Shown in pieces: positions 1 to 64,000 of a DNA stretch of 64,000 nucleotides (position 1 is the stretch's first letter; the number at the start of each line of letters is the position of its first letter). Position numbers and translations under genes: made by a program. Under the pieces are notes generated by a model. That model saw only the letters and a program-made list of their open reading frames with translations. It was not told the DNA's origin and ran no database searches. This stretch comes from Candidatus Acidiferrales bacterium (GTDB lineage: Bacteria; Acidobacteriota; Terriglobia; Acidiferrales; UBA7541), in contig JBEKAE010000010.1 of NCBI GenBank assembly GCA_050018375.1, positions 48,808-112,807 of the forward strand, read 5' to 3'.

Positions 1-794
1 CCAAGCGCCGCGCCCTCTATTTTGGCACCGGCGACGGCCAGAGCGATCCGGTGCCCGATACCACCGACTCGGTGATGGCAATCAGCATGGACACCGGCGC
101 GATCCTCTGGCACTACCAGGCCACGGCGAATGACGCCTTCGTCGGCGGATGCAACGGCCCCACGCGCACCGACAATTGCCCCAAGGTCAACGGCCCCGAC
201 CAGGACATCGGCAATTCTCCGATTCTGAAGACGCTTCCGGACGGCAAGTCGGTCGTCGTCTTCGGCACGAAAAACGGCCGCGTGATCGCGGTCGATCCCG
301 ACAACAAAGGCGCCGTGCTGTGGACCACGCAGGTCGTCGAAATTTCCAAGGGCCAGGAGAATTCCTTCTACGCGAATCTCAATGGAATCGTGTGGGGCGG
401 CGCGGCCGACGACGAAAACGTCTACTACGGCCTGCAGAGCGGCGGCATCGTCGCGCTGAAATTGGCCACCGGCGAAAAAGTGTGGTACACGCCGTTTCCG
501 CATGCGGCGAACGCGCGCGTCTCGAATTCCGCCGCCGCGACGATGATGCCCGGCGTAGTCTTCGTCGCCGGCTCGGACGGCGAGCTGCACGCCGTCTCCG
601 CGAGTGACGGCCACATCCTGTGGAAATACGACACCGCCCGGAGTTTCGACACCGTGAACCAGGTGCCGGCGCACGGCGGCGCCATCAATTCCATCGGGCC
701 GAGCATCGTCAACGGCATGCTCTTCATCGCCTCGGGCTACGCCGTGACGGGCAGCAACTCCGGCAACGTGCTTCTCGCATTTTCCGCCCGATAG
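1..794 (+). CDS. PQQ-like / BamB-like beta-propeller repeat protein, C-terminal part (5' end lies outside the window)
   Basis: The frame of ORF 51..794 stays open back to nt 3 (KRRALYFGTGDGQSDP...), so the gene begins upstream of the window. It has four blade-like repeats ending in G-x-x-(L/V)-W: MAISMDTGAILW, VIAVDPDNKGAVLW, IVALKLATGEKVW, LHAVSASDGHILW. Confidence 0.7.
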   Translation, partial: KRRALYFGTGDGQSDPVPDTTDSVMAISMDTGAILWHYQATANDAFVGGCNGPTRTDNCPKVNGPDQDIGNSPILKTLPDGKSVVVFGTKNGRVIAVDPDNKGAVLWTTQVVEISKGQENSFYANLNGIVWGGAADDENVYYGLQSGGIVALKLATGEKVWYTPFPHAANARVSNSAAATMMPGVVFVAGSDGELHAVSASDGHILWKYDTARSFDTVNQVPAHGGAINSIGPSIVNGMLFIASGYAVTGSNSGNVLLAFSAR

Positions 795-868
795 TTCGTT
801 TGCATCGGAGAACCCCGGTGCCACGCGGCCAGCCGCCCGCGATTGCGATGTGATAAAGTTGCGGCCCG

Positions 869-2035
869 ATGCGGATCTTCGTTCTCGGAGCGGGCGGCAC
901 CGGCGGGCTGCTGGCACATCTCCTGGCACGCCAGGGCCATACCGTCTGGTGCGGCGATCGCGATATCGAGCGCGCGCGGCGATTCCTGGGCAAGAAAAGC
1001 GGGATCAAGGTCGTCGAGGCGAACGCGCGGAATATCTGGTCGATCGTGCGCGCAGGACGCGGCGCCAATCTCGTGGTCAACGCCTCTCCCGCCGTATTCA
1101 ACAAGATCATTCTGCGCGCGGCGCTGCGGCTGCGCGCCCACTACCTCGATCTGAATTCCCACCTCACGGCCCACCCGTTCCGGCCCGAGCAGTTCCGGTT
1201 TCACAAGCAGTTCCTGGCGAAAAATCGCGTGGCGCTGGTCTGCGCGGGGGTCGCCCCGGGCCTCACCAACCTGCTCGCCGAGCGCGCCGCGGAAATGCTC
1301 GATTCGGTCGAGGCCATCCACATTCGCCTGTTCGAAAGCACGGAGAGCAAGGACCCGGTTTCCACGTGGTCCGCGGATGTGGCTTACGACGAAGCGGTCT
1401 CGCTGCCGCGCGTCTACCGCAACGGCAAGTTCCTGCTCGCCAAGCGGTTCGACGAGCGCGAGAAGTTCCGCTTTCCTCCTCCGATCGGCGAGGTGCCCGT
1501 GTACCTCGCGGCGCAGGATGAAGTCTGCATGTTGCCCTACGTCGTCCGCGTCCGCGACGTCGACGCGAAAATCGGCGGAAACGATTTCGACCGCTTGCGG
1601 CGATGGTATCGCCAGGGCCGGCTGAGCCGCTCGGCGGGGATCGTCCGCAAGCGGTTCCCGGAGACGCTGACGCCGCGCCGCGTGGCGAAGTTGATCCGCA
1701 CGGGCGTCCTCGAAAACGCGCGATTTGCCGCCGCCGTGCTGGTCCGCGGGATGAAGGGCGAGCAGCCGCTCCTCGTGCGCTGGGACGCCAGCTTTCCGAC
1801 GCTCTATCAGATTCGCCAGCGCGGCCTGATCTCGACTCCCATCGCCTACGCCACCGCGCATCTCGCCGCGATTTTCGTCAAGCATTTCCCGCGCGATTCG
1901 GCCGGCGTGATCGGCCCCGGAGGCCTTTCGGCGGAGACGCGGCGCGCCATCCTCGCCGACGCTCGCTCCCGCGATTTCCACCTCTCTCTGAAGACGACCC
2001 GCCTCAAGAAGACAGAAGAAGACGACGAGTTCTAG
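869..2035 (+). CDS. saccharopine dehydrogenase-like NAD(P)-binding oxidoreductase
   Basis: 388-aa ORF with an N-terminal Rossmann GxGxxG (MRIFVLGAGGTGGLLA). The family call is from memory of similar proteins, not a search result. Confidence 0.5.
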   Translation: MRIFVLGAGGTGGLLAHLLARQGHTVWCGDRDIERARRFLGKKSGIKVVEANARNIWSIVRAGRGANLVVNASPAVFNKIILRAALRLRAHYLDLNSHLTAHPFRPEQFRFHKQFLAKNRVALVCAGVAPGLTNLLAERAAEMLDSVEAIHIRLFESTESKDPVSTWSADVAYDEAVSLPRVYRNGKFLLAKRFDEREKFRFPPPIGEVPVYLAAQDEVCMLPYVVRVRDVDAKIGGNDFDRLRRWYRQGRLSRSAGIVRKRFPETLTPRRVAKLIRTGVLENARFAAAVLVRGMKGEQPLLVRWDASFPTLYQIRQRGLISTPIAYATAHLAAIFVKHFPRDSAGVIGPGGLSAETRRAILADARSRDFHLSLKTTRLKKTEEDDEF

Positions 2036-2047
2036 TGCGGGCGGCCG

Positions 2048-3823
2048 GTGGTCCAATTCGATGAGTCGCCTGAGGCAACAGCAAGTCGGAACCAGGGGAA
2101 ATCCAGCGTGAAACTCGCGCAGCAGCTTGAGGCCTTGCGGGCCGCGTTGCACGGCAAGGCAGCCGAGCAGGATAGAATCCAAGATTCGGCCATCTTGCAT
2201 TGGAAATTGCCGATTCTGGGTGCTGTTATCGCGTTCGCGCTGTTGGCCGCGTGGAACATTGATCTTCCCGGCCTTTACTACGATGAGTTGATACAGGTCA
2301 CGCCAGCCCTTCGTTTCGTCAAAGGCAGCCTGCATAGCCAGGCGCACGGAATTGGCGAGACTGAGATCGGCATCCACGGACATCGGATTCCCCTGATGAC
2401 GATGGGATATATCGGCGCGGTAAAAACCATCGCATTTGTGCCCCTGGCGGCAACAATGGACCTTGGCCCGAGGAGTATCCGCTGCTTCACGATCGCGATC
2501 GGTGCTCTGGCGCTAATTGCGACCTCCGCTTTCGCACGCAGGCTCCTCGGGCCGGCTGCGGCCGTCCTGGGAATAATTTTGCTGGCGATCGACCCAAGCT
2601 ATCTGATCTTTTGTCGAACGGACTACGGCCCAACCGTCTTTATGATGGCGCTCAAGGGCGTGGCTTTATGGCAGTTGATTGTTTGGTGGCAAACACGAAG
2701 GTCATGGTCGCTGTACTTGGCGGCTTTCGCCATGGGGCTAGGGGTTTACGACAAGACGAATTTCCTTTGGATCGTGATCGCGCTGGTCGGTGCAGCGCTT
2801 CTGATTGTGCCCCAATTCTTGGCTCGTTTGACGCGACGGGAAACGATCTGTGCTGGGTGCCTGTTCCTGATCGGCTGCCTGCCCCTCGTCGCGTACAATC
2901 TCCATTGGCCGCCGCCGACTTGGACCGCCCTTGAATCTCACAATCGCTTGGTGAACGGGGAGACAGGAGCGCCGCGGTCATTGGAAGCGCTGGAACAAAG
3001 GCTAATGCAGCGCACGAAAGGTCTCACGGACCTTTTCACGGCAACAACCGTGAACTGGGTGCGAGATTGCCCTGCACCTCCCGTGGTGGTGATGCCCGTC
3101 GTGGCGCTTAGCGCTTCGGTGATAACGCTCGTCTGCTACGCCGTGCCCCGCTTGCGCCGTCGATGGCGCCGCGAAATGTTGCTCCTTCTGACGACGTTCT
3201 TCATCATACTGATGGCGGTCGTTACTCCTGGTGCGTACTCAAGCCATCATCTCATTTTGGCCTACCCATTCCCTCATTTGTTGGTCGCCGCCGTCGTGGT
3301 TCGATCCGCCAGACGGTTCTATCGAATGAGAACGCCTCTGGGCGCGATCGTCGCAGCTGCAGTGTTTTTCTTGGGATTCGCCGGGCCGGCGACAGCAAGT
3401 CTGCTTCGCTATCGGCAGGTCATGGTCCAACTGCAAAAGACCGGCGGCACGGGCAATTGGTCTGATGGAATCTATCTCCTTGACTCATGGCTTGAGACGC
3501 ACGATCCCGACCAACCAGTCGTGGCCGTCGACTGGGGCATCGAACAACCTTTGGTCGCGTTGTCCCAGGGGCGCCTTCACTGCGCGGACCTATGGCGGGT
3601 TCGCGACGCTGGAGCTTATCAACATTTTTTTAACCTGCCCGGATCTCGCTATGTGCTCCATCCGCCGGGCAACACGAACTTTCCGGAAGCCCGCGACCTT
3701 TTCCTCGAAGCCGCTCAAAATCGCGGCCTTCAACTTCACTCTGTGGAAACCATCACAGATCGGATGGCGCGCCCAATCCTTCTCGTTTATGTGCTCTCTC
3801 GAACAGTCAGCGACGCGCGCTAG
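2048..3823 (+). CDS. polytopic membrane protein, candidate GT-C (ArnT/PMT-like) glycosyltransferase
   Basis: 591-aa ORF with many hydrophobic helices (LPILGAVIAFALLAAW, FTIAIGALALIATSAFA, VLGIILLAIDPSYLIF, WIVIALVGAALLIV). An acidic YYDE motif sits in the first loop and a soluble C-terminal domain follows. The GTG start at 2048 is uncertain. Confidence 0.45.
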   Translation: MVQFDESPEATASRNQGKSSVKLAQQLEALRAALHGKAAEQDRIQDSAILHWKLPILGAVIAFALLAAWNIDLPGLYYDELIQVTPALRFVKGSLHSQAHGIGETEIGIHGHRIPLMTMGYIGAVKTIAFVPLAATMDLGPRSIRCFTIAIGALALIATSAFARRLLGPAAAVLGIILLAIDPSYLIFCRTDYGPTVFMMALKGVALWQLIVWWQTRRSWSLYLAAFAMGLGVYDKTNFLWIVIALVGAALLIVPQFLARLTRRETICAGCLFLIGCLPLVAYNLHWPPPTWTALESHNRLVNGETGAPRSLEALEQRLMQRTKGLTDLFTATTVNWVRDCPAPPVVVMPVVALSASVITLVCYAVPRLRRRWRREMLLLLTTFFIILMAVVTPGAYSSHHLILAYPFPHLLVAAVVVRSARRFYRMRTPLGAIVAAAVFFLGFAGPATASLLRYRQVMVQLQKTGGTGNWSDGIYLLDSWLETHDPDQPVVAVDWGIEQPLVALSQGRLHCADLWRVRDAGAYQHFFNLPGSRYVLHPPGNTNFPEARDLFLEAAQNRGLQLHSVETITDRMARPILLVYVLSRTVSDAR

Positions 3824-3903
3824 CCGGAAACTAACCGCTCCCTGCCTACGCTCGTTTGACCGCGCAAAGCATCACCCTGCACGGCTTGATCGGGAGTTGT
3901 CGC

Positions 3904-4182
3904 TCAGCGCTTCTCGGACGTTGTTGGATCGATTGTCGTCTTGATCTCGGAGATTCGGTTCGCGGGGAAGCCTCCCTTGCGGGCGTGATCGCGCACCATC
4001 TCTTCGTTCGGGGCAATGTAGACGCAGTAGATCTTGTCTGCCGTGACGTGGCTCTCCAACCACTGAATTTGCGGCCCGAGCCGGTTCAGCACGCTGCAGG
4101 ACTTCTGCGAAAGGGCCTGCAATTCCTGCGGCGTCATCTTTCCGGCACCGGGGACTTCGCGTTCAATCAGGTATTTCGGCAC
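3904..4182 (-). CDS. DUF4242 family small protein
   Basis: VPKYLIEREVPGAGKMTPQELQALSQKS...GPQIQWLESHVTADKIYCVYIAPNEEMVRDHARKGGFPAN matches my memory of the DUF4242 pattern. I prefer the GTG start at 4182, with AAGGAG 6 nt upstream, over the track start at 4224. Confidence 0.65.
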   Translation of the reverse strand: MPKYLIEREVPGAGKMTPQELQALSQKSCSVLNRLGPQIQWLESHVTADKIYCVYIAPNEEMVRDHARKGGFPANRISEIKTTIDPTTSEKR

Positions 4183-4253
4183 GCCGAGCTCCTTCTCGAT
4201 GGGATTTGACGCGCACAGTACCAAGGTCCATCTGCACGGTCAAGAGTCCCGGT

Positions 4254-4283
4254 TTGACCGCATGCAGCGCGGGCCGCTATAAT
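4254..4283 (+). promoter_or_regulatory. sigma70-type promoter upstream of efp
   Basis: TTGACC (4254-4259), 18-nt spacer, TATAAT (4278-4283). This implies a leader of about 150 nt before the efp ATG at 4433. Confidence 0.5.
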
Positions 4284-4432
4284 CATTGTTTCGGCCCGGC
4301 ATGAAATCTGCGCTGTATGCATCCCGGATGGTTTCGGGACATGCTGGGTACGGCCCCGGCGGGTAGCATGCCCTCCCGGCTAAGGTTTCCGCAAAGAGGA
4401 AACTCCAGACAAGAATTCAGGAGCGGATCACC

Positions 4433-4990
4433 ATGAAGGCAACACTATTGCGCGCCGGAATGATCATCAAGCACGAGGGCGATCTCTTTGCGGTCTACAG
4501 CGTCGATCACCGCACGCCCGGCAACAAGCGCGCCGCGATGCAGACGAAGATGCGCAACCTGCGCACCGGCTCGATGATCGATTACAGGTTCCGCGCGGAA
4601 GACTCGATCGAGAAGGTCACTGTCGACGAAGTGGAATTCGAGTATCTCTACAGCGACGGCGAAGGCCACCACTTCATGAACAACGAGAATTACGAGCAGA
4701 TCGCGCTGCAAAACGACATCGTCGGCGACGCGAAAGACTATCTGATCGCCAACATGCCCGTGAAGATCGAGTACTACGACAACAAGCCCATCGGCGTGCT
4801 GCTGCCCGACACGGTCGACCTCACCGTCGTCGATACCGAACCGAGCATCCAGAAGGCCACCGCAAGCGCCGTGATGAAGCCCGCGAAGCTCGAAACGGGT
4901 CTCGTGATCAACGTTCCGCCGTTCGTCGGCAACGGCGACAAAGTGCGAGTCGACACCTCCGAAGGCCGCTACATGCAGCGCGTGCAGTAA
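4433..4990 (+). CDS. efp: translation elongation factor P
   Basis: 185 aa, collinear with EF-P: ...VDHRTPGNKRAAMQTKMRNLRTG..., YLYSDGEGHHFMNNENYEQI, C-terminal VPPFVGNGDKVRVDTSEGRYMQRV. AGGAG lies upstream of the ATG. Confidence 0.95.
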   Translation: MKATLLRAGMIIKHEGDLFAVYSVDHRTPGNKRAAMQTKMRNLRTGSMIDYRFRAEDSIEKVTVDEVEFEYLYSDGEGHHFMNNENYEQIALQNDIVGDAKDYLIANMPVKIEYYDNKPIGVLLPDTVDLTVVDTEPSIQKATASAVMKPAKLETGLVINVPPFVGNGDKVRVDTSEGRYMQRVQ

Positions 4991-5046
4991 GGCGAGCTTC
5001 CGCTCAGTGTCCCATCAACATCCCGACTTGTGAGCATGGGTGTGTT

Positions 5047-6366
5047 CTACCGGGCGGCGGACCGTTTGGCTCCGAAGACGCGCTGGAAGATCGCGTCGAC
5101 GGCGCGCAACTGGCGCTGCAAGTCGAAGGTGTGCGCGAGCGCCTTTTCATCGAGGAATTTGCGGATGTCCGGATCGGCGGCGACGCGGTCCTGGAAGCTT
5201 GTTTCCGATTCCCACGCGGCCATGGCGTGGCCCTGCACCCACTTGTAGGAATCCTCGCGCGGCGCGCCGTGCTCGACCAGATCCTGCAAGAGCTGCCCTG
5301 AAAAAATCAGGCCCTGCGTCGCGTCCAGATTCCTTCGCATTCGAACCGGGAAAACCTTCATACTGGTGACAATTTCGGCCATTTTTTGCAGCATATAGTC
5401 CACTAAAATGGCCGAATCCGGCAGGATTATGCGCTCGACCGAGCTGTGCGAGATGTCCCGCTCGTGCCAGAGCGCGATATTCTCCATCGCCGCGATGGAG
5501 TTCGCGCGGACGACTCGCGCGAGCCCGCAAACCTGCTCGCTCGAGACGGGATTGCGCTTGTGCGGCATGGCCGAGCTGCCGCGCTGCTCGCCGCCGAACG
5601 GCTCCTCGACTTCGCGGACTTCCGTGCGCTGAAGGTGGCGGATTTCGAGGGCCACGCGCTCGAGCGACGCCGCCACAATCGCGAGCGTCGAGACGTATTG
5701 CGCGTGGCGGTCGCGCTCAATCACCTGCGAGGTGATCGGCGCGGCGGCGAGACCCAGCCGCGCGCAGATTTTCTGCTCGATTTCCGGGCCTAGATGCGTG
5801 CAGGTGCCGACCGCGCCCGAAATCTTTCCCACGGCCATTTGCTGCGCGGCGGCGGCGAAACGCTCGGCGTCGCGGCGATTTTCGGCGTACCAGTTCGCGA
5901 TTTTCAGTCCGAACGTGATCGGCTCGGCGTGAATGCCGTGCGTGCGGCCGATTTCAGGCGTGTCCTTGAACTCCCACGCGCGCTTTTCGAGAATTTCGCC
6001 GAAGCGTGCGATGCCTTTCTCGATTAGCTTCGAGGCGTCGCGGACGAGCAGGGCCTGCGCGGTATCGACCACGTCGTTCGAAGTGAGGCCATAGTGCAGC
6101 CAGCGCGCCGCCTCCGGATCGCCGACGGTTTCCTGCACGGCGATGGTGAACGCGATCACGTCGTGGCGGACCTTCGCTTCGATCTCGTTGATGCGCGCCA
6201 CGTCGATGCGCGCGCGTTCGCGCAACTTCGCAGCGGCCTCGCGCGGCACGGTGCCTGCCTCCGCGAGGGTTTCCGTGGCGGCCAGCTCGACCTCAAGCCA
6301 CTTCTGGAATTTATTCTGCTCGCTCCAGACGTGGCCCATCTCCGAGCGCGTGTAGCGTGAAATCAA
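5047..6366 (-). CDS. purB: adenylosuccinate lyase
   Basis: 439 aa. N-terminus MISRYTRSEMGHVWSEQNKF, fumarate-lyase signature GSSAMPHKRNP. TTG start. Confidence 0.95.
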   Translation of the reverse strand: MISRYTRSEMGHVWSEQNKFQKWLEVELAATETLAEAGTVPREAAAKLRERARIDVARINEIEAKVRHDVIAFTIAVQETVGDPEAARWLHYGLTSNDVVDTAQALLVRDASKLIEKGIARFGEILEKRAWEFKDTPEIGRTHGIHAEPITFGLKIANWYAENRRDAERFAAAAQQMAVGKISGAVGTCTHLGPEIEQKICARLGLAAAPITSQVIERDRHAQYVSTLAIVAASLERVALEIRHLQRTEVREVEEPFGGEQRGSSAMPHKRNPVSSEQVCGLARVVRANSIAAMENIALWHERDISHSSVERIILPDSAILVDYMLQKMAEIVTSMKVFPVRMRRNLDATQGLIFSGQLLQDLVEHGAPREDSYKWVQGHAMAAWESETSFQDRVAADPDIRKFLDEKALAHTFDLQRQLRAVDAIFQRVFGAKRSAAR

Positions 6367-6550
6367 ATTCGACTCCCTGAACTCCGGCGATTGGCGGGGG
6401 AACTCCCTGCTCCATCATACCTGAAAAGGCGACACCCTGGACTCGACAGCGGAGGGCAAAGCGACTCGCTGCTAGCCCCGGGGTTGTGGAGCCGCGGCGG
6501 CTCGGGGCCGGCTTGGCGCGTGTAGTAGGATTCGCGCAGGAGGTAACGGC

Positions 6551-7096
6551 ATGGCGACGAAGCATCCGGCAATCGAGGGCGCGATCAAGGAATTCATCGA
6601 GGGGCAGAAGATGTTTTTCGTGGGGTCGGCGCCGCTCGACGCGAAGGGCCATGTGAATATCTCTCCCAAGGGGCTCGACACGTTTCGAATCCTCGGGCCG
6701 AAAACGGTGGCGTACCTGGACCTGACCGGCAGCGGAATCGAGACGGTGGCGCACGTGAAGGAAAACGGCCGGATCGTGCTGATGTTCTGCGCGTTTCAGG
6801 GCTCGCCGAAGATCTTGCGGCTGTACGGGCAAGGCAGAGTTGTCGGGCCGAGCGAAGCGGAATTCGCTCGCTTGGAGGATCACTTTCCAGCGCTTGCAGG
6901 GATCCGGTCGATCATCGTCGTCGAGCTCACGGACATCATCGACTCGTGCGGGTTGGGCGTTCCTCTTTTCAAATACGAAGGGCAGCGAGAGCAGCACACT
7001 GCCTGGGCCCGCAAGATCGGTCCGGAAGCGGTCAAGACCTACCAACACGACAAAAATCAGCGAAGCCTCGATGGTCTTCCGGGATTATCGGCGTAG
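6551..7096 (+). CDS. pyridoxamine 5'-phosphate oxidase family (FMN-binding split-barrel) protein
   Basis: 181 aa. FFVGSAPLDAKGHVNISPKG...VAYLDLTGSGIETVAHVKENGRIVLMFCAF is typical of PNPOx-like proteins. GGAGG lies upstream of the ATG. Confidence 0.7.
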   Translation: MATKHPAIEGAIKEFIEGQKMFFVGSAPLDAKGHVNISPKGLDTFRILGPKTVAYLDLTGSGIETVAHVKENGRIVLMFCAFQGSPKILRLYGQGRVVGPSEAEFARLEDHFPALAGIRSIIVVELTDIIDSCGLGVPLFKYEGQREQHTAWARKIGPEAVKTYQHDKNQRSLDGLPGLSA

Positions 7097-7135
7097 GTTG
7101 GAATCCAGAACGACCGTTCCCACACGCTCTGACCC

Positions 7136-7226
7136 AAAAAGCAGATCCCTTCCCGCACGACCATCCGGGACGCAAACACCGCGCACCCTCCATCCGCAAA
7201 AGACGCGGCTGGGTTCGGGATGACAG
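7136..7226 (+). repeat. REP-like hairpin element, copy A (long variant)
   Basis: Left end AAAAAGCAGATCCCT and right end CGCGGCTGGGTTCGGGATGACAG are nearly identical to copy B at 14071-14127. The ATCCC and GGGAT arms can pair. Confidence 0.7.
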
Positions 7227-7273
7227 CGAGAAGCCTCATCCCGGCCCGCGGGGCGAGCCACATGGAGGAGCGA

Positions 7274-7327
7274 TCAGAGCTCGAAGGGGCCGAGGGGGGT
7301 GCGCTGGCTGGCGATGTGGAGCGAGCC
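7274..7327 (-). pseudogene. duplicated 3'-terminal fragment of the MBL-fold hydrolase gene
   Basis: Reverse strand encodes ...SLHIASQRTPLGPFEL-stop. The real gene end (7798-7851) encodes ...TLHIASQRTPLGPFEL-stop. A 40-nt core (7284-7323) is identical to 7808-7847, and flanking codons differ only synonymously (GAG CTC GAA vs CAG TTC AAA on the plus strand). Confidence 0.8.
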
Positions 7328-7348
7328 CTGAATCGTTCGTTGCGCGGC

Positions 7349-7720
7349 TTAGTGGAGCATTAAAACCATCATGAGCACGAGCACCACCGCCCAGTAGCTG
7401 GACCAAAGCAGCCTAGCGCCGTCTGTCCAAATAGCGGCCGTGACGTTGGGTGGCGTCCCCGCGCCGGCCAGCAGACGGCTGATTCGACGATATGCCGGGA
7501 CGGCCTGAAACCACGGTCCAGCTATAACACAAGCGAGGACAAATGCCTCAATAACCCAGTCGCCATGATGCGATCTCGTTGCGAGTACGTGCTTCACAGA
7601 TAGACATATGGCCACCGTCATAGCGAGAATCACCATCCCGATGGACCGCCACGAAAACGAGCCATCCTCGCTTAGATAGACGGACGGCCTGATTTCGGAT
7701 TGCCCGACGTTTTCGGTCAT
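7349..7720 (-). CDS. small hydrophobic membrane protein, unknown function (sits inside the insertion)
   Basis: About 123 aa from the ATG at 7720 (MTENVGQSE...). Three to four hydrophobic helices (IGMVILAMTVAICLSV, VIEAFVLACVIAGPWF, LLWSSYWAVVLVLMMVLML). Visibly lower GC than its neighbours. I recognise no homology. Confidence 0.45.
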   Translation of the reverse strand: MTENVGQSEIRPSVYLSEDGSFSWRSIGMVILAMTVAICLSVKHVLATRSHHGDWVIEAFVLACVIAGPWFQAVPAYRRISRLLAGAGTPPNVTAAIWTDGARLLWSSYWAVVLVLMMVLMLH

Positions 7721-7797
7721 AGCGCGCGCTCCCAAAAGCAGACAACGACGATGAGAGTATGGCCCTAACGATAGCAGCTACAGAAATGGTAACACAG

Positions 7798-8769
7798 CTA
7801 CAGTTCAAAGGGGCCGAGGGGGGTGCGCTGGCTGGCGATGTGGAGCGTGCCGCGGAAGGCGAAGTCCGCGGGGCGGCTGGCCAACGCCTGCTCGGCGCAA
7901 ATCTGCGCGATATCGGGCGTGTTGTTCTGCTCGGAGAGATGCGCGAGGACGAGGTGGCGCGCGCGGGCGTCGAAGACCTCGGAATCGGCGAGGAATTCGC
8001 TGACAACGTTGTTCGAAAGGTGCCCGGTGCGGCTCATGACGCGCTGCTTGATGTACCACGGGTACGGCCCGACCTTGAGCATGTCGAGATCGTGGTTCGA
8101 TTCGAGGATCAGGAAATCGGCTTCGCGCAGGTGGTGCTTCACCAGCTCGGGCAGGTAGCCGAGGTCGGTGACGATCGCGACCTTCGTGCCGTTGGTGCGG
8201 AAGGCGTAGCCGACCGGATCGGCGGCGTCGTGCGGGATCGCGAACGGATTGATTTCGATGTCGCCGATTTCGAACCGCTCGCCCGCGCGGATGTATTCGA
8301 CGCGCTCCATTTTCGCCTTGCGCCCCGGCTTTTCGGGATCGTCGGCGTACATCTTCAGGATTTCGCGGTGCGTCGGCTCGGTGAGGTACGCGGGGCAGTC
8401 CCATTCGCGGGCCATCTGCGCCGCGCCGCTTGAATGGTCGGAGTGCTCGTGCGTGATCAGGATGGCGTCCACGCGCTCGGGACGCGCGCGGCCCAGCGCT
8501 TCGAAGCGCCGCAGCATTTCCTTTTTGCCAAGGCCGGCGTCGATGAGGAGGGTGGTGCGCTCGGTTTCGAGCAACGTGGCGTTGCCCGTGCTGCCGGAGG
8601 CCAGAATGGAGATGCGAAACGAGATGCGGTTGCCCTCAGCCGAAAAATCCGAACCGCTCAGGATGTTGGCAGAGCGCAGAGGCGGCGTCAAAGGAAAAAC
8701 ATCGGAGGTTGAGGAAGTAAATGAGGCAAAGGAGGTGGAGGAAAAACCCCGGCGCATCAGGCAACGCAT
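7798..8769 (-). CDS. MBL-fold metallo-hydrolase
   Basis: ILASGSTGNATLLETERTTLLIDAG plus the HxHxDH motif (ILITHEHSDHSSG) and a C-terminal HLS motif. The start is uncertain: the first ~40 aa are Ser/Thr/Phe-rich and may not be translated. Confidence 0.8.
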   Translation of the reverse strand: MRCLMRRGFSSTSFASFTSSTSDVFPLTPPLRSANILSGSDFSAEGNRISFRISILASGSTGNATLLETERTTLLIDAGLGKKEMLRRFEALGRARPERVDAILITHEHSDHSSGAAQMAREWDCPAYLTEPTHREILKMYADDPEKPGRKAKMERVEYIRAGERFEIGDIEINPFAIPHDAADPVGYAFRTNGTKVAIVTDLGYLPELVKHHLREADFLILESNHDLDMLKVGPYPWYIKQRVMSRTGHLSNNVVSEFLADSEVFDARARHLVLAHLSEQNNTPDIAQICAEQALASRPADFAFRGTLHIASQRTPLGPFEL

Positions 8770-8851
8770 GTCGCCGAGCCGGGTTGGCGAGCAATCGCTA
8801 CTTGCTGCGGGTGAACCTGCGCAAAGGAAGGCGCTTCGCGCCGGCTTATAC

Positions 8852-8871
8852 GGCGGGGCTGAAGCCCCGCC
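8852..8871. other. perfect GC-rich hairpin (possible terminator or REP)
   Basis: GGCGGGGC-TGAA-GCCCCGCC, an 8-bp stem. It lies between the end of the 8899-9339 ORF and the MBL gene start. No U-tract on either strand. Confidence 0.4.
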
Positions 8872-8898
8872 TTCCCAGGCCTATTTGTGGGACGGAGG

Positions 8899-9339
8899 TC
8901 AGTCGATGGGGTCGGAGTCGATGCCGATGTTCTTTTCGCCGGCGGCTTTCTTTTCGTTGTACTTCTTCACCCAGGCGGCGAAGGATTTGCCGGCGGCGGT
9001 GTCGCGTCCGGTGAACGCGAGCGCGGCAATGTCGCTGTAGGGCACGGAGAGCTTGCCGGGCTGGTCCTTGGGATCGTTCCCTTGGGGCGGCTTCGGCATA
9101 AGGCGCACGGCGCAATCCGAGAGCAGGGGGCCTTTGACCTTGCGGTCGAAGATGTAGCCTTCGATCACGCGGCCGTCCTTGAGGGTGATGGTCACATCGC
9201 CGCGATAGTCGAACGCTTTTTCGAGGGCCGCGCGAATTTCCGGCTCGGCGGCGGTCGAGGGAATCCAGCCTTCGAGATTTTCGTGGGCGACGCCGAGATG
9301 CTCCTCGGACGAGCTGGCATATGTATTCGAATCGGTCAT
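8899..9339 (-). CDS. hypothetical protein
   Basis: ORF with protein-like composition (MTDSNTYASSSEEHLGVAHENLEGWIPSTAAEPEIRAALEKAFDYRGDVTITLKDGRVIEGYIF...). No motif recognised. The start could be 9339 or 9387. Confidence 0.45.
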   Translation of the reverse strand: MTDSNTYASSSEEHLGVAHENLEGWIPSTAAEPEIRAALEKAFDYRGDVTITLKDGRVIEGYIFDRKVKGPLLSDCAVRLMPKPPQGNDPKDQPGKLSVPYSDIAALAFTGRDTAAGKSFAAWVKKYNEKKAAGEKNIGIDSDPID

Positions 9340-9528
9340 TGTCAGGCGCTCATTTCGTTTTAGCGGAGGCAACCCGTGCGACGACATGCCGCGGGAGAAT
9401 CAGCGCAAAGGTTCGCGTCCACCACGGCGGACGCAGACGGCGCGCTTCGCGCGACTGTCCTTCGGCGGGGTTCCCGAGGAAGCCTCGGGACAAGTTCCAC
9501 CCCGCCCTTCCACCAAACCCAAACGCGC

Positions 9529-10635
9529 CTAGGCCTTCGGCGCGGCGATCTGCACGAGCCGACCGGAAGGGCTCCCTGCATTGCTTGGAGCGCCGCCCAT
9601 CGCGTCCGGATCCTTGTACTTGTGGAAGAGCGTGGCGCGGACGGTGGCGAGGAAGCCGCCGACCGAGCCGAACGTGTCGTTGATGGCGCTGGCTTCATAG
9701 CCGCTGTGGACCATGCAGTTCGCGCACTTGGGATTGCCGCTCTCGGTGCCGTAGCGATCCCACTCGGTTTCGCGGATCAACTCGTCGAACGAATCGGCGT
9801 AGCCGTCCTGCAAGAGGTAGCAGGGCTTCTGCCAGCCGAAAATATTGTACGTGGGCATGCCCCAGGGCGTGCATTTGTAATTCCGCTTGCCCATCAGGAA
9901 TTCGAGGAACAAGGGGCTCAGGTTGAAGCGCCACTTGTCGGAACGGTTGCTCAGAATCTGGCGGAAGAGATTGCGCGTCTTTTTGCGGCTGAGGAAGTGC
10001 TGCTGGTCCGGCGCTTTGTCGTAGGTATAGCCGGGCGAGAGCATCATGCCTTCGACGCCGAGGTCCATCATGTCGTCGAAGAACTGGCGAACGCTCTGTG
10101 GATCGGCACCCTCGAAGAGCGTCGTATTCGTGGTGACGCGGAAGCCGCGCTGGAGCGCGAGGCGGATGCCTTGGACGGCCTTGTCGTAGGTGCCTTCGCG
10201 GCAGACCGAGAAATCGTGGTGCTCGCGCTCGCCGTCCATGTGGACGGAAAACGAAAGATACTTGCTCGGCGTGAACTCGTGGAGCCGTTGGGTCAGCAGC
10301 AGCGCGTTGGTGCAAAGGTAGATGTACTTCTTGCGCGCGACAAGCCCGGCAACGATTTCGGGGATCTGCGGATGTAGCAGCGGCTCGCCGCCGGGGATGC
10401 TGACCACCGGCGCGCCGCATTCGTCGACCGCGCGGAAGCACTCCTCGGGGGTCAACTGCTTCTTCAGGACGTGCGCGGGATATTGAATCTTGCCGCAGCC
10501 GGCGCAGGCGAGGTTGCAGCGGAGCAGCGGCTCGAGCATCAGGACGACCGGATACTGCTTGCGCCCCTTCAGCTTTTGGCTGACGACGTACGACGACACC
10601 GCCCACATCTGCGATATTGGCCCCGGAACGCCCAT
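9529..10635 (-). CDS. hpnH: adenosyl-hopene transferase (hopanoid side-chain radical SAM enzyme)
   Basis: [31 protein letters not shown] contains the CxxxCxxC motif and, with the rest of the protein, is collinear with HpnH as I remember it. Start taken at MGVPGPISQ (10635). Confidence 0.8.
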
Positions 10636-10768
10636 TGCTCTCCCAGCACGCTGCCACGGCACCGCGCGGACTCTATCGTGAAGCTCTTATCATACCGGGT
10701 TCGATGCCTCCTGTGAACATGGGGTTTCCGCAATGGGTGCCTAAAACGCCCGCGGCTCCAAGCCGGGC

Positions 10769-11512
10769 TCACTCGAGCGCGAACACAGCGTAGACCGTCG
10801 CCTCGCGCCGCACTTTCCGCGGAAAGAGCCTGATAATCGGCTCCGTCGAGGAAAGTCCGGCCGAGCCGCCCACCCCGGAACCCATTCCGGTTCCAAACCC
10901 CCGGTTCTGTCCGGCATCCGGCGCATTACTGTTGCTCGCATACAACAAATCGCCTACTTTGGCTCCGAGCTTTTCCGCCATTGCCTTCGCGAGAGCGCGT
11001 GCTTTCGCCAGCGCGGCTTCATTCACTTTGGCGTCGAGGGAAGGTGGATCCGCAACGGTCCAGTCCACGCCACTAACTGCGTTCGCGCCACCGGCTATAG
11101 CGGCATCCACGATCTTCCCCGCATCCGCCACGGCGACGCGAATGGTCCAGGACTGGTTCGCCTGGAATTGCCGCTCCTTGCGCTCGTCGGGAGTCCAGTC
11201 GCGGTCCGGCTGGAAAACCGTCTCCAATGTGACAGCCTGCGTTTCGATCGCGTCTTTGCTCAACCCCGCAGCCAACAGCGATTGGATTACTTTCCCTGAG
11301 ACTTGCCCGCTGCCGCTATAGACCGCGTCTTTGGTCGGGCCGTAGTTGTGGTAGCCGACCTCGATCAGCGCAATCGCCGGCTCGACCTCGACCGTTGCCG
11401 ACGCGGCGACGGAGATGGTGCGATTGTCTTTGCTAATTTGTATGCCTTGGCCGAATGCGACGAACGCGAAACTCAACGTCAAAAGAAGCGGGGCCGGGTA
11501 CCGTAGCTTCAT
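10769..11512 (-). CDS. SIMPL (DUF541) domain periplasmic protein
   Basis: Signal peptide MKLRYPAPLLLTLSFAFVAFG. ISVAASATVEVEPAIALIEVGY... and C-terminal ...TVYAVFALE are typical of SIMPL / 26-kDa periplasmic immunogenic proteins. Confidence 0.6.
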   Translation of the reverse strand: MKLRYPAPLLLTLSFAFVAFGQGIQISKDNRTISVAASATVEVEPAIALIEVGYHNYGPTKDAVYSGSGQVSGKVIQSLLAAGLSKDAIETQAVTLETVFQPDRDWTPDERKERQFQANQSWTIRVAVADAGKIVDAAIAGGANAVSGVDWTVADPPSLDAKVNEAALAKARALAKAMAEKLGAKVGDLLYASNSNAPDAGQNRGFGTGMGSGVGGSAGLSSTEPIIRLFPRKVRREATVYAVFALE

Positions 11513-11595
11513 ACAGACCTCCTCCGAGTGTGACGGCTATCCACTCTGGATGACGAAATGCGGCCGATGAGTTGTGCGACGAGGATTAGAGGCCG

Positions 11596-12873
11596 CTAAA
11601 AGGCGAGTTGTTCCCGGGTGAGGTCGAAGCCGTTGAGGTTGCCGACGACGGAGGCGGCGACGCGGCCGGGCTCGAAGAATTCGCGGGCGATCTGCTGGAC
11701 TTGCTCGGCGGTGACGGCTTCGAGCATGGCGATCAGCTCGTCGGGTGTGAAGTGGCGGTCGAAATAGATGTGATAGCGGGCGAGGCTGTTCATGCGCTGG
11801 CCCGAGCCTTCGAGCGCGAGAAGCGTCGCACCCTTGAGGTGATCCTTCGCGCGGCGCAGCTCTTCGGCGTCGAGCGGCTCGTCTTTGAGGCGGCGGAATT
11901 CGTCGAGCACGGAACGAACGACCTGTTCGGCGGTTTCGAGCGAAGTGCCCGCATAGACCGAAAGCGCGCCCGCGTCACGATAGGAATTCAACTCGCTGAA
12001 AATCGCGTAGGCCAGGCCCTGCCGCTCGCGGATGTTCTGAAACAGCCGCGAGGACATCCCGCCGCCGAGAATGTTGTTGAGGATCGAGACGGCGAAGCGG
12101 CGGTCGTCCGTCATGGCGAAGGCGGGCACGCCGAGGCAGATGTGCACCTGCTCGAGTTCGCGCTTGGCGCGCAGGGTGATGTGGGGCGCGGGCTGCGGCT
12201 CCGGCTCGGCCTGGCCGTCTTCGGAGGGCGCGAGCTTCGCGAAGCGCTCGGAGACGAGATCGACGAGTTGCGCGTGAGTCAGGTGGCCCGCCGCGGTGAT
12301 CACGAGATGGTTCGGCGCGTACCACTGGCGAAACCATTTCTGGAGCGTGTCGTGCGTGAACGCGGAAACCGTTTCCGGCGTGCCGAGGATCGGCTTGCCG
12401 AGCGGGTGCGGAGCCCAGAAATTCTGCGTGAAAAGCTCGTGGACGAGGTCCTCGGGGTTGTCCTGCGTCATCCGGATTTCCTCGAGGACCACGCCTTGCT
12501 CGCGCGCGATGTCTTCATCGGCGAATTTCGGCTCGATGACCATGTCCGCGAGAACGTCGAAGGCCCTGGGCAGGTGCTCGTCGAGGACGCGCGTGTTGAA
12601 GCAGACCATTTCCTTCGATGTGAACGCGTCCAGCATGCCGCCGACGCTGTCCATTTCGCGCGCGATGTCTTCGGCGGTGCGGCGCGCCGTGCCCTTGAAC
12701 ACCATGTGCTCGATGAAATGCGAGATGCCGTTCAGCGCGGCGGGCTCGCGGCGCGAGCCGGAGCGCAGCCAGATGCCGACGGAAACCGAGTGGACGTGCT
12801 CCATCGGCTCGGTGATGACCACGAGGCCGTTGGGCAGCACTTCCTTCTGTATGTTATGTGTTGGCTTCGACAT
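11596..12873 (-). CDS. M16 family zinc peptidase (insulinase/pitrilysin-like)
   Basis: HxxEH zinc motif in GISHFIEHMVFKGT. Two-domain length of 425 aa. Start taken at MSKPTHNIQKEVLPNGL (12873). Confidence 0.85.
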   Translation of the reverse strand: MSKPTHNIQKEVLPNGLVVITEPMEHVHSVSVGIWLRSGSRREPAALNGISHFIEHMVFKGTARRTAEDIAREMDSVGGMLDAFTSKEMVCFNTRVLDEHLPRAFDVLADMVIEPKFADEDIAREQGVVLEEIRMTQDNPEDLVHELFTQNFWAPHPLGKPILGTPETVSAFTHDTLQKWFRQWYAPNHLVITAAGHLTHAQLVDLVSERFAKLAPSEDGQAEPEPQPAPHITLRAKRELEQVHICLGVPAFAMTDDRRFAVSILNNILGGGMSSRLFQNIRERQGLAYAIFSELNSYRDAGALSVYAGTSLETAEQVVRSVLDEFRRLKDEPLDAEELRRAKDHLKGATLLALEGSGQRMNSLARYHIYFDRHFTPDELIAMLEAVTAEQVQQIAREFFEPGRVAASVVGNLNGFDLTREQLAF

Positions 12874-12965
12874 GTATGCTTCTATTCTGCACGCCGCGAG
12901 ACCAAAAGTCATTCCGGTTCGCGCGAGCGGTGCCCAATTCCGCCGCGTGCTATCATGGATTTAAG

Positions 12966-14054
12966 ATGTCGCAACAGGCTTCAAATTCCGCCCTAAACCT
13001 GCTGGGAAAATCGGTGGAAGAGCTGCGCGAATTCTTGCAAGGGCTGGGCGAGCCGGGGTATCGCGGCGCGCAGATCTATCACGCGCTGTATGCCGAGCGG
13101 CGTTTCGATTTTGCCGCGATGACGAATCTGCCGGCGGCGCTGCGCGAGCGGCTGTCGCGCGAGGCCGCCATCGCGCTGCCGCGGATCGTGCGGCGGCATC
13201 GGTCGTCGGATGGCACGGTGCGGTACGTCCTCGCCTTGGACGGCGCCGCCGATGGAAAACCGGCGACGATCGAAACCGTGTTCATGCCGGAGGAAAACCG
13301 GCAGACGATCTGTATTTCGACGCAGGCGGGCTGCGCGGTGGATTGCCGGTTCTGCCTGACGGCGACGCTCGGGCTGGTGCGGAACCTGACGGCGGGCGAA
13401 ATCGTGGGGCAGGCACTCGTTGCGCGCGAAGATAATCTCGCGGCACTGAAGCCGCAGACGAACATCGTGTTGATGGGCCAGGGCGAGCCCCTGTTGAACT
13501 ACGACGCCGTGATGGCCGCGCTGCGCATCCTGCTTGACCCGAACGGCATGGCCATTTCGCCGAAGCATGCAACGCTTTCGACCAGCGGCATCGTTCCCGG
13601 CATCGAGCGGCTGGCGCAGGAGAAGGTGCGGCCGAAGCTCGCGATTTCGCTGAATGCGTCGTCGGACGAGCAGCGCGACAAGATCATGCCGATCAATCGC
13701 AAGTATCCGCTCGAGAAGCTGCTCGATGCCTGCCGGAAATATCCGTTGCGGCCGTGGGAGCATCTGACGTTCGAATACGTGTTGCTCGGCGGATTCAACG
13801 ACTCGCCGGAAGACGCGCGGCGCGTGGTGCGGCTGCTTGCGAATCTGCGCGCGAAGGTGAACCTGATCCCGTGGAATCCCGGCGACCTGCCGTACGAGAA
13901 GCCGGATGCCGCGCGCATCGAGGAGTTCCGAAGAATCCTCGCAGACAAGGGCATGCTCGTCTTCGTCCGCTATTCGCGCGGGCAGGACGTGATGGCCGCG
14001 TGCGGGCAATTGGCGCTGGCGGAATTGGCAACGCAGCACGTCGCACACACCTAG
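12966..14054 (+). CDS. rlmN: 23S rRNA/tRNA adenine-C2 methyltransferase RlmN
   Basis: LREFLQGLGEPGYRGAQIYHALY, radical-SAM CxxxCxxC (GCAVDCRFCLT), C-terminal ...GQDVMAACGQL. ATG at 12966. Confidence 0.9.
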   Translation: MSQQASNSALNLLGKSVEELREFLQGLGEPGYRGAQIYHALYAERRFDFAAMTNLPAALRERLSREAAIALPRIVRRHRSSDGTVRYVLALDGAADGKPATIETVFMPEENRQTICISTQAGCAVDCRFCLTATLGLVRNLTAGEIVGQALVAREDNLAALKPQTNIVLMGQGEPLLNYDAVMAALRILLDPNGMAISPKHATLSTSGIVPGIERLAQEKVRPKLAISLNASSDEQRDKIMPINRKYPLEKLLDACRKYPLRPWEHLTFEYVLLGGFNDSPEDARRVVRLLANLRAKVNLIPWNPGDLPYEKPDAARIEEFRRILADKGMLVFVRYSRGQDVMAACGQLALAELATQHVAHT

Positions 14055-14070
14055 CGACCGCAGGAAAAGA

Positions 14071-14127
14071 CAAAAGCAGATCCCTCACCGCCGTCCGCAC
14101 AGAACGCGGCCGGGTTCGGGATGACAG
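14071..14127 (+). repeat. REP-like hairpin element, copy B
   Basis: CAAAAGCAGATCCCT...CGCGGCCGGGTTCGGGATGACAG. It fills the 83-nt spacer between the convergent rlmN and pgeF genes. Confidence 0.7.
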
Positions 14128-14137
14128 GTGTAGTCAG

Positions 14138-15061
14138 TCAGCGGATTCCGATGGCGGCCATCAGGCGGCCGGTGGTGCGTTCGCGGCGATAGCTGAAGAA
14201 AAGATCGGTGCGGCAGGCGGTGCAAAAGCCCGAAACCGAAATCTGGCGCAGCGGAACGCCGGCATCGACGAGGATCGCGCGGTTCGCGGCGATCAGGTCG
14301 AGATGGACGCGCGGCGACGGAGGCGGATGCCCCGGCGGCCTCATCGTGAGCCAGGGAAGCCAGTTCGGATCGTTTTCGCCGGAGGCGAGCGCGTCGAACG
14401 GGCCGTCGAACCAGTCGCGCGCGGCGGGAAACTGCGCGTGAAATTCGCGGGCGACGTCGGAGCCGACTTCGTAGCAGCAGCGGCCGATGCCGGGGCCGAA
14501 CGCGGCGATCACATCCTCGGGGCGGGTGCCGAATTCCAGTTGCATCCGGCCGAGAGTTTTTGCGGCGATGCGGCGAAGCGTGCCGCGCCAGCCGGAATGA
14601 ATCGCGGCGACCGCGCGGCGCTTCGGATCGGCGAGAAGGATCGGAACGCAATCCGCGGTTTGAACGACGAGCAGGACGCCCGGCTCGCGCGTGATCAGAG
14701 CGTCTGCTTTGGGCGCTTCCGCAGTTGCCGCCTTTGACGAATCCGCGAGGTACACGATGTCCGAGTGAATCTGGCGGAGCGTGACGACCCGCATTTCGTC
14801 CGCGCCGATCGCGTGGAAGAACTTCCTGCGATTTTCGAGCACGCGCTCGCGTGAATCCCAATCGGTAAAGCCGAGATTCAGGGCGCCGTTCTCGCTCGCG
14901 CCGCCGGGGCGCGTGCTGAAGCCGTGGACGAGCCAGCGGAGCCGCGCGAGCGGCGGCGCTTCCAACACTTGCAAGCCGCCGGCGCGTCGCAGCGTCCATT
15001 CCGCGGATTTTGCGGCAGAGTTTTTCGGCGCTGGTTTCTTTTTCGTGACGATTGCCGTCAT
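14138..15061 (-). CDS. pgeF: peptidoglycan editing factor PgeF (YfiH/DUF152, laccase-domain protein)
   Basis: LVHGFSTRPGG...LRQIHSD...TADCVPILLADPKRRAVAAIHSGWRGT...GIGRCCYEVG match the DUF152 signatures. Confidence 0.85.
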   Translation of the reverse strand: MTAIVTKKKPAPKNSAAKSAEWTLRRAGGLQVLEAPPLARLRWLVHGFSTRPGGASENGALNLGFTDWDSRERVLENRRKFFHAIGADEMRVVTLRQIHSDIVYLADSSKAATAEAPKADALITREPGVLLVVQTADCVPILLADPKRRAVAAIHSGWRGTLRRIAAKTLGRMQLEFGTRPEDVIAAFGPGIGRCCYEVGSDVAREFHAQFPAARDWFDGPFDALASGENDPNWLPWLTMRPPGHPPPSPRVHLDLIAANRAILVDAGVPLRQISVSGFCTACRTDLFFSYRRERTTGRLMAAIGIR

Positions 15062-15125
15062 GGTTGGTTCAGTTCGATGAGTCCGTCTATCCGAGTGCGT
15101 ATGATGACACGTTCACCGGGAGCAG

Positions 15126-15166
15126 TTGAAGAGAGATCCTTCGTCCGCCGCGGACTCAGGATGACG
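15126..15166 (+). repeat. REP-like hairpin element, copy D (short variant)
   Basis: TTGAAGAGAGATCCTTCGTCCGCCGCGGACTCAGGATGACG. ATCCT/AGGAT and GTCCGC/GCGGAC form an interrupted 11-bp stem. A separate perfect 8-bp hairpin follows (GACGATGC-TTGTC-GCATCGTC, 15163-15183). Confidence 0.65.
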
Positions 15167-15233
15167 ATGCTTGTCGCATCGTCAGGTATAATCCCGCGAC
15201 GGCGCAGGGGTGCTTGGGCAGGGTGCGAAGACA

Positions 15234-15611
15234 ATGATCGTCGGGCTGGGTCTGGATATCGCCGAAGTCGACCGGATCGAGGCCGCCATTCGGCGTCACG
15301 GAGCGCCGTTTCTCGAGCGGCTTTACACGCCGAGCGAAGTGGCGTACTGCGAGAGCTACAAGGATAAATTCGAGCGCTACGCCGCGCGATTTGCCGCGAA
15401 GGAAGCGGCGATGAAAGCCCTCGGCACCGGATGGAGCCGCGGCGTTCGCTGGCGCGACATCGAAGTCGCGCGCGAGCCCAGCGGCAAGCCGACGATTCGC
15501 CTCGAAGGTGTAGCGCAGCAAATCGCCCAGCGCATGGGCGTGAAAAACATTTCCCTCTCAATCACGCACAGCGGGAATTTAGCCCTCGCGCAGGTGATTT
15601 TCGAGACCTAA
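15234..15611 (+). CDS. acpS: holo-[acyl-carrier-protein] synthase
   Basis: MIVGLGLDIAEVDRIE...FAAKEAAMKALGTG...SLSITHSGNLALAQVIFE is the classic AcpS pattern. ATG at 15234. Confidence 0.9.
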   Translation: MIVGLGLDIAEVDRIEAAIRRHGAPFLERLYTPSEVAYCESYKDKFERYAARFAAKEAAMKALGTGWSRGVRWRDIEVAREPSGKPTIRLEGVAQQIAQRMGVKNISLSITHSGNLALAQVIFET

Positions 15612-17017
15612 CGCGCGTTGACTGAAGAGAGATTCCTCGCTTCGTTCGGAATGACAACATCCGCGTGCTGCTGCGGTTCGGAAGTCATGCGCACGATGCG
15701 CCATTCATTCGCAGGGTGGCGGCCCGGGATCCGCAGCTTCAGGTAATTCCCCGTCAGCGCCTCAGTCCAGTCGTCGCCAGCGCGCGCAAGAGTGAGCGCG
15801 CGCAGAGTGCGGCCCGCCTGCGAAGCGCGAAACGCGGCGGACTTTTGCTCCGAGAGCAATCGCAGTGCCCGAGCGCGTTCGCGAATCACCTGTGGGGGCA
15901 CGGCGGCAGCGTCCAGCTTCGCGGCCTCGGTTCCGGGACGAGTCGAAAACGAGAAGACGTGCAGGTAAGTGAGCGGCAACCGCTCGATGAATTCGGCCGT
16001 GGCTTCGAAATCGCCGTCCGTCTCGCCCGGAAAGCCGACGATGACGTCCGCGCCAATCGCGGCATCGGGCAGCAAGCGGCGAATGAGTTTCACGCGCTCG
16101 GCGTAGTGCTCGGCGCGATACCAGCGGTGCATCGCGCGCAGGACGCGGTCGGAGCCCGACTGCAGCGGCACGTGAAAATGGTGCGCGAGGCGGCCCGAGG
16201 ATGCGACCAGCCCGACAAAATCCTCAGTGACATCCTGCGGCTCGATCGAGCTGAAGCGGAGCTGATCGAGCGCCGTTTCGCCGAGGATTCGCCGCACGAC
16301 GTTCGCAAGCCCGGCCCGCGGTGCGAGATCGCGGCCATAGCTGCCAAGATTGATTCCGCTCAGGACGATTTCCTTCGCGCCCGCCGCTACCAGGTTCCGC
16401 ACTTCCTCAACAACGACATCCGGGGGCAGACTGCGGCTGCGCCCACGCACAAACGGAATCACGCAATACGAGCAGCGATTGTTGCAGCCGTCCTGAATCT
16501 TCAGGATGGGCCGCGTGCGGCCGACTCCGGCGAGCGATGCGGAAGCGACCTGAACGGACGTCTGAGCGAAGATGTCGCCAGTCAGGATTTTCGCCGGACC
16601 TCGCGCGAGCGACATCGCATCATCGTTGAGCCGCGCGAGCGGGACAAAATCGGCAGTCGCCGCCGGCGCATGAAGTCCGCGAATTGCACTCGGGATTTCG
16701 GCCTGGTGTGAGTTCCCGACAACCAGCGCCACGCCGTCGAGCGAGGCGAGCTCCTCAGGCGCGCGCTGCGCGTAGCAGCCGGTGACGACGATGCGTGCGG
16801 CAGGATTCGCGCGATGAATCTTGCGCACTACCTCGCGCGCCTGTGCATCCGCCGCGGACGTGACGGTGCAGGTATTCAGGACGACGACATCGGCCGAAGC
16901 GTGCTCAGCGACGAGCGCGAGACCGCTCGCTTGCAGTTCGCGGCGAAGCGCAGCAGCGTCCGCCTCGGTTGCGCGGCAGCCGAAGTTTTCGATGGAGAAA
17001 CTGGCCGTGCGGTCCAT
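15608..17017 (-). CDS. mtaB: tRNA t6A37 methylthiotransferase MtaB (MiaB-family radical SAM)
   Basis: N-terminal FSIENFGCRATEADAAAL, radical-SAM CNNRCSYCVIP, TRAM-like C-terminus. The last ~16 aa (..VVIPNEARNLSSVNAR) are encoded by REP copy C. Confidence 0.8.
   Translation of the reverse strand: MDRTASFSIENFGCRATEADAAALRRELQASGLALVAEHASADVVVLNTCTVTSAADAQAREVVRKIHRANPAARIVVTGCYAQRAPEELASLDGVALVVGNSHQAEIPSAIRGLHAPAATADFVPLARLNDDAMSLARGPAKILTGDIFAQTSVQVASASLAGVGRTRPILKIQDGCNNRCSYCVIPFVRGRSRSLPPDVVVEEVRNLVAAGAKEIVLSGINLGSYGRDLAPRAGLANVVRRILGETALDQLRFSSIEPQDVTEDFVGLVASSGRLAHHFHVPLQSGSDRVLRAMHRWYRAEHYAERVKLIRRLLPDAAIGADVIVGFPGETDGDFEATAEFIERLPLTYLHVFSFSTRPGTEAAKLDAAAVPPQVIRERARALRLLSEQKSAAFRASQAGRTLRALTLARAGDDWTEALTGNYLKLRIPGRHPANEWRIVRMTSEPQQHADVVIPNEARNLSSVNAR
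15623..15657 (+). repeat. REP-like hairpin element, copy C (short variant)
   Basis: TGAAGAGAGATTCCTCGCTTCGTTCGGAATGACAAC. ATTCC/GGAAT arms. It shares the left end GAAGAGAGAT(T/C)C with copy D and lies inside the 3' tail of the mtaB ORF. Confidence 0.65.
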
Positions 17018-17065
17018 GCGGGAAGTATAGCAGTGAACTTGGAGGGGCTGGCCGGATGGGACGCG

Positions 17066-17740
17066 CTAGGCGCTTGCGCGGCGCTGGTAGCAGAGGAGGA
17101 TCAGGTCGGCCCGGCGGCGTACTCCGAACTTGGCGAGAAGGTTCGAGACGTGGAACTTCACGGTGCGCTCGGAGATGTGCAGGCGGTCGGCGACTTCCTT
17201 GTTGGCAAGGTTTTCGAGGAGGCCGCTGAGCACTTCCTGTTCCCGCCGGCTGAGCTCGCTCGGAGAATCCGCGCGGAGGCGGCGCCCCTGCGCGCTGCTC
17301 AGGATCGAATCCACGAACCGGGAAAGGACCGGGCGCGGGACCCAGATGCCGCCGGAGGCGACCTGCGGCAGGGCCCGTGCAAGTTGTTCGCGAGCCTCGG
17401 CATAGGTCAGGATGCCCTTCACGCCCTGGCGGAGAAGGGAGTAGCTTTCCGTTTCTTTGAGCTTATCTCCCACTACCAGGAGGCGCGCGTTCGCGTATTT
17501 ATCGAGGATATTGCCCAGAAGCGCTCCCGTGGCCTGTCGCGCAGCATGAGCGTCAACTACATAGACCGAAGCGCGGGGCACGTCGAGGCTGCGCAGGTCG
17601 GGGGCCAGGATGGAATCGAGCTGTTTGGACGTGATCTGAAAGCCGCTATCCTCCAGCAAGCGATGGAACTCGTCCAACACCATCGGATGCGGCGACAGGA
17701 GACAGACCTTCAGGCTCGACTTACCGTTTGCTCTGGACAT
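17066..17740 (-). CDS. LuxR-family (NarL/FixJ-type) regulator with an atypical receiver domain
   Basis: C-terminal HTH LSRREQEVLSGLLENLANKEVADRLHISERTVKFHVSNLLAKFGV. The N-terminal receiver-like fold keeps the central Asp (VYVVDAH) but lacks the acidic DD pair (CLLSPHP) and the conserved T/S and K positions. Confidence 0.75.
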   Translation of the reverse strand: MSRANGKSSLKVCLLSPHPMVLDEFHRLLEDSGFQITSKQLDSILAPDLRSLDVPRASVYVVDAHAARQATGALLGNILDKYANARLLVVGDKLKETESYSLLRQGVKGILTYAEAREQLARALPQVASGGIWVPRPVLSRFVDSILSSAQGRRLRADSPSELSRREQEVLSGLLENLANKEVADRLHISERTVKFHVSNLLAKFGVRRRADLILLCYQRRASA

Positions 17741-17857
17741 AGGCCTTATCTCAATTCAGGCTAGCCGAATTAGAGGGCCGGGGCAAGGCAGACACAACAG
17801 GCGATTTCATACCAGATACGGGTGCGGGCGGTCAGGGCCGCACCGCACTTCAAGAAG

Positions 17858-18937
17858 TCAATCGGCCTGAGCCGGGGATTCCGCCGGGAATTCAGCTTCC
17901 GCTTCCAGCTTTCGCCGGGGGCGCTTGGAGGGGAGGCCAGCCTGACGGACCTTGTAGAGAAGCGCGCGGTAGCTGATTTTCAACACTTCGGCTGTTTTGC
18001 GGCGGTTCCAGTGATTGGCTTGGAGCACCTTCAGAATCAGATCGTGCTCCATGCGCCGCGTGACCTGCTGGGCGATTCGCTTGAGAGGGATATTGCCCTC
18101 CGGGGTCGTCTCGTAGGTAAAACTCAGCGGGGTCTTTTCAAGCCGCTCGGTCTGAAGGGCTTCTTCCGACCCGAGGACGACGTACCGGGCCAGGCAGTTC
18201 TCCAGCTCGCGGACGTTGCCCGGCCAGTCCCTCTGCTGGAGCACATGGACCGTCTCCTTTGAAAGAGGAGGCGCCTCGCGCTGGAAACGACGATTGAACT
18301 GTTGGCGGAGGTATTCGATCAGATACGGAATATCCTGGCGGCGATCGCGCAACGGGGGCAGCGTTATGCTGATGACGTTGATGCGATAAAAGAGATCCGA
18401 ACGGAAGCCGCCGGTTTCGATTTCGTGCTGGAGGCGCCGGTTCGTCGCGCAGATGACGCGCGCATCCATGCGCTTCTCTTCGTGATCCCCGATACGCGTG
18501 AAATGGCCGTCCTGGAGGACGTGAAGGAGCTTCGCCTGCAAGCTCTGGTCGAGCTCGCCGATCTCATCCATGAAGAGTGTCCCGCCCTGGGCCATTTCCA
18601 TGCGGCCGGGCTTCGCCGCATTGGCTCCGGTGAACGCGCCCTTCTGAAAACCGAACAGTTCGCTCTCAAGCAGAGTGCCAGGGATTGCCGGGCAATTGAC
18701 CTTCACAAAAGGGCCGTCGCGCCAAGGGGAGCGAGTGTGGATGAAGCGCGCCAGAACCTCTTTGCCGGTCCCGCTTTCTCCCAGGATGAGGATCGGGACA
18801 TTCAAGCCCGAGGCGCGGTCCACCTTCTGCCGGACAGACTGCATCGTCCCGGACGGACCGAAGTAGATGTGCTCGGGCGGCAGTTCGACCGGGTGCGCGA
18901 CCGTCGTCTCAGGTCTCAATTGGGCAGCGGAAGCCAT
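17858..18937 (-). CDS. sigma54-dependent transcriptional activator lacking an N-terminal regulatory domain
   Basis: AAA+ sigma54-interaction module starts ~30 aa from the N-terminus (ILILGESGTGKEVLARFIH, ESELFGFQKGAFTGA, TLFMDEIGEL, WPGNVRELEN). C-terminal Fis-type HTH (NRRKTAEVLKISYRALLYKV). Confidence 0.9.
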   Translation of the reverse strand: MASAAQLRPETTVAHPVELPPEHIYFGPSGTMQSVRQKVDRASGLNVPILILGESGTGKEVLARFIHTRSPWRDGPFVKVNCPAIPGTLLESELFGFQKGAFTGANAAKPGRMEMAQGGTLFMDEIGELDQSLQAKLLHVLQDGHFTRIGDHEEKRMDARVICATNRRLQHEIETGGFRSDLFYRINVISITLPPLRDRRQDIPYLIEYLRQQFNRRFQREAPPLSKETVHVLQQRDWPGNVRELENCLARYVVLGSEEALQTERLEKTPLSFTYETTPEGNIPLKRIAQQVTRRMEHDLILKVLQANHWNRRKTAEVLKISYRALLYKVRQAGLPSKRPRRKLEAEAEFPAESPAQAD

Positions 18938-19291
18938 AACCGGTCAACTGTGTTGCACACCAGACGCCAAAAGTGAGTTGGAGAGGATTCCTCTCCTCGT
19001 CGCCCTCGTGTTTCATAACACACTCATTCGTTGGCGTTTCCAAATGGCGGCCTGGGAGTCGTAGACCCGTTGAACTCGCATTGGGACGTGCGTTTTCTAC
19101 GGCAGGCTGGAAAATAGTTGGCACTTAGAGGAATGGTACTTCCAACTATAGTGCTAGTACCATGATTCAATTTACGCGAATTGTCGTGCCTACGCAGATT
19201 GGAGCAAGCACCCAGCACGGAGGTCGACGCGAAGCTAGCTAAGATTGTGGAGAAGCCAACGAGGAAAGTACTGCCCACCGGTGGCAGCAGT

Positions 19292-19630
19292 TCAGACGCG
19301 AGAGCCTTCGCCTCGGATGATGTCGTAGCGCTCGATCACCGCCGCGACTCCCACCGCTTCCTGATCGTCTTCGGCGCGCTTGTCAACCCGAACGACGCGT
19401 CCGTGAGCGCGAACGAAGACTTCGGTGCCACGCGTGATTTCCGCCGGCAGCGTGAGAGTGAAATCAACTTCGGTGCCGGGGGCGAGATCCTTCTGCAAGG
19501 TGAAATAGACGCCGCGTGTGGAAATGTCCCGTGTCTGACCGTTGTGCGACCTGGGTTCCCGGTTGATTGGCAGGCGAACGTTTACAGCTAGCGACAGATC
19601 GTACCGGCGGGCCATGCGACGCTCCGTCAT
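19292..19630 (-). CDS. stand-alone PilZ domain protein (PilZ-1)
   Basis: 112 aa from the ATG at 19630 (AAGGAG 8 nt upstream). c-di-GMP-binding motifs RxxxR (ERRMARR) and DxSxxG (DISTRG) are present at normal spacing. Confidence 0.8.
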   Translation of the reverse strand: MTERRMARRYDLSLAVNVRLPINREPRSHNGQTRDISTRGVYFTLQKDLAPGTEVDFTLTLPAEITRGTEVFVRAHGRVVRVDKRAEDDQEAVGVAAVIERYDIIRGEGSRV

Positions 19631-19687
19631 CCCTGCTGCTCCTTCAGGCTTGGGTTGAAGCACACAGCATCCCCCATGAACAGAATC

Positions 19688-19703
19688 AGCAATCGCTGTA
19701 CCA
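19688..19703 (-). promoter_or_regulatory. sigma54 (-24/-12) promoter candidate for PilZ-1
   Basis: The minus strand reads TGGTAC-AGCGA-TTGCT (consensus TGGCAC-N5-TTGCW). It lies 57 nt upstream of the PilZ-1 ATG. Confidence 0.6.
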
Positions 19704-20153
19704 AAGATTCGCGCGTCGCGCGACCCCTGCTGCTCGCGCGCTCGTTCCCCTTGCTGAAATGCCACGCGAAGAGCAACCCCTTTACAGACAACGAACGCTT
19801 CCGTGCATTTTCGGTTGTGGGACGATCACAACCTGTTCGAACGCGCCGGGGAATTCTCGCGCGGCCCATTTCGAAGCGGAATACTAGACCAAGCCGCGGT
19901 CAATGGGTAGTGCTATTTCGCCGCATGTGCTCAACATATGCAACTCTTTGCAGGGGTACAGGACTACGCCCCCGGCCACGACTTCCGCGGTTCTTGAACG
20001 AATTCAGACGCGCTGGCTCGCGACTCGGCGATGCAGTGAAACACGGAGAGGGAATGCGGCGCTACAGAGAAGATCGTTCGGGAGGGCGAAGCTTCTCGTC
20101 CTCTCTGTGGAATTGTGGAAATCGAAGCAGGCCGTGTTCTTTCGAATCGCGCG

Positions 20154-21695
20154 CTAGGAACTGCGCACCGCGGGCACTGCGGGTGTTTCTTCTTTCGCGG
20201 TTTCCTTCGCTGCGGTTTCCTTCGCGGCAGCCTCTTTCGCCGTAGCTTCCTTGGCCGCCGCTGCCGTCTTTGCCGCTTCTTTCGAAGCTGCGGAACGCGA
20301 GCCGCGTCCGGAATCGAGATTGAACTGGCGCATCTTGTAGAGCAGCGCCTTGTAGCTGATCCCAAGCATCCGCGCCGCATCCTTGCGGCACCAGTTCGTT
20401 TTTTCAAGCGCGTCGGCGATGGCTTCCATTTCGGCTTCGTCCTTCAAGCCGCGCACGAGCGCTTTGAGGCCCTGTTCCTTGGGCGCAGGCGTCTCTTCGC
20501 GAGGCGCTATGCGCTGCTGCTGCCCGGTCATATCGAGAAGCTCGCGGAAGCTGCCTTCGTCATCTTCGAGGATGACGTAGCGCTTCACGAAATTTTCAAG
20601 CTCGCGCAGGTTGCCGGGCCACGGATAACGCAGCGTGGCTTCGAGCAGATGTTTCGAAGGATCGGGCGCCGCCTTCTGGTATTTTTCGCTGTACTTGGCC
20701 AGGAAGTGGCGGAAAAGGAGCGGAATTTCCGCCGTCCGCTCGCGCAGCGGCGGGATGTGGATCGAGAGGACGTTCAGCCGGTAATAGAGGTCTTCGCGGA
20801 AGCGCCCGGAACGCATGGCGTCCTTCACGTCCATATTGGTCGCCGCCAGAACGCGGACGTCCACATTGACGACCGCGCGTGCGCCCAGACGTGAATACTG
20901 GCCGTCCTGCAAAACGTGCAGGAGCTTCGCCTGAAGGTGGGGGCTCATCTCGGCGATTTCGTCGAGGAAGATCGTGCCCTTGTTGGCGAGCTCGAACTTG
21001 CCGGGCTTCGCGCGCACGGCGCCCGTAAAAGCGCCCTGTTCGTAGCCGAAAAGCTCCGATTCCAGCAGTTCGCCCGGCAGCGCCGCGCAATTCACTTTGA
21101 CAAAGGGCTGATGCAGGCGCGTGGAGCGCAGATGGATCATGCGGGCAACGACTTCTTTACCGACTCCGCTTTCGCCGCTGATGAAAACCGGCACATCGAC
21201 GGGCGCAATTTGCAGAATCTGCTGCCGGATCTTGAGCATTTGCGGGCTGGCCGCGAGGAAGGAGATGTCCTCGGTCAGAGCCTCGCAATATTCGCGCAAC
21301 GCCTGGTTTTCCGAACGCAGTTCCTTCTTCTGGTGGCACTTGAGAAATGCCGCGTCGAGCTCCGGCTTCTCGAACGGCTTGGTCAGGTAATCGATCGCGC
21401 CGAGCCGGATCGCTTCGACCACCGTCGTCACTTCGTTCGAGCACGAGAGCATCAGGACGTTGAGCGAGCGGTCCACCTGCATCAACTGCTTGAGCGTCTC
21501 GATGCCGTCCATTTCGGGCATGAGGACGTCGAGAATGATGAAGTCGGGCCGCTCTCCATCGCCGATCCGCTTGAGGGCTTCCTTGCCGCTCGCGAGCGTC
21601 TCCACCTCGAAGCCGTCTACTTCGAGCAGCGTCTGGAGATACTTCCGGATGCTCGGTTCATCGTCCACGACCATGATCTTTTCTTTGTTCGCCAT
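20154..21695 (-). CDS. NtrC-family sigma54-dependent response regulator
   Basis: Canonical receiver (IMVVDDEPSIR...DFIILDVLMPEMDG...YLTKPF). AAA+ module (VFISGESGVGKEVVARMIH, GAFTGA, WPGNLRELEN). Fis-type HTH, then an Ala/Lys/Glu-rich tail of ~50 aa. Confidence 0.9.
   Translation of the reverse strand: MANKEKIMVVDDEPSIRKYLQTLLEVDGFEVETLASGKEALKRIGDGERPDFIILDVLMPEMDGIETLKQLMQVDRSLNVLMLSCSNEVTTVVEAIRLGAIDYLTKPFEKPELDAAFLKCHQKKELRSENQALREYCEALTEDISFLAASPQMLKIRQQILQIAPVDVPVFISGESGVGKEVVARMIHLRSTRLHQPFVKVNCAALPGELLESELFGYEQGAFTGAVRAKPGKFELANKGTIFLDEIAEMSPHLQAKLLHVLQDGQYSRLGARAVVNVDVRVLAATNMDVKDAMRSGRFREDLYYRLNVLSIHIPPLRERTAEIPLLFRHFLAKYSEKYQKAAPDPSKHLLEATLRYPWPGNLRELENFVKRYVILEDDEGSFRELLDMTGQQQRIAPREETPAPKEQGLKALVRGLKDEAEMEAIADALEKTNWCRKDAARMLGISYKALLYKMRQFNLDSGRGSRSAASKEAAKTAAAAKEATAKEAAAKETAAKETAKEETPAVPAVRSS
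20197..20256 (-). repeat. 15-bp coding tandem repeat (about 4 units) in the 3' end of the NtrC-family gene
   Basis: GCGGTTTCCTTCGCT / GCGGTTTCCTTCGCG, then two degenerate units. It encodes the AKE(A/T)A repeats (..AKEATAKEAAAKETAAKETAKEE..). Confidence 0.7.
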
Positions 21696-21730
21696 CGTTT
21701 TTACCTATGGAGCGAGATTTCCCGCTCAGT

Positions 21731-22936
21731 TTACTCGACGTAGGTGGGTAGCAGGAAAGAAAACGTGCTCCCGCGGCCCTCCTCGCTGTTTACCCAGACC
21801 TTTCCGCGATGCGCCTGGATCAATCGCTTCGTGATTGCCAGCCCCAGGCCCATTCCCGATGAAGAAGGATCGACGCGCACGAACTCTTCGAAGATCTCCT
21901 GGTGAAACTCAGGCGCGATCCCGTTGCCCGTATCCGTGACGGAAACCAGGACGCTATTCGAGCGCCGGCCGTTGTCGCGCCGCCGCTCATCCGAAGGAGA
22001 CGCGTCCGCAACGCGCCGTTCCCAGAAGTGCGGCTGAGCTACCAGCGTCACCGATCCGTTCGCCGGCGTGTGCTTGAGCGCGTTATCGATCAGATTGAAG
22101 ATGCACTGCTGGACTTTTTGGTAATCGAACTTGAACAGCGGCAGGTCCGGGTGAATCCGGACGTCGAGACGCACGTCCGCGCGTTGGAACCCATCCTGCC
22201 AGCGGCCCGCCAGATCGTTGATGCAGTCGCGGAGATCGTTCTCGCACAATTGCAACACGAGCTTGCCGCTCTCCAGCGCGGAATAGTTCAGGAACATCGA
22301 CACGAGGCGCACCAGCCGGTCGCAGCTTTCTTTCGATTCCTGCAAAATCTCCCGTTGCCGGTCGCTGAGTTTCCCGAGAGAACCCGAGAGCAATAGATCG
22401 TTGTAGCCCTTCATTACGGCGAGGGGCGTTTTCAACTCGTGCGCGGCCGACGCGAGCAAGACCGTCTTCTGCCGGTTCGCTTCCTGAAGACGCAGGTACG
22501 CGGCCAGAAGATTCCGGTACGTGATTTCTCTTTCCTGCAGCAACTCCTGGACGGTCTGGCGCATTTGCGCCTCGTCCGCGGGAGCTTCGGTGGGTGATGG
22601 CTCGATGTAGACGGCGAGCCAGTCCGGTTCCGGCAGCCAGCGAATTCGCGCTCGGGACTTGCCCTCCGGGGATTCGAGCGGAAGGCTGACTTCCTGCTCG
22701 CCCCCCTCCAGTTGTCCCAGGATTCCTTTGCGATCGGCGTGCAGAATGTCTCGGAAGAGGTTTGCGTCCGGCTTCCCGCCCCATTGCAGCATCTTCAGGG
22801 CGTTCTGCGCGTGGAGATTGGTGAAGAGGATCTGCCCGCCGCGGTCCGCCACCAGCAGTGGACGATCCAGAGCGTCCAGCAGGCTTGCGACCAGTTGAAA
22901 ACTCGCCTGGCCGCTCGTCTGCTTTTCGGCTGTCAT
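21731..22936 (-). CDS. cytoplasmic sensor histidine kinase (PAS-like N-terminus, HisKA, HATPase_c)
   Basis: H-box AAHELKTPLAVMKGYNDLL. N/G boxes (IDNALKHTP, VTDTGNGIAPE, GMGLGLAI). No clear transmembrane helix. Start taken at MTAEKQTSG (22936). It ends 35 nt upstream of the response regulator gene. Confidence 0.85.
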   Translation of the reverse strand: MTAEKQTSGQASFQLVASLLDALDRPLLVADRGGQILFTNLHAQNALKMLQWGGKPDANLFRDILHADRKGILGQLEGGEQEVSLPLESPEGKSRARIRWLPEPDWLAVYIEPSPTEAPADEAQMRQTVQELLQEREITYRNLLAAYLRLQEANRQKTVLLASAAHELKTPLAVMKGYNDLLLSGSLGKLSDRQREILQESKESCDRLVRLVSMFLNYSALESGKLVLQLCENDLRDCINDLAGRWQDGFQRADVRLDVRIHPDLPLFKFDYQKVQQCIFNLIDNALKHTPANGSVTLVAQPHFWERRVADASPSDERRRDNGRRSNSVLVSVTDTGNGIAPEFHQEIFEEFVRVDPSSSGMGLGLAITKRLIQAHRGKVWVNSEEGRGSTFSFLLPTYVE

Positions 22937-23209
22937 GCTTTTCGCCAACTCGCCCTCCGACGGCTCCGGATCACAGGCTAAAGACACCACTCTCTTGCCT
23001 GCCGAGAGAATCGAGTGGGGATGGTCTCGAAGAGCCGTATGCTCGCAAAAGGTAGCAAGTAGTGTCAATGGTAAAAGCGTCCTACGTTTGCACAATCGTG
23101 GAAATGAATTGCAGCAAATGGGCACATTTCAATGGAGTCGGCCGCTTGGCGGCTGGCACACGGCTCCGTAGGATGCTGATAATAGGTCGCTTATTGGGAC
23201 GCCTTGAGG

Positions 23210-23225
23210 GGGCCTAGAACTTGCA
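23210..23225 (+). promoter_or_regulatory. sigma54 (-24/-12) promoter candidate for PilZ-2
   Basis: GGGCCT-AGAAC-TTGCA has GG and TTGC at consensus spacing. It lies 40 nt upstream of the ATG at 23266, in an AT-rich spacer. Confidence 0.55.
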
Positions 23226-23265
23226 AGAAAATTGGCGTCTAATTAAGTACTAATACTTGGGTACC

Positions 23266-23625
23266 ATGAGCATTAAGGAAAATGTCGTCGATCAGAAGAT
23301 AGCGGTGCCCCTATATGACGAGCGCCGGCGTTTCCAGCGCATCCGTCTCCAGGTGCCCCTGTTCATCCGTGGCCGAGACGTGCACGGCGAGCAGTTCATG
23401 GAGCTCGCTAAGACACTGGATATCAGCGCCATAGGGGCCTTCCTCGCTTGTCCCAGGGCACTGTCGATGAATCACATCGTGACGCTGACGATCCCGGCGC
23501 CATCCATAATCTCTTCCGGCCTAGTTCCGGCGGGGATGCCACCGATCCAGGCGCGCGTGAAAAGACAGCAGGAAGCTGGAGAAGTGCACCTAGTCGGCGT
23601 TGAATTTCTGAAGCCAATTGGCTGA
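23266..23625 (+). CDS. stand-alone PilZ domain protein (PilZ-2)
   Basis: RxxxR (ERRRFQR) and DxSxxG (DISAIG) motifs. 119 aa from the ATG at 23266 (alternative TTG at 23257). Confidence 0.8.
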   Translation: MSIKENVVDQKIAVPLYDERRRFQRIRLQVPLFIRGRDVHGEQFMELAKTLDISAIGAFLACPRALSMNHIVTLTIPAPSIISSGLVPAGMPPIQARVKRQQEAGEVHLVGVEFLKPIG

Positions 23626-23718
23626 GAGTTTTCCACAGACCTTCGACCACCAGCGACAGCCCACTGAGCCAAAAGTGGAACCGCTTTTCCGCTTTTCGCG
23701 CAGGGGGATACAATCCTC

Positions 23719-23744
23719 GCCGTCCGAAACGGCCTAATTTTTTT
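23719..23744 (+). terminator. rho-independent terminator candidate after PilZ-2
   Basis: GCCGT-CCGAA-ACGGC stem-loop (23719-23733), followed after 4 nt by T7 (23738-23744). Confidence 0.5.
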
Positions 23745-23793
23745 CTTGGCAGCGACTTACAGCTGCGTCTTGGGTTAGATTCTTCTCCGGGAT

Positions 23794-23809
23794 TGGACTG
23801 TCCCTTGCT
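23794..23809 (+). promoter_or_regulatory. sigma54 (-24/-12) promoter candidate for the GGDEF-PilZ gene
   Basis: TGGACT-GTCCC-TTGCT lies 66 nt upstream of the ATG at 23876 and downstream of the PilZ-2 terminator candidate. Confidence 0.55.
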
Positions 23810-23875
23810 ACAGTCTTGCTGCCCCGCAGGGACTCCTGATTTCAGGGTAGGTTAGATTCTATTCGGAATCCATTG

Positions 23876-25120
23876 ATGCCCCAGCCCGGCGACGCTTCCC
23901 AGCCGCAGCCATCGGCCGAGGACTCCTTCCTGGATCTGCTGGTAGAGACTCTGGAAGGACTCGACGATTCCGCCCGCGGACAATTCCTGCGGCAATTCTT
24001 CCGCACAGTCGCACAGATCGATCTCCCCGAGACAGAGAGCAACGAGTATTGGCGGCAGATTCTCCAGCGGCGCCGCGAACTCTCCGAAAGCCTCGGAAGA
24101 AAAGTCTCTCTGGCGACCTCCTTGGTGGATGTGCTTGCCTCGACGAATTTTCTGCGCATTCCGATCTTGATGGAGTACGACGATTTCAAGAAACTGCAAA
24201 TCAACGCCGCCACCGACGGGCTGACCGGACTTTACAATCGCCGCCTTTTCGACGAGTACTGCGAGAAGGAATTGAACCGCGCCAAGCGCTACAACCATCA
24301 CCTCGCGATCGTCATTCTCGATCTGCACAAGCTCAAGGAAGTGAACGACCGCCACGGCCATCTGCGGGGCGATCAGGTGTTGCAGCTCGCCGCCACAACG
24401 TTGCGCAAGACGCTGCGCGCTTCCGACTTTGCCTTTCGCATCGGCGGAGATGAATTTGCGCTGCTCCTGCCGCTGACCGACCCCGAACAGGCGGTCACGC
24501 TCTGCCGGCGCGTCCGCACGCTCTACGAAAGCGACGTTCGCCCGCTGAAACTCGATGTTGGAGTGACGCTTGATTTTGGCGTGGCCGTCCATCCGCAGGA
24601 CGGCGATCAAAAGAGCGACTTGCTGCGCACGGCGGACGAAAGACTCTACGAATTGAAGCATTCGGGCCGCACACCGCGCGTCATTCCGATCGAGCCGTAT
24701 CCGCCGCGCGAACCGGCCGCAGCTCCGGCGCCGGCTCCGGTCGCCCCGTCCGTGCCGCCTGCACCTGCGCCGGCCCCAACTCCGGCACCTGCGCCCAGCG
24801 TTGTCCCCGGCCCCCCGCCGCATATCGAGCGCCGCAAGTGGGAGCGCGTGTCGCTGGCAGGGACGAAGGCGCACGCAATCCTCACGGATGTCGGCGAGAA
24901 AACCGCGAAGGTGGATGTCGGCCAGAAAACGGCGAAGGTAATCGACCTGAGCTATGGCGGCGTGGCCCTCCTGTTCGACCGAACGGAAGAGCTCCCCGCT
25001 CAATTCCACGCGGTTCTTCACGTGCCGATTCTGCCGCCCGTTCGCGTCGTCTTGCGCAAGGTATACACGCTGCGCGGTGACGACGGCCGCATGCGCGCGG
25101 GCTGCTCCTTCGTTTCCTAG
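23876..25120 (+). CDS. diguanylate cyclase (GGDEF) fused to a C-terminal PilZ domain
   Basis: TDGLTGLYNRR...RIGGDEFALLL is an active-site GGDEF. I-site RASD sits 5 aa upstream of it. A Pro/Ala-rich linker follows (PAAAPAPAPVAPSVPPAPAPAPTPAPAPS). Then a PilZ domain with RRKWER and DLSYGG. Confidence 0.85.
   Translation: MPQPGDASQPQPSAEDSFLDLLVETLEGLDDSARGQFLRQFFRTVAQIDLPETESNEYWRQILQRRRELSESLGRKVSLATSLVDVLASTNFLRIPILMEYDDFKKLQINAATDGLTGLYNRRLFDEYCEKELNRAKRYNHHLAIVILDLHKLKEVNDRHGHLRGDQVLQLAATTLRKTLRASDFAFRIGGDEFALLLPLTDPEQAVTLCRRVRTLYESDVRPLKLDVGVTLDFGVAVHPQDGDQKSDLLRTADERLYELKHSGRTPRVIPIEPYPPREPAAAPAPAPVAPSVPPAPAPAPTPAPAPSVVPGPPPHIERRKWERVSLAGTKAHAILTDVGEKTAKVDVGQKTAKVIDLSYGGVALLFDRTEELPAQFHAVLHVPILPPVRVVLRKVYTLRGDDGRMRAGCSFVS
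24887..24940 (+). repeat. 27-bp in-frame tandem duplication inside the PilZ domain
   Basis: GATGTCGGCGAGAAAACCGCGAAGGTG / GATGTCGGCCAGAAAACGGCGAAGGTA, 24 of 27 nt identical. It encodes DVGEKTAKV / DVGQKTAKV directly before the DLSYGG motif. Confidence 0.9.
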
Positions 25121-25207
25121 TGCCGCGATAGTCTCGCGCTGGAAAAATCGCCCTTGCCGGGTTACCATACGGCTTCGTTCCGGCCCGCCGACTGAGTTGG
25201 ACGTCCC

Positions 25208-26101
25208 ATGGCGCTTACAATGTCTGCACCTACAAGTCTTCCTCCAAAGCGAATTGGCTTCGAGACCTGGATGGATCGTGCGCTCGAGCGAGCCGAACAG
25301 GTGCAGCCCGGCTGGGACGCCGACGACGTTCACGATCTGCGGGTTGCGCTCCGGCGCTGCCGGACCATGGCGGATGCCTTGAGCGAAGTGAATCCCGGCT
25401 CCGGATGGCGCAAGCTCAAGAAAGCCAGCCGCGAGGTTTTTCACACTCTGGGCGATCTCCGCGACGTCCAGGTCGAGCGGGCCTGGGTTCGGAAGCTGGG
25501 GACTCCGGGCGATCCGGTGCGAAAGCACATGCTGCGGCTGCTGTCCGGCGAGGAAAAGAAGCACCGGCACAGCGCGGAGCAGGCGCTTGACGCCTTCGAC
25601 CGCAAAGAGTGGAAGAAGCTGACGAGGAAGCTCGCGTCGAAAGCGGGCTTTTTCCCGGTCGAGAGCGTCGTCTTTCAACGCCTGGCCCTCGGCAGTTTGA
25701 ACCGCGCCGTCGAGCTTTACGGGCAAGCTCGGAAAAGACGGACCAGCATCGCCTGGCACCGGCTGAGGATCGGAATCAAGAGCTTCCGCTATATCGTCGA
25801 AAACTTCCTGCCGCAGCGGTACGAGGTCTGGGCCGACGACCTGAAGCGCATGCAGGACCTGCTGGGCGAAGTGCACGACATGGACGTGCTGCGAAGCAGG
25901 ATTCGGAAGGAAGCCTCGAAATTCAATCCCGCCGTCATTGCCCAGTGGATTGACAGAGTCGAAGCTGAACGCAAGGCCCGCCTCCAGGAGTTCCTTGCGA
26001 AAACCTCTGGACCGCAGTCTCCGTGGCTCACGTGGCGCGCCGGATTTCAGTGGGGACACGCGCCGGTCGCCGCGTCATTTCCGCAGCGGCGCACGGCCTA
26101 A
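25208..26101 (+). CDS. CHAD domain-containing protein
   Basis: Repeated helical His/Arg motifs typical of CHAD (VHDLRVALRRCRTMADAL, LGDLRDVQV, WHRLRIGIKSFRYIVE, LGEVHDMDVL). Confidence 0.75.
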   Translation: MALTMSAPTSLPPKRIGFETWMDRALERAEQVQPGWDADDVHDLRVALRRCRTMADALSEVNPGSGWRKLKKASREVFHTLGDLRDVQVERAWVRKLGTPGDPVRKHMLRLLSGEEKKHRHSAEQALDAFDRKEWKKLTRKLASKAGFFPVESVVFQRLALGSLNRAVELYGQARKRRTSIAWHRLRIGIKSFRYIVENFLPQRYEVWADDLKRMQDLLGEVHDMDVLRSRIRKEASKFNPAVIAQWIDRVEAERKARLQEFLAKTSGPQSPWLTWRAGFQWGHAPVAASFPQRRTA

Positions 26102-26109
26102 CTGAAACG

Positions 26110-26604
26110 CTAGTCCCCCAAGTCGCGCAGCACCTTCGGAGTGAGAATCCAGCGCAGCTCCCAGCGGCTATGCGCCGTGGCCTGCTCGAAGCAGGCAGCG
26201 CCCGCTTTCTTCAGCATAGTAAAAGCGCCCCGCGCGCCCGCCAACTGCGCGATCAACAGGTCCACATGGGGCGCGTGGCCAAAACACGCCACCTCTTTCG
26301 CTTTCAAATGCGAGATTTCCTTCAGAATGTCGGCGGGATTTTCAGCCGGCTTCAGAGACTCGCTCACGCGGATTTTGTCGAGGGGGAATCCGAGCGCTTC
26401 GGCAAAAATCTCCGCCGTCTGCGCCGCGCGGACAAACGGGCTGGTGATCATAACGTCCGGCTTCGCGCCCAGCGCGCGCAATCCAAGCGCCGCGGACCGC
26501 GTCTTCTGCACTCCCCGCGCCGTCAGAGGGCGTTCGGCTTCGGCCGGGGCTTTGGGATCGGTGCGATCGACGGCGATGCCGTGACGAACGAGATAGAGGA
26601 TCAT
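26110..26604 (-). CDS. sixA: phosphohistidine phosphatase SixA-type (histidine phosphatase superfamily)
   Basis: MILYLVRHGIAV (RHG motif)...RPLTARG...ITSPFVRAAQTAEI...FGHAPH. 164 aa. Confidence 0.8.
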   Translation of the reverse strand: MILYLVRHGIAVDRTDPKAPAEAERPLTARGVQKTRSAALGLRALGAKPDVMITSPFVRAAQTAEIFAEALGFPLDKIRVSESLKPAENPADILKEISHLKAKEVACFGHAPHVDLLIAQLAGARGAFTMLKKAGAACFEQATAHSRWELRWILTPKVLRDLGD

Positions 26605-26607
26605 GGC

Positions 26608-28167
26608 TTACGCAACCTTTTCCCTTCGTTGGGCGCGCCGGAATTCGGCTTTGAGGTGGAACTCTTTCTCGAACAGCGCGGCTTTGCGTTCGAGCCCGGC
26701 GACGTCGAGCCGCGTTCCTTCGGCCGCCCGGATCAGGAAGATCGCGCGATGTCCCGCGATCTGCACGTCCACGCCCGAGACGCGCTGCGCGTGCTCCGAT
26801 TCGAGCTTTTCTGCGATCCGCAGCAGCGACGTCAGCAGGCGAACCTCGCGCCGGCGCGAGCCGTCGAGGGCCGCATAAGATGCGTGCTCGATCTGCGGCT
26901 CGGACTTGCAGTTGTGATAACGCACGAGCGCCCCGACCACGTCGCGCCGCCATCCGCCCAGCGCGGGTATTTCGCTGTTGCGGATCAGGTATTCACCATG
27001 GCGGTTGTGCGATTTGCGGTGGACGAAATGCCCAATGTCGTGCAGCAGCGCGGCCACTTCCAGCAGAAGGCGCAGGTCCGGCTCCATTTCGTGAATCGGG
27101 CGCAACTGATCGAAAAGTGAAAGCGCCAGGCGCGAGACCTGGTCGGCGTGCTGCGGGTCGTAATTGAGCTTCCGCGCGAACCACCGCGCCCCGGCCAGCA
27201 GCTCCGCCGCGCGGCCCTTTTCTTCCTCCGACGCCTCTCCGCCCGAATACTGTTCGGCAAGGATGTCGAGCAGCAATCCCTCGCGCACGCCGACTCCGGG
27301 GACCAGCATCGACCGCAGGTCGAGCCACTTCGCGACCGTCGTGATGATGATCGCGGCGATCCCCATCACTTCCGCGCGGTCCCTCCGCACGCGAAACGCC
27401 CGCACTCGCCCGGGCACGTCCAGCCGCAGGAGCCGCCAAGTCTGGTCCCGCAGCAGCCGCACGTTGATCGTCGGCGTTCTCCCAACCATCGGGCCCGCGG
27501 CGAGCCGCACGAGCGCCTCGGCGTTTCCTCCGCACGCGACCGCGATCGCGCGCGAAAGCTTCGGCGGGTTCGGCATCGCGCTGCGCAGCAGCGCCAGCAC
27601 GTGCATCCCCAGCCGCCGGACGTTGTCTTCGTCGATCGCGCCCTCGATTGAATACGTCTCCATCAGCCGGATCGTGCCGAGCGGCAGGGCGATGCGCTGC
27701 TGGAGCGCACCGCGCTCGAAGAAATTCATCTCCAGGCTGCCGCCGCCGAGATCGAAAATCACGCGCGGCTGAATGTTTTCGCCGAGCGCCCAGCGCACGG
27801 CCGAGCAGACCAGCCGCGCTTCTTCCTCGCTGCCGATCACCTCCAACTCGATCCCTGATTTCCGTCGGATGCGCTCCATCAGGCGCCGGTAATTGCGCAC
27901 CTCGCGGGCGGCGGCCGTAGCGACCGCGCGGTACGCGGTGACGTTAGCGCGGTCCATGCGGTCGCGGAAATACCGGAAGACGCGCGCGGCCTGCGAAATC
28001 GTCTCGTCGTCGAGCAAGTGCCGCGTGAACGCGTTGTGGCCCAGGCGCACTGCGGCGCGTTCGGTCTCGAGAAACTGGATCTGATCCGGCGAAGTGGCGC
28101 GCGCGATCACCAGGCGGATGGCGTTCGAGCCCGCGTCGATCGCTGCCAGTTGTACGGGGGCGGCCAC
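26608..28167 (-). CDS. ppx: exopolyphosphatase / guanosine pentaphosphate phosphohydrolase (Ppx/GppA) with C-terminal HD domain
   Basis: AAIDAGSNAIRLVIA, DLGGGSLE, then an HD region (LHDIGHFVHRKSHNRHGEYLI). GTG start at 28167, 3 nt after the stop of the upstream gene. Its stop lies 3 nt before the sixA ATG. Confidence 0.85.
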   Translation of the reverse strand: MAAPVQLAAIDAGSNAIRLVIARATSPDQIQFLETERAAVRLGHNAFTRHLLDDETISQAARVFRYFRDRMDRANVTAYRAVATAAAREVRNYRRLMERIRRKSGIELEVIGSEEEARLVCSAVRWALGENIQPRVIFDLGGGSLEMNFFERGALQQRIALPLGTIRLMETYSIEGAIDEDNVRRLGMHVLALLRSAMPNPPKLSRAIAVACGGNAEALVRLAAGPMVGRTPTINVRLLRDQTWRLLRLDVPGRVRAFRVRRDRAEVMGIAAIIITTVAKWLDLRSMLVPGVGVREGLLLDILAEQYSGGEASEEEKGRAAELLAGARWFARKLNYDPQHADQVSRLALSLFDQLRPIHEMEPDLRLLLEVAALLHDIGHFVHRKSHNRHGEYLIRNSEIPALGGWRRDVVGALVRYHNCKSEPQIEHASYAALDGSRRREVRLLTSLLRIAEKLESEHAQRVSGVDVQIAGHRAIFLIRAAEGTRLDVAGLERKAALFEKEFHLKAEFRRAQRREKVA

Positions 28168-28170
28168 TCT

Positions 28171-28998
28171 TTAGCGCCAGAGGTGCGCGAGCGCGTGCGA
28201 AGGCTTGTAGTGCGTGCTCCGGATGCCCAGATGCGACGCGATGCGCTTGCGCAGCACCCGGTTCACCTCCGAGACGCTTCCTTCGCCGTCCAATTCGATG
28301 AATCCGTGCCGTTTCGAAAGATATTCGAATTCCCGCTTGATCAGCGACTGGTAACGAATGAACGATTGGAAGAGGTCGTTCGAAAGCGACATGTCGCGCC
28401 CCGACTCCCAGTAGCTGATCGTCTGCGACTTCTTGAACTCGCGGTCAAACGCCACTTCCGGCCGCACGTTCAGCCAGAAGGTCAGGTCCGGACGCAGCGC
28501 GATCTCGTAAATCCCGTGCAGGTAGTCGCGCCCAATCCCGCGGACCGCCGCGCGCGCGATCAGCGTGAAGATATAGCGGTCGGCGAGAACAATCAACCCC
28601 GAACGCAGCGCCGGCAGAATCCGCCGCTCGAGCTGGTCGAAAAAGTCGGTGCTGTACATCAGCGCCAGCGTCATGCGCGTCACCGCGTTTTCCGCGAGCA
28701 GCGCGTCGATGTCCTCGCCCACCAGGTACGACCGCCGCAGGCCCATCGTCTGGACCGCGAAGCCTTCTGATTCAAGCCATTCGGTGAGCAGCGAAATCTG
28801 CGTCGAGCGGCCCGAGCCGTCCGTTCCCTCGACCACAATCAGGCTGCCGCTGAGTTCCTCGGGCTTGATTCCCGGCAGCGGGATTCCGTAGAAACGCGAA
28901 GCGAGGTCGTTGTGTCCGTTCTTCCCATTCTTCGACGCCTTCGCGCGATGCCCGTTGGGCGAAACGGCGGGAGCGGAATTGGAGCGGGTGCGTTTCAT
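28171..28998 (-). CDS. thymidylate kinase-like P-loop protein 2 (Walker A Lys replaced by Arg)
   Basis: LIVVEGTDGSGRSTQ (Tmk-type P-loop, but GR instead of GK) and VLADRYIFT (DRY/DRH motif). The REPGGT-type dTMP-binding motif is absent. Basic N-terminal tail of ~50 aa. ATGA start/stop overlap with the upstream gene. Confidence 0.65.
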   Translation of the reverse strand: MKRTRSNSAPAVSPNGHRAKASKNGKNGHNDLASRFYGIPLPGIKPEELSGSLIVVEGTDGSGRSTQISLLTEWLESEGFAVQTMGLRRSYLVGEDIDALLAENAVTRMTLALMYSTDFFDQLERRILPALRSGLIVLADRYIFTLIARAAVRGIGRDYLHGIYEIALRPDLTFWLNVRPEVAFDREFKKSQTISYWESGRDMSLSNDLFQSFIRYQSLIKREFEYLSKRHGFIELDGEGSVSEVNRVLRKRIASHLGIRSTHYKPSHALAHLWR

Positions 28999-29729
28999 TT
29001 TTTCTTTGGCGCGAAGTGCGGCAGGTCGATTCGCTCGCCGAGAAGCTGGCGCATCAGCTTCTGAAGCTTGTTCACCCGGAGCGTCCCGTCCATCAGGACG
29101 AAATTGTCCGTCTCGATCATCTGGTCGTAGTTGTTCAGGATGCGCTCCTGGAAGATGCGGAAGCTCTCCGCGCGGTCGAGCGAAATCCCCAGGTCCATCC
29201 CGGCCTCGTAGTATTTCAGCTTCGGCCTCCCGGCGACGATCCGGTTGACGGCCACGTCCAGCGGCGCGCGGAAATAAAACGTGATGTCCGGCACCGGGGC
29301 GAAGCTATAGAGGTTGCGCAGCCAGTGCGGCGAGCAGGCGCGGGCCGCGTCGCGTGCAAACGCCGTATAGATGTAGCGGTCCGCCAGCACCAGATAGCCG
29401 CCGTGGAGCAGCGGCAGGATTTGCCGCTCGCAGCGGTCGGCGAAATCCGCGGCGTGCAGCAGCGAGAAGGTCGTCGGCGTCAGCAGCCGCCGCTGCTTGC
29501 CGCGCCGCGTGGCGGACTTCACCAGCGGCGACGAATTCCACTCCGTGAAATGGATGCGGTAGCCGTTGATTTCGAGCCACCGCTTCAGCAGGTAGAGCTG
29601 CGTGCTTTTCCCCGAGCCGTCGATCCCCTCCACCACCACGAGCGCGCCGGGGTACTGGCGCTTCGCTGCGGCCGCCTTTTCCGGCGCCGGCTGTGCGGCT
29701 GTGGTGATTTCGGGAGTGACCGTGGCCAT
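28995..29729 (-). CDS. thymidylate kinase-like P-loop protein 1
   Basis: LVVVEGIDGSGKSTQ (canonical Tmk-type Walker A) and VLADRYIYT. The REPGGT-type motif is replaced by TEWNSSP. Start taken at MATVTPE (29729). Confidence 0.65.
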   Translation of the reverse strand: MATVTPEITTAAQPAPEKAAAAKRQYPGALVVVEGIDGSGKSTQLYLLKRWLEINGYRIHFTEWNSSPLVKSATRRGKQRRLLTPTTFSLLHAADFADRCERQILPLLHGGYLVLADRYIYTAFARDAARACSPHWLRNLYSFAPVPDITFYFRAPLDVAVNRIVAGRPKLKYYEAGMDLGISLDRAESFRIFQERILNNYDQMIETDNFVLMDGTLRVNKLQKLMRQLLGERIDLPHFAPKKK

Positions 29730-30194
29730 GGGGGCACACCTAGACCCAAAAACCCATGATACTTCCAAACTTTGAATGGAGCATGAAAATTCTGTTACAC
29801 CCGCCTTACCTGATTCGTTATCCCGCGCTTGTTGCGGTCCGGTCGTCCTCGCGGACCGAGCCCGGTCGGTTGACTGGAGGTTCTCTGCTATCGTCTATCA
29901 AAGGTTCATTCTAGGACTTCAAAAAATCCAAAACGGTACATGCGCTTTGTCCTCAGCAAGTTTCTTCGTGCCTTCCGCCTTCTCTGTGCGGGCTTCCGTG
30001 CGCCGTGGAATAGGAAATTAAGGAGTTCTCTTCCGAACGACGGTTGAACTTTGGCGCCCGGCCCCGCGCGGCGTTTTGGAATTAAGCGTGCTCGCCTTGA
30101 AGTGTCGATCGCGGTCTCCCTTCCGACCTGCACAGGCCCCTATTCCAGACTGAGTTGCCCAACACGTGTCTCCACGTGAGGGCCGAGGTGCGCC

Positions 30195-30983
30195 ATGGGC
30201 TTCGGATTAACCGCTACGGTTCGCTTCAAGACCTTGGCAGTCTCCGCACTCGTACTTGTTTTTCCCATCGCCGCTGGCGCAGCGAGCCACAAGTTCGTCC
30301 CCTGTAAGCCGGTAGGCGCCCAGTGTGTCGGCATCGTCGAGCTCTATGACGACGGCGTCTATTGGATCGCGAACCGCGTGGTGAAGGACGGCCGCGAAAC
30401 GTGGGAACCGATCAAGAAAGCGGACTGTCCGAGGGACCAGGATTACCACGAGCGCAAGGCATATGCATGGGACCGAAAGTACGGAGACTACATTTGTGTC
30501 TACGATGAGATCCGGGAGCGCCCCGACCCCGCGACAAAGCGCGGCAAGCTCTTCCGGTACATCGGCACCCACAAAGCCCTTCTTGCGAGTGACGCGACAC
30601 TATTCATTTCCAGCATGGCCGATGCCGCATCGGCAGTACATTGCCAACACGTGAGTTCTTCCTGTCGAGAAACGAACCCCATCCTTGGTCCACATCCCAG
30701 CAGCGCCGGTATCTACGGGACGAAGCTGGGCCTCACCGCCGCGTATATCGGGCTCGACCACTGGTGGGCGTACGAATTCAAGGGACACGAGCCGGACACA
30801 GCCTATCTCTTTTGGTGCGCCTGGCTTGTTGGTCAGAACTACTACGGAACCTTGACCAACATCAATACCGCGAGGGGCGTCCCATCTGCGCAGATTGCGG
30901 TGTGGGGAGATGACCTCGCGGCCGCCCGTGAGCGACTTACGGCCGCCCATGAGCGACTGATGGGGGCCGTTCCGATACCCTGA
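30195..30983 (+). CDS. hypothetical exported/membrane protein
   Basis: Signal-peptide-like N-terminus (TLAVSALVLVFPIAAGAAS). Cys-rich N-domain. Hydrophobic C-half with an ETNPILG motif. No family recognised. Confidence 0.45.
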   Translation: MGFGLTATVRFKTLAVSALVLVFPIAAGAASHKFVPCKPVGAQCVGIVELYDDGVYWIANRVVKDGRETWEPIKKADCPRDQDYHERKAYAWDRKYGDYICVYDEIRERPDPATKRGKLFRYIGTHKALLASDATLFISSMADAASAVHCQHVSSSCRETNPILGPHPSSAGIYGTKLGLTAAYIGLDHWWAYEFKGHEPDTAYLFWCAWLVGQNYYGTLTNINTARGVPSAQIAVWGDDLAAARERLTAAHERLMGAVPIP

Positions 30984-31210
30984 AAACGCAGTTGAGGAAT
31001 CCCGCAGCGAAGGTGCCCGTGGAAGGCCCAGCCGCTCCTTTTTCCATCCGCCTGACCTGAATTGCTCTAGTTCTCTTCGATGCTGACTCGGCAGTCATCC
31101 CCTCGCGCGTCGCTTCTGCCCCTTGCACGGAAGGGACCATCTGATTCGTCCACGCCGAACAGTTCATGCTGTATAATCCCGCAATTCGTTCGGCCCCAGG
31201 GAGGCGCACG

Positions 31211-31495
31211 GTGGCGGAGTGGCAATACGCGCAGGCGGATCCGTCCGACGAGCTGGCTCAGCTCTCCTTCTATTCCATGAAGAAGCGGCAGGGCGGACGC
31301 GACATCGAATTCCGGATCACGGTGAAGGAATTTGTCGAGCGGCCCGCCGGCCAGCACTCGCGGTTCTTCGCCGAAGCGGATAAGCACGTCAACCAGAAGA
31401 CGGCGGCGATCCTTCCTCACGGCTGGGGCAATTCCGTGCTCGAAGCGCTGGCTGACTGTGTGCGCATGATCCGCCAATTTCCGTATGAGGACTAG
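31211..31495 (+). CDS. hypothetical small protein (94 aa)
   Basis: GTG at 31211 with GGGAGG 6 nt upstream. It ends 15 nt before the STAS gene. No motif recognised. Confidence 0.4.
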   Translation: MAEWQYAQADPSDELAQLSFYSMKKRQGGRDIEFRITVKEFVERPAGQHSRFFAEADKHVNQKTAAILPHGWGNSVLEALADCVRMIRQFPYED

Positions 31496-31510
31496 AGGAC
31501 TAGCCAGACG

Positions 31511-31861
31511 ATGAGATTCACAACGAAGCGCGTCGAGCCGGGCATCGTGGTGCTCGAAATGTCGGGCCGCTTCCTGATGGGGCAGGATTGCCATCAGGTT
31601 GACAGCGAAGTCGAGCAGCACATCCTTCGCAACGAGAAGAGCTTCATCTTCGACCTTTCCGCCGTGGACCATATCGATAGCGGCGCCGTGGGGCAAATCG
31701 TGAAGTCCCTGACGAGGCTCAAGAAATCCGGCGGGACGCTGCGCCTCGCGGGAGTCCGCGGCATGGTCGACGGCGTCCTGACGATGACGCAACTGAACCG
31801 CGTGATCGAGATCTTCCCCACCGCCGCCGAAGCCGCCAAGAATTTTCCGCCGGCACAGTAG
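31511..31861 (+). CDS. STAS domain anti-sigma-factor antagonist (SpoIIAA/RsbV-like)
   Basis: 116 aa. VVLEMSGRFLMG...FIFDLSAVDHIDSGAVGQIV...GTLRLAGV is the classic STAS pattern, with a candidate phospho-Ser in DHIDSGAVG. Confidence 0.8.
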   Translation: MRFTTKRVEPGIVVLEMSGRFLMGQDCHQVDSEVEQHILRNEKSFIFDLSAVDHIDSGAVGQIVKSLTRLKKSGGTLRLAGVRGMVDGVLTMTQLNRVIEIFPTAAEAAKNFPPAQ

Positions 31862-32196
31862 CGCCTGCGGGTCCCAAAAGTCCACAGACCCGCACAGTTG
31901 CGCGCCGGCTCGAAATGTGCCACGTTGGGCGCATGATAAGAACCTTGGAAGCTTTGGGGATGACGGAGCCGGGAACGGTATCGCTACCGCCGGCGGTAAA
32001 TTGCCTCGGCGACTTCCGTATCAGTCTGCCCGCGCCCTGCCTTCTACCCGCAACTGGCCGCCGAGTAGATTTCGTTGTAACTCGTTCAAAACAAAGAATC
32101 GGTGTGCCTCTTACCCGCAAATGGAAACGGGGGGTCGCGCGCGCCTCATGCGAGCCGGATTGGTTTGCGGATTGCATTCGCAGAGGGGAAAACTGA

Positions 32197-33012
32197 ATGG
32201 CGACGAACTTCGGCAAAGAACTGATGGTGAAGCCGGGCAAAAAGGTGAAGCTCGCGGACTACGATCCCGAGAACACGCTCGGCTGGGACAAGGGCCACAA
32301 AACGAAGGTGAGCCTCGAAAAGTCGATCGAGCGGCTCGACAAATTGCAATATCTGCTCTACGCCGAGCACAAGCGCGCGCTGCTGATCGTCCTGCAAGGC
32401 CGCGACGCTGCCGGAAAGGACGGCACGATTCGCCACGTCATGACCGGCTGCAATCCGCAGGGCTGCCACGTGACGTCGTTCAGACAGCCTTCGGCCGAGG
32501 AATCCTCGCATGAATATCTCTGGCGCGTGCATGAAGCCATTCCCGAATACGGCGACATCGGAATCTTCAACCGGTCCGTTTACGAGGACGTTCTCGTCGT
32601 GCGCGTTCACAATCTCGTGCCGAAAGAGATCTGGTCGCGGCGCTACAATCAGATCAACGAATTCGAGGAACTGCTGCACGACAATCGCATCAAGATCATC
32701 AAGTTTTTCCTTCACATCAGCAAGGACGAGCAGAAACGCCGGTTCCAGCAGCGCATCGACGATCCCGACCGGCGCTGGAAAATCTCCCAGGCCGATTTCG
32801 ACGAGCGGAAATTCTGGGACGACTACACGGCGGCCTACGAAGATGTCCTTACAAAATGCAGCACGGATTACGCGCCTTGGTTCGTGATCCCCGCGAACAA
32901 GAAATGGTTCCGCAACCTTGCCGTCTCGCACATCATCGCCGAGACGATGGAAAGCATGAACATGAAATTCCCGCCGCCGTCGATCGATGTGAAAAAACTG
33001 AAGTGGCAATGA
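32197..33012 (+). CDS. ppk2: polyphosphate kinase 2 family protein (single-domain PPK2)
   Basis: ALLIVLQGRDAAGKDGTI (Walker A), YLWRVHEAIPEYGDIGIFNRSVYEDVLVVRVH, WFVIPANKKWFRN. Typical PPK2. Confidence 0.85.
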   Translation: MATNFGKELMVKPGKKVKLADYDPENTLGWDKGHKTKVSLEKSIERLDKLQYLLYAEHKRALLIVLQGRDAAGKDGTIRHVMTGCNPQGCHVTSFRQPSAEESSHEYLWRVHEAIPEYGDIGIFNRSVYEDVLVVRVHNLVPKEIWSRRYNQINEFEELLHDNRIKIIKFFLHISKDEQKRRFQQRIDDPDRRWKISQADFDERKFWDDYTAAYEDVLTKCSTDYAPWFVIPANKKWFRNLAVSHIIAETMESMNMKFPPPSIDVKKLKWQ

Positions 33013-33051
33013 TCGCAGGTGGAAGACTCGAACATCGGGAGGCAGGGTCGG

Positions 33052-33588
33052 ATGAGGGACTTCATCCTGGGGATTTTATTTGCGTTGATCGTGCTGGTTG
33101 CGGGCGCCTGGTTCGTCTTGAAGAAGGGTTATGTTGATTTCGCAGCGGACCAGCGGCCGTCTCTCATGGAAGCGAAGCTCTCGATGGCGGCGGTGGACGC
33201 CTGGACGGATCGTCGCGCTCCGGAAGGGAAGAGTCCGATTCAACCGACGGAGGAAAACATCGCGGCGGGCGCCAAAATCTACCTCGATCACTGCGCGGGA
33301 TGTCACGGCGTTCCGTCGAATCCGGACGGTCAATTCGCCCGGTCGTTCAATCCGCCCGCGCCCGGTTTTTTCAACGACGCGCCGGACATGCCGGACAATC
33401 AGAACTTCTACATCATCCAGCACGGCATCCGGTGGACCGGAATGCCCGCCTGGAGCAAGACGCTCGACGAAACGCAGACTTGGCAGGTCGTGACGTTCCT
33501 GAGCAACCTCGAAAAACTTCCGCCCGCCGCACAAAAAATCTTTGGACCATCGGTGGCGCCGCCGATGTCGATGCCGATGGCTCACTGA
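33052..33588 (+). CDS. membrane-anchored c-type cytochrome
   Basis: N-terminal TM helix (FILGILFALIVLVAGAWFVL). Haem motif CAGCH. Distal Met region (WTGMPAW). ATG at 33052 with GGGAGG 9 nt upstream. Confidence 0.7.
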   Translation: MRDFILGILFALIVLVAGAWFVLKKGYVDFAADQRPSLMEAKLSMAAVDAWTDRRAPEGKSPIQPTEENIAAGAKIYLDHCAGCHGVPSNPDGQFARSFNPPAPGFFNDAPDMPDNQNFYIIQHGIRWTGMPAWSKTLDETQTWQVVTFLSNLEKLPPAAQKIFGPSVAPPMSMPMAH

Positions 33589-33607
33589 ATCCGTTCTCGC
33601 GCGGTTC

Positions 33608-34339
33608 TCAGGCGCTCAGAACGCGTCTCTGAAATTGCGCGCTGCGCGTCTTTGTCGTCATGTGCAGCGGGGAATTCACGGCCACCGGCCCTAACGCCTG
33701 CCGTCCCGAATCCTCCGCTGCTTCTTCCCGGTCGAGGAGCGCCGGCTGCATGAAGCCTGCGGCCCTGCGCGCCAGTTCGGCGCGGTTCTGCACGCCGAAT
33801 CTGCTCAGCAAGGAGGATATATGGAACTTTACGGTGCGGACGGTGATGTTGAGCCTCGAAGCGATCTCCTTGTTGGCCCGGTTGCGGACCACGGCCTGAA
33901 GGATCTCTCTCTGCCGTGGGCTCAACGAGGCGGGACTCGCGACTGCGCGTCCCTCTTCGAGGAGTTCCTTCGCCCGGGAGAGCAACCGATTCGCAAAGGC
34001 CTGCTCCGCTGCGACGAGAATGTTGAAATCCTCCGGATCGGACCCGCGGACGAGGCATTGCATGGCCAGCAGACCGGCCATCCGCTCCACGGTGCAATTC
34101 AAATCCGGGCTTGGTTCGGTTCGAAACTGTACTGCCCCTGTGGATTTTTCGCAGAAAAGAAAGAAGTCGGGCTGGTTTGGGTTGAACTTTCTAGCGTGCG
34201 GGGGAATCAACTTCGGAACTACACGTACTTTTTTCAATATTGGCCTTCCCGTCTCGCCCGTGGCGGGCAGAGTTCTTTTGATTTGACTGCTTTCATAATT
34301 CGAAAACTGCAAGCTGAATTGCTTCGCAAACGGGAACAT
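33608..34339 (-). CDS. LuxR-family transcriptional regulator (unknown N-terminal domain)
   Basis: C-terminal HTH LSPRQREILQAVVRNRANKEIASRLNITVRTVKFHISSLLSRFGV. No receiver motifs in the N-terminal 150 aa. Confidence 0.7.
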   Translation of the reverse strand: MFPFAKQFSLQFSNYESSQIKRTLPATGETGRPILKKVRVVPKLIPPHARKFNPNQPDFFLFCEKSTGAVQFRTEPSPDLNCTVERMAGLLAMQCLVRGSDPEDFNILVAAEQAFANRLLSRAKELLEEGRAVASPASLSPRQREILQAVVRNRANKEIASRLNITVRTVKFHISSLLSRFGVQNRAELARRAAGFMQPALLDREEAAEDSGRQALGPVAVNSPLHMTTKTRSAQFQRRVLSA

Positions 34340-34620
34340 CTTGGATTCGCGGGAAGATCGAAGACTCGATCGTCCTTGGAATCGCGCTGTTTTTCAGCGG
34401 GGCCGACGTGCATGGCTGGCAGTTGGAGTGCCAAAGTTTGTCACTCTTGTAAACTGTTCCGGTTGTGGAAGATCCGCGAGCGCTCCGGTACAGTGAAAAC
34501 TGTAGTCTATGTAGAAAGTTCGCCGATGCGGAAATTTCTGCAAGGAACGATTCTCGTCGAGGGAATTCTTCTGGAGTTGTTGTGATTGCCCGACCGCTCG
34601 CTATAATCCGAGGCGGTGAA

Positions 34621-36198
34621 ATGCCCGTGACCAATCGCAGGCGCATCCTCCGCTGTTCCGCGGGGGTCATTTCGTGGATTTTCCTGCTGATCCCAGCGGC
34701 ATATGGCCAGATGACCCCGATCAACCCGCCGCCCGGCTGGAAGCAGGTGCCTCAGGGCGAGGGAGCGTGCTCGGTCGAAAAATCCTGCGCGGAGTTGGCG
34801 CCAGCCATGATTCGGAGCGCTCTCGGCCCTTCGCCCCTCGAAGAGAACCTGCGCTACCTGACCGATTCCATCGGGGGTCGCATGACGGGTTCGCCGGAAG
34901 CGGACCGGGCCGCCGGCTGGGCGGTCGAAGCATTCCGCCGTGCGGGCGTGGACGAAGTGCACACGGAGAAGTTCACGGTTCCGGCCGGCTGGAGCGAGGG
35001 GCACACACATGCTGAAGTTCTCGCGCCGGTTTCGTTCGCGCTGCGGCTGGTCTCGACCGGGTGGTCGCCGCCGACGCCGGAGGGGGGCATCACGGCGGAG
35101 GTGGTCGATGCGAGTGCGGGCGACGATGCCGGATTTGCAAAAGCCGGAGCGGCGGCGAACGGCGCGATTGTGCTGATCCATACGAAAGAGCTCGCTACGT
35201 GGGAGGATCTGGAGGGTGAATATCTGGCCGATCGAGCGATCATCGAACGAGCAAAGATGGCGGGAGCTGCAGCCATCTTCTGGATGTCCACGCGGCCGAA
35301 CCTGCTGCTTTATCGCCACAAGGCGGCATACGACGTACTGATCGAGCCATTGCCGCAGGCGATTGTAGCGCGCGAGGATGCCCAGCGCATGGCGCGCTTC
35401 ATTGCCGCGGGGCAGAAGGTGCGCGTGCATTTCGAGATGCCGAACCACGTCGGCGGTCCGGTGGAATCGGAGAATGTGGTTGCCGAAATCCGCGGGCGCG
35501 AGAAACCGGATGAGTTCGTGCTGCTTGGCGCGCATCTCGATTCGTGGGACCTAGGGACGGGCGCGCTCGACAACGGCTGCAACGTCGCGATGGTGATCGA
35601 CGCGGCGCGCGTGATCCACGCTTCCGGGACCATTCCGCGACGCTCGATTCGCTTCGTCCTTTTCACGGGAGAGGAGCAGGGCATGCTGGGTTCGTGGGCG
35701 TACGCGCAAGCGCACCGCGCGGAGCTCGACCGCATGGTAGCCGCGGTGCTTTTCGATGCCGGCGCGGGTCCCGTGGCAGGCTATTCGCTCGGCGGGCGGA
35801 AGGACACGCTGGCGGCCGTGCGCGAGGCGCTCGAGCCAGTGAAATCTCTCGGCGTGAAGGAATTCACGCTCGATGCCGGCGTCGACACGGATAATTTCGA
35901 TTTCCTGCTCGAGGGTGTGCCGACGCTCGTTGCAAACCAGGAGCCCGCGAACTACCTGCTGAATTATCACGCGGCTTCGGACACGTTCGACAAAGTGGAC
36001 ATCGACGAACTGAAGCGCCACGTTGCGATCGCTGCCGTGACCGCCTACGCACTCGCCGATGCTCAACAGCGCATCGGGCCGCGACAGTCGCGAGCCGTGA
36101 TCGAGCAATTGATGAAGGACACCGATCTCGGCCAGGAGATGAAACTCGAAGGCTTCTGGCCCGCGTGGGAAAAGGGCGAGCGCGGCCGCCAGCCATAG
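34621..36198 (+). CDS. M28 family aminopeptidase with PA domain (secreted)
   Basis: Signal peptide after MPVTNRRRIL. GAHLDSWDLGTGALDNGCN and FVLFTGEEQGMLGS are the M28 metal-ligand motifs. ATG at 34621. Confidence 0.8.
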   Translation: MPVTNRRRILRCSAGVISWIFLLIPAAYGQMTPINPPPGWKQVPQGEGACSVEKSCAELAPAMIRSALGPSPLEENLRYLTDSIGGRMTGSPEADRAAGWAVEAFRRAGVDEVHTEKFTVPAGWSEGHTHAEVLAPVSFALRLVSTGWSPPTPEGGITAEVVDASAGDDAGFAKAGAAANGAIVLIHTKELATWEDLEGEYLADRAIIERAKMAGAAAIFWMSTRPNLLLYRHKAAYDVLIEPLPQAIVAREDAQRMARFIAAGQKVRVHFEMPNHVGGPVESENVVAEIRGREKPDEFVLLGAHLDSWDLGTGALDNGCNVAMVIDAARVIHASGTIPRRSIRFVLFTGEEQGMLGSWAYAQAHRAELDRMVAAVLFDAGAGPVAGYSLGGRKDTLAAVREALEPVKSLGVKEFTLDAGVDTDNFDFLLEGVPTLVANQEPANYLLNYHAASDTFDKVDIDELKRHVAIAAVTAYALADAQQRIGPRQSRAVIEQLMKDTDLGQEMKLEGFWPAWEKGERGRQP

Positions 36199-36218
36199 CT
36201 GCTTCGGGGTCGCGTATA

Positions 36219-36740
36219 ATGACAAGAGAAATGACGACTGCCACGCGCGTAATGACTCCGAACAATTCAGTTGCGCCGACAGGTGAAGCGAAGGCGGGGC
36301 GAATTCTGGCTCTCGATTACGGCCGCAAGCGGATTGGCCTGGCGATATCGGATGAACTCAGGCTGACGGCGCGACCGCTCGAGACGCTCACGCGAACGAA
36401 CAGGCAGAACGATTTTCGGCGCCTTCGCGAGGTTTGCCGCAGACACGAAATCGCGCGTATCATCGTCGGCCACCCTGTGCACATGACGGGCGAGGCGGGC
36501 TCCATGGCGGACGAAGCGGCGCGATTTGCGGAGCGGCTGAAAAAGGAGCTCGGCATCGAAGTGGAATTGCTGGACGAGCGGCTGACGAGCTGGGAGGCGG
36601 AGCAGACCGTGAGCGAAACGCGATCTTCTTCCCGGCGAAAGCGGCGCGAACCGCTGGATGATGTTGCCGCCGCCGTTCTGCTGCGCGACTATCTCGAACA
36701 CCAATCCCACCCGGCGCGCCCCGTTGCGGAGAAGGGCTAG
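36219..36740 (+). CDS. ruvX: Holliday junction resolvase-like protein RuvX (YqgF)
   Basis: RILALDYGRKRIGLAISD...IIVGHPVHMTGEAGSMADEAARFAERL...LDERLTSWEAE. The start could be 36219, 36231 or a nearby codon. Confidence 0.85.
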   Translation: MTREMTTATRVMTPNNSVAPTGEAKAGRILALDYGRKRIGLAISDELRLTARPLETLTRTNRQNDFRRLREVCRRHEIARIIVGHPVHMTGEAGSMADEAARFAERLKKELGIEVELLDERLTSWEAEQTVSETRSSSRRKRREPLDDVAAAVLLRDYLEHQSHPARPVAEKG

Positions 36741-36743
36741 CTC

Positions 36744-37802
36744 GTGATCCGGCGGCTCGGCTTGCTGGCGCTACTGGCGATCGCGGCACTCGGCGCGGGG
36801 GCCGGATGGCTCGATTCGCAGATCAGCCGTCCGTACCGCGGCCACCGCCCGGAGAAGGTCTTCGTCGATATTCCGCGCGGGACCTCTCGATGGCAGATTG
36901 CCGGAATTCTCAGGACGAACGACGTCATTCGAAACCGCCTAGCGTTCGCGCTTTTCAGCTATTGGCATTTCCGCAAACCGCTCCAAGCCGGCGAATACCT
37001 CTTCGATCATCCGGTGAATTCGCGCGAGGTCTTCTGGAAAATCGCGCACGGCCGGATTTTCGTCCGCACGGTGCTGGTGCCGGAGGGCTGGACGATGCAC
37101 GACGTCGCGGCGGAACTCGAACGGCAGGGAATCTGCAGCCGCGAGGATTTTCTCGCCGTGGCGCATGACACGTCGTTGATCTCGGATCTCGCTCCGCAGG
37201 CGGAAAGCCTCGAAGGATTCCTTTTCCCATCGACATACGAGTTCACGCGGCACAACACCTGCGAGCAGGTCGTGAAACGCATGGTGCAGGATTTCCATGC
37301 GGTCTGGGAAAAACTCGAACCACCGGGTTCGCCGCCGTTCCCCGGCGGGCTCACGTCGGCTCAAGTTGTGACTCTCGCATCACTGGTTGAACGGGAGACG
37401 CCGAATGCGGAGGAGCGTCCGCTCGTGGCCGGAGTCTTCTACAATCGGTTGCGCCACGGCCTCCCGCTGCAATGCGATCCCACGGTGCAGTACGCGATGG
37501 AGATGGCGGGCCATCCGGAAAGGGACGTCCGTCCCCAGGATTTGCGCTTCGATTCGCCGTACAACACCTACCGGCATCCCGGCCTGCCGCCCGGGCCGAT
37601 CGCGAATCCTGGCGAGGCGTCGCTCCGGGCGGCGATCGCACCCGCGACAACCGACTATCTCTATTTCGTCGCCAACGACGAGGGCGGCCATTTTTTCAGC
37701 CACACGCTCGCGGAGCACAATCGAAATGTGGCGCACCTGCGCCGACGCCTCGCGAGCGATGCGCAGGCCGCCGATCTGGCATCGAAGACAGTGAAGCACT
37801 GA
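36744..37802 (+). CDS. mltG: endolytic murein transglycosylase MltG (YceG-like)
   Basis: N-terminal TM helix. LASLVERETPNAEERPLVAGVFYNRL, LQCDPTVQY, DSPYNTYRHPGLPPGPIANPG. Confidence 0.9.
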   Translation: MIRRLGLLALLAIAALGAGAGWLDSQISRPYRGHRPEKVFVDIPRGTSRWQIAGILRTNDVIRNRLAFALFSYWHFRKPLQAGEYLFDHPVNSREVFWKIAHGRIFVRTVLVPEGWTMHDVAAELERQGICSREDFLAVAHDTSLISDLAPQAESLEGFLFPSTYEFTRHNTCEQVVKRMVQDFHAVWEKLEPPGSPPFPGGLTSAQVVTLASLVERETPNAEERPLVAGVFYNRLRHGLPLQCDPTVQYAMEMAGHPERDVRPQDLRFDSPYNTYRHPGLPPGPIANPGEASLRAAIAPATTDYLYFVANDEGGHFFSHTLAEHNRNVAHLRRRLASDAQAADLASKTVKH

Positions 37803-37867
37803 GGGCACTCTTGCGTTCAAGCCATTCCAACGAACATCTTTCCGGCGAGTCTTCCACGAAGAAGGCG

Positions 37868-38398
37868 ATGATTTTGGAAGCCGCGCGCGGACTGGACAAG
37901 CCGCGCTTTACTCCGGCGGAAATCGAACAGATTCGCAGGCAACTGATCGCGCAGTTCGGCGCGCGGGGGAAAACCTCGCCCGATTACATCGTGAGCGTCC
38001 TCGAAGAGGCGGGATTGCGCGTCGTGTGGTCGACGCAGTCGGATACGGAAGGACGCTACGAGGAAGAGTTTGCGGACCTGCTGCACTTCTCGGCGCTCGC
38101 GGAAGCGGAGATGTGCCTGGTGCGGCTCGACGAACTGCTGCGCAAATTCGCAGTTGAAGGCGAGCGCAGCGCAGCGGAGCGAGTGCGCGAAGTGGCGCGG
38201 CTCGGCCGGCGCCGCGCGGAGATGATCGCGCGCAACCACAAAGTGGACGCGCAGAAGCGCGAGGAGAAAGAGGAAATCGCCCACTGGTTCGCCATCTGGC
38301 TCGAGACGCCGGAAGCTTTTTTCGACTGGCTCGAGGTGCGGAAACAGTCTCCAGAATTCAAAAAGAAGTTTCCCCACGCAGCCGACGAGGAAGAGTAG
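37868..38398 (+). CDS. hypothetical protein (176 aa, charged/helical)
   Basis: This is the in-frame ATG after the mltG stop. The upstream part of the track ORF (from 37472) overlaps mltG and was discarded. No motif recognised. Its TAG stop directly abuts the ATG of the next ORF. Confidence 0.45.
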   Translation: MILEAARGLDKPRFTPAEIEQIRRQLIAQFGARGKTSPDYIVSVLEEAGLRVVWSTQSDTEGRYEEEFADLLHFSALAEAEMCLVRLDELLRKFAVEGERSAAERVREVARLGRRRAEMIARNHKVDAQKREEKEEIAHWFAIWLETPEAFFDWLEVRKQSPEFKKKFPHAADEEE

Positions 38399-38953
38399 AT
38401 GCATCTCCTCGATATCGAAGCGCTCGATCTCGGCCCCGACGTGCGCGCGGTCGGGCTCGATTTGGTCGAAGCGGATGAAAATCGCGAACCGGTGCGCGGG
38501 GCGGATGCGGCGCGCGTCTGGAGCCGCGTCCTTCCGGCGACTGCGGGCCAGGAGCCCTGGGCGCTCGACTTCTTCAGCCACCTCGACCGCGTGCGCGATT
38601 TCTGCGGTCGCCACGGCATCGTTTACCGAGAGGCCGGCCAGCGGTCGATCGTGATCCCCGCGCCTGAGCCTGCCGCTCTCGAATCGATCTTCGAACGCTT
38701 TCAAGGGGAGACGTTCGGCGCGCGCGCAGGCGGCCCCGTTCTGGCGGGCGACCCTGGTCTCGAGGGGGATTTGGCGCGCCGCGGCATGGACGCCTACCAC
38801 GCGGCCTTTCCGAACTACTTCTTCTGCGCAGTCTGCGGATTCGAGGACGGCTCGCTCGTCCTGCTAAGTGAGAAGCTCTGGGCCAGCGAAGTGATTCGCC
38901 GGGTGCGGCCCGTACTTAAAGGATTGAACGTCGAGGTGCATCTCCCCGCCTGA
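38399..38953 (+). CDS. hypothetical protein (184 aa)
   Basis: ATG immediately follows the previous stop (TAGATG). Protein-like composition. No motif recognised. Confidence 0.45.
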   Translation: MHLLDIEALDLGPDVRAVGLDLVEADENREPVRGADAARVWSRVLPATAGQEPWALDFFSHLDRVRDFCGRHGIVYREAGQRSIVIPAPEPAALESIFERFQGETFGARAGGPVLAGDPGLEGDLARRGMDAYHAAFPNYFFCAVCGFEDGSLVLLSEKLWASEVIRRVRPVLKGLNVEVHLPA

Positions 38954-38985
38954 CAATAAGATAGCGTGCGCCTCGTGTGCCAACT

Positions 38986-39001
38986 TGGTACGTCCGTACC
39001 A
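38986..39001. promoter_or_regulatory. perfect 16-bp palindrome, candidate operator
   Basis: TGGTACGTCCGTACCA lies 42 nt upstream of the ATG at 39043, in an AT-rich 89-nt spacer. Confidence 0.45.
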
Positions 39002-39042
39002 TTCCCACCTCCATTCGTTCTAGTACACTTGTTTAGAGATTA

Positions 39043-41781
39043 ATGAAGATGTCGCGTCTCCCAAGTGAGTTGACGGTGCCCAGCGAGTCAACCGTTCCGA
39101 GCGCCCGGGCCTTTGTGCGCAGCCTCAACGTCCTTCTTAAGTTCTCTCGTCTCTATGGTTTAGAGCACACTCGTTCGGCCGTCCAGTTCGAGTCCACCTG
39201 GAATGAACTCGAGGACGCCGTCCGAACAGCCGGCGAAACAGGGCTTCTTCTGGGAGCCTCCGGGTCGCAACTTCTGCTGGATGGCGTGCCGCTCGAATCG
39301 ACCCACGCCGAGCGCAGCTTTGCCGACCTGCTCAACAACGCGGGCGTCGCAAGTATCTGCTTCCACTCCAGCGTCGAACGCGAGGAGTTTGCCAATCTCG
39401 TGAGGGTGTTTATGGAGACGGGCCCCCGGGCTGGCTCCCTGACTGATCGCCTCGAGCAGCATTTCGGGAAAGACAGCACCACGGGAATCCGGGTCAACGA
39501 AATTCGATTCGTCGCGGAAGACGCTGCTTTCTCCGATGCGCGCGTCGCCGCACAACTGACGGTGAAAACTCTCGGCGCCGACGCAGATCGAGTGCAGGAC
39601 TGGTTCCGCAGCCCGGAAAAGATGATTCAGCTCATCGCCGCTGCCGAAGGCGCACATGGGGGACCCGGCGGGGCGGGAGCGGGACAGGGAAAGGGCGGCA
39701 CTTCTTCCGCCGGAGGTCTGGGTCCAGGTCCAGGCGCGGGGCCGGGTGGAGGATACGCCGGCGGAGCGTCAGCGGGAGGCTCGGCTGCGATTCAGCCGCT
39801 CGAAGAGGCAGACCTACAGGGTTTGTTGCGGCTCCTCGGGCAATTCGGCGAGGCGGCCCACGGAAAGAACGCGCAGCAACTCGATCAGGCAACGTGGCAA
39901 CAGAAGCTGGCGTCGCTGCCGCAGAACGCGCAGGTGACGCTGCGGCAGGCCCTCGCTACCGTCGCGGCGAAGACGCCCTCGATGAAAATGGACGAGGCCA
40001 TGCTGCTGCGGCTCGCCGAGGACCTCGCCATCCGCTTTGCCCTCGACCGTTTCCAGCGCGGCGAAGTGCGAGTCAACGCCGTGCGCCAGATGCTGGACCG
40101 CATGGGCCACGAACTCGAGACGCTGCGAAAGCTCTTGAAGGCCCGCGAGGAAAAAATGGCCAGCGCCGGGCTTTCGGTGGAATCCCACTCGGACTTGCTC
40201 GACCGGCAGTTTTGGGCGGCCGTGCCCGATTCGGGCAAGCGGGCGGTGCTGACTTCGACCGAAGCGTGGTGCATTCCTCCCCGGAACGTCCAACAATACG
40301 TGGAAGAGCTTCTCGGGCGCGGCGAGGCGGAAGCTGCGGGAGACGTCCTGCTGAAGTATGCGTCTTGCGTCCGGAACAAGGACGCGGAAGCCCGCAAGAA
40401 AGCCGCCATCGGATTGGGCCAACTGGCCGAGCTTTACAGCAAGGCAGCGAGCCAGCGACTCCAGGACGCGCTCGCGCAGATCGGCCAGCAGCTCGCGGCC
40501 GAAAAGGATCCGGAGCTGCAAACGCTGCTGAGCGCAGCCTTCGTGCGTCTGAGCCAGGAGTCGGCGCAGCGCCGTTACTACCGGGCGATGCAGCAGGCGC
40601 TCGATTCGCTCGCCGACCTTGAGGAAATACGCCCTACTTGGGCGAAGAGCCTGCGCCCGCGCGTCGGCGTCGAGAACCGCCTGCCGGAATTCATCGAAGA
40701 GGCGCTAACGGCGGAAGCGATGCCCGAGGGATTGGTGGCCGTGCTCACGCGCGTTCCGGAAGGGGCGGGCGAGCATCTGGCGGTGCGCCTCGCGCGCGCG
40801 GGACGGCGCACCGAACGCGAAAATATCGTCCAATTGGCAAAAGCGGTGGGCGGCGCGTGCGCCCGGCATTTGACAGAAGTGCTCAAGTCCGAGCCACCGG
40901 CTAAGGCCGCGACGGTGGTCGGGCTTCTGAGCCGCCTCGATCCGGCGGCCGTCGAGGACCTGCTCCCGTTGCGCTTGCGCCAGGGCAGTCGCGGCTTTCA
41001 CGATGCAGTCGTGCGCCAGCTTTCGATTGCGGGAGCACCGGAACGAGGCGCCCTGCTCGCGAATTCGGTCGAGCTGCTCGATCCGATGGTTCTCCCGCTC
41101 GCACTCGATGAAATCGGTATGTGCGGAGACCCCGGCACGGCCGCGAAACTCCTGCGGCTCGCTGAAGGAGACATCCTACCGGCAGGCTCGGAGTATCTGC
41201 GCGTGAAGGCGATCGAAGCGCTTGGCAGAATGCGGGCGGCCGGCGCGGTTGGGCACCTTCGGAGTTTCGTCGAGGCTCGCAAGACGTTTGGCTGGGTGTA
41301 TCCCGAAGAGATTCGGACGGCTGCCGCTCAGGCGCTAATGAAAATCGATCCGGAGTGGATTCAGGAATTCCTGCCGCAGTCGGGCCTGGATGAGAAGGTG
41401 CTGGGGCTCGCCCCGCTCGACCCGATCCCCGGCCGCGACGTCGTGCGGCACCGCCGCTATCGCCGGATTCGATTGCCGCGCAACGTGCCGGCGGTGATCA
41501 CCTCGGCGCGCGGGAAATGTTCGTCGGCTATCAGCGTGCTGAGCCTCGAAGGCGGACTGCTGAGCGGCGACATCCAGCTTTCAGTGGGAACCGAAGCAAC
41601 GCTGAAGATTCCGGCGGGACTTCGCTCGATCAGCATGCAGGCGGTGGTGCGATTCGTCCGTTCGCACCAGGCCGGTTTCGAAATGGTCGGAATGGAACTG
41701 GAAGACCGCGCGAAGCTCCGCCGGCTGCTTGTCTCACTCGGCGGCATGGAATCCGGCAGAGCCGCGGAGCCTCGTCCCTAG
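39043..41781 (+). CDS. large multidomain protein: unknown N-domain, Gly-rich linker, HEAT-like repeats, C-terminal PilZ-like domain
   Basis: 912 aa. Low-complexity GGPGGAGAGQGKGGTSSAGGLGPGPGAGPGGGYAGGASAGG. HEAT-like repeats (..RVKAIEALGRMRAAGAVGHLRSFVE..). The C-terminus has RRYRRIR and an SxxG motif (VLSLEGG, first position not D/N) in a PilZ-like beta-barrel region. Confidence 0.6.
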   Translation: MKMSRLPSELTVPSESTVPSARAFVRSLNVLLKFSRLYGLEHTRSAVQFESTWNELEDAVRTAGETGLLLGASGSQLLLDGVPLESTHAERSFADLLNNAGVASICFHSSVEREEFANLVRVFMETGPRAGSLTDRLEQHFGKDSTTGIRVNEIRFVAEDAAFSDARVAAQLTVKTLGADADRVQDWFRSPEKMIQLIAAAEGAHGGPGGAGAGQGKGGTSSAGGLGPGPGAGPGGGYAGGASAGGSAAIQPLEEADLQGLLRLLGQFGEAAHGKNAQQLDQATWQQKLASLPQNAQVTLRQALATVAAKTPSMKMDEAMLLRLAEDLAIRFALDRFQRGEVRVNAVRQMLDRMGHELETLRKLLKAREEKMASAGLSVESHSDLLDRQFWAAVPDSGKRAVLTSTEAWCIPPRNVQQYVEELLGRGEAEAAGDVLLKYASCVRNKDAEARKKAAIGLGQLAELYSKAASQRLQDALAQIGQQLAAEKDPELQTLLSAAFVRLSQESAQRRYYRAMQQALDSLADLEEIRPTWAKSLRPRVGVENRLPEFIEEALTAEAMPEGLVAVLTRVPEGAGEHLAVRLARAGRRTERENIVQLAKAVGGACARHLTEVLKSEPPAKAATVVGLLSRLDPAAVEDLLPLRLRQGSRGFHDAVVRQLSIAGAPERGALLANSVELLDPMVLPLALDEIGMCGDPGTAAKLLRLAEGDILPAGSEYLRVKAIEALGRMRAAGAVGHLRSFVEARKTFGWVYPEEIRTAAAQALMKIDPEWIQEFLPQSGLDEKVLGLAPLDPIPGRDVVRHRRYRRIRLPRNVPAVITSARGKCSSAISVLSLEGGLLSGDIQLSVGTEATLKIPAGLRSISMQAVVRFVRSHQAGFEMVGMELEDRAKLRRLLVSLGGMESGRAAEPRP

Positions 41782-41790
41782 CGCCTAGCG

Positions 41791-43392
41791 TTAGGCCTTA
41801 GGCAGAGCGTAACCGGGCACCCACCAGCCGTGCACCTGGCTGTAGCTGCGGAAAGGCAGCCTCACCTTGGCAATCGGGCCGTCTTCCATGTGCTGTGTGT
41901 CCACGACGACGAGATCGGCGCGGCCCGATTCAAGCAAACGGTTCGCGACGCCCACGAGATAGCCGTCCCCTTCCGGCGCGTCTTTGCTGCGCGGCACGAA
42001 ACAGCATTCCTGCAAGCTGGAATCATCGCCGACAAAGAAGGCCGAAGTCTTGCGCGTCGAATGATCGAAACGCGTGTAGACGTTTGTCGGCCGGAAGGCC
42101 ATGTTGCCCAGCTTCGGATTGAGGGGCCGCGTGGGATCGCTGGTCGGCATGAAGCCGATGCGATAGGGAATCGTCTGATAGCGGTCGTCCTGGCGCGGCA
42201 GAGCGCCGGTCTGCGGGTAGAGCTCCTCCATGTTGTAATCGCGCGGAGTCTTGTCCGAGAGATCGACGGACAAGCGGTGCAGCGTTCCCGCTGCCGCCTT
42301 GGGATCGAATGGCTCGCCGTGCAGGTTCGGAAAGAATGGGAACTGATTCTTCAGCGCCATGTCCATGTCGACGTAAATCTTGTTGCCGTCGGAAAAGGCG
42401 CCCATGACGTGAGTGGCGCAGCGCTCGGGGCCCTTGAACCAGCGGACATCCTTGCCGTCGCCGCCGCGCTCGAGCACGCCGAACCACGTGGGTAAAGTGG
42501 AATCCCAGGCGAAGTGCACCTGGCCCTGCTTCATCCGTTCGACGTTCGTCGCCATCGGAATCACGAGGAACGCGATGTATTTCTGAGAGACCGCGAAATC
42601 GTGCACCATGCCGACGTACGGCACCTTGATCCACGCCTCCCATGTGATCTTGCCCTTGGAATTCGCCGAGAACACGTAGATGTCGTCCGTGGCCAGTCCC
42701 TTGGCCTCGTAGCCGTAGGAGATCATCTCGCCCGTGGCGTTATCGAACTTGGGATGGGCTGTGTGCGTAAGGCTGTGCAGGCCGCCGCCGAACGTGTAGT
42801 AGTCGTCCACGGTGTCGAGCGTGAGCGGATTCATGGCCACCGGCGGGCTATCTTCCTTGAGCGCGAACAGCAAACCATGATGGTAGACGACGTGGGTATT
42901 GGCCGTGCCGCGGCTGACGCCTTTGACGCTGGGATCGTCGGTGAAGGGGTTGCGGTACATGCCGAACAGCCGGCGGCGCGCCGCAGCCTGTGCCTTGAAC
43001 CGCTGCGTTCGAGGGTAGCGGCACCGGAAATCGACATGTCCGTTCGAGATGCGGAACATGCTCACGTGCCCTTCGCCATCGAAGGGGATGTTGCCGGTCA
43101 TCGGGGGATACTGCCAATCGGGTCCGACGCGATAGAAGGCGCCGTCGATGTTCAGAGGAATCTCGCCCTCGACGTCACAATCGTGAATGTCGCATTCCGT
43201 GCGGAAAGGACCGGCGCCGCCGAGTCCGGGAGGGTTCGAAAAATGGACGGTTTCTGCTTCCGCCGTCGGCCCAAGGGACAATCCACCCGCCACGGCGCTC
43301 GTGCCCGCTGCCGCGAGCGTTCCGATGAAACTGCGGCGATCCATGGACGTGCCGCCGCTTGCCTTCTTAGGCTGCTTCGCTTTGCGTTTCAT
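41791..43392 (-). CDS. carotenoid/stilbene cleavage oxygenase family protein with Tat signal
   Basis: Four family His motifs (HTAHPKFD, GMVHDFAVS, CATHVMGAF, QVHGWWVP). The N-terminus MKRKAKQPKKASGGTSMDRRSFIGTLAAAGTSAVAG is a twin-arginine signal. Start taken at 43392. Confidence 0.8.
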   Translation of the reverse strand: MKRKAKQPKKASGGTSMDRRSFIGTLAAAGTSAVAGGLSLGPTAEAETVHFSNPPGLGGAGPFRTECDIHDCDVEGEIPLNIDGAFYRVGPDWQYPPMTGNIPFDGEGHVSMFRISNGHVDFRCRYPRTQRFKAQAAARRRLFGMYRNPFTDDPSVKGVSRGTANTHVVYHHGLLFALKEDSPPVAMNPLTLDTVDDYYTFGGGLHSLTHTAHPKFDNATGEMISYGYEAKGLATDDIYVFSANSKGKITWEAWIKVPYVGMVHDFAVSQKYIAFLVIPMATNVERMKQGQVHFAWDSTLPTWFGVLERGGDGKDVRWFKGPERCATHVMGAFSDGNKIYVDMDMALKNQFPFFPNLHGEPFDPKAAAGTLHRLSVDLSDKTPRDYNMEELYPQTGALPRQDDRYQTIPYRIGFMPTSDPTRPLNPKLGNMAFRPTNVYTRFDHSTRKTSAFFVGDDSSLQECCFVPRSKDAPEGDGYLVGVANRLLESGRADLVVVDTQHMEDGPIAKVRLPFRSYSQVHGWWVPGYALPKA

Positions 43393-43583
43393 GGGCCCCC
43401 CCCGCACGAATCTTCTTCCGCAAACGTGGTGAAGTATCTCGCATGGCGGAGCGGCTTTGCAAGTATCAGGGCACGACAGGGCGAAAAAGTGGCCAAAATT
43501 GTCACCACAACGGAAGCATTTCATGCTTCGAACTCGAAGGAATTTGAGGGCGATTTCAGCGACGGCGGCCTTGGCGACGAACT

Positions 43584-43952
43584 TCAGGCACCGGAAGCTC
43601 TGCGCGCCGCCGCGGGAACCATGGATGGCAGGATGCGGCGAAATGGCAGCACGCTGAAGAACCTCTGGCGGCATGGATCGCAACGGTAGGCGGGAAACCC
43701 GAGAAAGCGCTTCAGGAAGAGGAGCGTGCCTTCCTCCACGCGGTTACGCGCGATATGCTCCAGGTCGAAGTTTCCGCATTTCGGACAATGGGCGTAGTGC
43801 GCAAAGGGGAGCGCTACGTGCCGCGCGTAGAATCGCAGATCGCACGTATGGCATCTCCAGGGCCGCAATCCGAGCCCCCTCGACAAGAAGTCGAGGAGGC
43901 CGCTGCGGCGCGAACGAAAACAGTGTGCACTCCGACACTGCGGGCAAATCAT
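43584..43952 (-). CDS. tandem zinc-ribbon small protein
   Basis: MICPQCRS...RCHTCDLRFY and HCPKCGN...RCDPCRQRFF give four CxxC pairs arranged as an internal duplication. Start taken at 43952. Confidence 0.45.
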   Translation of the reverse strand: MICPQCRSAHCFRSRRSGLLDFLSRGLGLRPWRCHTCDLRFYARHVALPFAHYAHCPKCGNFDLEHIARNRVEEGTLLFLKRFLGFPAYRCDPCRQRFFSVLPFRRILPSMVPAAARRASGA

Positions 43953-44178
43953 GGGGCCGGCCACCTCCGTATGTGGCGCGCTAGAGTAGCCAAAACGCAT
44001 TCGTCAGGCAAGACTCAAGGGCCACCCAATGATAGCCGGTCTCGCCCAGCAAGGGCGCGTCCAATGTAGCGCACTTACTATTCCGAGCAGGGAAGACAAT
44101 ACTTGTTCCCCAGTTCAACCTGCCGCATTTGCCGCGCAAACTCCCGGGCGGTGTAGAATACGGCCGAAAGGACCGCGC

Positions 44179-44589
44179 ATGCCCGACTACACCGCCGTGC
44201 ACGCACGGGCGGGAATCGACTCCAAACTGCCCAAGCTCGAAACCTGGCCCAACCATTTTCCGGGCTACGAGATCACAATCCGCTTTCCGGAGTACACTTC
44301 GGTTTGTCCCAAGACGGGGCTCCCGGACTACGGCGCGATCACGATTCAGTACCAACCGAACAAGCTCTGCCTGGAATTGAAGGCCCTGAAGATGTATCTG
44401 CTCGCGTATCGCAATCTGGGGATCTTTTACGAAAATGCCGTGAACCGGATGCTGCGAGACATCGTCGCGGCGATCCGCCCCGTGCAGTGCCGCGTGACCG
44501 GCGAATTCACGCCGCGCGGCGGATTGACGACAACGGTTGAGGCGCGCTGGCCGCGCGGTTCCCGGGCCCGGCCGCTCGCGAGGGGATAG
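44179..44589 (+). CDS. queF: NADPH-dependent 7-cyano-7-deazaguanine reductase
   Basis: FPEYTSVCPKTGLPDYGAITIQYQP...KALKMYLLAYRNLGIFYENAVNRMLRD is the type-I QueF signature. ATG at 44179. Confidence 0.9.
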   Translation: MPDYTAVHARAGIDSKLPKLETWPNHFPGYEITIRFPEYTSVCPKTGLPDYGAITIQYQPNKLCLELKALKMYLLAYRNLGIFYENAVNRMLRDIVAAIRPVQCRVTGEFTPRGGLTTTVEARWPRGSRARPLARG

Positions 44590-44666
44590 ACTTCGCTCGG
44601 CGGCTCGGCGATAATCCCTCATCGCACCCCGGCCAATGGAAGCGCGGCGCTTTCCGCGAAGGAGGA

Positions 44667-45536
44667 ATGATGAGTTCGAGTTCGAACACGCCCGGTGAGG
44701 CCCCGGCAGTCGAAGTGGCGGCCCTGCCGCGCTGGGTGACGGTACTTTTCGTCGCGGCATTTGCGCTGGTGGGCTATTTGCTTTATGCGAACTACGCGCA
44801 GCGCCAGGCCCTGCTCAAGAGCCAGGAAGACGCCGACAAGAAGACGCAGGCAATCGCCGCGGAACTCGACAAGACGAATGCGCGCGTCGCTGACCTAAAA
44901 GGAGAGCTGGACGTCACGTCGCAGAAGCTCAGCCTGAGCCAGGATGAACTGGCGCGCGCGCGCGGCCTCGCGCAGACCGCCCGAGCCGAGCAACAAAAGA
45001 GCGACGCGGCGCTTCGCCAGCAGATCGGGGCGGTCGAGGCGGACACAACGACGAAGTTCGGCCAAGTGACGACCCAGCTAAGCGGCACGCAGAGCGACCT
45101 TTCGGCCACGAAAGCGGACCTTGAAGCCACGAAGGGCAAACTCCAGAGCACCATCGGCGATCTCGGAGTCCAGAGCGGGCTGATTGCCCGCAATCACGAC
45201 GAGGTCGAGGAACTGAAACGGCTCGGCGAACGAGACATTTTCGAGTTCTCGCTCAATAAGTCTGCCAAGAGTCCCGATCGGGTCGGCCCCATCCAGGTGC
45301 AGCTGCGAAAGGTCGACACGAAGCACTACCGCTATACGGTGAACGTCGTCGCGGACGACAAAACCATCGAGAAGAAGGACAAGACCGTCGGCGAGCCCGT
45401 GCAGTTTTACGTGCGTGGTGCGCGCGCCCCGTACGAGATCGTTGTATTCGATCTCAGCAAGGACCAGGCGAAGGGCTACTTGAGCACGCCGAAGTCCGCG
45501 ACCGCCGCGCCACCAGCCACGCCACCGGGCAATTGA
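44667..45536 (+). CDS. membrane-anchored coiled-coil protein, unknown function
   Basis: TM helix (WVTVLFVAAFALVGYLLY), then ~130 aa of heptad-like Q/K/E/A/L sequence, then a C-terminal beta-rich domain. Start 44667 or 44670 (AAGGAGG upstream). Confidence 0.5.
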   Translation: MMSSSSNTPGEAPAVEVAALPRWVTVLFVAAFALVGYLLYANYAQRQALLKSQEDADKKTQAIAAELDKTNARVADLKGELDVTSQKLSLSQDELARARGLAQTARAEQQKSDAALRQQIGAVEADTTTKFGQVTTQLSGTQSDLSATKADLEATKGKLQSTIGDLGVQSGLIARNHDEVEELKRLGERDIFEFSLNKSAKSPDRVGPIQVQLRKVDTKHYRYTVNVVADDKTIEKKDKTVGEPVQFYVRGARAPYEIVVFDLSKDQAKGYLSTPKSATAAPPATPPGN

Positions 45537-45569
45537 CGCGGAGCGGTTCACTCGGCCGGCCGGCTCACA

Positions 45570-46778
45570 TTGAAAAAATCGAGAAACACAGTCTTTTTCG
45601 TCACAATTCTCGTCCTATCCATGGGACTCACTGCGACACCTGCGCCGCGCGCGCAAGCGAACAGCGCGCCCGCGCCGCAGGCGGTTCCTTCCGCTTCCGC
45701 GCGATTTGCTTTTGGAGGAAACGCGGCTGAGATTCCGGCCGAATTCATCGACGGTCTGGTGTTCCTGCCGCTTCGCGTGAACGAAAGCCAGCCGTGTCTT
45801 TTCCTGTTCGATCCGACCGCCGAGTCTTCGTCGATCGATCCGAGCCGCGCCGCCGAACTAGGGATCCCCTCCGCGCAGAGCGTCGCTCTCGAGCTGGCGG
45901 GCGTAACATTTTTCTTGCCTGCGTTGCCGCAGGTCCCGAAGCCGAACTTCGCCGCGCGGGTCGGCCGAGCCTACGAAGGGACGCTCGGCAAGGACTTCGT
46001 TGAGAGCGTCGTGGTCGAGATCGACTACGCGCGGAAAACCGTCCGGCTCTACGATCCTGCCGTCTATCAGTATTCCGGCCGGGGCACGAGCTCCCATCTC
46101 GCCTTCGCGGGAACGATGCCCGTCGTGCAGGCGAAGTTCAGCGTGACGAGCAGCAAGGTTTTCGAGGCCAGCTTTGGCGTCAATCCGGCTCTCGACGTCT
46201 CGGTCCTGATTTCGGACCACTACGAGGGCGGCCATCACCTGCTCTCTTCGCACTTGAAGACCATTCCGGCCATGTACCCGAATGGAGGGGAGAATGCCGT
46301 TCTCGGACGCCTGCCGGTGTTCCAGGTCGGGCCCATTCCCGTGCAGGGTTCGATTGCCGAGTTCTCGCGGGAGAATCCGATTGTGAACGGCAGCGTGCGC
46401 CTCGCGGGCGAAATCGGCGCGGGGATGCTGCGTCGCTACATCATGGTTTTCGACTACCCGCACCAACAAATCATCTTCAATCCGAATAGCGAGATCCGCA
46501 GCGACGAGCAAGAGGACATGAGCGGGATCGCCGTCATCGCGAAGGGGCCGGGGCTGAGAACCTTCGAAGTGGCGCAGGTGCGCAAGGGTACCCCGGGAGC
46601 CGACGCGCGCATTCAGAACGGCGACATTATCGTGGGCATCGACCAGGATCCGGCGGCCGATCTCTCACTCGAGGAGATTCGCGATCTCTTCCGCCGGCCG
46701 GGCCATCCCTACAAACTCACGATCGAGCGGAACGGCCGGACGCTTTCTCTCACGATGAAGCTGCGGCACCTGCTCTGA
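45570..46778 (+). CDS. secreted retropepsin-like (aspartyl protease fold) protein with C-terminal PDZ domain
   Basis: Signal peptide. LFLFDPTAESSSID sits where bacterial retropepsin-like proteins carry DTGAS. C-terminal PDZ (GIAVIAKG...VRKGTPGADARIQNGDIIVGID...). Confidence 0.55.
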   Translation: MKKSRNTVFFVTILVLSMGLTATPAPRAQANSAPAPQAVPSASARFAFGGNAAEIPAEFIDGLVFLPLRVNESQPCLFLFDPTAESSSIDPSRAAELGIPSAQSVALELAGVTFFLPALPQVPKPNFAARVGRAYEGTLGKDFVESVVVEIDYARKTVRLYDPAVYQYSGRGTSSHLAFAGTMPVVQAKFSVTSSKVFEASFGVNPALDVSVLISDHYEGGHHLLSSHLKTIPAMYPNGGENAVLGRLPVFQVGPIPVQGSIAEFSRENPIVNGSVRLAGEIGAGMLRRYIMVFDYPHQQIIFNPNSEIRSDEQEDMSGIAVIAKGPGLRTFEVAQVRKGTPGADARIQNGDIIVGIDQDPAADLSLEEIRDLFRRPGHPYKLTIERNGRTLSLTMKLRHLL

Positions 46779-46810
46779 TTCCGGGGTGTCGGGGGTGTCC
46801 GGCGGCAGAG

Positions 46811-49258
46811 CTAGTCGAAACGGCGGAGGATCGAGGCCATCCGGCTCAAGCGCGCGTCCACCTTCGCAAACACCGTGCCGGGCTCGAACTTTCCCGACGC
46901 GCTGCGCTTGCCGGCGTGAACTCCGGTGAGGATTTCGATTCCTTGCTGGACGGTCGCGACAGGATAGATGTAGAAGCGGCCCTGCGCGACCGCTTCGATC
47001 ACTTCGTCGCGCAGCATCAGATCATCCACGTTTTCCGCTGGAATCAGCACGCCCTGCTGGCCGGTGAGGCCCTTGAGTCGGCACACGTCGTAGAAGCCTT
47101 CGATCTTCTCATTCACGCCGCCGATCGGCTGGACATCGCCCTGCTGGTTCACCGAGCCAGTGACGGCGAGGTCCTGCCGGATCGGAAGCTCCGCGAGCGC
47201 GGAGAGAAGCCCGTAGATTTCGGTCGAACTCGCGCTATCGCCATCGACGCCGGAGTAGGACTGCTCGAAGCAAACGCTTGCGGAAAGCGAGAGCGGCTTA
47301 TCCTGCGCGAATGTGTTGCGCAAGTAGCCGGCGATGATCTGCACGCCCTTGTCGTGGAAGCGGCCGCTCAGATTGGACTCGCGCTCTATATTGATGATCC
47401 CGACTTTTCCAAGGGCCACCGACGCCGTGATACGGACGGGCTTGCCGAAGGCGTAACCGCCGATTTCCATCACGCTCAGGCCGTTCACCTGGCCCACGCG
47501 CCCGCCGGTCGTATCGATGAACACCAGGTTCTGCTCGATCATTTCGCGGATTTTTGTTTCGAGCAGGTTGTGCCGCTCGATCTTCGCGTCGAGAGCCTGC
47601 CGAACGTGCCCGGAGTTGACGAGTTTGTCTCCGTCGTGCCGCGCCGCGTAAGAAGCCTCGCGGGCGAGATCGGCGAGATCGAAAAATCGCGCGGTGATCT
47701 TGCCGCGCCGCCCGGCGAGGCGGACTCCGTGTTCGAGAATCGAGGCAACGGCCGAGCGGTCGAAATGAAGGAGTTTTTCATCCTCGGCCAGCTTCCGCAG
47801 GCGCCCGCCATACTGACGCACGATTTCATCGCTCCACTTCATCTCTTCGTCGAACTCGACGCGAACCTTGAAAATTTTTTTGAAGTCGTCCTCGTAGTCG
47901 TAGAGCAGCTCATACATGCTGCGATCGCCGATGAGGATGACTTTTACGTGGACGTCGATCGGCTCCGGCTTCAACGCCGCCGTGCTGAAGGGAAAAAACA
48001 TATCGACCGGCTGGATTTCGAGCTTCCCGTGATTGAGCGTGCGCTTCAGCGTGCGCCACACGCCGGTTTCCGTCAGCGCGTCGAGCGAGTACATCACCAG
48101 GAATCCGCCGTCGGCGCGCAGAAGCGAGCCGCCGCGCAGATCCATGAAATCGGAGTTCCAGCTGCCGCGCGTGTCGTAGCTGCGATGAACGGTGCCGAAA
48201 AGATTTGCGTACGTGGGAATCGTCTCGAAGATGACGGGACATTTTTCGTGCTCGTTGTGAGCGAGAATCACGTTCACGCCGTAGACGCGGAACGGATCGC
48301 GGTCGGACCGCTCGGGGCGCGGGCTGCCGCCTCCCTCCGAGGGCGGCTGCTCTTCTTCGCCTTCGCGTTCCTTGAAGGGATCGAGATTGTCGAGGATGTG
48401 ATGGCGAACCTCTTCGAGGTATTCCGAGATCTGCGGGCTGGAATACTTTTCCTTGAGCTCTTCGATCACGCCATCCACCAGCACGGACGCAGCTTCTTGT
48501 TCGAGGTAGCTCATCTCGCTCGCCAGCTCCCGCGAGAGCGAAAGGGTTCTCCGGTAGACGACGGTGAATTCCTGCCGGAACTGATCGTATTTCCGCTCGA
48601 GTTCCTCCGCGGCGGTGCTTTCGAGTTTGCCGTCCTGCACCATCTTGGGGATTTCCTCGATCGGGACCATCTGGCCATCCAGCACGGGGAAAATTTCCGG
48701 AAGGGCCACCGCGCCCACCTGCATCCGGCCGAGCGCGAACTGTTCGCGCGCGATCCGCCGGGTGAAGTCGTCCATCAGCTCCTTTTCGCGCACTGTGAAG
48801 CGCTCGACGATCCGCGTTTTCTGCCGCTGGAACGGTTCTCCCTCGAACACCTGCGGGATGCGCCGGCGCAGGAAGTCGATCCCCGATTCGACCTCTTTCT
48901 TGAAAGCATTCGCTTGGCCGCGCGGCAGCGTAAGCAGGCGCGGCCGGTCGGAATTCTTGAAGTTATTGACGTAGCAGCGGTCGGGAGCCGGTTCGGCCGC
49001 GGGATGCATCTCTTCGATCATCCGGACGATCATGCCGCCGCGGCTCGTCCCGGAAAGGCCGCAGACGAAAAGGTTGTAGCCGGACGCAGTCAGCTCGACG
49101 CCCATCCGCAGCGCACGGAGCGCGCGCTCCTGCCCGAGATCGTTCGAGACCGGCTGGACTTCCGCTGTCGTTTCGAACGGGATGCCGCCTGGATCGCAGC
49201 GCCAGCGGAGTTTTTCGGGGGCCAGGCCGGGATGTTGCGGTTTGGAATTCTTCGCCAT
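46811..49258 (-). CDS. Lon-like protease (S16 domain) with degenerate AAA+ module
   Basis: C-terminal Lon proteolytic domain (GQVNGLSV..., GVDGDSASSTEIYGLLSAL with catalytic Ser, GGVNEKIEG with Lys). The expected Walker A position reads GLSGTSRGG. Start taken at MAKNSKPQ (49258). Confidence 0.8.
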   Translation of the reverse strand: MAKNSKPQHPGLAPEKLRWRCDPGGIPFETTAEVQPVSNDLGQERALRALRMGVELTASGYNLFVCGLSGTSRGGMIVRMIEEMHPAAEPAPDRCYVNNFKNSDRPRLLTLPRGQANAFKKEVESGIDFLRRRIPQVFEGEPFQRQKTRIVERFTVREKELMDDFTRRIAREQFALGRMQVGAVALPEIFPVLDGQMVPIEEIPKMVQDGKLESTAAEELERKYDQFRQEFTVVYRRTLSLSRELASEMSYLEQEAASVLVDGVIEELKEKYSSPQISEYLEEVRHHILDNLDPFKEREGEEEQPPSEGGGSPRPERSDRDPFRVYGVNVILAHNEHEKCPVIFETIPTYANLFGTVHRSYDTRGSWNSDFMDLRGGSLLRADGGFLVMYSLDALTETGVWRTLKRTLNHGKLEIQPVDMFFPFSTAALKPEPIDVHVKVILIGDRSMYELLYDYEDDFKKIFKVRVEFDEEMKWSDEIVRQYGGRLRKLAEDEKLLHFDRSAVASILEHGVRLAGRRGKITARFFDLADLAREASYAARHDGDKLVNSGHVRQALDAKIERHNLLETKIREMIEQNLVFIDTTGGRVGQVNGLSVMEIGGYAFGKPVRITASVALGKVGIINIERESNLSGRFHDKGVQIIAGYLRNTFAQDKPLSLSASVCFEQSYSGVDGDSASSTEIYGLLSALAELPIRQDLAVTGSVNQQGDVQPIGGVNEKIEGFYDVCRLKGLTGQQGVLIPAENVDDLMLRDEVIEAVAQGRFYIYPVATVQQGIEILTGVHAGKRSASGKFEPGTVFAKVDARLSRMASILRRFD

Positions 49259-49287
49259 TCGGCTTCTATCGGCTCTCCTGAGGGGCG

Positions 49288-50427
49288 CTACTCTAGCACG
49301 GCGCCCATTTTCTTCGTACCGCCGCCGGAGCGCTTGTTTCCAGCGTGCGCACCGGGGGCATACAAGTCGAGAAGGCTGGCGGCGGTCGCGACGATGATGG
49401 GTCCGAGCACGACGCCCAGCAACCCGAAGACGCTGATCCCCCCGAGCACGCTGATGAAAACGACGAGCCCACCCATCTCCGCCCTGCCGCTGATCAGCCA
49501 CGGCCGGATGAAATTATCGACGAGGCCGACGATGACGCAGCAGAAAACTGCAAGGGCGATTCCGCGCCCCATGTGGCCTCCGATAATCAGGCTGATCGAA
49601 GCCGGAACCCAAATGAGAGCGGAACCTACGATAGGAATAAACGAAAAGAACCCCATCATCACACCCCAGAACAGCGGCCCCTTGATTCCGGTCAAACCGA
49701 ACGCCAAACCGCCCAACAACCCATGCGCACCGGCCGCGACCAGGCTCGATGTGACGCTTGCGAAGATAAGATTCCGCGTATCGGAGAGCATGCGATCGCG
49801 GTGATCGAGGTCGAACGGCAACAGTTGCCGGAGACGCTCGACCATCGAATCGCCGTCGCGGTAAAGATAGAACATGGCGAGAATCGTCACAAACAGATGA
49901 AACAAGAAGAACGCCGTATTTTTCAGAATTGTGGCGAGCTGCATGCCGACAAATGCCGCCGCTCGCTCGGCATATTGATGGAACGAGGTTATCAGGTCGG
50001 CCGATCCCAGATCGGGGAAGCGGTGCTGAAGCCGTGTCCATAGGTCGCTCAACCACACGAAGTGGCCGGTCTCAACGTTGAACTGAATCGACTGCTCCGC
50101 CTCCATGCCTTGGCGGACGAACGCAATCATCACGAGGACGGCCGGAACGATCAAAACCAGCGTCGCGCCGAGAGTGCAGGTGAGCGCTGCCCTCGTTCGA
50201 TCCCACCGGCGCTCCAGCCGTTCGTAGATGGGATAGGAAACGACAACGAGCACAGCCGCCCAGGCAAGCGCCACTAGAAAAGGCTCAAAGATCAGATAGG
50301 CCAGATAGGCGAGCAGGATCACGGTGCCGTAGAACAACACGCCGCCCAATCGCCTCTGTAAGTTGGTTTCCGCGCTCAAACAGCCCTCTCTTTCTCCGCC
50401 CCGCCAAAGACTGACTGATAGTTGCAA
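49288..50427 (-). CDS. AI-2E family transporter (PerM/UPF0118)
   Basis: 8-TM profile with family-typical segments (FEPFLVALAWAAVLVVVSYPIY, GLVDNFIRPWLISGRAEM). TTG start uncertain. Confidence 0.75.
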   Translation of the reverse strand: MQLSVSLWRGGEREGCLSAETNLQRRLGGVLFYGTVILLAYLAYLIFEPFLVALAWAAVLVVVSYPIYERLERRWDRTRAALTCTLGATLVLIVPAVLVMIAFVRQGMEAEQSIQFNVETGHFVWLSDLWTRLQHRFPDLGSADLITSFHQYAERAAAFVGMQLATILKNTAFFLFHLFVTILAMFYLYRDGDSMVERLRQLLPFDLDHRDRMLSDTRNLIFASVTSSLVAAGAHGLLGGLAFGLTGIKGPLFWGVMMGFFSFIPIVGSALIWVPASISLIIGGHMGRGIALAVFCCVIVGLVDNFIRPWLISGRAEMGGLVVFISVLGGISVFGLLGVVLGPIIVATAASLLDLYAPGAHAGNKRSGGGTKKMGAVLE

Positions 50428-50468
50428 TCCGCGCGTTTGTCAACTCCGGTCGGGCTGCCGCGCGAGAC

Positions 50469-50669
50469 ATGGATGCTATACTCCGGGCAGGTTCGAACCT
50501 CATGGCTACCACGCCGAATCCCGCCTGCCAGCACAAACGCACGCGACTGATCGCCAAGGACAACGAGGCGCAGTACGTCGAATGCCTCGACTGCGGCGAA
50601 ATCCTCGAGGCCGGAGAAATCGAAAAGAAGGAAGGCACCGGCTTCGACGAGTCGCTCTCCGACGCCTGA
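50469..50669 (+). CDS. small zinc-ribbon-like hypothetical protein
   Basis: CQH...CLDCGE metal-binding-like pairs and an acidic C-terminus. Start 50469 or 50502. Weak support. Confidence 0.35.
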   Translation: MDAILRAGSNLMATTPNPACQHKRTRLIAKDNEAQYVECLDCGEILEAGEIEKKEGTGFDESLSDA

Positions 50670-50750
50670 CGATCGCAAGCGGAGTATCACTAGCGTGAAG
50701 TAATGTTTTGAGATACGCTCTGCGCCTCAAGGCCCCGTCCTTGTCTTGGG

Positions 50751-52292
50751 ATGCTCTTCAAAACGTTCAGCGCCGCCGTCTTTGGTATCGACGCCTACCT
50801 CGTGGAGGTCGAGGTGGACGTGAGTCACGCCTTTGAGGGCGCTTTCAACGTCGTTGGCCTGCCGGACATCGCCGTCAAGGAGAGCCGCGAGCGTATCAAG
50901 TCGGCGCTCCGGAACTGCGGCTTCGACTTTCCTTCCCAGCAGGTCGTCACCATCAACCTCGCGCCCGCGGATATCCGCAAGGAAGGCTCCGCGTTCGATC
51001 TGCCGATGGCGCTGGGCGTTCTCGGCTGTCAGGGAACGTTCTTCGGGAAGATTCTCAACACGCACGTCTTTCTCGGCGAGTTGTCGCTTGATGGCGGCGT
51101 GCGGTCGGTGCGCGGCGCGCTGTCGGCCGCGCTGGCGGCGCGGGAAAACGGCATCCGAAACGTGGTGGTGCCGGAGGCGAATGCGCGCGAAGCGGCGGTC
51201 GTCGAAGGCATTCAGGTTTTCGGCGTGAAATCGCTGCCGCAGGCCGCCGACCTGATCAATTCGCCGGAGTCGTTTCATCCGATTGCGGTCGACACCTCCC
51301 AGATGCTGGCCGAAGCGAGCCAGTACGCGGTGGACCTGCGCGATGTGCGCGGGCAGATGGCGGCCAAGCGCGCCCTCGAAGTGGCCTGCGCGGGAAGCCA
51401 CAATATCCTTTTCATCGGCCCGCCGGGCGCGGGCAAGACCATGCTCGCCAAGCGCATTCCCACGATTCTTCCGCCGATGTCGCTCGAGGAAGCCATCGAG
51501 ACGACACGGATCCATAGCGTCGCCGGGCTGCTCGAAGATGCGCGCGGATTGGTCGGCACGCGGCCGTTCCGCTCGCCGCACCACACAATCAGCGACGCGG
51601 GCCTGATCGGCGGCGGAGCGGTGCCACGTCCCGGCGAAGTCTCGCTGGGGCACAACGGCGTGCTTTTCCTCGACGAGCTGCCGGAATTTCAGCGCAACGT
51701 GCTCGAAGTGATGCGCCAGCCGCTCGAGGATGGATGCGTCACGATCGCACGCGCCGCGCTCTCCGTCAGCTTTCCTTCGCGCTTCATGCTGGCCGCCGCC
51801 ATGAACCCGTGCCCGTGCGGTTTTTTCGGCGACGCCACGCGCGAATGCCACTGCTCGCCGGCCCAGATCCAGCGCTACGTCTCGAAGATTTCCGGACCGC
51901 TGCTCGACCGTATCGACATTCACATAGAGGTACCGGCGGTGAAGTACAAGGAACTCCGCGGCGATGCGGAGATCGAGAGTTCGGACAGCGTGCGGGAGCG
52001 CGTCCTGCGAGCGCGGAAGATCCAGCTCCAACGCTATCGCGGCGAAAAAAGGCTCTACGCCAACGCCCAGATGCCGCCGAAACTGATCCGCAAGCACTGC
52101 GCGATTTCAGCGGACGGCGAAAAGCTGCTCGAGGCGGCGATTGCGCGCCTCGGTCTTTCGGCCCGCGCCCACGACCGTATTCTCAAGGTTTCGCGCACGA
52201 TCGCCGACCTTGAAGGAGCGCCCTCCATCGAGCCCAAGCACTTGAGCGAAGCCATCCAGTACCGCACCCTCGACCGCACCTACTGGGCGTAG
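50751..52292 (+). CDS. comM: YifB/ComM family Mg-chelatase-like AAA+ ATPase
   Basis: N-terminal Lon-protease-like domain ([16 protein letters not shown]). Walker [23 protein letters not shown]-terminal ...LSEAIQYR. Confidence 0.9.
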
Positions 52293-52404
52293 TCGCCCAG
52301 CCGCTGTTTGGCGGCTTTTGTACATGCTTGACCGCATTGACGGCCCCACGGCCTGTGTGATACCCATGGTCGGCCCAAGCATCAGGGGTTACCCTCGACT
52401 CACC

Positions 52405-52854
52405 ATGGCGGCAAAGACCCAACGTCTCGAAGTCACGCTGGACACGCTGCTCGAAAGTGTGGACCTCGCGGAGAACATCGTGCAGCGCGTCGCCGAGGCC
52501 GCCGGCTTCAGCGAGGAAGACGTCCACAAGTTCGGGATGGCGGTGCGCGAGGGTGTGATCAATGCGTACAACTATGGCAACCGCCAGGACCGAACCAAGA
52601 AGATCCGGCTTGCCGTTGAGTTTGAACGCGAGCGAATGATCGTCCATGTGATTGACCAAGGACCGGGCTTCGAGCTCACCGAAGTGCCGGATCCCCTCGC
52701 CGAGGAGAACCTGCTGCGCACATCGGGGCGCGGGTTGTTCCTGATGCGGGCGTTCATGGACGAATTCACCGTGCAGCGCGCACCTGGCGGAGGAGCCGAG
52801 CTCGTGATGACGAAAAACCTGCCTCCTCGCTCTTCCGGCAACGGCGCATCCTAA
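52405..52854 (+). CDS. anti-sigma regulatory factor, Ser/Thr protein kinase (RsbW/SpoIIAB-like HATPase)
   Basis: AVREGVINAYNYGN (N-box), VIDQGPGF (G1), GRGLFLMRAFMDE (G2). ATG at 52405. Confidence 0.75.
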   Translation: MAAKTQRLEVTLDTLLESVDLAENIVQRVAEAAGFSEEDVHKFGMAVREGVINAYNYGNRQDRTKKIRLAVEFERERMIVHVIDQGPGFELTEVPDPLAEENLLRTSGRGLFLMRAFMDEFTVQRAPGGGAELVMTKNLPPRSSGNGAS

Positions 52855-53075
52855 CCCACGCAAGCCATGCAAGCGGGCCAAACGAGCCTTCCTTTGGCGC
52901 TCCATCCGCGCCCTGCAAACTCTGGACACCGAAATCCGTTTATGCAAGAATCCCGCCGCTGATGGGGGTGTGGTAGCGCCGTTGGGGGAAGTGCGAGTCC
53001 CGTTACGCGGATCCCGCTGGCGACCGGCGTTGCAATCACCTGAATCGGGACATCACTTGGGAGGAGCAGACACCG

Positions 53076-53282
53076 TTGGCTCGAGAACAGGGCGTCGTGA
53101 AGTGGTTCAACGCATCGAAGGGTTACGGGTTTATTCAACGTCAGTCAGGAGAGGACGTCTTCGTTCACTTCTCCGCCATCCAAATGGATGGATACAAGTC
53201 CCTGAACGAAGGGCAGCTTGTCGAATTTGAGGTCCGCCAGGGCCCCAAGGGCTTTCAGGCTGAAAACGTCACTAAGGTTTAG
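53076..53282 (+). CDS. cold-shock domain protein (CspA family)
   Basis: [15 protein letters not shown] (RNP1) and DVFVHFSAI (RNP2). TTG start with GGGAGGAG upstream. Confidence 0.9.
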
Positions 53283-53300
53283 CACGCGGCCGGTTTCCGG

Positions 53301-53328
53301 GCCCCGTTTCGCGCTTTTGGGACGGGGC
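53301..53328 (+). terminator. hairpin downstream of the cold-shock gene (weak terminator candidate)
   Basis: GCCCCGT...ACGGGGC, a 7-bp stem with a 14-nt loop. Poor U-tract. Confidence 0.3.
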
Positions 53329-53444
53329 ATCTTCCCAAGTGGCGGCCTCCTTCGCGCCGGAACTCTGCCTGCAGGCGCCCGCAGTTCGCTCCCGCGTGGC
53401 TTGTGATACGATTAAGATTCTAAGGTCTCCATAGGAGTGCGGTT

Positions 53445-54158
53445 TTGGCGCAGCATATTTCCCGCAAGGAACTGAAGAAGGACGAGATTCGCGAGACGCT
53501 GGCTCATGGCGCGGAAGCCGTCCTTTCGCATCAGCAGCTCACCCTATACATTTTAATCGCCGCCGTGGTTGTCGCCGTGGGCGTATTCGGCTGGCGCACT
53601 TACGCGCAGCGGCAGACCGTAAAGGCTTCCGCAGCATTTGATAGCGCCATGAAGGTCTTCCAGGCGCCGGTTGGAACGCCACCCACGCCGGGCGAACCGT
53701 CCTACGCGGACGACAAGCAGAAATTCACTGCCGCGGAAAAGCAGTTCTCCGATGTGGCCTCGAAATACCCCAGAACGCGCTTCGGCCAGCTGGCGGGTTA
53801 CTACGCGGCGCTCAGCTTCGAAAAGCTCGACAATACAGCCGATGCGAAGAAACTGCTCGACGGCCTCACGAACGCTAGCGATGAAGAAGTTGCCGGTTTG
53901 GCGCGGTTTGAACTCGCTGGCATCGACGACCGCATCGGCCAGGGCGATGACGCCGTCAAGCTCTACCAGGGCTTGATCGCGAAGCCGACGGTGCTCGTGC
54001 CCAAACCGGTCGTCATGCTGGCGCTTGCCCAGCACTACGCCCAGAGCAACCCTTCCGAGGCGGCAAAGCTTCTCCAGCAGATCAAGTCCGATTACCCCGA
54101 TACGCCGATCGCCGAACAGGCGGATCAGGCGCTCGCACTTCTGCCAAGCAAGTCTTGA
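53445..54158 (+). CDS. membrane-anchored TPR-like protein (YfgM-like)
   Basis: N-terminus KKDEIRETLAHG, single TM helix (LYILIAAVVVAVGVFGW), TPR-like helical C-domain. TTG start. Confidence 0.5.
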   Translation: MAQHISRKELKKDEIRETLAHGAEAVLSHQQLTLYILIAAVVVAVGVFGWRTYAQRQTVKASAAFDSAMKVFQAPVGTPPTPGEPSYADDKQKFTAAEKQFSDVASKYPRTRFGQLAGYYAALSFEKLDNTADAKKLLDGLTNASDEEVAGLARFELAGIDDRIGQGDDAVKLYQGLIAKPTVLVPKPVVMLALAQHYAQSNPSEAAKLLQQIKSDYPDTPIAEQADQALALLPSKS

Positions 54159-54174
54159 AATTCCGATTCGTCCT

Positions 54175-54531
54175 TCAGCGTTTTTTCGTCCGAGACGTCT
54201 CGGGGGCGACAAGGTCGTAGCTGCCCTTGACGAGTCCGCGGATTTCACGCCAGTTCAGCGGTGCGGCGTGGACCCGCAACGTGACCCATCCGTGCTTGCC
54301 TATGTAGGGCGTGCGGAAAAACCGGGAGTCGTCCAAAAACACGCCCTGGAGCAGCGTCCCTACTTTCAGGCAGATGCCGAGTTCGCCTTTGTATTCCTCG
54401 AGCACGGCGAATGTCTTCCCCTGCACTTGAAATGTCGGATGGCCGAAAGTGACCGTCTCCGCGGTCTTCGGCAGGCTCAGGCAGATCTTTCGCAGCTTAC
54501 CGAGGATCGTCTTTTCCGCGAGCACGCGCAC
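54175..54531 (-). CDS. MmcQ/YjbR family protein
   Basis: LRKICLSLPKTAETVTFGHPTFQVQGKTFAVL...KHGWVTLRV matches the YjbR-type pattern. Confidence 0.6.
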   Translation of the reverse strand: MRVLAEKTILGKLRKICLSLPKTAETVTFGHPTFQVQGKTFAVLEEYKGELGICLKVGTLLQGVFLDDSRFFRTPYIGKHGWVTLRVHAAPLNWREIRGLVKGSYDLVAPETSRTKKR

Positions 54532-54602
54532 ATCATATCAGCCGTCATTCGCGGACGCAGCCGGAGCAGGAAAGTAGCCGAGGCGCGCTCCGATACACTA
54601 GA

Positions 54603-55748
54603 ATGAGTGTGATGCCGCTTGCATCCTATGCCATGGACGTGCGGCGCTCGCGCGGCCGGCGTTACTCCGAATCGCAACACCCTTACCGCAACGACTACGC
54701 GCGCGATCGCGACCGCGTGATCCATTCCCGCGCCTTTCGCCGCCTCGAAGCGAAAACGCAGGTTTTCACCACGCGCTTCTCCGATCATTTCCGCAACCGG
54801 CTCACGCACACGCTCGAAGTGGCGCAGATTGCGCGCACCGTGGCCGCTGCCCTGGAACTCAACACCGACCTTGCTGAAGCTCTCGCGCTTGTTCATGACA
54901 TCGGCCATCCGCCGTTCGGCCACGCCGGCGAGCGGCAGCTCGACGCGCGCATGCGCGAGCATGGCGACCGCTTCGACCACAATCTCCACGCACTGCGAAT
55001 TGTCGAGCAGTTCGAGCAGCGCTATCTTGACTTCCCCGGCCTGAACCTCACGTTCGAGGTGCGCGAGGGAATCATCAAACATTCGCGGGACTATTCTGCC
55101 GCGCAATTTCCGGCGCTCGCCGAATATCTTCTCGACGAGAGGCCGCCGCTCGAAGCGCAACTCATCGATCTGGTCGACGAGATCGCTTACAACACGGCCG
55201 ACCTCGACGATAGCTTCGAGGCGCGCGTCCTCGACTTCGATCAGCTCCGCGCGGAAGTGCCGGTGTTCGAGGCGGCCTACACAGATGTGGATCGCCGCTA
55301 CCCGCAGGGCTTGCGCAAACTGAAATTCAACGAAGCGCTGAAGCACGTCCTCGATCGTCTCGCAACGGATCTGATCGAAAACACACTCCGCCAAGTACAG
55401 GAGAGCGGCGTGGAGACCGTCGAGGACGTGCGGCGTCACGCGAATCGGCTTGCGGGGTTTTCATCCGGCGCGGCCCGAGACGACGCCAGCCTGAAGCAAT
55501 TTCTCAACGCGCGCGTTTACTCACATCCGATTATTTCCGAGGAACGCGGCCGCTCGATCGCCGCACTCGATGCGCTGTTCCGCTTTTTTCTTGACCACCC
55601 GGACCGCATGCCGAACTATTACGCCGAAATGGCGCAGAGCGAGCCGCGCCACCGCGTCGTCTGCGATTACATCGCCGGGATGACCGACCACTTCCTTCTT
55701 CGCCAGTGCCGCGAGCTTCTGGGAGCCCCCTTGACGTCCGTCTCGTAG
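54603..55748 (+). CDS. dgt: dGTPase-family HD-domain triphosphohydrolase
   Basis: FARDRDRVIHSRAFRRLEAKTQVF, NRLTHTLEVAQIAR, VHDIGHPPFGHAGE. Confidence 0.85.
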   Translation: MSVMPLASYAMDVRRSRGRRYSESQHPYRNDYARDRDRVIHSRAFRRLEAKTQVFTTRFSDHFRNRLTHTLEVAQIARTVAAALELNTDLAEALALVHDIGHPPFGHAGERQLDARMREHGDRFDHNLHALRIVEQFEQRYLDFPGLNLTFEVREGIIKHSRDYSAAQFPALAEYLLDERPPLEAQLIDLVDEIAYNTADLDDSFEARVLDFDQLRAEVPVFEAAYTDVDRRYPQGLRKLKFNEALKHVLDRLATDLIENTLRQVQESGVETVEDVRRHANRLAGFSSGAARDDASLKQFLNARVYSHPIISEERGRSIAALDALFRFFLDHPDRMPNYYAEMAQSEPRHRVVCDYIAGMTDHFLLRQCRELLGAPLTSVS

Positions 55749-55833
55749 CGTCGATACCTGTCGCATCCAGCGTTGGCTTGTGGGCATCAAAGGTGCTTTC
55801 GACGGTAACACTCGCTTGAAACCGGGGATCGGA

Positions 55834-56289
55834 ATGGACCTGACCATACGCGAAGCCACCATCGATGATTTGGATGAACTTGTGCCTTTGTTTGACGTAT
55901 ACCGGCAATTCTATCGGCAGCCCTCTGACCTCGCGATGGCTCGAGATTTCCTGTCAGAGAGGATCAAGCGCCAACAATCGATCATCTTCATGGCGTTCAG
56001 TTCCGATAGCAGGGGCCTTGGTTTTACGCAGCTTTACCCAAGCTTTTCGTCGGCGAGTGCGGCGCGAATCTACATCCTCAATGACCTATTTGTGACGCCT
56101 GCCGCGCGCGGCAAGGGCATCGGCGCGCGGTTGCTAAGGCAGGCTGAAGAATTCGGTCGCGCCGCCGGCGCCGTGCGCCTAAGGCTTTCGACGGAGATCA
56201 GCAACGTCAAAGCGCAAACGCTGTATGAGTTGCTCGGCTGGAAACGCGACACCACGTTCTGTGAATACAATCTGGGGCTAGCGTCGTAA
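55834..56289 (+). CDS. GNAT family N-acetyltransferase
   Basis: MDLTIREATIDDLDELV...LFVTPAARGKGIGARLL carries the acetyl-CoA motif A Q/RxxGxG/A. Confidence 0.75.
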   Translation: MDLTIREATIDDLDELVPLFDVYRQFYRQPSDLAMARDFLSERIKRQQSIIFMAFSSDSRGLGFTQLYPSFSSASAARIYILNDLFVTPAARGKGIGARLLRQAEEFGRAAGAVRLRLSTEISNVKAQTLYELLGWKRDTTFCEYNLGLAS

Positions 56290-56332
56290 TTCCGGGCGCG
56301 TGTCGCCGCGGAACCTTGCGCGGGGCGCTTCC

Positions 56333-56360
56333 TTGACACGGCTCGCGGCAGACATATAAT
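56333..56360 (+). promoter_or_regulatory. consensus sigma70 promoter of the yceD-rpmF-plsX-fab cluster
   Basis: TTGACA (56333-56338), 16 nt, TATAAT (56355-56360). It lies 33 nt upstream of the yceD ATG. Confidence 0.65.
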
Positions 56361-56393
56361 GGCGTTTAATCTTCAGGATGTCGGGGAAATTAC

Positions 56394-56927
56394 ATGTTTC
56401 TGGATGTGAATGAACTGGCAGTCCGAAAGACCCGCATCCGGAAAAGCTACGCCCCGGGTACTCTCGACTTCCATTCCGGCGAATTCCGCCAGGTCGAACC
56501 GCTGGAAGTGCGTGCAACCGCAGAGCTTGTAGACGGTCAGATCCGCATCTATGGCAACCTCCACACGCGGGTCGAACTGGTCTGCGCGCGCTGCCTCGAC
56601 ACGGTCGTCGAAGAGATCAGCCGCGACTTCGATCTTTTCTACCGCCCGATGACCTCGATCGCGCAGGATGAGGAAGTCCACCTGGCCCTGGACGATACCG
56701 AGATTGCCTTCTTCGAGGGAGACGGTTTGTTTCTCGCCGACGTCCTCGCCGAACAGGTGAACCTCGCGCTGCCCATGAAGGTGATTTGCTCGAGTGACTG
56801 CCGCGGGCTGTGTCCGCACTGCGGCGCGAATCTCAATAACGAGGAGTGCCGCTGCGAAAAAAACGGCGGCGATCCCAGGCTCGCCCCGCTCGCCCGGTTG
56901 AAGCAGGACTGGTTCAAGAAGCAATAA
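56394..56927 (+). CDS. yceD: YceD family (DUF177) ribosome-maturation protein
   Basis: ...VCARCLD...CSSDCRGLCPHCGANLN carries the typical DUF177 Cys motifs. It has the conserved position upstream of rpmF. Confidence 0.8.
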   Translation: MFLDVNELAVRKTRIRKSYAPGTLDFHSGEFRQVEPLEVRATAELVDGQIRIYGNLHTRVELVCARCLDTVVEEISRDFDLFYRPMTSIAQDEEVHLALDDTEIAFFEGDGLFLADVLAEQVNLALPMKVICSSDCRGLCPHCGANLNNEECRCEKNGGDPRLAPLARLKQDWFKKQ

Positions 56928-56991
56928 AACGCTACACTATCTCTTTCCATATCGGGTCGCCCTGAGTCGCGGCCTGTCACGAGGAGCCGGA

Positions 56992-57180
56992 ATGCCCAAT
57001 CCAAAGCGACGCCATTCGAAAAGGCGCACTTCCAATCGTCGCGCCCACGATCATCTTCATCCTCTATCTTTGGCCGAATGCCCGAATTGCCACGAGAAGA
57101 AGCTGCCCCACCGGGCGTGTTCCAAGTGTGGCTATTATAAGGGCCGCGAAGTGATTGACACCGCGGGCAAGACAGCCTAA
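56992..57180 (+). CDS. rpmF: 50S ribosomal protein L32
   Basis: MPNPKRRHSKRRTSNRRAH...CPNCHEKKLPHRACSKCGYYKGREV. Confidence 0.95.
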   Translation: MPNPKRRHSKRRTSNRRAHDHLHPLSLAECPNCHEKKLPHRACSKCGYYKGREVIDTAGKTA

Positions 57181-57227
57181 GTTTCCCTCGCCTGCCGTCC
57201 CCAGTCGGCGCTCCGCTCGGAGAATAG

Positions 57228-58244
57228 ATGATCACCGTTGCTCTCGATGCTATGGGTGGCGACCATGCGCCTCGCACGGAGGTGGAAGGCGCGATTCTGG
57301 CCGCGCGCGAACTGAACGTGCGCGTTCTGCTGGTCGGCGTCGAAGCCACCGTTCGCCACGAGCTGGCCCGCCACAAGCACGACGGCCTGCCCATCGAGGT
57401 CGTGAACGCCAACCAGATCATCACAATGAGCGACTCGCCCTCGCAAGCCTTTCGCCGCAAGAAGGATAGCTCGCTGCACGTGGCCGCGCGCCTCGTGCGC
57501 GACGGCAAAGCCGAAGCGCTTGTGAGCGCGGGCAATACGGGCGCGGTGATGACGGTGGCGCGCTTCGTGCTCGGCACGCTGCCTTCGGTCGATCGCCCGG
57601 CGCTCGCCGCGGCGTTTCCAAACATGAAGGAAAAGGTATCGGTGATTCTCGACGTCGGCGCCAACGTCGATTCGAAGCCAGAGCAAATCGAGCAGTTCGC
57701 CGTGATGGGTGAAATCTATTACCGCACCATCTGGGGCGTGAAACGGCCGCGCGTCGCTCTGCTTTCGATCGGTGAGGAAGAAATGAAGGGCAACGAGCTC
57801 ACGCGCGAGGCCGCCAACCGGCTGAAGCAGACCTCGCTCAATTTCACCGGCAACGTGGAGGGCCGCGACGTCTTCCGCGGAAACGTGGAGGTCATCGTCT
57901 GCGACGGCTTCATTGGGAACATCGCGCTCAAGATCAGTGAAGGCGTCGTCGAGCACCTCGGCGGGATGCTGAAGAAGGCGATCAAGAGCAGCCTCACCTC
58001 GAAGCTTGGCTACGCGCTTTCGAAGCGCGCGTTCGAAGCTTTCCGCAAGCGCACCGACTATTCCGAATATGGCGGCGCTCCACTCCTAGGAGTTCGCGGC
58101 ATCACCGTCATCGGCCACGGCCGCTCGAACCCCAACGCGATCAAGAACGCCATTCGAGTGGCGGTTGAACTCTGCCGCTCGCACGTCAACGAGAAAATCG
58201 AACAGGAGCTTTCCGCTGCCGCCGCTGTCCCCGTCCGCGGCTGA
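57228..58244 (+). CDS. plsX: phosphate acyltransferase PlsX
   Basis: [15 protein letters not shown]...SAGNTGAVM...VCDGFIGN...GAPLLG. Confidence 0.95.
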
Positions 58245-58267
58245 GCCGACCGGAAATCGCCATCGCC

Positions 58268-59227
58268 ATGAGCAAGCTCGCTTTTCTTTTTCCGGGCCAG
58301 GCCTCGCAGTATCCCGGCATGGGCAGCGACCTCGCCGCGAATTTCCCCGAATCGCGCTCTGTGTTCGACGAAGCCGACGCCACGCTCGGATTCCCGATCT
58401 CGAAACTTTGCTTTGAAGGGCCCGAAGAGACGCTCAAGCTGACAGAAAACACGCAGCCGGCCATCCTGACGGTTTCCATGGCGGCGTACCGTGCGCTCGA
58501 AAAGCGCGGTGTCACGCCGGAACTCGTCGCGGGACACAGCCTCGGCGAATACTCGGCGCTCGTGGCCGCAGGTGCGCTTGCGTTCGCCGATGCCGTGCGG
58601 CTGGCGCGACATCGCGGCCAATACATGCAGGAGGTGGTGCCAGCAGGCGAAGGCGCGATGGCCGCGATTCTGGGGCTTTCCCCGGCGGACGTCGCGGAAA
58701 TCTGCAAGAAGGCCGCGGACGGCGAAGTGGTCTCCCCGGCAAATCTGAATTCGCCCGAGCAGATCGTGATTTCCGGGCATGCGGCCGCCGTCAAGCGAGC
58801 GGTTGAAATCGCCTCGCAATCGGGCGCCAAGCGCGCCGTGATGCTTCCTGTGTCGGCGCCCTTCCACTGCGCGCTGATGGCTCCGGCGCAGAAGCGCTTT
58901 GAGCCGGACCTGCGCGCGACGAAATTCAATGCGCTGCGCTTTCCCGTCATCACCAACGTGGACGCGGAAGCCATCGAGTCCGGCGACGAAGCGCGCGAAG
59001 CGCTGATCCGCCAGGTGACCCTGCCGGTCCGCTGGCTTGATTCAGTGCACGAGATGATCGACAGCGGCGTGAAGATCTTTGTCGAAGTCGGGCCGGGCAA
59101 GGTTCTTTCTGGACTGCTGCGGCAGATCGACCGTTCGGTCCGCTGCTTCAACGTTGAAGACGCCGCCAGCCTGCACGCGACGCTCGACAAGATCGCCCAG
59201 GCGCGCGCCGAATCGTCCGAAAGCTAG
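58268..59227 (+). CDS. fabD: ACP S-malonyltransferase
   Basis: LFPGQASQYPGMG, TENTQPAIL, active-site GHSLGEYSAL. Confidence 0.95.
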   Translation: MSKLAFLFPGQASQYPGMGSDLAANFPESRSVFDEADATLGFPISKLCFEGPEETLKLTENTQPAILTVSMAAYRALEKRGVTPELVAGHSLGEYSALVAAGALAFADAVRLARHRGQYMQEVVPAGEGAMAAILGLSPADVAEICKKAADGEVVSPANLNSPEQIVISGHAAAVKRAVEIASQSGAKRAVMLPVSAPFHCALMAPAQKRFEPDLRATKFNALRFPVITNVDAEAIESGDEAREALIRQVTLPVRWLDSVHEMIDSGVKIFVEVGPGKVLSGLLRQIDRSVRCFNVEDAASLHATLDKIAQARAESSES

Positions 59228-59238
59228 GTTCCCATTTT

Positions 59239-59985
59239 ATGTTTTCGCTCAAAGACAAAGTTGCTCTCGTCACCGGCGCGTCGCAAGGCATCGGCCGCGC
59301 AACATCGCTCGCGCTCGCGCAGGCCGGCGCCAAAGTCGCGGTTGCCGCGCGCAGCGCGGATAAGCTTGCCTCGCTCGTCGGCGAAATCGAGGCTGCGGGA
59401 GGCGTGGCGCTCGCCGTGCCGATGGACGTGGCCGACGCAGCGCAGATAAAGACCGGCTTCCAGCAAGTCCTCGCGAAATTCGGCAGGCTCGATATTCTCG
59501 TGAACAACGCCGCAGTCACGCGCGACACTCTCGCGCTCCGGATGAAGCTCGAAGATTGGGAGTCCGTGCTGCGCACGAACCTGACGGGCGCGCATCTCTG
59601 CATCCAGCAAGCTTTGGGCGCGATGCTCAAGCAGCGCTCCGGCCGCATCATCAATCTCTCTTCCGTCGTCGCCGAGACCGGGAATGCCGGCCAGGCGAAC
59701 TACGTGGCGTCGAAGGCCGGGTTGATCGGACTCACGCGCGCGATCGCCGTCGAGGTCGCCTCGCGCAACATCACCGTCAACGCCGTCGCGCCAGGCTTCA
59801 TCGAGACGCCGATGACCGATCCGCTGCCGCAGGAATTGAAAGACAAAATGAAATCGCTTATCCCGCTCGGCCGCCTCGGCAGCGACCGCGACGTTGCCGC
59901 CGCCATCGTCTTTCTCGCGAGCGACGAAGCCGCCTACATCACCGGGCACGTGCTCGACGTCAACGGCGGCTTGCACATGGGATGA
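59239..59985 (+). CDS. fabG: 3-oxoacyl-ACP reductase
   Basis: ALVTGASQGIGRA, NNAAVT, SSVVAETGNAGQANYVASKAG (the YxxxK motif). Confidence 0.9.
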   Translation: MFSLKDKVALVTGASQGIGRATSLALAQAGAKVAVAARSADKLASLVGEIEAAGGVALAVPMDVADAAQIKTGFQQVLAKFGRLDILVNNAAVTRDTLALRMKLEDWESVLRTNLTGAHLCIQQALGAMLKQRSGRIINLSSVVAETGNAGQANYVASKAGLIGLTRAIAVEVASRNITVNAVAPGFIETPMTDPLPQELKDKMKSLIPLGRLGSDRDVAAAIVFLASDEAAYITGHVLDVNGGLHMG

Positions 59986-60039
59986 CACGGGATCGCGATG
60001 CAGTCTCGCTGTTGCATCCGGCGAGAAGCGGGACTAAGG

Positions 60040-60068
60040 TTGACCCTGCGATACGCCGCGCATAGAAT
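60040..60068 (+). promoter_or_regulatory. sigma70-type promoter upstream of acpP
   Basis: TTGACC (60040-60045), 17 nt, TAGAAT (60063-60068). Confidence 0.5.
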
Positions 60069-60152
60069 GGGCGAGTCAAATGCGGGGCGCAACCGTTGCC
60101 TGGCACGCCGCCCCTCGTGGCGGAGACAGCCGAAACCGGAGGAACAATCAGA

Positions 60153-60398
60153 ATGGCCAGCGTCGAAGAGCGCGTGAAGCAGATTATCGTCGAGCAGCTC
60201 GGTGTGGATGAAGGCGAAGTGACTCCCAGCGCTTCGTTTGTGGACGACCTCGGCGCCGACTCGCTCGACACCGTCGAGCTGGTGATGGCCTTCGAAGAAG
60301 CGTTCGGAGTCGAGATTCCGGATGAGGATGCCGAAAAGATTGCCACGGTGAAGGACGCCATCGAGTACATCGAGAAGCACGCCAAGGCAAGCAAGTAG
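60153..60398 (+). CDS. acpP: acyl carrier protein
   Basis: ...[19 protein letters not shown]... carries the DSL phosphopantetheine site. ATG at 60153 with GGAGG upstream. Confidence 0.95.
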
Positions 60399-60438
60399 TC
60401 CGCCGGTCGTCCCCATTCCGAAACAGGAGAGCTTTCCT

Positions 60439-61683
60439 TTGAACCGCCGAGTTGTCGTGACGGGCGTTGGTTTGGTCTGCGGATGTGGCATCGGGACCGA
60501 AGAAACCTGGCGCAACCTGCTGGCCGGAAAGAGCGGCATCGGCCGGGTCACGCAATTTGACATTGCCGGCTTCGATTGCCAGATCGCCGGCGAGGTGAAG
60601 GGTTTCGATCCGCTGAACTGGGTCGAGAAAAAAGAGCTGAAGAAGATGGCCCGGTTCATTCAGATCGCTATGGCCTCGTCGGATTTCGCGATACGCATGT
60701 CCGGTCTGGAGATCACGCCGGGAATTGCCGATTCGACGGGAGTCTACATCGGTTCGGGCATCGGCGGATTCGACGTCATCGAGCGGGAGCATTCGAAGTA
60801 CCTGCATGGCGGTCCCGGCAAGATTTCCCCGTTTTTCATTCCTTCGGCAATCGTGAATCTCGCGGCGGGCAACGTCTCGATCCGCTATGGCGCGAAGGGA
60901 CCGAATTCGGCCACGGCCACGGCTTGCTCCGCTGGGGCTCATGCGGTCGGCGACGCTTTCAAAATCATCCAGCGCTGCGCTGCGGAAGTGATGATTGCGG
61001 GCGGGTCGGAGGCAGCTGTGACGCCGATGAGCATTGGCGGCTTCGGCGCGATGCGCGCGCTTTCGACCCGCAATGACGAGCCCGAGCGCGCCAGCCGCCC
61101 GTTCGATGCCGATCGCGATGGTTTCGTCGTCGGCGAAGGCGCGGGCGTGCTGATTCTCGAATCGCTCGAATTTGCCCAGCGCCGCGGCGCGAACATCATC
61201 GCCGAAATCACCGGCTACGGGATGTCCGGCGACGCGTACCATATCACGCAGCCCGCCGAGGGAGGCGACGGCGGCTATCGCGTGTCGATGGCGGCCATCA
61301 AGGACGCCAAAATTACGCCGGATGACGTCAGTTACGTCAACGCGCATGGCACGTCGACGCCCCTGGGCGACGCGATCGAAACGGCGGCGCTCAAGCGAGT
61401 CTTTGGCGAGCGCGCGAAAAAGGTACCCATCAGCTCGACAAAGTCGATGACGGGGCATCTTCTCGGCGGGGCGGGCGGACTTGAAGCCGGGATCAGCGTT
61501 TTGGCGCTGCGCGACCAGATCGTTCCGCCGACGATCAATCAGGAGACTCCCGATCCTGCGTGCGATCTCGATTACGTCCCCAACAAGGCGCGGAAAACAG
61601 AAGTCACGTACGCCCTCTCGAATTCTTTCGGCTTTGGCGGGACGAACGCGTCTCTGCTGTTCAAGCGCTGGGAAGGGCGCTGA
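60439..61683 (+). CDS. fabF: 3-oxoacyl-ACP synthase II
   Basis: RRVVVTGVG...ATACSAGAHA (active Cys)...NAHGTSTP...KSMTGHLLGGAG. TTG start. Confidence 0.95.
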   Translation: MNRRVVVTGVGLVCGCGIGTEETWRNLLAGKSGIGRVTQFDIAGFDCQIAGEVKGFDPLNWVEKKELKKMARFIQIAMASSDFAIRMSGLEITPGIADSTGVYIGSGIGGFDVIEREHSKYLHGGPGKISPFFIPSAIVNLAAGNVSIRYGAKGPNSATATACSAGAHAVGDAFKIIQRCAAEVMIAGGSEAAVTPMSIGGFGAMRALSTRNDEPERASRPFDADRDGFVVGEGAGVLILESLEFAQRRGANIIAEITGYGMSGDAYHITQPAEGGDGGYRVSMAAIKDAKITPDDVSYVNAHGTSTPLGDAIETAALKRVFGERAKKVPISSTKSMTGHLLGGAGGLEAGISVLALRDQIVPPTINQETPDPACDLDYVPNKARKTEVTYALSNSFGFGGTNASLLFKRWEGR

Positions 61684-61689
61684 TCCTCC

Positions 61690-62460
61690 ATGAAAATCGC
61701 CGTTTGCATAAAGCAGGTTCCCGCCAAGGATGCGCCGCTGACGATTGTGGAAGGCGGCGCATGGATTCGCGAATCCGACATCGGATTTGAGACCAACGAG
61801 CCCGATAGCTACGCGCTCGAGGAAGCGCTGCGCCTCAAAGAAAAGCACGGCGGCGAGGTGGTTGCGATCTCGATGGGTCCCGAGCGCGCGAAGCAGACCA
61901 TCAAGGAAGCGCTCGCCAAGGGCGCCGAACGCGGAATCCATATCGCCGACAACGAATTCTACAAGCTGGACCCGCTTGCGTCGGCCCGCTCGCTCGCTGC
62001 GGCGATCCAGGACGAGAATTTTGACCTGATCCTCACCGGCCTCCAGAGCGACGACCAGGGTTTCGGTCAGACCGGTGTGCTGCTCGCCGAATTGCTCGGC
62101 CGGCCCCATGCGACGCTCATCATGCAAATCGAAATAACCGATGGCCGCATGAAGCTGAAGCGCGAGCTCGAAGCCGGATGGTTCCAGTGGGTCGAGCTGC
62201 CGCTACCGGCCGTGCTCACGATCCAGTCCGGTATCAACAAGCCCCGCTACGCCACGCTCAAGGGGATCATGGCGGCGAAGAAGAAAGAGATCACAACCGT
62301 CGAGCGCGCGTCGCTCGGCGTTCCGGATTCGCGGACGCAGCAGGTCGAGCGCATCTACGTCCCCCAGAAGACGAAAAAGACGGAATTCCTGACGGGGTCG
62401 CCCAAAGAGATCGCGGCCAAGCTGATCGAAAAACTGAAACACGAAGCCAGAGTGCTATAG
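61690..62460 (+). CDS. etfB: electron transfer flavoprotein beta subunit
   Basis: MKIAVCIKQVP...NEPDSYALEEALRLKE...DLILTGLQSDD. Confidence 0.9.
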   Translation: MKIAVCIKQVPAKDAPLTIVEGGAWIRESDIGFETNEPDSYALEEALRLKEKHGGEVVAISMGPERAKQTIKEALAKGAERGIHIADNEFYKLDPLASARSLAAAIQDENFDLILTGLQSDDQGFGQTGVLLAELLGRPHATLIMQIEITDGRMKLKRELEAGWFQWVELPLPAVLTIQSGINKPRYATLKGIMAAKKKEITTVERASLGVPDSRTQQVERIYVPQKTKKTEFLTGSPKEIAAKLIEKLKHEARVL

Positions 62461-62490
62461 CGATCCGGCAAGGATCGAGACAAGAGTGCC

Positions 62491-63480
62491 ATGAAGATTC
62501 TCCTCATCACCGAGCAACGTGAAGACAAATGGAACAAAGTCAGTTTTGAGACGCTCGCGGCGGCCCAACAGATCGTCCAGCAAACGAACGGCACGCTCTC
62601 GGGTGCGATTGTCGGCAAGGGCGTTGCAGCGCTGGCAGACGAGCTAGCCAGTTATCAGCTCGACGAAGTTCTCCTCGTCGAGCATGACCTCCTCGAACAG
62701 TACACGCCCGACGGATTTTCACTCGCGTTGAGACAGGTGATCGAGGGTGCGAAGCCCGACCTCGTTCTGCTGCCGCACACGTATCAGGTCCGCGACTTCG
62801 CCCCAAAGCTGGCCGCGTCTCTTCAAAAAGGCATGATTGGCGACTGCATCGCCTACCGCTACGAAAGCGGCAAACTGGTTTTCGTCCGCCAGATGTTCCA
62901 AGGACGCACGGCAGCGGATGTTGTCTTCACAGGCGAGCCGCCGTGGATCGCTTCGTTTCAAGCGGGCGCATTTCGCGCCGACCTCGCGGCGAAACATGCG
63001 AGCGGGAAGGCCCCCGTCAAGGTGATGAGCCTCAACCTGAAACCGGAGCAGATTCGCACGAAGCCCCTGGAGCTTTTCCGCGAAGCAAAGCAGGCGGTGG
63101 ATCTGACGCAGGCGCCGATTTTGGTTTCGGTCGGCCGCGGCATCAAAGCGCCCGAGAATATTCAGATGGCGGAAAAGCTGGCGAAGCTGATGGGTGGAGA
63201 AATCTCCGCGTCACGTCCGATCTGCGATGAAGGCTGGCTGCCTATGGAGCGGCAGATCGGAAGCTCCGGCCAGACCGTTTCGCCAAAACTCTACCTTGCG
63301 CTCGGCATCAGCGGCGCGATCCAACACGTCGTCGGAATGAAGGGGTCGCGTACAATCGCCGCAATCAACAAAGACCCGAATGCGCCGATCTTCGAGGTCG
63401 CCGATTACGGTGTCGTCGGCGATCTATTCGAAATCGTTCCTGCGCTGATTGAAGAGATGGAGAAGAACAAGCCTGATTGA
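62491..63480 (+). CDS. etfA: electron transfer flavoprotein alpha subunit
   Basis: ...GRGI...QIGSSGQTVSPKLYLALGISGAIQHVVGM...IAAINKDPNAPIF. Confidence 0.9.
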   Translation: MKILLITEQREDKWNKVSFETLAAAQQIVQQTNGTLSGAIVGKGVAALADELASYQLDEVLLVEHDLLEQYTPDGFSLALRQVIEGAKPDLVLLPHTYQVRDFAPKLAASLQKGMIGDCIAYRYESGKLVFVRQMFQGRTAADVVFTGEPPWIASFQAGAFRADLAAKHASGKAPVKVMSLNLKPEQIRTKPLELFREAKQAVDLTQAPILVSVGRGIKAPENIQMAEKLAKLMGGEISASRPICDEGWLPMERQIGSSGQTVSPKLYLALGISGAIQHVVGMKGSRTIAAINKDPNAPIFEVADYGVVGDLFEIVPALIEEMEKNKPD

Positions 63481-63499
63481 CGATCCGGCTCCGCACGCC

Positions 63500-63889
63500 T
63501 CACTCGACGACGATCGCCTCCGCTTCAATTTCCACGAGCATTTCCGCCGAGATCAGTCGGCTGACCTCAACCATGGCCGTGGCGGGACGAATCTTGCCGA
63601 AGAACTCGCCGTGGGCACGCCCGATCTTCTCCCAGTCGGCAATATTCGTGACGAACATCCGGGTCCGCACCACATCGGACATCTTCGCACCGGCCTTCGA
63701 CAGCGCCGATTCGATGTTCCGCAGCACCTGCATCGTTTGGGCGTAGGCATCATCACCGCCCACGATCTGTCCATGCGCATCGGTCGCCGTCGTTCCCGAG
63801 ACATGAACATAAGGACCGACGCGCACCGCCCGCGAGTAGCCGATGATCGGTTCCCAGGTTGTCCCTGACGAAATCTTTTGCCTCGCCAT
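63500..63889 (-). CDS. ridA: RidA/YjgF family protein
   Basis: ...[11 protein letters not shown]...[16 protein letters not shown]...[21 protein letters not shown]. Start 63889 (GGAGG upstream) or 63901 (TAATG overlap with the upstream stop). Confidence 0.8.
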
Positions 63890-63900
63890 TTTTCCTCCCA

Positions 63901-64000
63901 TTACGGATCGAATCTCTTGCGCAAATCCGGCGGCACGATCGGACACAGTTCGTCCGACTTGCCAAAGATGCGGTACCGAATCCGCGCAACGAAATCGTAA
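63901..64000 (-). CDS. C-terminal fragment of a DCC-family (DUF393) thiol-disulfide oxidoreductase-like protein (start outside window)
   Basis: The reverse-strand frame is open to the window edge and ends ...[32 protein letters not shown]-stop (TAA at 63901-63903). The YDFVARxRYxxFGK..C motif recalls DUF393 proteins. This is my own translation and is not in the ORF track. Confidence 0.45.

Follow-up and report, generated by a model that had tools for sequence, protein, structure and literature searches.

The 64-kb window, i.e. the whole stretch of DNA analysed here, derives from an uncultured peat-soil acidobacterium and contains a chromosomal, regulatory cassette that is conserved in uncultured Acidobacteriota. 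The cassette consists of the following seven genes:

17066..17740 (-), regulator of LuxR/GerE type whose N-terminal domain is a degenerate (pseudo-)receiver (Pfam GerE helix-turn-helix, 67 bits)
17858..18937 (-), EBP0, a sigma-54 enhancer-binding protein of 359 aa (Pfam Sigma54_activat, 220 bits, with AAA_lid_14 and HTH_8)
19292..19633 (-), PilZ-1, a protein of 113 aa made up of one PilZ domain, with the motifs RRMARR and DISTRG (Pfam PilZ, 39.2 bits)
20154..21695 (-), NtrC-type response regulator (Pfam REC, Sigma54_activat (AAA+) and HTH_8)
21731..22936 (-), soluble histidine kinase (Pfam HisKA and HATPase_c)
23266..23625 (+), PilZ-2, a protein of 119 aa made up of one PilZ domain, with the motifs RRRFQR and DISAIG (Pfam PilZ, 34.6 bits)
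23876..25120 (+), soluble diguanylate cyclase GGDEF-PilZ (Pfam GGDEF, 146 bits)

Seven signalling genes had been proposed in the initial annotation, and every domain call was upheld by Pfam or, for the PilZ domain of the GGDEF-PilZ protein, by a structure model. The catalytic and binding motifs and the domains are intact across the cassette proteins. Membrane-spanning segments were found in none of them, the highest 19-residue hydropathy being 1.51, and the kinase is therefore cytoplasmic. Its start was set at the ATG of ORF codon 64, in agreement with the gene calls in relatives, and its N-terminal sensor region of about 150 aa has no Pfam match and fits no known family. The NtrC-type regulator, which ends in a low-complexity KEAAA-like tail, is the best-conserved protein of the block with 80-92% identity across all lineages. 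EBP0 has no sensory or receiver domain; its AAA+ domain begins at residue 27, which leaves no room for a regulatory domain. The Walker motifs of EBP0 are intact, and GAFTGA was read from the translations of both activators. EBP0 reached no NCBIfam equivalog (PspF model, 260.7 vs a cut-off of 443.55). In the receiver-like N-terminal part of the LuxR-type regulator no Pfam Response_reg match was obtained, and the NCBIfam NarP/NarL-like matches over residues 8-222 were far below the cut-offs.

The two small PilZ proteins are conserved to different degrees. PilZ-2 orthologues, including those of the distant clade described below, are 53-85% identical. The conservation of PilZ-1 is unusual, with at least 81% identity across the best 120 clusters; the best 120 of 3180 homologues were 81-100% identical, and 282 clusters at 50% identity were obtained with E<=1e-10. 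No PDB relative of PilZ-1 was found by sequence. The cyclase is composed of an N-terminal domain of about 105 aa, whose family is not known, a GGDEF domain with an intact GGDEF motif and a RASD I-site, a Pro/Ala linker and a C-terminal PilZ domain; the motifs are conserved in the orthologues. The latter domain carries RKWER (RxxxR) and DLSYGG (DxSxxG) motifs and scored below the Pfam cut-off (15.7 vs 22.5 bits, E = 0.02), while the C-termini of six of six orthologues matched PilZ only (best E = 5e-5). In an AlphaFold2 model (pLDDT 80.8) the predicted PilZ fold was confirmed, as the top 26 PDB matches retrieved with Foldseek were all PilZ domains (probability 1.00, TM 0.5-0.69).

Besides the order Candidatus Acidiferrales, the cassette was found in a second, more distantly related clade of acidobacteria, whose metagenome-assembled genomes include one named Candidatus Polarisedimenticolia and another named Methylomirabilota at NCBI. 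Its gene order is kept in 10 same-clade species despite three different right flanks (CHAD/PPX, L31/ThyX or L21/L27/Obg), and also in 7 loci of the distant clade, with identities of 53-56% for EBP0 and about 50% for the cyclase. The distant clade retains GGDEF-PilZ, PilZ-2, kinase, NtrC-type regulator, PilZ-1, an extra CBS gene and the activator, and lacks the LuxR gene after the latter. Thus, a conserved unit well beyond close relatives was borne out, but not one of exactly these seven genes, since the LuxR gene is limited to the clade of the window and many relatives carry the extra CBS gene between PilZ-1 and EBP0. One lineage has only the cyclase-PilZ gene and kinase-NtrC-PilZ-1. The adjacency of kinase, NtrC and PilZ-1 is found in every lineage except L008, which has a 5.4-kb insertion, and PilZ-2 is absent in L114/L115.

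No flagellar, pilus, cellulose or EPS genes were found within the whole 64-kb window, as had been proposed. The absence of visible output genes holds for this window but not for distant relatives, in which genes for Ig/TIG/ASH-repeat secreted proteins (L127, L101, L110 and L115) or for an XrtA-type chain-length determinant, ATPase and tyrosine kinase of exopolysaccharide type (L106) lie downstream of the cassette. PilZ and LuxR genes are abundant in the genome, two further ones being located inside the window.

The intergenic regions were compared with 9 related genomes in order to judge the conservation of promoter-like sites, and the following elements were recorded:

17758..17786 (-), sigma-70-like promoter candidate of the LuxR gene, TTGCCC-N17-TAGCCT, both hexamers conserved in 7 species
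18954..18971 (-), predicted sigma-54-type promoter for EBP0, TTTGGCGT-N5-GTGCA, GG-N10-GC spacing, called on conservation
19109..19143 (-), dyad GGGAA-N6-TTCCC with adjoining GTGCCAAC..TTTTCC element, conserved in 7 species
19688..19705 (-), predicted sigma-54-type promoter for PilZ-1, TTTGGTACAGCGATTGCT, differing from TGGCAC-N5-TTGCW at one position
19774..19784 (-), CAAAGGnnTTG element conserved in 7 species, preceding the PilZ-1 promoter by about 80 nt
19879..19967 (-), upstream block GTTGCATA..TAGAGCACA..GAAATAGCACTACCC..TCTAGTATTC, windows with 12/17 and 9/17 invariant positions
23039..23068 (-), sigma-70-like promoter candidate of the kinase-NtrC operon, TTGACA-N18-GAGCAT, 15/17 invariant
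23220..23265 (+), PilZ-2 upstream element CTTGCA..AAATTG..AGTACTAAnAC..GGTACC, windows with 12/17 and 11/17 invariant positions
23671..23743 (+), hairpins with trailing T runs downstream of PilZ-2, including a terminator-like site at 23719-23733
23792..23809 (+), predicted sigma-54-type promoter for cyclase-PilZ, ATTGGACTGTCCCTTGCT, GG-N10-GC spacing, called on conservation

All three GG-N8-TTGC sites reported previously upstream of the PilZ-containing genes were found at the positions given for them. However, this pattern is not enriched in the window (42 matches vs 46.6 expected), and sequences with at most one mismatch to TGGCAC-N5-TTGCW occurred twice vs 1.8 expected; conservation and placement are therefore the whole basis of the promoter calls. 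On these grounds the sites of PilZ-1 and GGDEF-PilZ were retained, and that of PilZ-2 at 23210..23225 (+) was rejected as a sigma-54 promoter, because GG occupies the canonical position in only 2 of 8 species and only TTGCA is conserved. The earlier statement that no comparable match precedes the other genes proved wrong, as the conserved element TTTGGCGTCTGGTGTGCA at 18954-18971 (-) lies in front of the EBP0 gene. The elements of PilZ-1, the cyclase and EBP0 (GG-N10-GC) are the top-conserved 17-mers of otherwise diverged intergenic regions, and their distance to the start codon is fixed.

The PilZ-1 element is located 55 nt before the ATG and has 13/17 invariant positions in 7 species vs a background of 16%; the cyclase element is located 67 nt before the ATG, with 12/17 invariant vs 14%, and differs from TGGCAC-N5-TTGCW at three positions. 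In both, GG and TGC are kept in 10 species. The former is also present in L124-L126 and before the PilZ-1 homologues of L111/L112 and L114/L115, is unrecognisable in most of the distant clade and has no counterpart in L098-L107; the latter is present in L124-L126 and L105 and degenerate in L109 and L110. The EBP0 element, likewise three mismatches from the consensus, has 8/17 invariant positions vs 7% background and leaves a leader of only about 6 nt in this window. It is the most widely conserved of the sigma-54-type sites of the cassette, being found at all distant-clade loci as well as in 10 species of the window's own clade, i.e. in every lineage examined.

Further conserved sequences accompany these elements. 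The dyad, which reads GGAA-N6-TTCC in the window, precedes the EBP0 promoter by about 170 nt and is a candidate activator-binding site. The block at 19879..19967, which lies about 180-280 nt ahead of the PilZ-1 promoter with its spacing held at 182-202 nt, gave no Rfam match and no convincing RNA structure and is a candidate enhancer (UAS) of that promoter; the intervening CAAAGGnnTTG element resembles an IHF-type bending site, judged by the WATCAANNNNTTR consensus. No shared enhancer motif tying the PilZ-1, cyclase and EBP0 promoters to one activator was found. The putative kinase-NtrC promoter falls within the deeply conserved block 23037-23105, and L114/L115 share the GTGTCAATGGTAA element of this region together with TTGACA-N17-CAGTAT. 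The site upstream of the LuxR gene is a candidate for its promoter. The PilZ-2 upstream element extends to the ATG without a Shine-Dalgarno sequence and is a candidate promoter or operator of unassigned type. Downstream of PilZ-2, the hairpin AAAGTGGAA..TTTTC is kept in relatives, and the region is a probable terminator isolating the cyclase promoter.

Gene content, domain integrity, conserved gene order and the three conserved elements of -24/-12 geometry are thus established. The presence of a separate sigma-54-type promoter for EBP0 indicates that the circuit is a cascade or a feedback loop and not a pair of parallel activators. In L114/L115 the NtrC-type regulator is the only local activator, PilZ-1 is preceded by a perfect TGGCAC-N5-TTGCA and the cyclase by TGGTCC-N5-ATGCA, which suggests that both genes were ancestrally activated by NtrC. 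Probably, the two-component system sets off a sigma-54 cascade by which the c-di-GMP module is turned on; as a whole, this is the best explanation of the sequence data, held with slightly more than even confidence. The soluble kinase, sensing through its cytoplasmic domain, would phosphorylate the NtrC-type regulator, both being expressed as an operon from the sigma-70-like promoter, and the activated regulator would act with sigma-54 on the promoters of cyclase-PilZ, PilZ-1 and EBP0. EBP0 may reinforce these same promoters or relay the signal to distant sigma-54 promoters. The c-di-GMP made by the cyclase would feed back on the enzyme through its PilZ domain and I-site, and would also be read by PilZ-1 and PilZ-2 as adaptors working in trans, whether on the two-component system, on the activators or on distal targets. 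The original proposal that sigma-54 activators drive the cyclase and the small receptors is supported computationally by the conserved elements of cyclase-PilZ and PilZ-1, but not by the site of PilZ-2. Judged by the genes adjoining the cassette in distant relatives, not in this genome, the outputs may be cell-surface or matrix genes lying elsewhere.

Alternatively, PilZ-1, together with the CBS protein in many relatives, could be a detachable sensory subunit of EBP0, binding its AAA+ domain and switching it by c-di-GMP (and adenine-nucleotide) levels, with the sigma-54 promoter of PilZ-1 closing a feedback loop. PspF is controlled by PspA and HrpS by HrpV, and control of EBP0 by PilZ-1 would be similar. 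The missing regulatory domain of EBP0, the order PilZ-1-(CBS)-EBP0 shared by the window's clade and the distant one, the unusual conservation of PilZ-1 and the conserved elements at both genes argue for such a split activator. Yet L114/L115 have PilZ-1 beside kinase-NtrC and no EBP0, so that EBP0 is not its only partner, the EBP0 promoter would make control by synthesis alone sufficient, and the PspF cut-off was not reached; this reading is considered unlikely. It is similarly doubtful that PilZ-1 acts like HapZ, binding the NtrC receiver or the kinase at high c-di-GMP and tuning phosphotransfer, so that the cyclase product would feed back on the inducing system, EBP0 and PilZ-2 being later additions. 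Kinase-NtrC-PilZ-1 is the sole adjacency present in every lineage (L008 excepted), PilZ-1 follows NtrC by about 80 nt in L105/L106, probably within one operon, and HapZ acting on SagS is a precedent (10.1101/2020.02.11.943704), but nothing places PilZ-1 in the HapZ sequence cluster, it has no PDB relative by sequence, and adjacency alone cannot separate this reading from the split activator.

Regulation of polyphosphate metabolism is very improbable: CHAD, encoded on the cyclase strand and perhaps co-transcribed with the cyclase, begins 88 nt downstream of it and is followed by PPX, a SixA-like gene and PPK2, which has a sigma-54-like ATTGGTTTGCGGATTGCAT 22 nt before its ATG, but the CHAD/PPX flank is swapped in other cassette-bearing species, a turnover that largely refutes this reading, and L124 and L126 lack the PPK2 motif. 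A chance neighbourhood of unrelated regulators with fortuitous promoter-like matches, suggested by consensus matches at chance frequency and by the abundance of PilZ and LuxR genes, is close to negligible, as it is contradicted by a gene order persisting through deep divergence and flank replacement and by three motifs that are the conservation peaks of their intergenic regions.

For the preferred kinase-NtrC cascade, as for the block in general, the components are all of ordinary, known kinds, namely GGDEF-PilZ fusions, single-domain PilZ adaptors beside two-component systems, and sigma-54 cascades; the seven-gene block itself is a real and hitherto undescribed arrangement. Precedents for single-domain PilZ adaptors are HapZ, which acts on the kinase SagS, and TssZ, which acts on the LuxR/LasR-type regulator HinK (10.1101/2020.02.11.943704, PMC10912698).

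The order of the genes was established from a listing of open reading frames together with Pfam searches. The nearest genomes are metagenome-assembled genomes labelled Candidatus Acidiferrales or Acidoferrales (Acidobacteriota, class Terriglobia), and exact copies of the proteins encoded in the window, which has a G+C content of about 62%, occur in peatland metagenomes, SPRUCE samples among them. The seven regulatory genes (the cassette) and their immediate neighbours are listed below.

Genes of the cassette and its borders (window positions, strand, product)
15608-17017, minus strand, MtaB-like radical-SAM enzyme
17066-17740, minus strand, LuxR/GerE regulator
17858-18937, minus strand, EBP0, a sigma-54 activator in which the AAA+ domain starts at residue 27
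19292-19633, minus strand, PilZ-1, a single-domain PilZ protein
20154-21695, minus strand, NtrC-type response regulator
21731-22936, minus strand, HisKA/HATPase_c kinase
23266-23625, plus strand, PilZ-2, a single-domain PilZ protein
23876-25120, plus strand, GGDEF protein (the cyclase-PilZ protein, here the cyclase)
25208-26101, plus strand, CHAD protein

The open reading frames and Pfam domains agree with the initial annotation, in which all seven genes were taken to encode signalling proteins, and hydrophobic segments were found in none of the seven. EBP0 comprises AAA+ and HTH domains and nothing else. Sigma54_activat was matched with 220 bits by EBP0 and with 228 bits by the NtrC-type regulator, and the translations of both contain GAFTGA and the Walker A/B motifs GESG(T/V)GKE and DE; we know of no function for a GAFTGA-bearing enhancer-binding protein (EBP) in the absence of sigma-54. 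No rpoN gene is located in the 64-kb window. The receiver domain of the NtrC-type regulator and the H-box of the kinase are intact, and the sensor domain of the kinase matched no family. The N-terminus of the LuxR protein is receiver-like with a lost acidic pocket; it gave no Response_reg match in Pfam, and a NarP-like model covered residues 8-222 with a score well below its cut-off. PilZ (PF07238, gathering cut-off 22.5 bits) was matched by PilZ-1 with 39.2 bits and by PilZ-2 with 34.6 bits, and predicted c-di-GMP-binding motifs of the types RxxxR and (D/N)xSxxG are present in both (RRMARR and DISTRG in PilZ-1, RRRFQR and DISAIG in PilZ-2). Searched against PDB sequences, PilZ-1 had no match at E<=1. 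Among the PspF, PrsR, AtoC and NtrC models checked, no NCBIfam equivalog cut-off was reached by any of the regulators; EBP0 was rejected as PspF (TIGR02974, 260.7 bits vs 443.55) and as PrsR (TIGR02915, 292.5 bits vs 502.6), and the NtrC-type regulator as PrsR (369.3 bits vs 502.6).

The NtrC-type gene carries an array of 15-nt repeats (20190-20262, minus strand) at its 3' end, by which the protein continues past the HTH domain in an AAKE/TAKE tail of low complexity and about 45 residues, the length of which differs between relatives (proteins of 498-513 aa). Further signalling genes lie outside the cassette, namely a 914-aa HEAT-repeat protein with a terminal PilZ domain (39037-41781, plus strand) and a second LuxR/GerE regulator (33608-34393, minus strand); counting such genes, five PilZ domains are encoded in the window.

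The gene-neighbourhood comparison that the initial annotation had proposed for the conservation of the block showed the seven genes to be collinear in 10 of 10 species of the window's clade, with the order kept despite turnover of the right flank. The left flank (MtaB, ACPS, PgeF, RlmN) is constant in this clade as well, so that collinearity by itself says little. Some species have CHAD/PPX as the right flank, others L31/ThyX and one L21/L27/Obg, and the break is always located immediately after the cyclase gene. In one related locus (L008), 5.4 kb of metabolic genes are inserted between NtrC and PilZ-1, and in four others (L090-L093) a CBS-pair gene is added between PilZ-1 and EBP0. The product of the latter is a stand-alone protein of 143-144 aa with 63-81% identity between clades (L090 10448-10879, L092 10549-10983, L127 10503-10937, and further distant-clade loci); no remnant of it was detected by tblastn in the 354-nt gap between PilZ-1 and EBP0 of the window (18938-19291).

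For the distant search, representative proteins were searched with PilZ-1, and two relatives of about 45% identity were then used, as a two-sequence alignment, to query metagenome loci; an alignment of 15 distant PilZ-1 relatives was too diverse for this. More than 3000 PilZ-1 homologues are present in metagenomes. Paralogous-activator loci were set aside, 77 of the 80 being paralogues in ordinary kinase-NtrC pairs devoid of PilZ neighbours. A distant clade (L098-L110 and L127), some members of which carry the NCBI names Candidatus Polarisedimenticolia and Methylomirabilota, has the gene order cyclase-PilZ, PilZ-2, kinase, NtrC, PilZ-1, CBS, EBP0 (L107 lacks CBS), with different flanks and no LuxR gene.

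Protein identity between the window and the distant clade
PilZ-1, 54-63%
EBP0, 53-56%
kinase, 62-65%
cyclase, about 50%
NtrC-type regulator, 77-83%

Two still more divergent loci (L114 and L115, PilZ-1 45% identical) contain cyclase-PilZ and kinase-NtrC-PilZ-1 and nothing more of the cassette. Together with the content of the distant clade this points to a core of kinase-NtrC-PilZ-1 plus a divergent cyclase-PilZ gene, to which, judged from gene content, PilZ-2, CBS, EBP0 and LuxR appear as successive additions. The seven genes thus form a collinear unit within the window's clade, to which the LuxR gene is limited, but not beyond it; CBS is extra in many relatives, and L114/L115 are reduced. 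At another locus (L125 14321-15259, plus strand), a third sigma-54 activator of 312 aa without a receiver domain lies inside a housekeeping run (obg, nadD-like, rsfS, EBP, rlmH-like SPOUT), an unusual site for such a regulator.

The cyclase matched the GGDEF domain with 146 bits (Pfam); its GGDEF motif and RxxD I-site are intact (active-site region in the window: RASDFAFRIGGDEF), and R(A/S/T)SD....GGDEF was present in every orthologue read. Its C-terminus scored 15.7 bits against Pfam PilZ, under the cut-off of 22.5. The last 100 residues are strongly conserved and contain the motifs RKWER and DLSYGG (DLG(F/Y)GG in the distant clade). PilZ was the sole match of all six orthologous C-termini (6/6), with E = 5e-5 reached. 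Alignment with the PilZ-1 family profile (hhalign) placed both motifs in register at E = 0.011, yet the probability was only 3.8%, and a structure model was therefore used. The AlphaFold2 model (pLDDT 80.8) is a six-stranded barrel without the C-terminal helix, and the best 26 Foldseek matches in the PDB were all PilZ domains (probability 1.00, TM 0.5-0.69), including BcsA, PP4397, YcgR, PA0012, MapZ, Alg44, MotI and MrkH. Motifs, orthologue matches and the predicted fold thus confirm the PilZ fusion on the GGDEF cyclase, as had been proposed from the sequence, the Pfam score alone being sub-threshold. All 120 homologues (120/120) among the matches listed are annotated as GGDEF only; standard Pfam annotation overlooks the PilZ domain in all of these. 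A 27-nt tandem duplication in the window (24886-24939, plus strand; 2.0 copies, 92% match) adds nine residues (VDVGQKTAK) to a loop of this domain, and the low Pfam score of the window's cyclase is probably due to it. None of the orthologues read has the insertion, which is modelled with a pLDDT <50.

Sigma-54-type elements with GG and GC 10 nt apart were found in correct orientation upstream of four genes. The intergenic alignments comprised the window and six related species (proteins 65-92% identical), and three more species were checked afterwards.

Sigma-54-type elements and their conservation
19688-19705, minus strand, PilZ-1 promoter, TTTGG-N8-ATTGC, 13/17 positions invariant (background 16%), supported
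23792-23809, plus strand, cyclase promoter, ATTGGAC-N4-CC(G/T)TGC, 12/17 invariant (background 14%), supported
18954-18971, minus strand, EBP0 promoter, TTTGG(C/T)GT-N5-(G/T)TGCA, 8/17 invariant (background 7%), supported
23210-23225, plus strand, PilZ-2 site, TTGCA alone kept, not supported

Matches to the consensus occur at chance frequency in the window (GG-N8-TTGC, 42 found vs 46.6 expected; TGGCAC-N5-TTGCW with <=1 mismatch, 2 vs 1.8), and the case for promoters therefore depends wholly on placement and conservation. The other match with <=1 mismatch (GGGCACTGCGATTGCT, 15855-15870, minus strand) falls within the coding sequence of the MtaB-like enzyme, where no gene starts nearby, and was taken as a chance occurrence. 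For PilZ-1, cyclase and EBP0 alike, the supported motif is the conservation peak of its own alignment, and GG and (T)GC are preserved in 10 same-clade species. The PilZ-1 promoter keeps a constant spacing of 70-75 nt to the ATG. In L114/L115, PilZ-1 is preceded by a perfect TGGCAC-N5-TTGCA and the cyclase gene by a GG-N10-GC element. These conserved -24/-12 elements support the prediction of sigma-54 promoters before PilZ-1, cyclase and EBP0. The initial annotation had placed such sites before PilZ-1, PilZ-2 and cyclase; all three are present and those of PilZ-1 and cyclase are conserved, but at the PilZ-2 site the canonical GG is found in only 2/8 species (the window and L124) and replaced by AG, AG, CA, GC, CG and CC in the other six. 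Its statement that no comparable site precedes the other genes does not hold, as the EBP0 element had been overlooked and is found in every lineage, distant clade included.

Different conserved elements precede the remaining genes. PilZ-2 has an unrelated element abutting the ATG (CTTGCA..AAATTG..AGTACTAA..GGTACC), and sigma-70-like sequences are located upstream of the kinase-NtrC operon (TTGACA-N18-GAGCAT) and of the LuxR gene (TTGCCC-N17-TAGCCT). Upstream of the PilZ-1 promoter, a conserved block of about 90 nt at a constant spacing of 182-202 nt and an IHF-like CAAAGGnnTTG element suggest the classic layout of enhancer, bend and promoter. A shared enhancer motif was rejected: the dyad GGGAA-N6-TTCCC, present upstream of EBP0, is missing from the other promoters, and words containing TTGCA are repeated in all three regulatory regions with no demonstrable excess over composition. 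A structured leader or riboswitch in the intergenic regions was dropped after Rfam gave no match on the whole window (gathering threshold) or on 18900-24000 (E<=1) and RNAalifold yielded only -6.3 kcal/mol for the 170-200 nt from the upstream block to the PilZ-1 promoter.

Upstream of LuxR (17741-17786, minus strand) and PilZ-2 (23240-23268, plus strand) no Shine-Dalgarno sequence is present and conserved -10-like elements lie just 9-20 nt from the ATG, and for EBP0 a leader of about 6 nt is predicted; several cassette mRNAs may be leaderless or nearly so. The distant-clade cyclase leader measures about 180 nt (L105 ~2345-2530 and its counterparts in L109 and L110, all on the minus strand) and holds long conserved stretches (GACCCAGTACGAATGG..TTGGTTGGTTCCTTGAAATAGTC..CCCAAACCCCGCGGGGTAG), of which the short leader in the window has in common only CCCCGCAGGG..GGGTAGG. 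This leader could be a regulatory RNA element; the Rfam run covered the window.

The 64-kb window contains no flagellar, pilus, cellulose or EPS genes, as the initial annotation had noted. Directly after the cassette, four distant loci (L127, L101, L110, L115) carry genes for secreted proteins containing repeats of the TIG, Big_7, I-set, ASH or DUF1573 type, and one (L106) genes for an XrtA-type chain-length determinant, an ATPase and a tyrosine kinase; in L093 a CarboxypepD_reg-repeat protein is inserted immediately after LuxR. Surface- and matrix-type genes of this kind are the usual output of c-di-GMP signalling, and these neighbours hint at, but do not prove, such an output in the organism of the window. 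Upstream of the Ig/TIG-repeat genes of three distant loci (L101 ~6990-7030, L110 ~8680-8720, L127 ~12560-12600) the motif CCCTGC(A/C)CCAAAA(C/T)TG..(8-10 nt)..CCAGTAG occurs, which has no -24/-12 geometry in 2/3 loci and may be a promoter of another type.

The right flank of the window (25208-33012) is polyphosphate-related, with CHAD (25208-26101), a SixA-like histidine phosphatase (26110-26604), PPX/GppA (26608-28167), two thymidylate-kinase-like genes and PPK2 (32197-33012). These genes were rejected as outputs because the CHAD/PPX flank is exchanged in several relatives. PPK2 was likewise rejected as a local sigma-54 target: the 335-nt intergenic region ahead of it contains the sigma-54-like ATTGGTTTGCGGATTGCAT (32159-32177, plus strand) 22 nt from the start codon, but neither L124 nor L126 has this motif before PPK2, and the match is thus probably due to chance or strain-specific.

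Genes, motifs, gene order and promoter conservation are observed; from these we infer which activator drives which promoter and which partners the PilZ proteins bind. In the best-supported model, the soluble kinase would phosphorylate the NtrC-type regulator, which together with sigma-54 would activate the promoters of the cyclase-PilZ gene, PilZ-1 and EBP0; EBP0 would amplify or relay the signal, and the three PilZ domains would read c-di-GMP. Two narrower and competing roles of PilZ-1 were considered. Every lineage has kinase, NtrC and PilZ-1 in this order, and this universal adjacency would suit a HapZ-like adaptor of the two-component system, a role we regard as improbable. It is similarly doubtful that PilZ-1, joined in many relatives by the CBS-pair protein, signals in trans to EBP0 as part of a split enhancer-binding protein, with c-di-GMP as ligand of PilZ-1 and adenine nucleotides as ligands of the CBS-pair protein. 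C-di-GMP would then act on sigma-54 transcription through a detachable PilZ subunit in the manner of PspA/PspF, and predicted sigma-54 control of the PilZ gene itself would close a feedback loop. The adjacency PilZ-1-(CBS)-EBP0, with PilZ-1 encoded directly upstream of EBP0, speaks for this arrangement, and the loci L114/L115, which lack EBP0, weaken it.

Peat and forest soils harbour abundant Candidatus Acidiferrales and related Acidobacteriota, and to our knowledge no work has described how attachment or matrix production is controlled in them. If the wiring through the kinase and the NtrC-type regulator is right, the cassette would be a compact, widely conserved switch by which a cytoplasmic signal leads via sigma-54 to a burst of c-di-GMP synthesis and of dedicated receptors, and these organisms may use it as their master switch for making surface proteins and exopolysaccharides. 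It also provides a clean test case for small PilZ (and CBS) proteins as trans-acting sensory modules of NtrC-family activators, and a testable lead for an understudied, abundant phylum, albeit one not surprising to the specialist.

FleQ binds c-di-GMP on its AAA+ domain and couples it to a sigma-54-family activator (PMC7288161). As with FleQ and VpsR of Pseudomonas and Vibrio, where surface and matrix genes are controlled, c-di-GMP signalling and enhancer-binding proteins are combined in the cassette. In contrast to these systems, c-di-GMP binding is neither known nor predicted for any cassette activator, separate PilZ proteins are the predicted receptors, and the sigma-54-type promoters precede the c-di-GMP components themselves and not output genes; if EBP0 were a split activator, c-di-GMP would act via a PilZ subunit and not via the AAA+ domain. 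HapZ is a single-domain PilZ adaptor acting on a kinase (10.1101/2020.02.11.943704). PilZ-1 resembles HapZ, which modulates a two-component system in the HapZ-SagS pair of P. aeruginosa, in being a single-domain protein with intact binding motifs genetically tied to a kinase/response-regulator pair, but the partner would be an NtrC-type pair and the PilZ gene has its own predicted sigma-54 promoter.

In PspF-PspA and HrpS-HrpV, a sensor-less sigma-54 activator is regulated in trans by the small product of an adjacent gene that itself depends on sigma-54. EBP0 likewise has AAA+ and HTH domains only, and a small protein is encoded immediately upstream of it, behind a sigma-54-type promoter; unlike in those systems, this is a predicted c-di-GMP receptor (plus CBS in relatives) and not a membrane-stress sensor, EBP0 falls under the PspF model cut-off, and its gene is also predicted to be sigma-54-dependent. 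Hierarchical sigma-54 cascades are classical (FleQ to FleSR, FlrA to FlrBC, Myxococcus EBP cascades). The cassette shares with them an EBP gene behind a sigma-54-type promoter, consistent with a two-tier cascade or a positive loop, but is not accompanied by structural genes of flagella or development, and its second tier lacks a receiver domain.

The PrsR/PrsK PEP-CTERM-box system differs in that PrsK is a membrane protein whereas the cassette kinase is soluble. In TssZ-HinK of P. aeruginosa, a PilZ adaptor sequesters a LasR/LuxR-type regulator (PMC10912698). Co-occurrence of stand-alone PilZ proteins and a LuxR-family regulator in one block is the likeness, but the cassette LuxR is clade-limited and carries a pseudo-receiver in place of the autoinducer domain. 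GGDEF-PilZ fusions are among the common PilZ architectures (10.1101/814665; 10.1101/2020.02.11.943704). Literature searches found no description of the cassette, in line with the earlier remark that no described system of this architecture was known to its author. Every part is of a known kind and no existing concept is overturned; what is new is a conserved, regulator-only Acidobacteriota cassette with predicted sigma-54-type promoters ahead of its c-di-GMP components.

Follow-up and report, generated by a model that had tools for sequence, protein, structure and literature searches.

The closest described relative of the locus analysed here is the heteromeric enzyme PPK3, a polyphosphate kinase studied biochemically in Sulfolobus acidocaldarius (Höfmann et al., JBC 2026, PMC12995831; preprint 2024) and published in February 2026. 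Its catalytic subunit cPPK3 (Saci_2019) and regulatory subunit rPPK3 (Saci_2020) showed no dTMP kinase activity, a third paralogue, Saci_0893, being the active dTMP kinase (PMC12995831). The S. acidocaldarius enzyme (SaPPK3) had polyphosphate (polyP):ADP phosphotransferase and polyP kinase activity with ADP and ATP, and GTP was not a donor (PMC12995831). Saci_2020 was inactive, the Sulfolobus assembly was alpha2-beta2, and rPPK3s were stated to have lost the arginine of the DRX motif, which was given as the cause of their inactivity (PMC12995831). The published operon contains sixA-ppx-cPPK3-rPPK3-CHAD, and the ADP and polyP sites of PPK3 are swapped relative to PPK2 (PMC12995831). Most PPK3 genomes are without PPK1 and PPK2, a canonical dTMP kinase elsewhere in the genome was reported for all of them, and PPK1 and PPK3 were proposed to have replaced each other in situ (PMC12995831). 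Homologues in Acidobacteriota were already mentioned in the 2024 preprint (PMC12995831).

The window, i.e., the whole stretch of DNA that was analysed (64,000 nucleotides from a Candidatus Acidiferrales bacterium), contains what is very probably an acidobacterial (order Acidoferrales) PPK3 operon with the mechanism of the S. acidocaldarius enzyme. The initial annotation, made from the sequence alone, knew of no characterised system of such composition. This is not supported, since PPK3 had been preprinted and then published with the same neighbourhood (PMC12995831), and the soil acidobacterial locus differs modestly from that system.

Four genes follow each other on the minus strand. The cPPK3 gene (TmkL1, 28995-29729, ATG start) was assigned by Pfam/NCBIfam and orthology to Saci_2019, and the rPPK3 gene (TmkL2, 28171-28998) by Pfam/NCBIfam and grouping with Saci_2020. 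They are followed by an exopolyphosphatase gene of the Ppx/GppA family, the long form with domain III/HD (26608-28167; Pfam, NCBIfam and PDB matches), and a gene for a SixA-type histidine phosphatase (26110-26604). This order and the coupling-type junctions first described (Tmk-like 1, Tmk-like 2, Ppx, SixA) agreed with the open reading frames, and the junctions were present in the sequence as an ATGA overlap at 28995-28998 and two 3-nt gaps, at 28168-28170 (TAA aga GTG) and 26605-26607 (TAA gcc ATG). A TTG at 29768 is an alternative, longer start of cPPK3 but an unlikely one. A 735-amino-acid open reading frame at 23852-26059 on the minus strand was discounted, since it lies antisense over the GGDEF and CHAD genes of the plus strand, both of which have Pfam support.

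The profile searches proposed with the initial annotation (Thymidylate_kin in both kinases, Ppx-GppA, SixA/His_Phos_1 and, for the gene at 32197-33012, PPK2) all gave matches, and the polyphosphate-gene setting that it described was borne out by Pfam for the CHAD and PPK2 genes of the window. The Ppx protein matched Pfam Ppx-GppA (5e-37), Ppx-GppA_III (5e-22) and HD (7e-10). Its top NCBIfam match was the exopolyphosphatase model TIGR03706 (200 bits, under the cutoff of 307), and its top PDB matches were the exopolyphosphatases 8jgo and 7epq. The SixA protein matched TIGR00249 with 75.6 bits (cutoff 74.5) and His_Phos_1 at 3e-11, and has the RHG motif at residues 7-9. The CHAD-domain gene (25208-26101, plus strand; Pfam CHAD 1e-28) is convergent with sixA and lies 8 nt from its stop codon. 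Divergent from the operon, 2.5 kb upstream, is the gene of a single-domain, class III-like PPK2 (32197-33012, plus strand; Pfam PPK2 2e-76, TIGR03709 398 bits). Its top PDB matches (top E=3e-89) include 5lc9/5o6k/6aqe/6an9 and 6au0, which we take to be class III PPK2s; 6au0 carries the depositors' label 'PPK3 Class III'. In most literature titles the name 'PPK3' presumably refers to a Ruegeria enzyme that belongs to the PPK2s and is apparently unrelated to the present family. In 20 flanking genes (14-49 kb of the window), Pfam scans detected no PPK1, Pst or PhoU.

Upstream of cPPK3, a block with the pattern GTAACA..TTTTCA..TTCAAAG..GTATCAT (29756-29798, minus strand) was the sole conserved stretch in the upstream regions of 10 related loci, which could not otherwise be aligned. 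It is unique within the window (0.02 chance matches expected), and the exact pattern was found in just one other related locus retrieved. The block may be a promoter-proximal element; a likeness to PhoB/PhoP boxes is speculative, and no regulon is claimed. A scan for the sigma-70 consensus gave no promoter-like sites, and Rfam, run over all of the window with gathering thresholds, gave no match. Terminator-like sites were no commoner than chance (8 seen and 7.9 expected), so a hairpin at 29929-29949 on the minus strand is not claimed as a terminator.

Among 80 related bacterial and archaeal loci, 79 have the r gene directly after the c gene. The linkage with ppx, whose absence the initial annotation would have taken as evidence against its reading, was conserved, Ppx lying within 4 kb in 42 of the 50 loci with full flanks. 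SixA was found in 35 of these 50 loci and CHAD in 26, the latter despite an insensitive blastp search. PPK2 was within 4 kb of the pair in 13 of 43 bacterial loci, and many of the closest Acidoferrales loci have it directly upstream in divergent orientation. One named strain with the PPK3 operon is Thermanaerothrix daxensis GNS-1. Dozens of related loci have this gene string with equally tight junctions, indicating that the arrangement is not due to chance. Natural fusions keep the same order, both as c-r and as c-r-Ppx-domain-III, and c-r fusions are indirect, Rosetta-stone support for an association of the two subunits. Domains of the cPPK3 type also occur in fusions with SPX, MFS and inorganic pyrophosphatase. 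The analysis itself shows orthology and motifs, as well as the fold, the synteny and the evidence from fusions.

TmkL1 is the catalytic subunit of a family-3 polyphosphate kinase, as judged from its relatives and residues. It shares 49% identity with Saci_2019 (E=1e-68) and, over the full length, 47% with STK_15430 (PDB 2plr/5h70; E=4e-60), and it matches true thymidylate kinases (Tmks) at only about 1e-12. In a neighbor-joining tree it formed a clade with Saci_2019 and STK_15430 (bootstrap 99/100). The motifs of TmkL1 are GIDGSGKST, which contains the Walker A lysine, LADRYIY and RIVAGRPKLKYYEAG; the TEWNSS segment, the DRY motif and the lid Arg/Lys are retained. Among c subunits, the Walker A lysine was present in 80 of 80 and the DRY arginine in 81 of 81. 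Nine positions were basic in 85% or more of the c subunits and in less than 40% of the r subunits, and TmkL1 is basic at all of them except Q79. The full-length identity to 2plr argues for a thymidylate-kinase fold. In an alignment with the Tmks of Thermus thermophilus and S. aureus, TEWNSS stands in place of TREPGG, and a basic cleft is predicted to take the place of the dTMP site.

TmkL2 is 34% identical to TmkL1 and was identified as rPPK3 by the tree, the conserved gene position and shared derived residues. It shares 30% identity with Saci_2020 (E=4e-29), and the r clade including both was recovered with a bootstrap of 51/100 in the simple neighbor-joining tree. Because the r sequences of Sulfolobales form a long branch, TmkL2 resembles Sulfolobus cPPK3 more closely (36%) than it does the rPPK3 of that genus (30%). 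Derived residues that it has in common with Sulfolobales rPPK3 are G86, Y115 and Q122, and R64 is shared with the S. tokodaii r subunit. TEWNSS is replaced by T-x-G-[LI]-x-x-S, His by Tyr and Arg by Gln. Residues 1-32 are a basic tail that is disordered, after which comes a conserved SRFYGxPLPG motif. The AF2 model (pLDDT 84) had structures of ST1543 as its top structural matches (TM 0.89-0.93), and canonical Tmk structures matched at a TM of about 0.8-0.87.

Both kinases were initially said to keep the P-loop and the DRY motif. DRY is indeed present in both, and the P-loop is intact in TmkL1; in TmkL2 the glycine frame is kept but the invariant Walker A lysine is Arg64 (GSGRST). The two proteins are therefore not the equivalent kinases they had been taken for, and TmkL2 is probably non-catalytic and of the regulatory type. 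The Walker A arginine was found in 79 of 80 r subunits. The DRX region of TmkL2 reads LADRYIF, with the arginine in place; the DRY arginine was kept in 79 of 81 r subunits, and DGY occurred only in the two Sulfolobales sequences, so that DGY seems to be peculiar to Sulfolobales and not to define the family. Loss of the DRX arginine, the published cause of the inactivity of r, thus cannot account for TmkL2, in which DRY, the lid arginine and other active-site residues are kept.

This conservation also bears on a PPK3 variant whose second subunit would not be silent but would either sense energy charge by binding nucleotide or carry out a second reaction (with GDP or AMP, for example, as acceptor), so that the bacterial enzyme would have two functional sites. 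Outside Sulfolobales, the r subunits keep R149, R153, lid R186, E198 and D202 together with the DRY arginine. The residue at the Walker A position is an arginine and not a random one, a pattern that suggests selection on a phosphate-binding site. Conservation is also seen along the r proteins, at a lower level than in c (44 and 82 columns, respectively, at 90% conservation or more). However, in P-loop enzymes an exchange of the Walker A lysine for arginine usually abolishes phosphoryl transfer. The Walker A motif of the fused r domains is fully degenerate (His, Thr or Val), the basic residues of the polyP cleft are absent from r subunits, and Saci_2020 is inactive. An active second subunit is therefore considered improbable, and a silent regulatory subunit is preferred.

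The proposed mechanism, with its activity, stoichiometry, preferred direction and silent r subunit, is drawn by homology from one archaeal enzyme to which the subunits are 49% and 30% identical. The genes of cPPK3, rPPK3, PPX and SixA would be translationally coupled, with CHAD convergent downstream and PPK2 divergent upstream. In the c subunit, the P-loop would bind ATP/ADP and the basic cleft at the former dTMP site would bind polyP; the subunit would pass the terminal phosphate from polyP to ADP and, reversibly, back. At a low ATP/ADP ratio ATP would be made, and polyP would be made only at a high ratio. The r subunit would assemble with c (alpha2-beta2 in Sulfolobus) and raise the activity about ten-fold, itself not catalysing. 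PPX would hydrolyse polyP, and CHAD would bind polyP granules. An extension of this scheme, which we regard as unlikely though conceivable, is that outside Sulfolobales r is a conserved nucleotide-/phosphate-binding sensor setting the direction of the enzyme by energy charge, that in Acidoferrales the operon and the adjacent class III PPK2 form an AMP/ADP/ATP-polyP buffering module, and that the basic N-terminal tail of r tethers the complex to polyP granules.

Databases name both proteins dTMP kinase, and ordinary thymidylate kinase paralogues would explain the match of both to Pfam Thymidylate_kin (E about 1e-20). The labels arise because the equivalog cutoff of TIGR00041 (83.25 bits) was nominally passed, with 83.5 and 83.8 bits, a cutoff that does not separate dTMP kinase from PPK3. 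A tblastn search with true Tmks found no further tmk in the 64-kb window, only the two PPK3 genes. Against this reading, the matches to true Tmks (about 1e-12) were far weaker than those to cPPK3 (1e-60 for TmkL1 and 1e-39 for TmkL2). The dTMP-binding TREPGG segment, the arginine at the 'AADR' position and S-x-x-YQG are replaced in both proteins relative to the T. thermophilus and S. aureus Tmks; the lack of a REPGGT-type segment had been noticed correctly. The genes linked to the pair are ppx, sixA and CHAD, and not those for DNA precursors. The earlier view that dTMP is an unlikely substrate also fits the Sulfolobus orthologues, which had polyP activity and were inactive as dTMP kinase, while Saci_0893 was active (PMC12995831). 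It is thus very unlikely that the pair encodes dTMP kinases.

Of the polyphosphate- or (p)ppGpp-linked kinase suggested initially, the polyP part stood, through PPK3 orthology and the conserved link to ppx. A kinase-phosphatase module for (p)ppGpp or another nucleotide polyphosphate, with Ppx/GppA acting as GppA, is most improbable: pppGpp phosphohydrolases do belong to the Ppx/GppA family, but the GppA model NF008260 matched only weakly (120 bits; cutoff 624), the best matches of Ppx are exopolyphosphatases, the neighbours CHAD and PPK2 are polyP-specific, and SaPPK3 uses polyP with ADP/ATP and not GTP as donor (PMC12995831).

The PPK3 reading corrects a widespread misannotation, since thousands of metagenomic proteins that are PPK3 subunits bear the label 'dTMP kinase', as do such subunits in at least 545 species-representative genomes. 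Among the Acidobacteriota of soil PPK3 is common, and it extends to several further bacterial phyla and to ammonia-oxidising archaea, a distribution that bears on soil phosphorus and energy storage. The definition of the family is also refined, in that the general mark of r is the exchange of the Walker A lysine for arginine and not the loss of the DRX arginine.

Among other known systems, STK_15430 (ST1543) of Sulfurisphaera tokodaii (2plr, 4nzy, 4rzx, 5h70) was deposited as dTMP kinase and is now regarded as a cPPK3; it is archaeal, thermophilic and 213 amino acids long, and is without the N-terminal leader of the window proteins. Canonical Tmks (TIGR00041/PF02223) have the fold, P-loop frame, DRY and lid in common with the pair but differ in the dTMP-binding segments, in the level of similarity and in genomic context. 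PPK2s (classes I-III) resemble PPK3 in being P-loop kinases and in transferring phosphate between polyP and nucleotides, and the two-domain class II enzymes, whose N-terminal domain is inactive, have an analogous architecture of active and inactive modules; however, neither subunit matched the PPK2 profiles (PF03976/TIGR03707-9), except for a P-loop-only match (E=0.0098). Bacterial ppk1-ppx operons have a similar neighbourhood (PPX, SixA and CHAD), but the fold of PPK1 is unrelated.

The closest likeness is to SaPPK3. Both systems have adjacent paralogues of the Tmk fold, c followed by r, with co-operonic PPX and SixA and an adjoining CHAD gene; in both, c has the Walker A lysine, TEWNSS, DRY and the basic cleft residues and has lost the dTMP site, and r is without the cleft residues. 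In contrast to SaPPK3, the host is bacterial, the order is c-r-ppx-sixA instead of sixA-ppx-c-r-CHAD, and CHAD is on the opposite strand. The PPX of the window is a long form of 519 amino acids with domain III, whereas that of S. acidocaldarius has 411. The PPK2 gene 2.5 kb away sets this genome apart from most PPK3 genomes, although absence of PPK1 and PPK2 is a majority trait and not strictly defining. TmkL2 differs from Saci_2020, which has the Walker A lysine and DGY, in having the Walker A arginine and DRY, and in an N-terminal extension of about 50 residues.

The four minus-strand genes of the operon, their ATGA overlap and two 3-nt gaps, as described in the initial annotation, all matched the ORF coordinates, so the operon is real and was delimited correctly. 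The two thymidylate-kinase-like genes, TmkL1 (28995-29729) and TmkL2 (28171-28998), share a stop/start overlap at 28995-28998, and both products matched Thymidylate_kin at ~1e-20. After a gap at 28168-28170 (TAA-aga-GTG) follows ppx (26608-28167), with Ppx-GppA and domain III/HD matches, and after a gap at 26605-26607 (TAA-gcc-ATG) a SixA-type phosphatase gene (26110-26604, SixA/His_Phos_1); all three junctions were read from the sequence. Profile searches also agreed with the labels of two plus-strand genes, CHAD (25208-26101), which is convergent with the operon, and PPK2 (32197-33012). A 735-aa minus-strand ORF (23852-26059), antisense to the GGDEF and CHAD genes, was rejected as a high-GC artefact because it overlaps two Pfam-supported plus-strand genes. 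Databases label both kinases "dTMP kinase" because they narrowly pass the cutoff of the NCBI dTMP-kinase equivalog (83.5 and 83.8 vs 83.25 bits).

The family-3 polyphosphate kinase, PPK3, has been described by Höfmann et al. (JBC 2026, PMC12995831; preprint 10.1101/2024.08.28.610084). Its catalytic subunit is Saci_2019 (cPPK3); the regulatory subunit Saci_2020 (rPPK3) has no activity alone and raises cPPK3 activity roughly ten-fold when the two assemble as alpha2-beta2, and neither phosphorylates dTMP (PMC12995831). In a search of solved structures, TmkL1 and TmkL2 matched Sulfurisphaera tokodaii ST1543/STK_15430 (2plr, 5h70) with E values of 4e-60 and 3e-39, respectively, and true Tmk structures at only ~1e-12 to 1e-14. 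TmkL1 shared 49% identity with Saci_2019 (E=1e-68) and TmkL2 30% with Saci_2020 (E=4e-29). The AlphaFold2 model of TmkL2 (pLDDT 84) was closest to ST1543 structures (TM 0.89-0.93). The Sulfolobus acidocaldarius and S. tokodaii loci were compared with 80 loci from species-representative genomes in a neighbor-joining tree rooted on true Tmks. Every first-gene product grouped with Saci_2019 and STK_15430 (bootstrap 99/100). Every second-gene product grouped with Saci_2020 in the best tree with a bootstrap of only 51/100, indicating modest support for the r clade. A canonical tmk (by tblastn) or ppk1 (by Pfam, flanking genes at 14-49 kb) was not found within the 64-kb window. The polyphosphate-linked kinase function first proposed was a good guess, TmkL1 and TmkL2 being orthologues of Saci_2019 and Saci_2020; the accompanying view that no such system had been characterised is superseded by the published PPK3. 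Taken together, the sequence comparisons indicate that the operon is very probably an acidobacterial member of the PPK3 family and not an uncharacterised system.

Column comparison placed TmkL1 with the c signature and TmkL2 with the r signature. The c type has the Walker A lysine (80/80), TEWNSS, His92, Arg99 and nine basic positions absent from r; the r type has a Walker A arginine (79/80), T-x-G-[LI]-x-x-S, Tyr and Gln, and r-type residues are common to TmkL2 and the Sulfolobales rPPK3s. The earlier statement that both proteins keep the P-loop therefore held for TmkL1 and only in part for TmkL2, in which the invariant lysine is replaced by arginine (R64, GSGRST). The arginine of the DRX motif is stated to be replaced in rPPK3s (PMC12995831), whereas TmkL2 and 79 of 81 r sequences retain the DRY arginine, DGY occurring solely in two Sulfolobales sequences. 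Saci_2020 was the sole r sequence without the Walker A change, and across the sequences compared the general mark of r is this Lys-to-Arg replacement. The retained DRY arginine could also mean that r binds or senses nucleotide; such a role is unlikely, keeping a small chance because many other active-site residues are common to c and r. The two Sulfolobales rPPK3s (L081, 5621-6253; L082, 5626-6243) diverged at key sites: the Walker A lysine is retained in Saci_2020 (GIMSSGKTT) and is arginine in the S. tokodaii protein (GIEGSGRTA), while both have DGY. Because they differ at Walker A and share DGY, inactivation may have been stepwise. The second subunits of loci L062 (8629-9405, labelled delta proteobacterium) and L074 (8698-9423, Nitrospiraceae) branch basally within the r clade and were slightly nearer to cPPK3 (40%) than to rPPK3 by blastp; they have GVGRST, retain the arginine in DFADR and may be an intermediate form.

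Fusion proteins are independent support for assigning the pair to PPK3. An exhaustive search over 1.84 billion representatives gave 353 proteins with E <=1e-30, among which were c-r fusions, with domain order equal to gene order, and c-r-Ppx-domain-III/HD fusions. SPX-cPPK3-DUF2252 and MFS (transporter)-cPPK3-DUF2252 fusions, which may be eukaryotic, were also found, as were inorganic pyrophosphatase-cPPK3 fusions, one of which belongs to a polyvalent protein that also has an ART domain. The cPPK3-type domains (P0361, P0372, P0381, P0423, P0439, P0449, P0458 and P0484) have the Walker A lysine and T-x-WNSS. In fused r domains this lysine is His, Thr or Val, a degeneration that fits a non-catalytic role.

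In 79 of 80 loci the gene immediately after c, in the same orientation, was r; the remaining locus ends at a contig edge. Linkage to ppx, whose absence would have counted against the original reading, was conserved: in the 50 loci that had 4 kb or more of sequence on each side, Ppx was encoded within 4 kb of the pair 42 times, SixA 35 times and CHAD 26 times, the last count being held down by blastp sensitivity. With 36 close Acidoferrales relatives among them, these loci cannot be counted as independent samples. Even so, the pattern extended to records labelled Verrucomicrobia, Anaerolineales, Thermodesulfobacteriota, Nitrospiraceae, Bacillota and Pyrinomonadaceae and to archaea (Nitrososphaerales), and Nitrosopumilaceae loci had the Sulfolobus order SixA-Ppx-c-r-CHAD. 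Neighbourhoods of bacterial homologues were reported to include PPX, SixA and CHAD (PMC12995831), and Acidobacteriota were named among the few bacterial carriers (10.1101/2024.08.28.610084). Two narrow peptide patterns were matched in at least 545 species-representative genomes, and homologues more than 80% identical were very numerous in soil metagenomes, which suggests that PPK3 is commoner in bacteria than "a few bacteria" implies. OY970264.1 (source of locus L001, 91% identical) and Thermanaerothrix daxensis GNS-1 are examples of complete genomes with the operon. Operons in five loci labelled Dormiibacterota, Limnocylindria or Dongiaceae (L007, L023, L024, L026, L035) were 75-88% identical to Acidoferrales PPK3, suggesting mis-binned contigs and not true presence in those taxa.

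The Acidoferrales r proteins have an N-terminal extension (residues 1-50 in TmkL2; 28849-28998, minus strand) that Sulfolobus rPPK3 lacks. These tails are variable, basic and K/R/N/G/S-rich, with a net charge of +6 across residues 1-50. Residues 1-32 of TmkL2 are predicted to be disordered (pLDDT <50), and a conserved SRFYG-x-PLPG-x-x-P-E-E-L motif follows the disordered tail. The extension may be a polyphosphate-binding or docking segment.

The region between cPPK3 and PPK2 (29730-32196, ~2.5 kb) contains two plus-strand genes, a 262-aa ORF that no Pfam profile matched (30195-30983) and one for a STAS-domain protein (31511-31861). Across 10 related loci, upstream sequences could be aligned only over a minus-strand block, GTAACA..TTTTCA..TTCAAAG..GTATCAT (29756-29798), which precedes the start of cPPK3 by 25-70 nt. 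This block occurs once in the window, includes a -10-like TATCAT and TTCA repeats spaced by 11 bp, and may combine a promoter with a response-regulator site. A signalling cluster (20154-25120) adjoins CHAD and encodes a sigma-54 response regulator (20154-21695) and a histidine kinase (21731-23125) on the minus strand, and a PilZ protein (23257-23625) and a GGDEF diguanylate cyclase (23873-25120) on the plus strand. The C-terminal part of the last, after a proline/alanine-rich linker, has RRxxxR and DxSxxG-like strings resembling PilZ by eye, for which Pfam made no PilZ call.

In the proposed mechanism, cPPK3 would bind ATP/ADP at the P-loop and polyphosphate in a basic cleft standing in for the dTMP site, and would transfer the terminal phosphate reversibly between polyphosphate and nucleotide. 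By analogy, rPPK3 would oligomerise with cPPK3 and activate it, while PPX would hydrolyse polyphosphate and CHAD bind its granules. Orthology, motifs, fold, synteny and fusions come from this analysis; activity, stoichiometry and preferred direction are carried over from the archaeal enzyme, whose reversible reaction favours polyphosphate + ADP -> ATP (PMC12995831). The main value of the finding lies in the refinement of the r subunit and the pairing of PPK2 with PPK3. The S. acidocaldarius operon is ordered sixA-ppx-cPPK3-rPPK3-CHAD (PMC12995831), whereas the order here is c-r-ppx-sixA with CHAD convergent. Most PPK3 genomes were reported to be without PPK1 and PPK2 (PMC12995831); in contrast, a class III-like PPK2 (best PDB match 5lc9, E=3e-89) lies 2.5 kb upstream of this operon, and in many close relatives it directly adjoins cPPK3, divergently, with gaps of ~20-180 nt.
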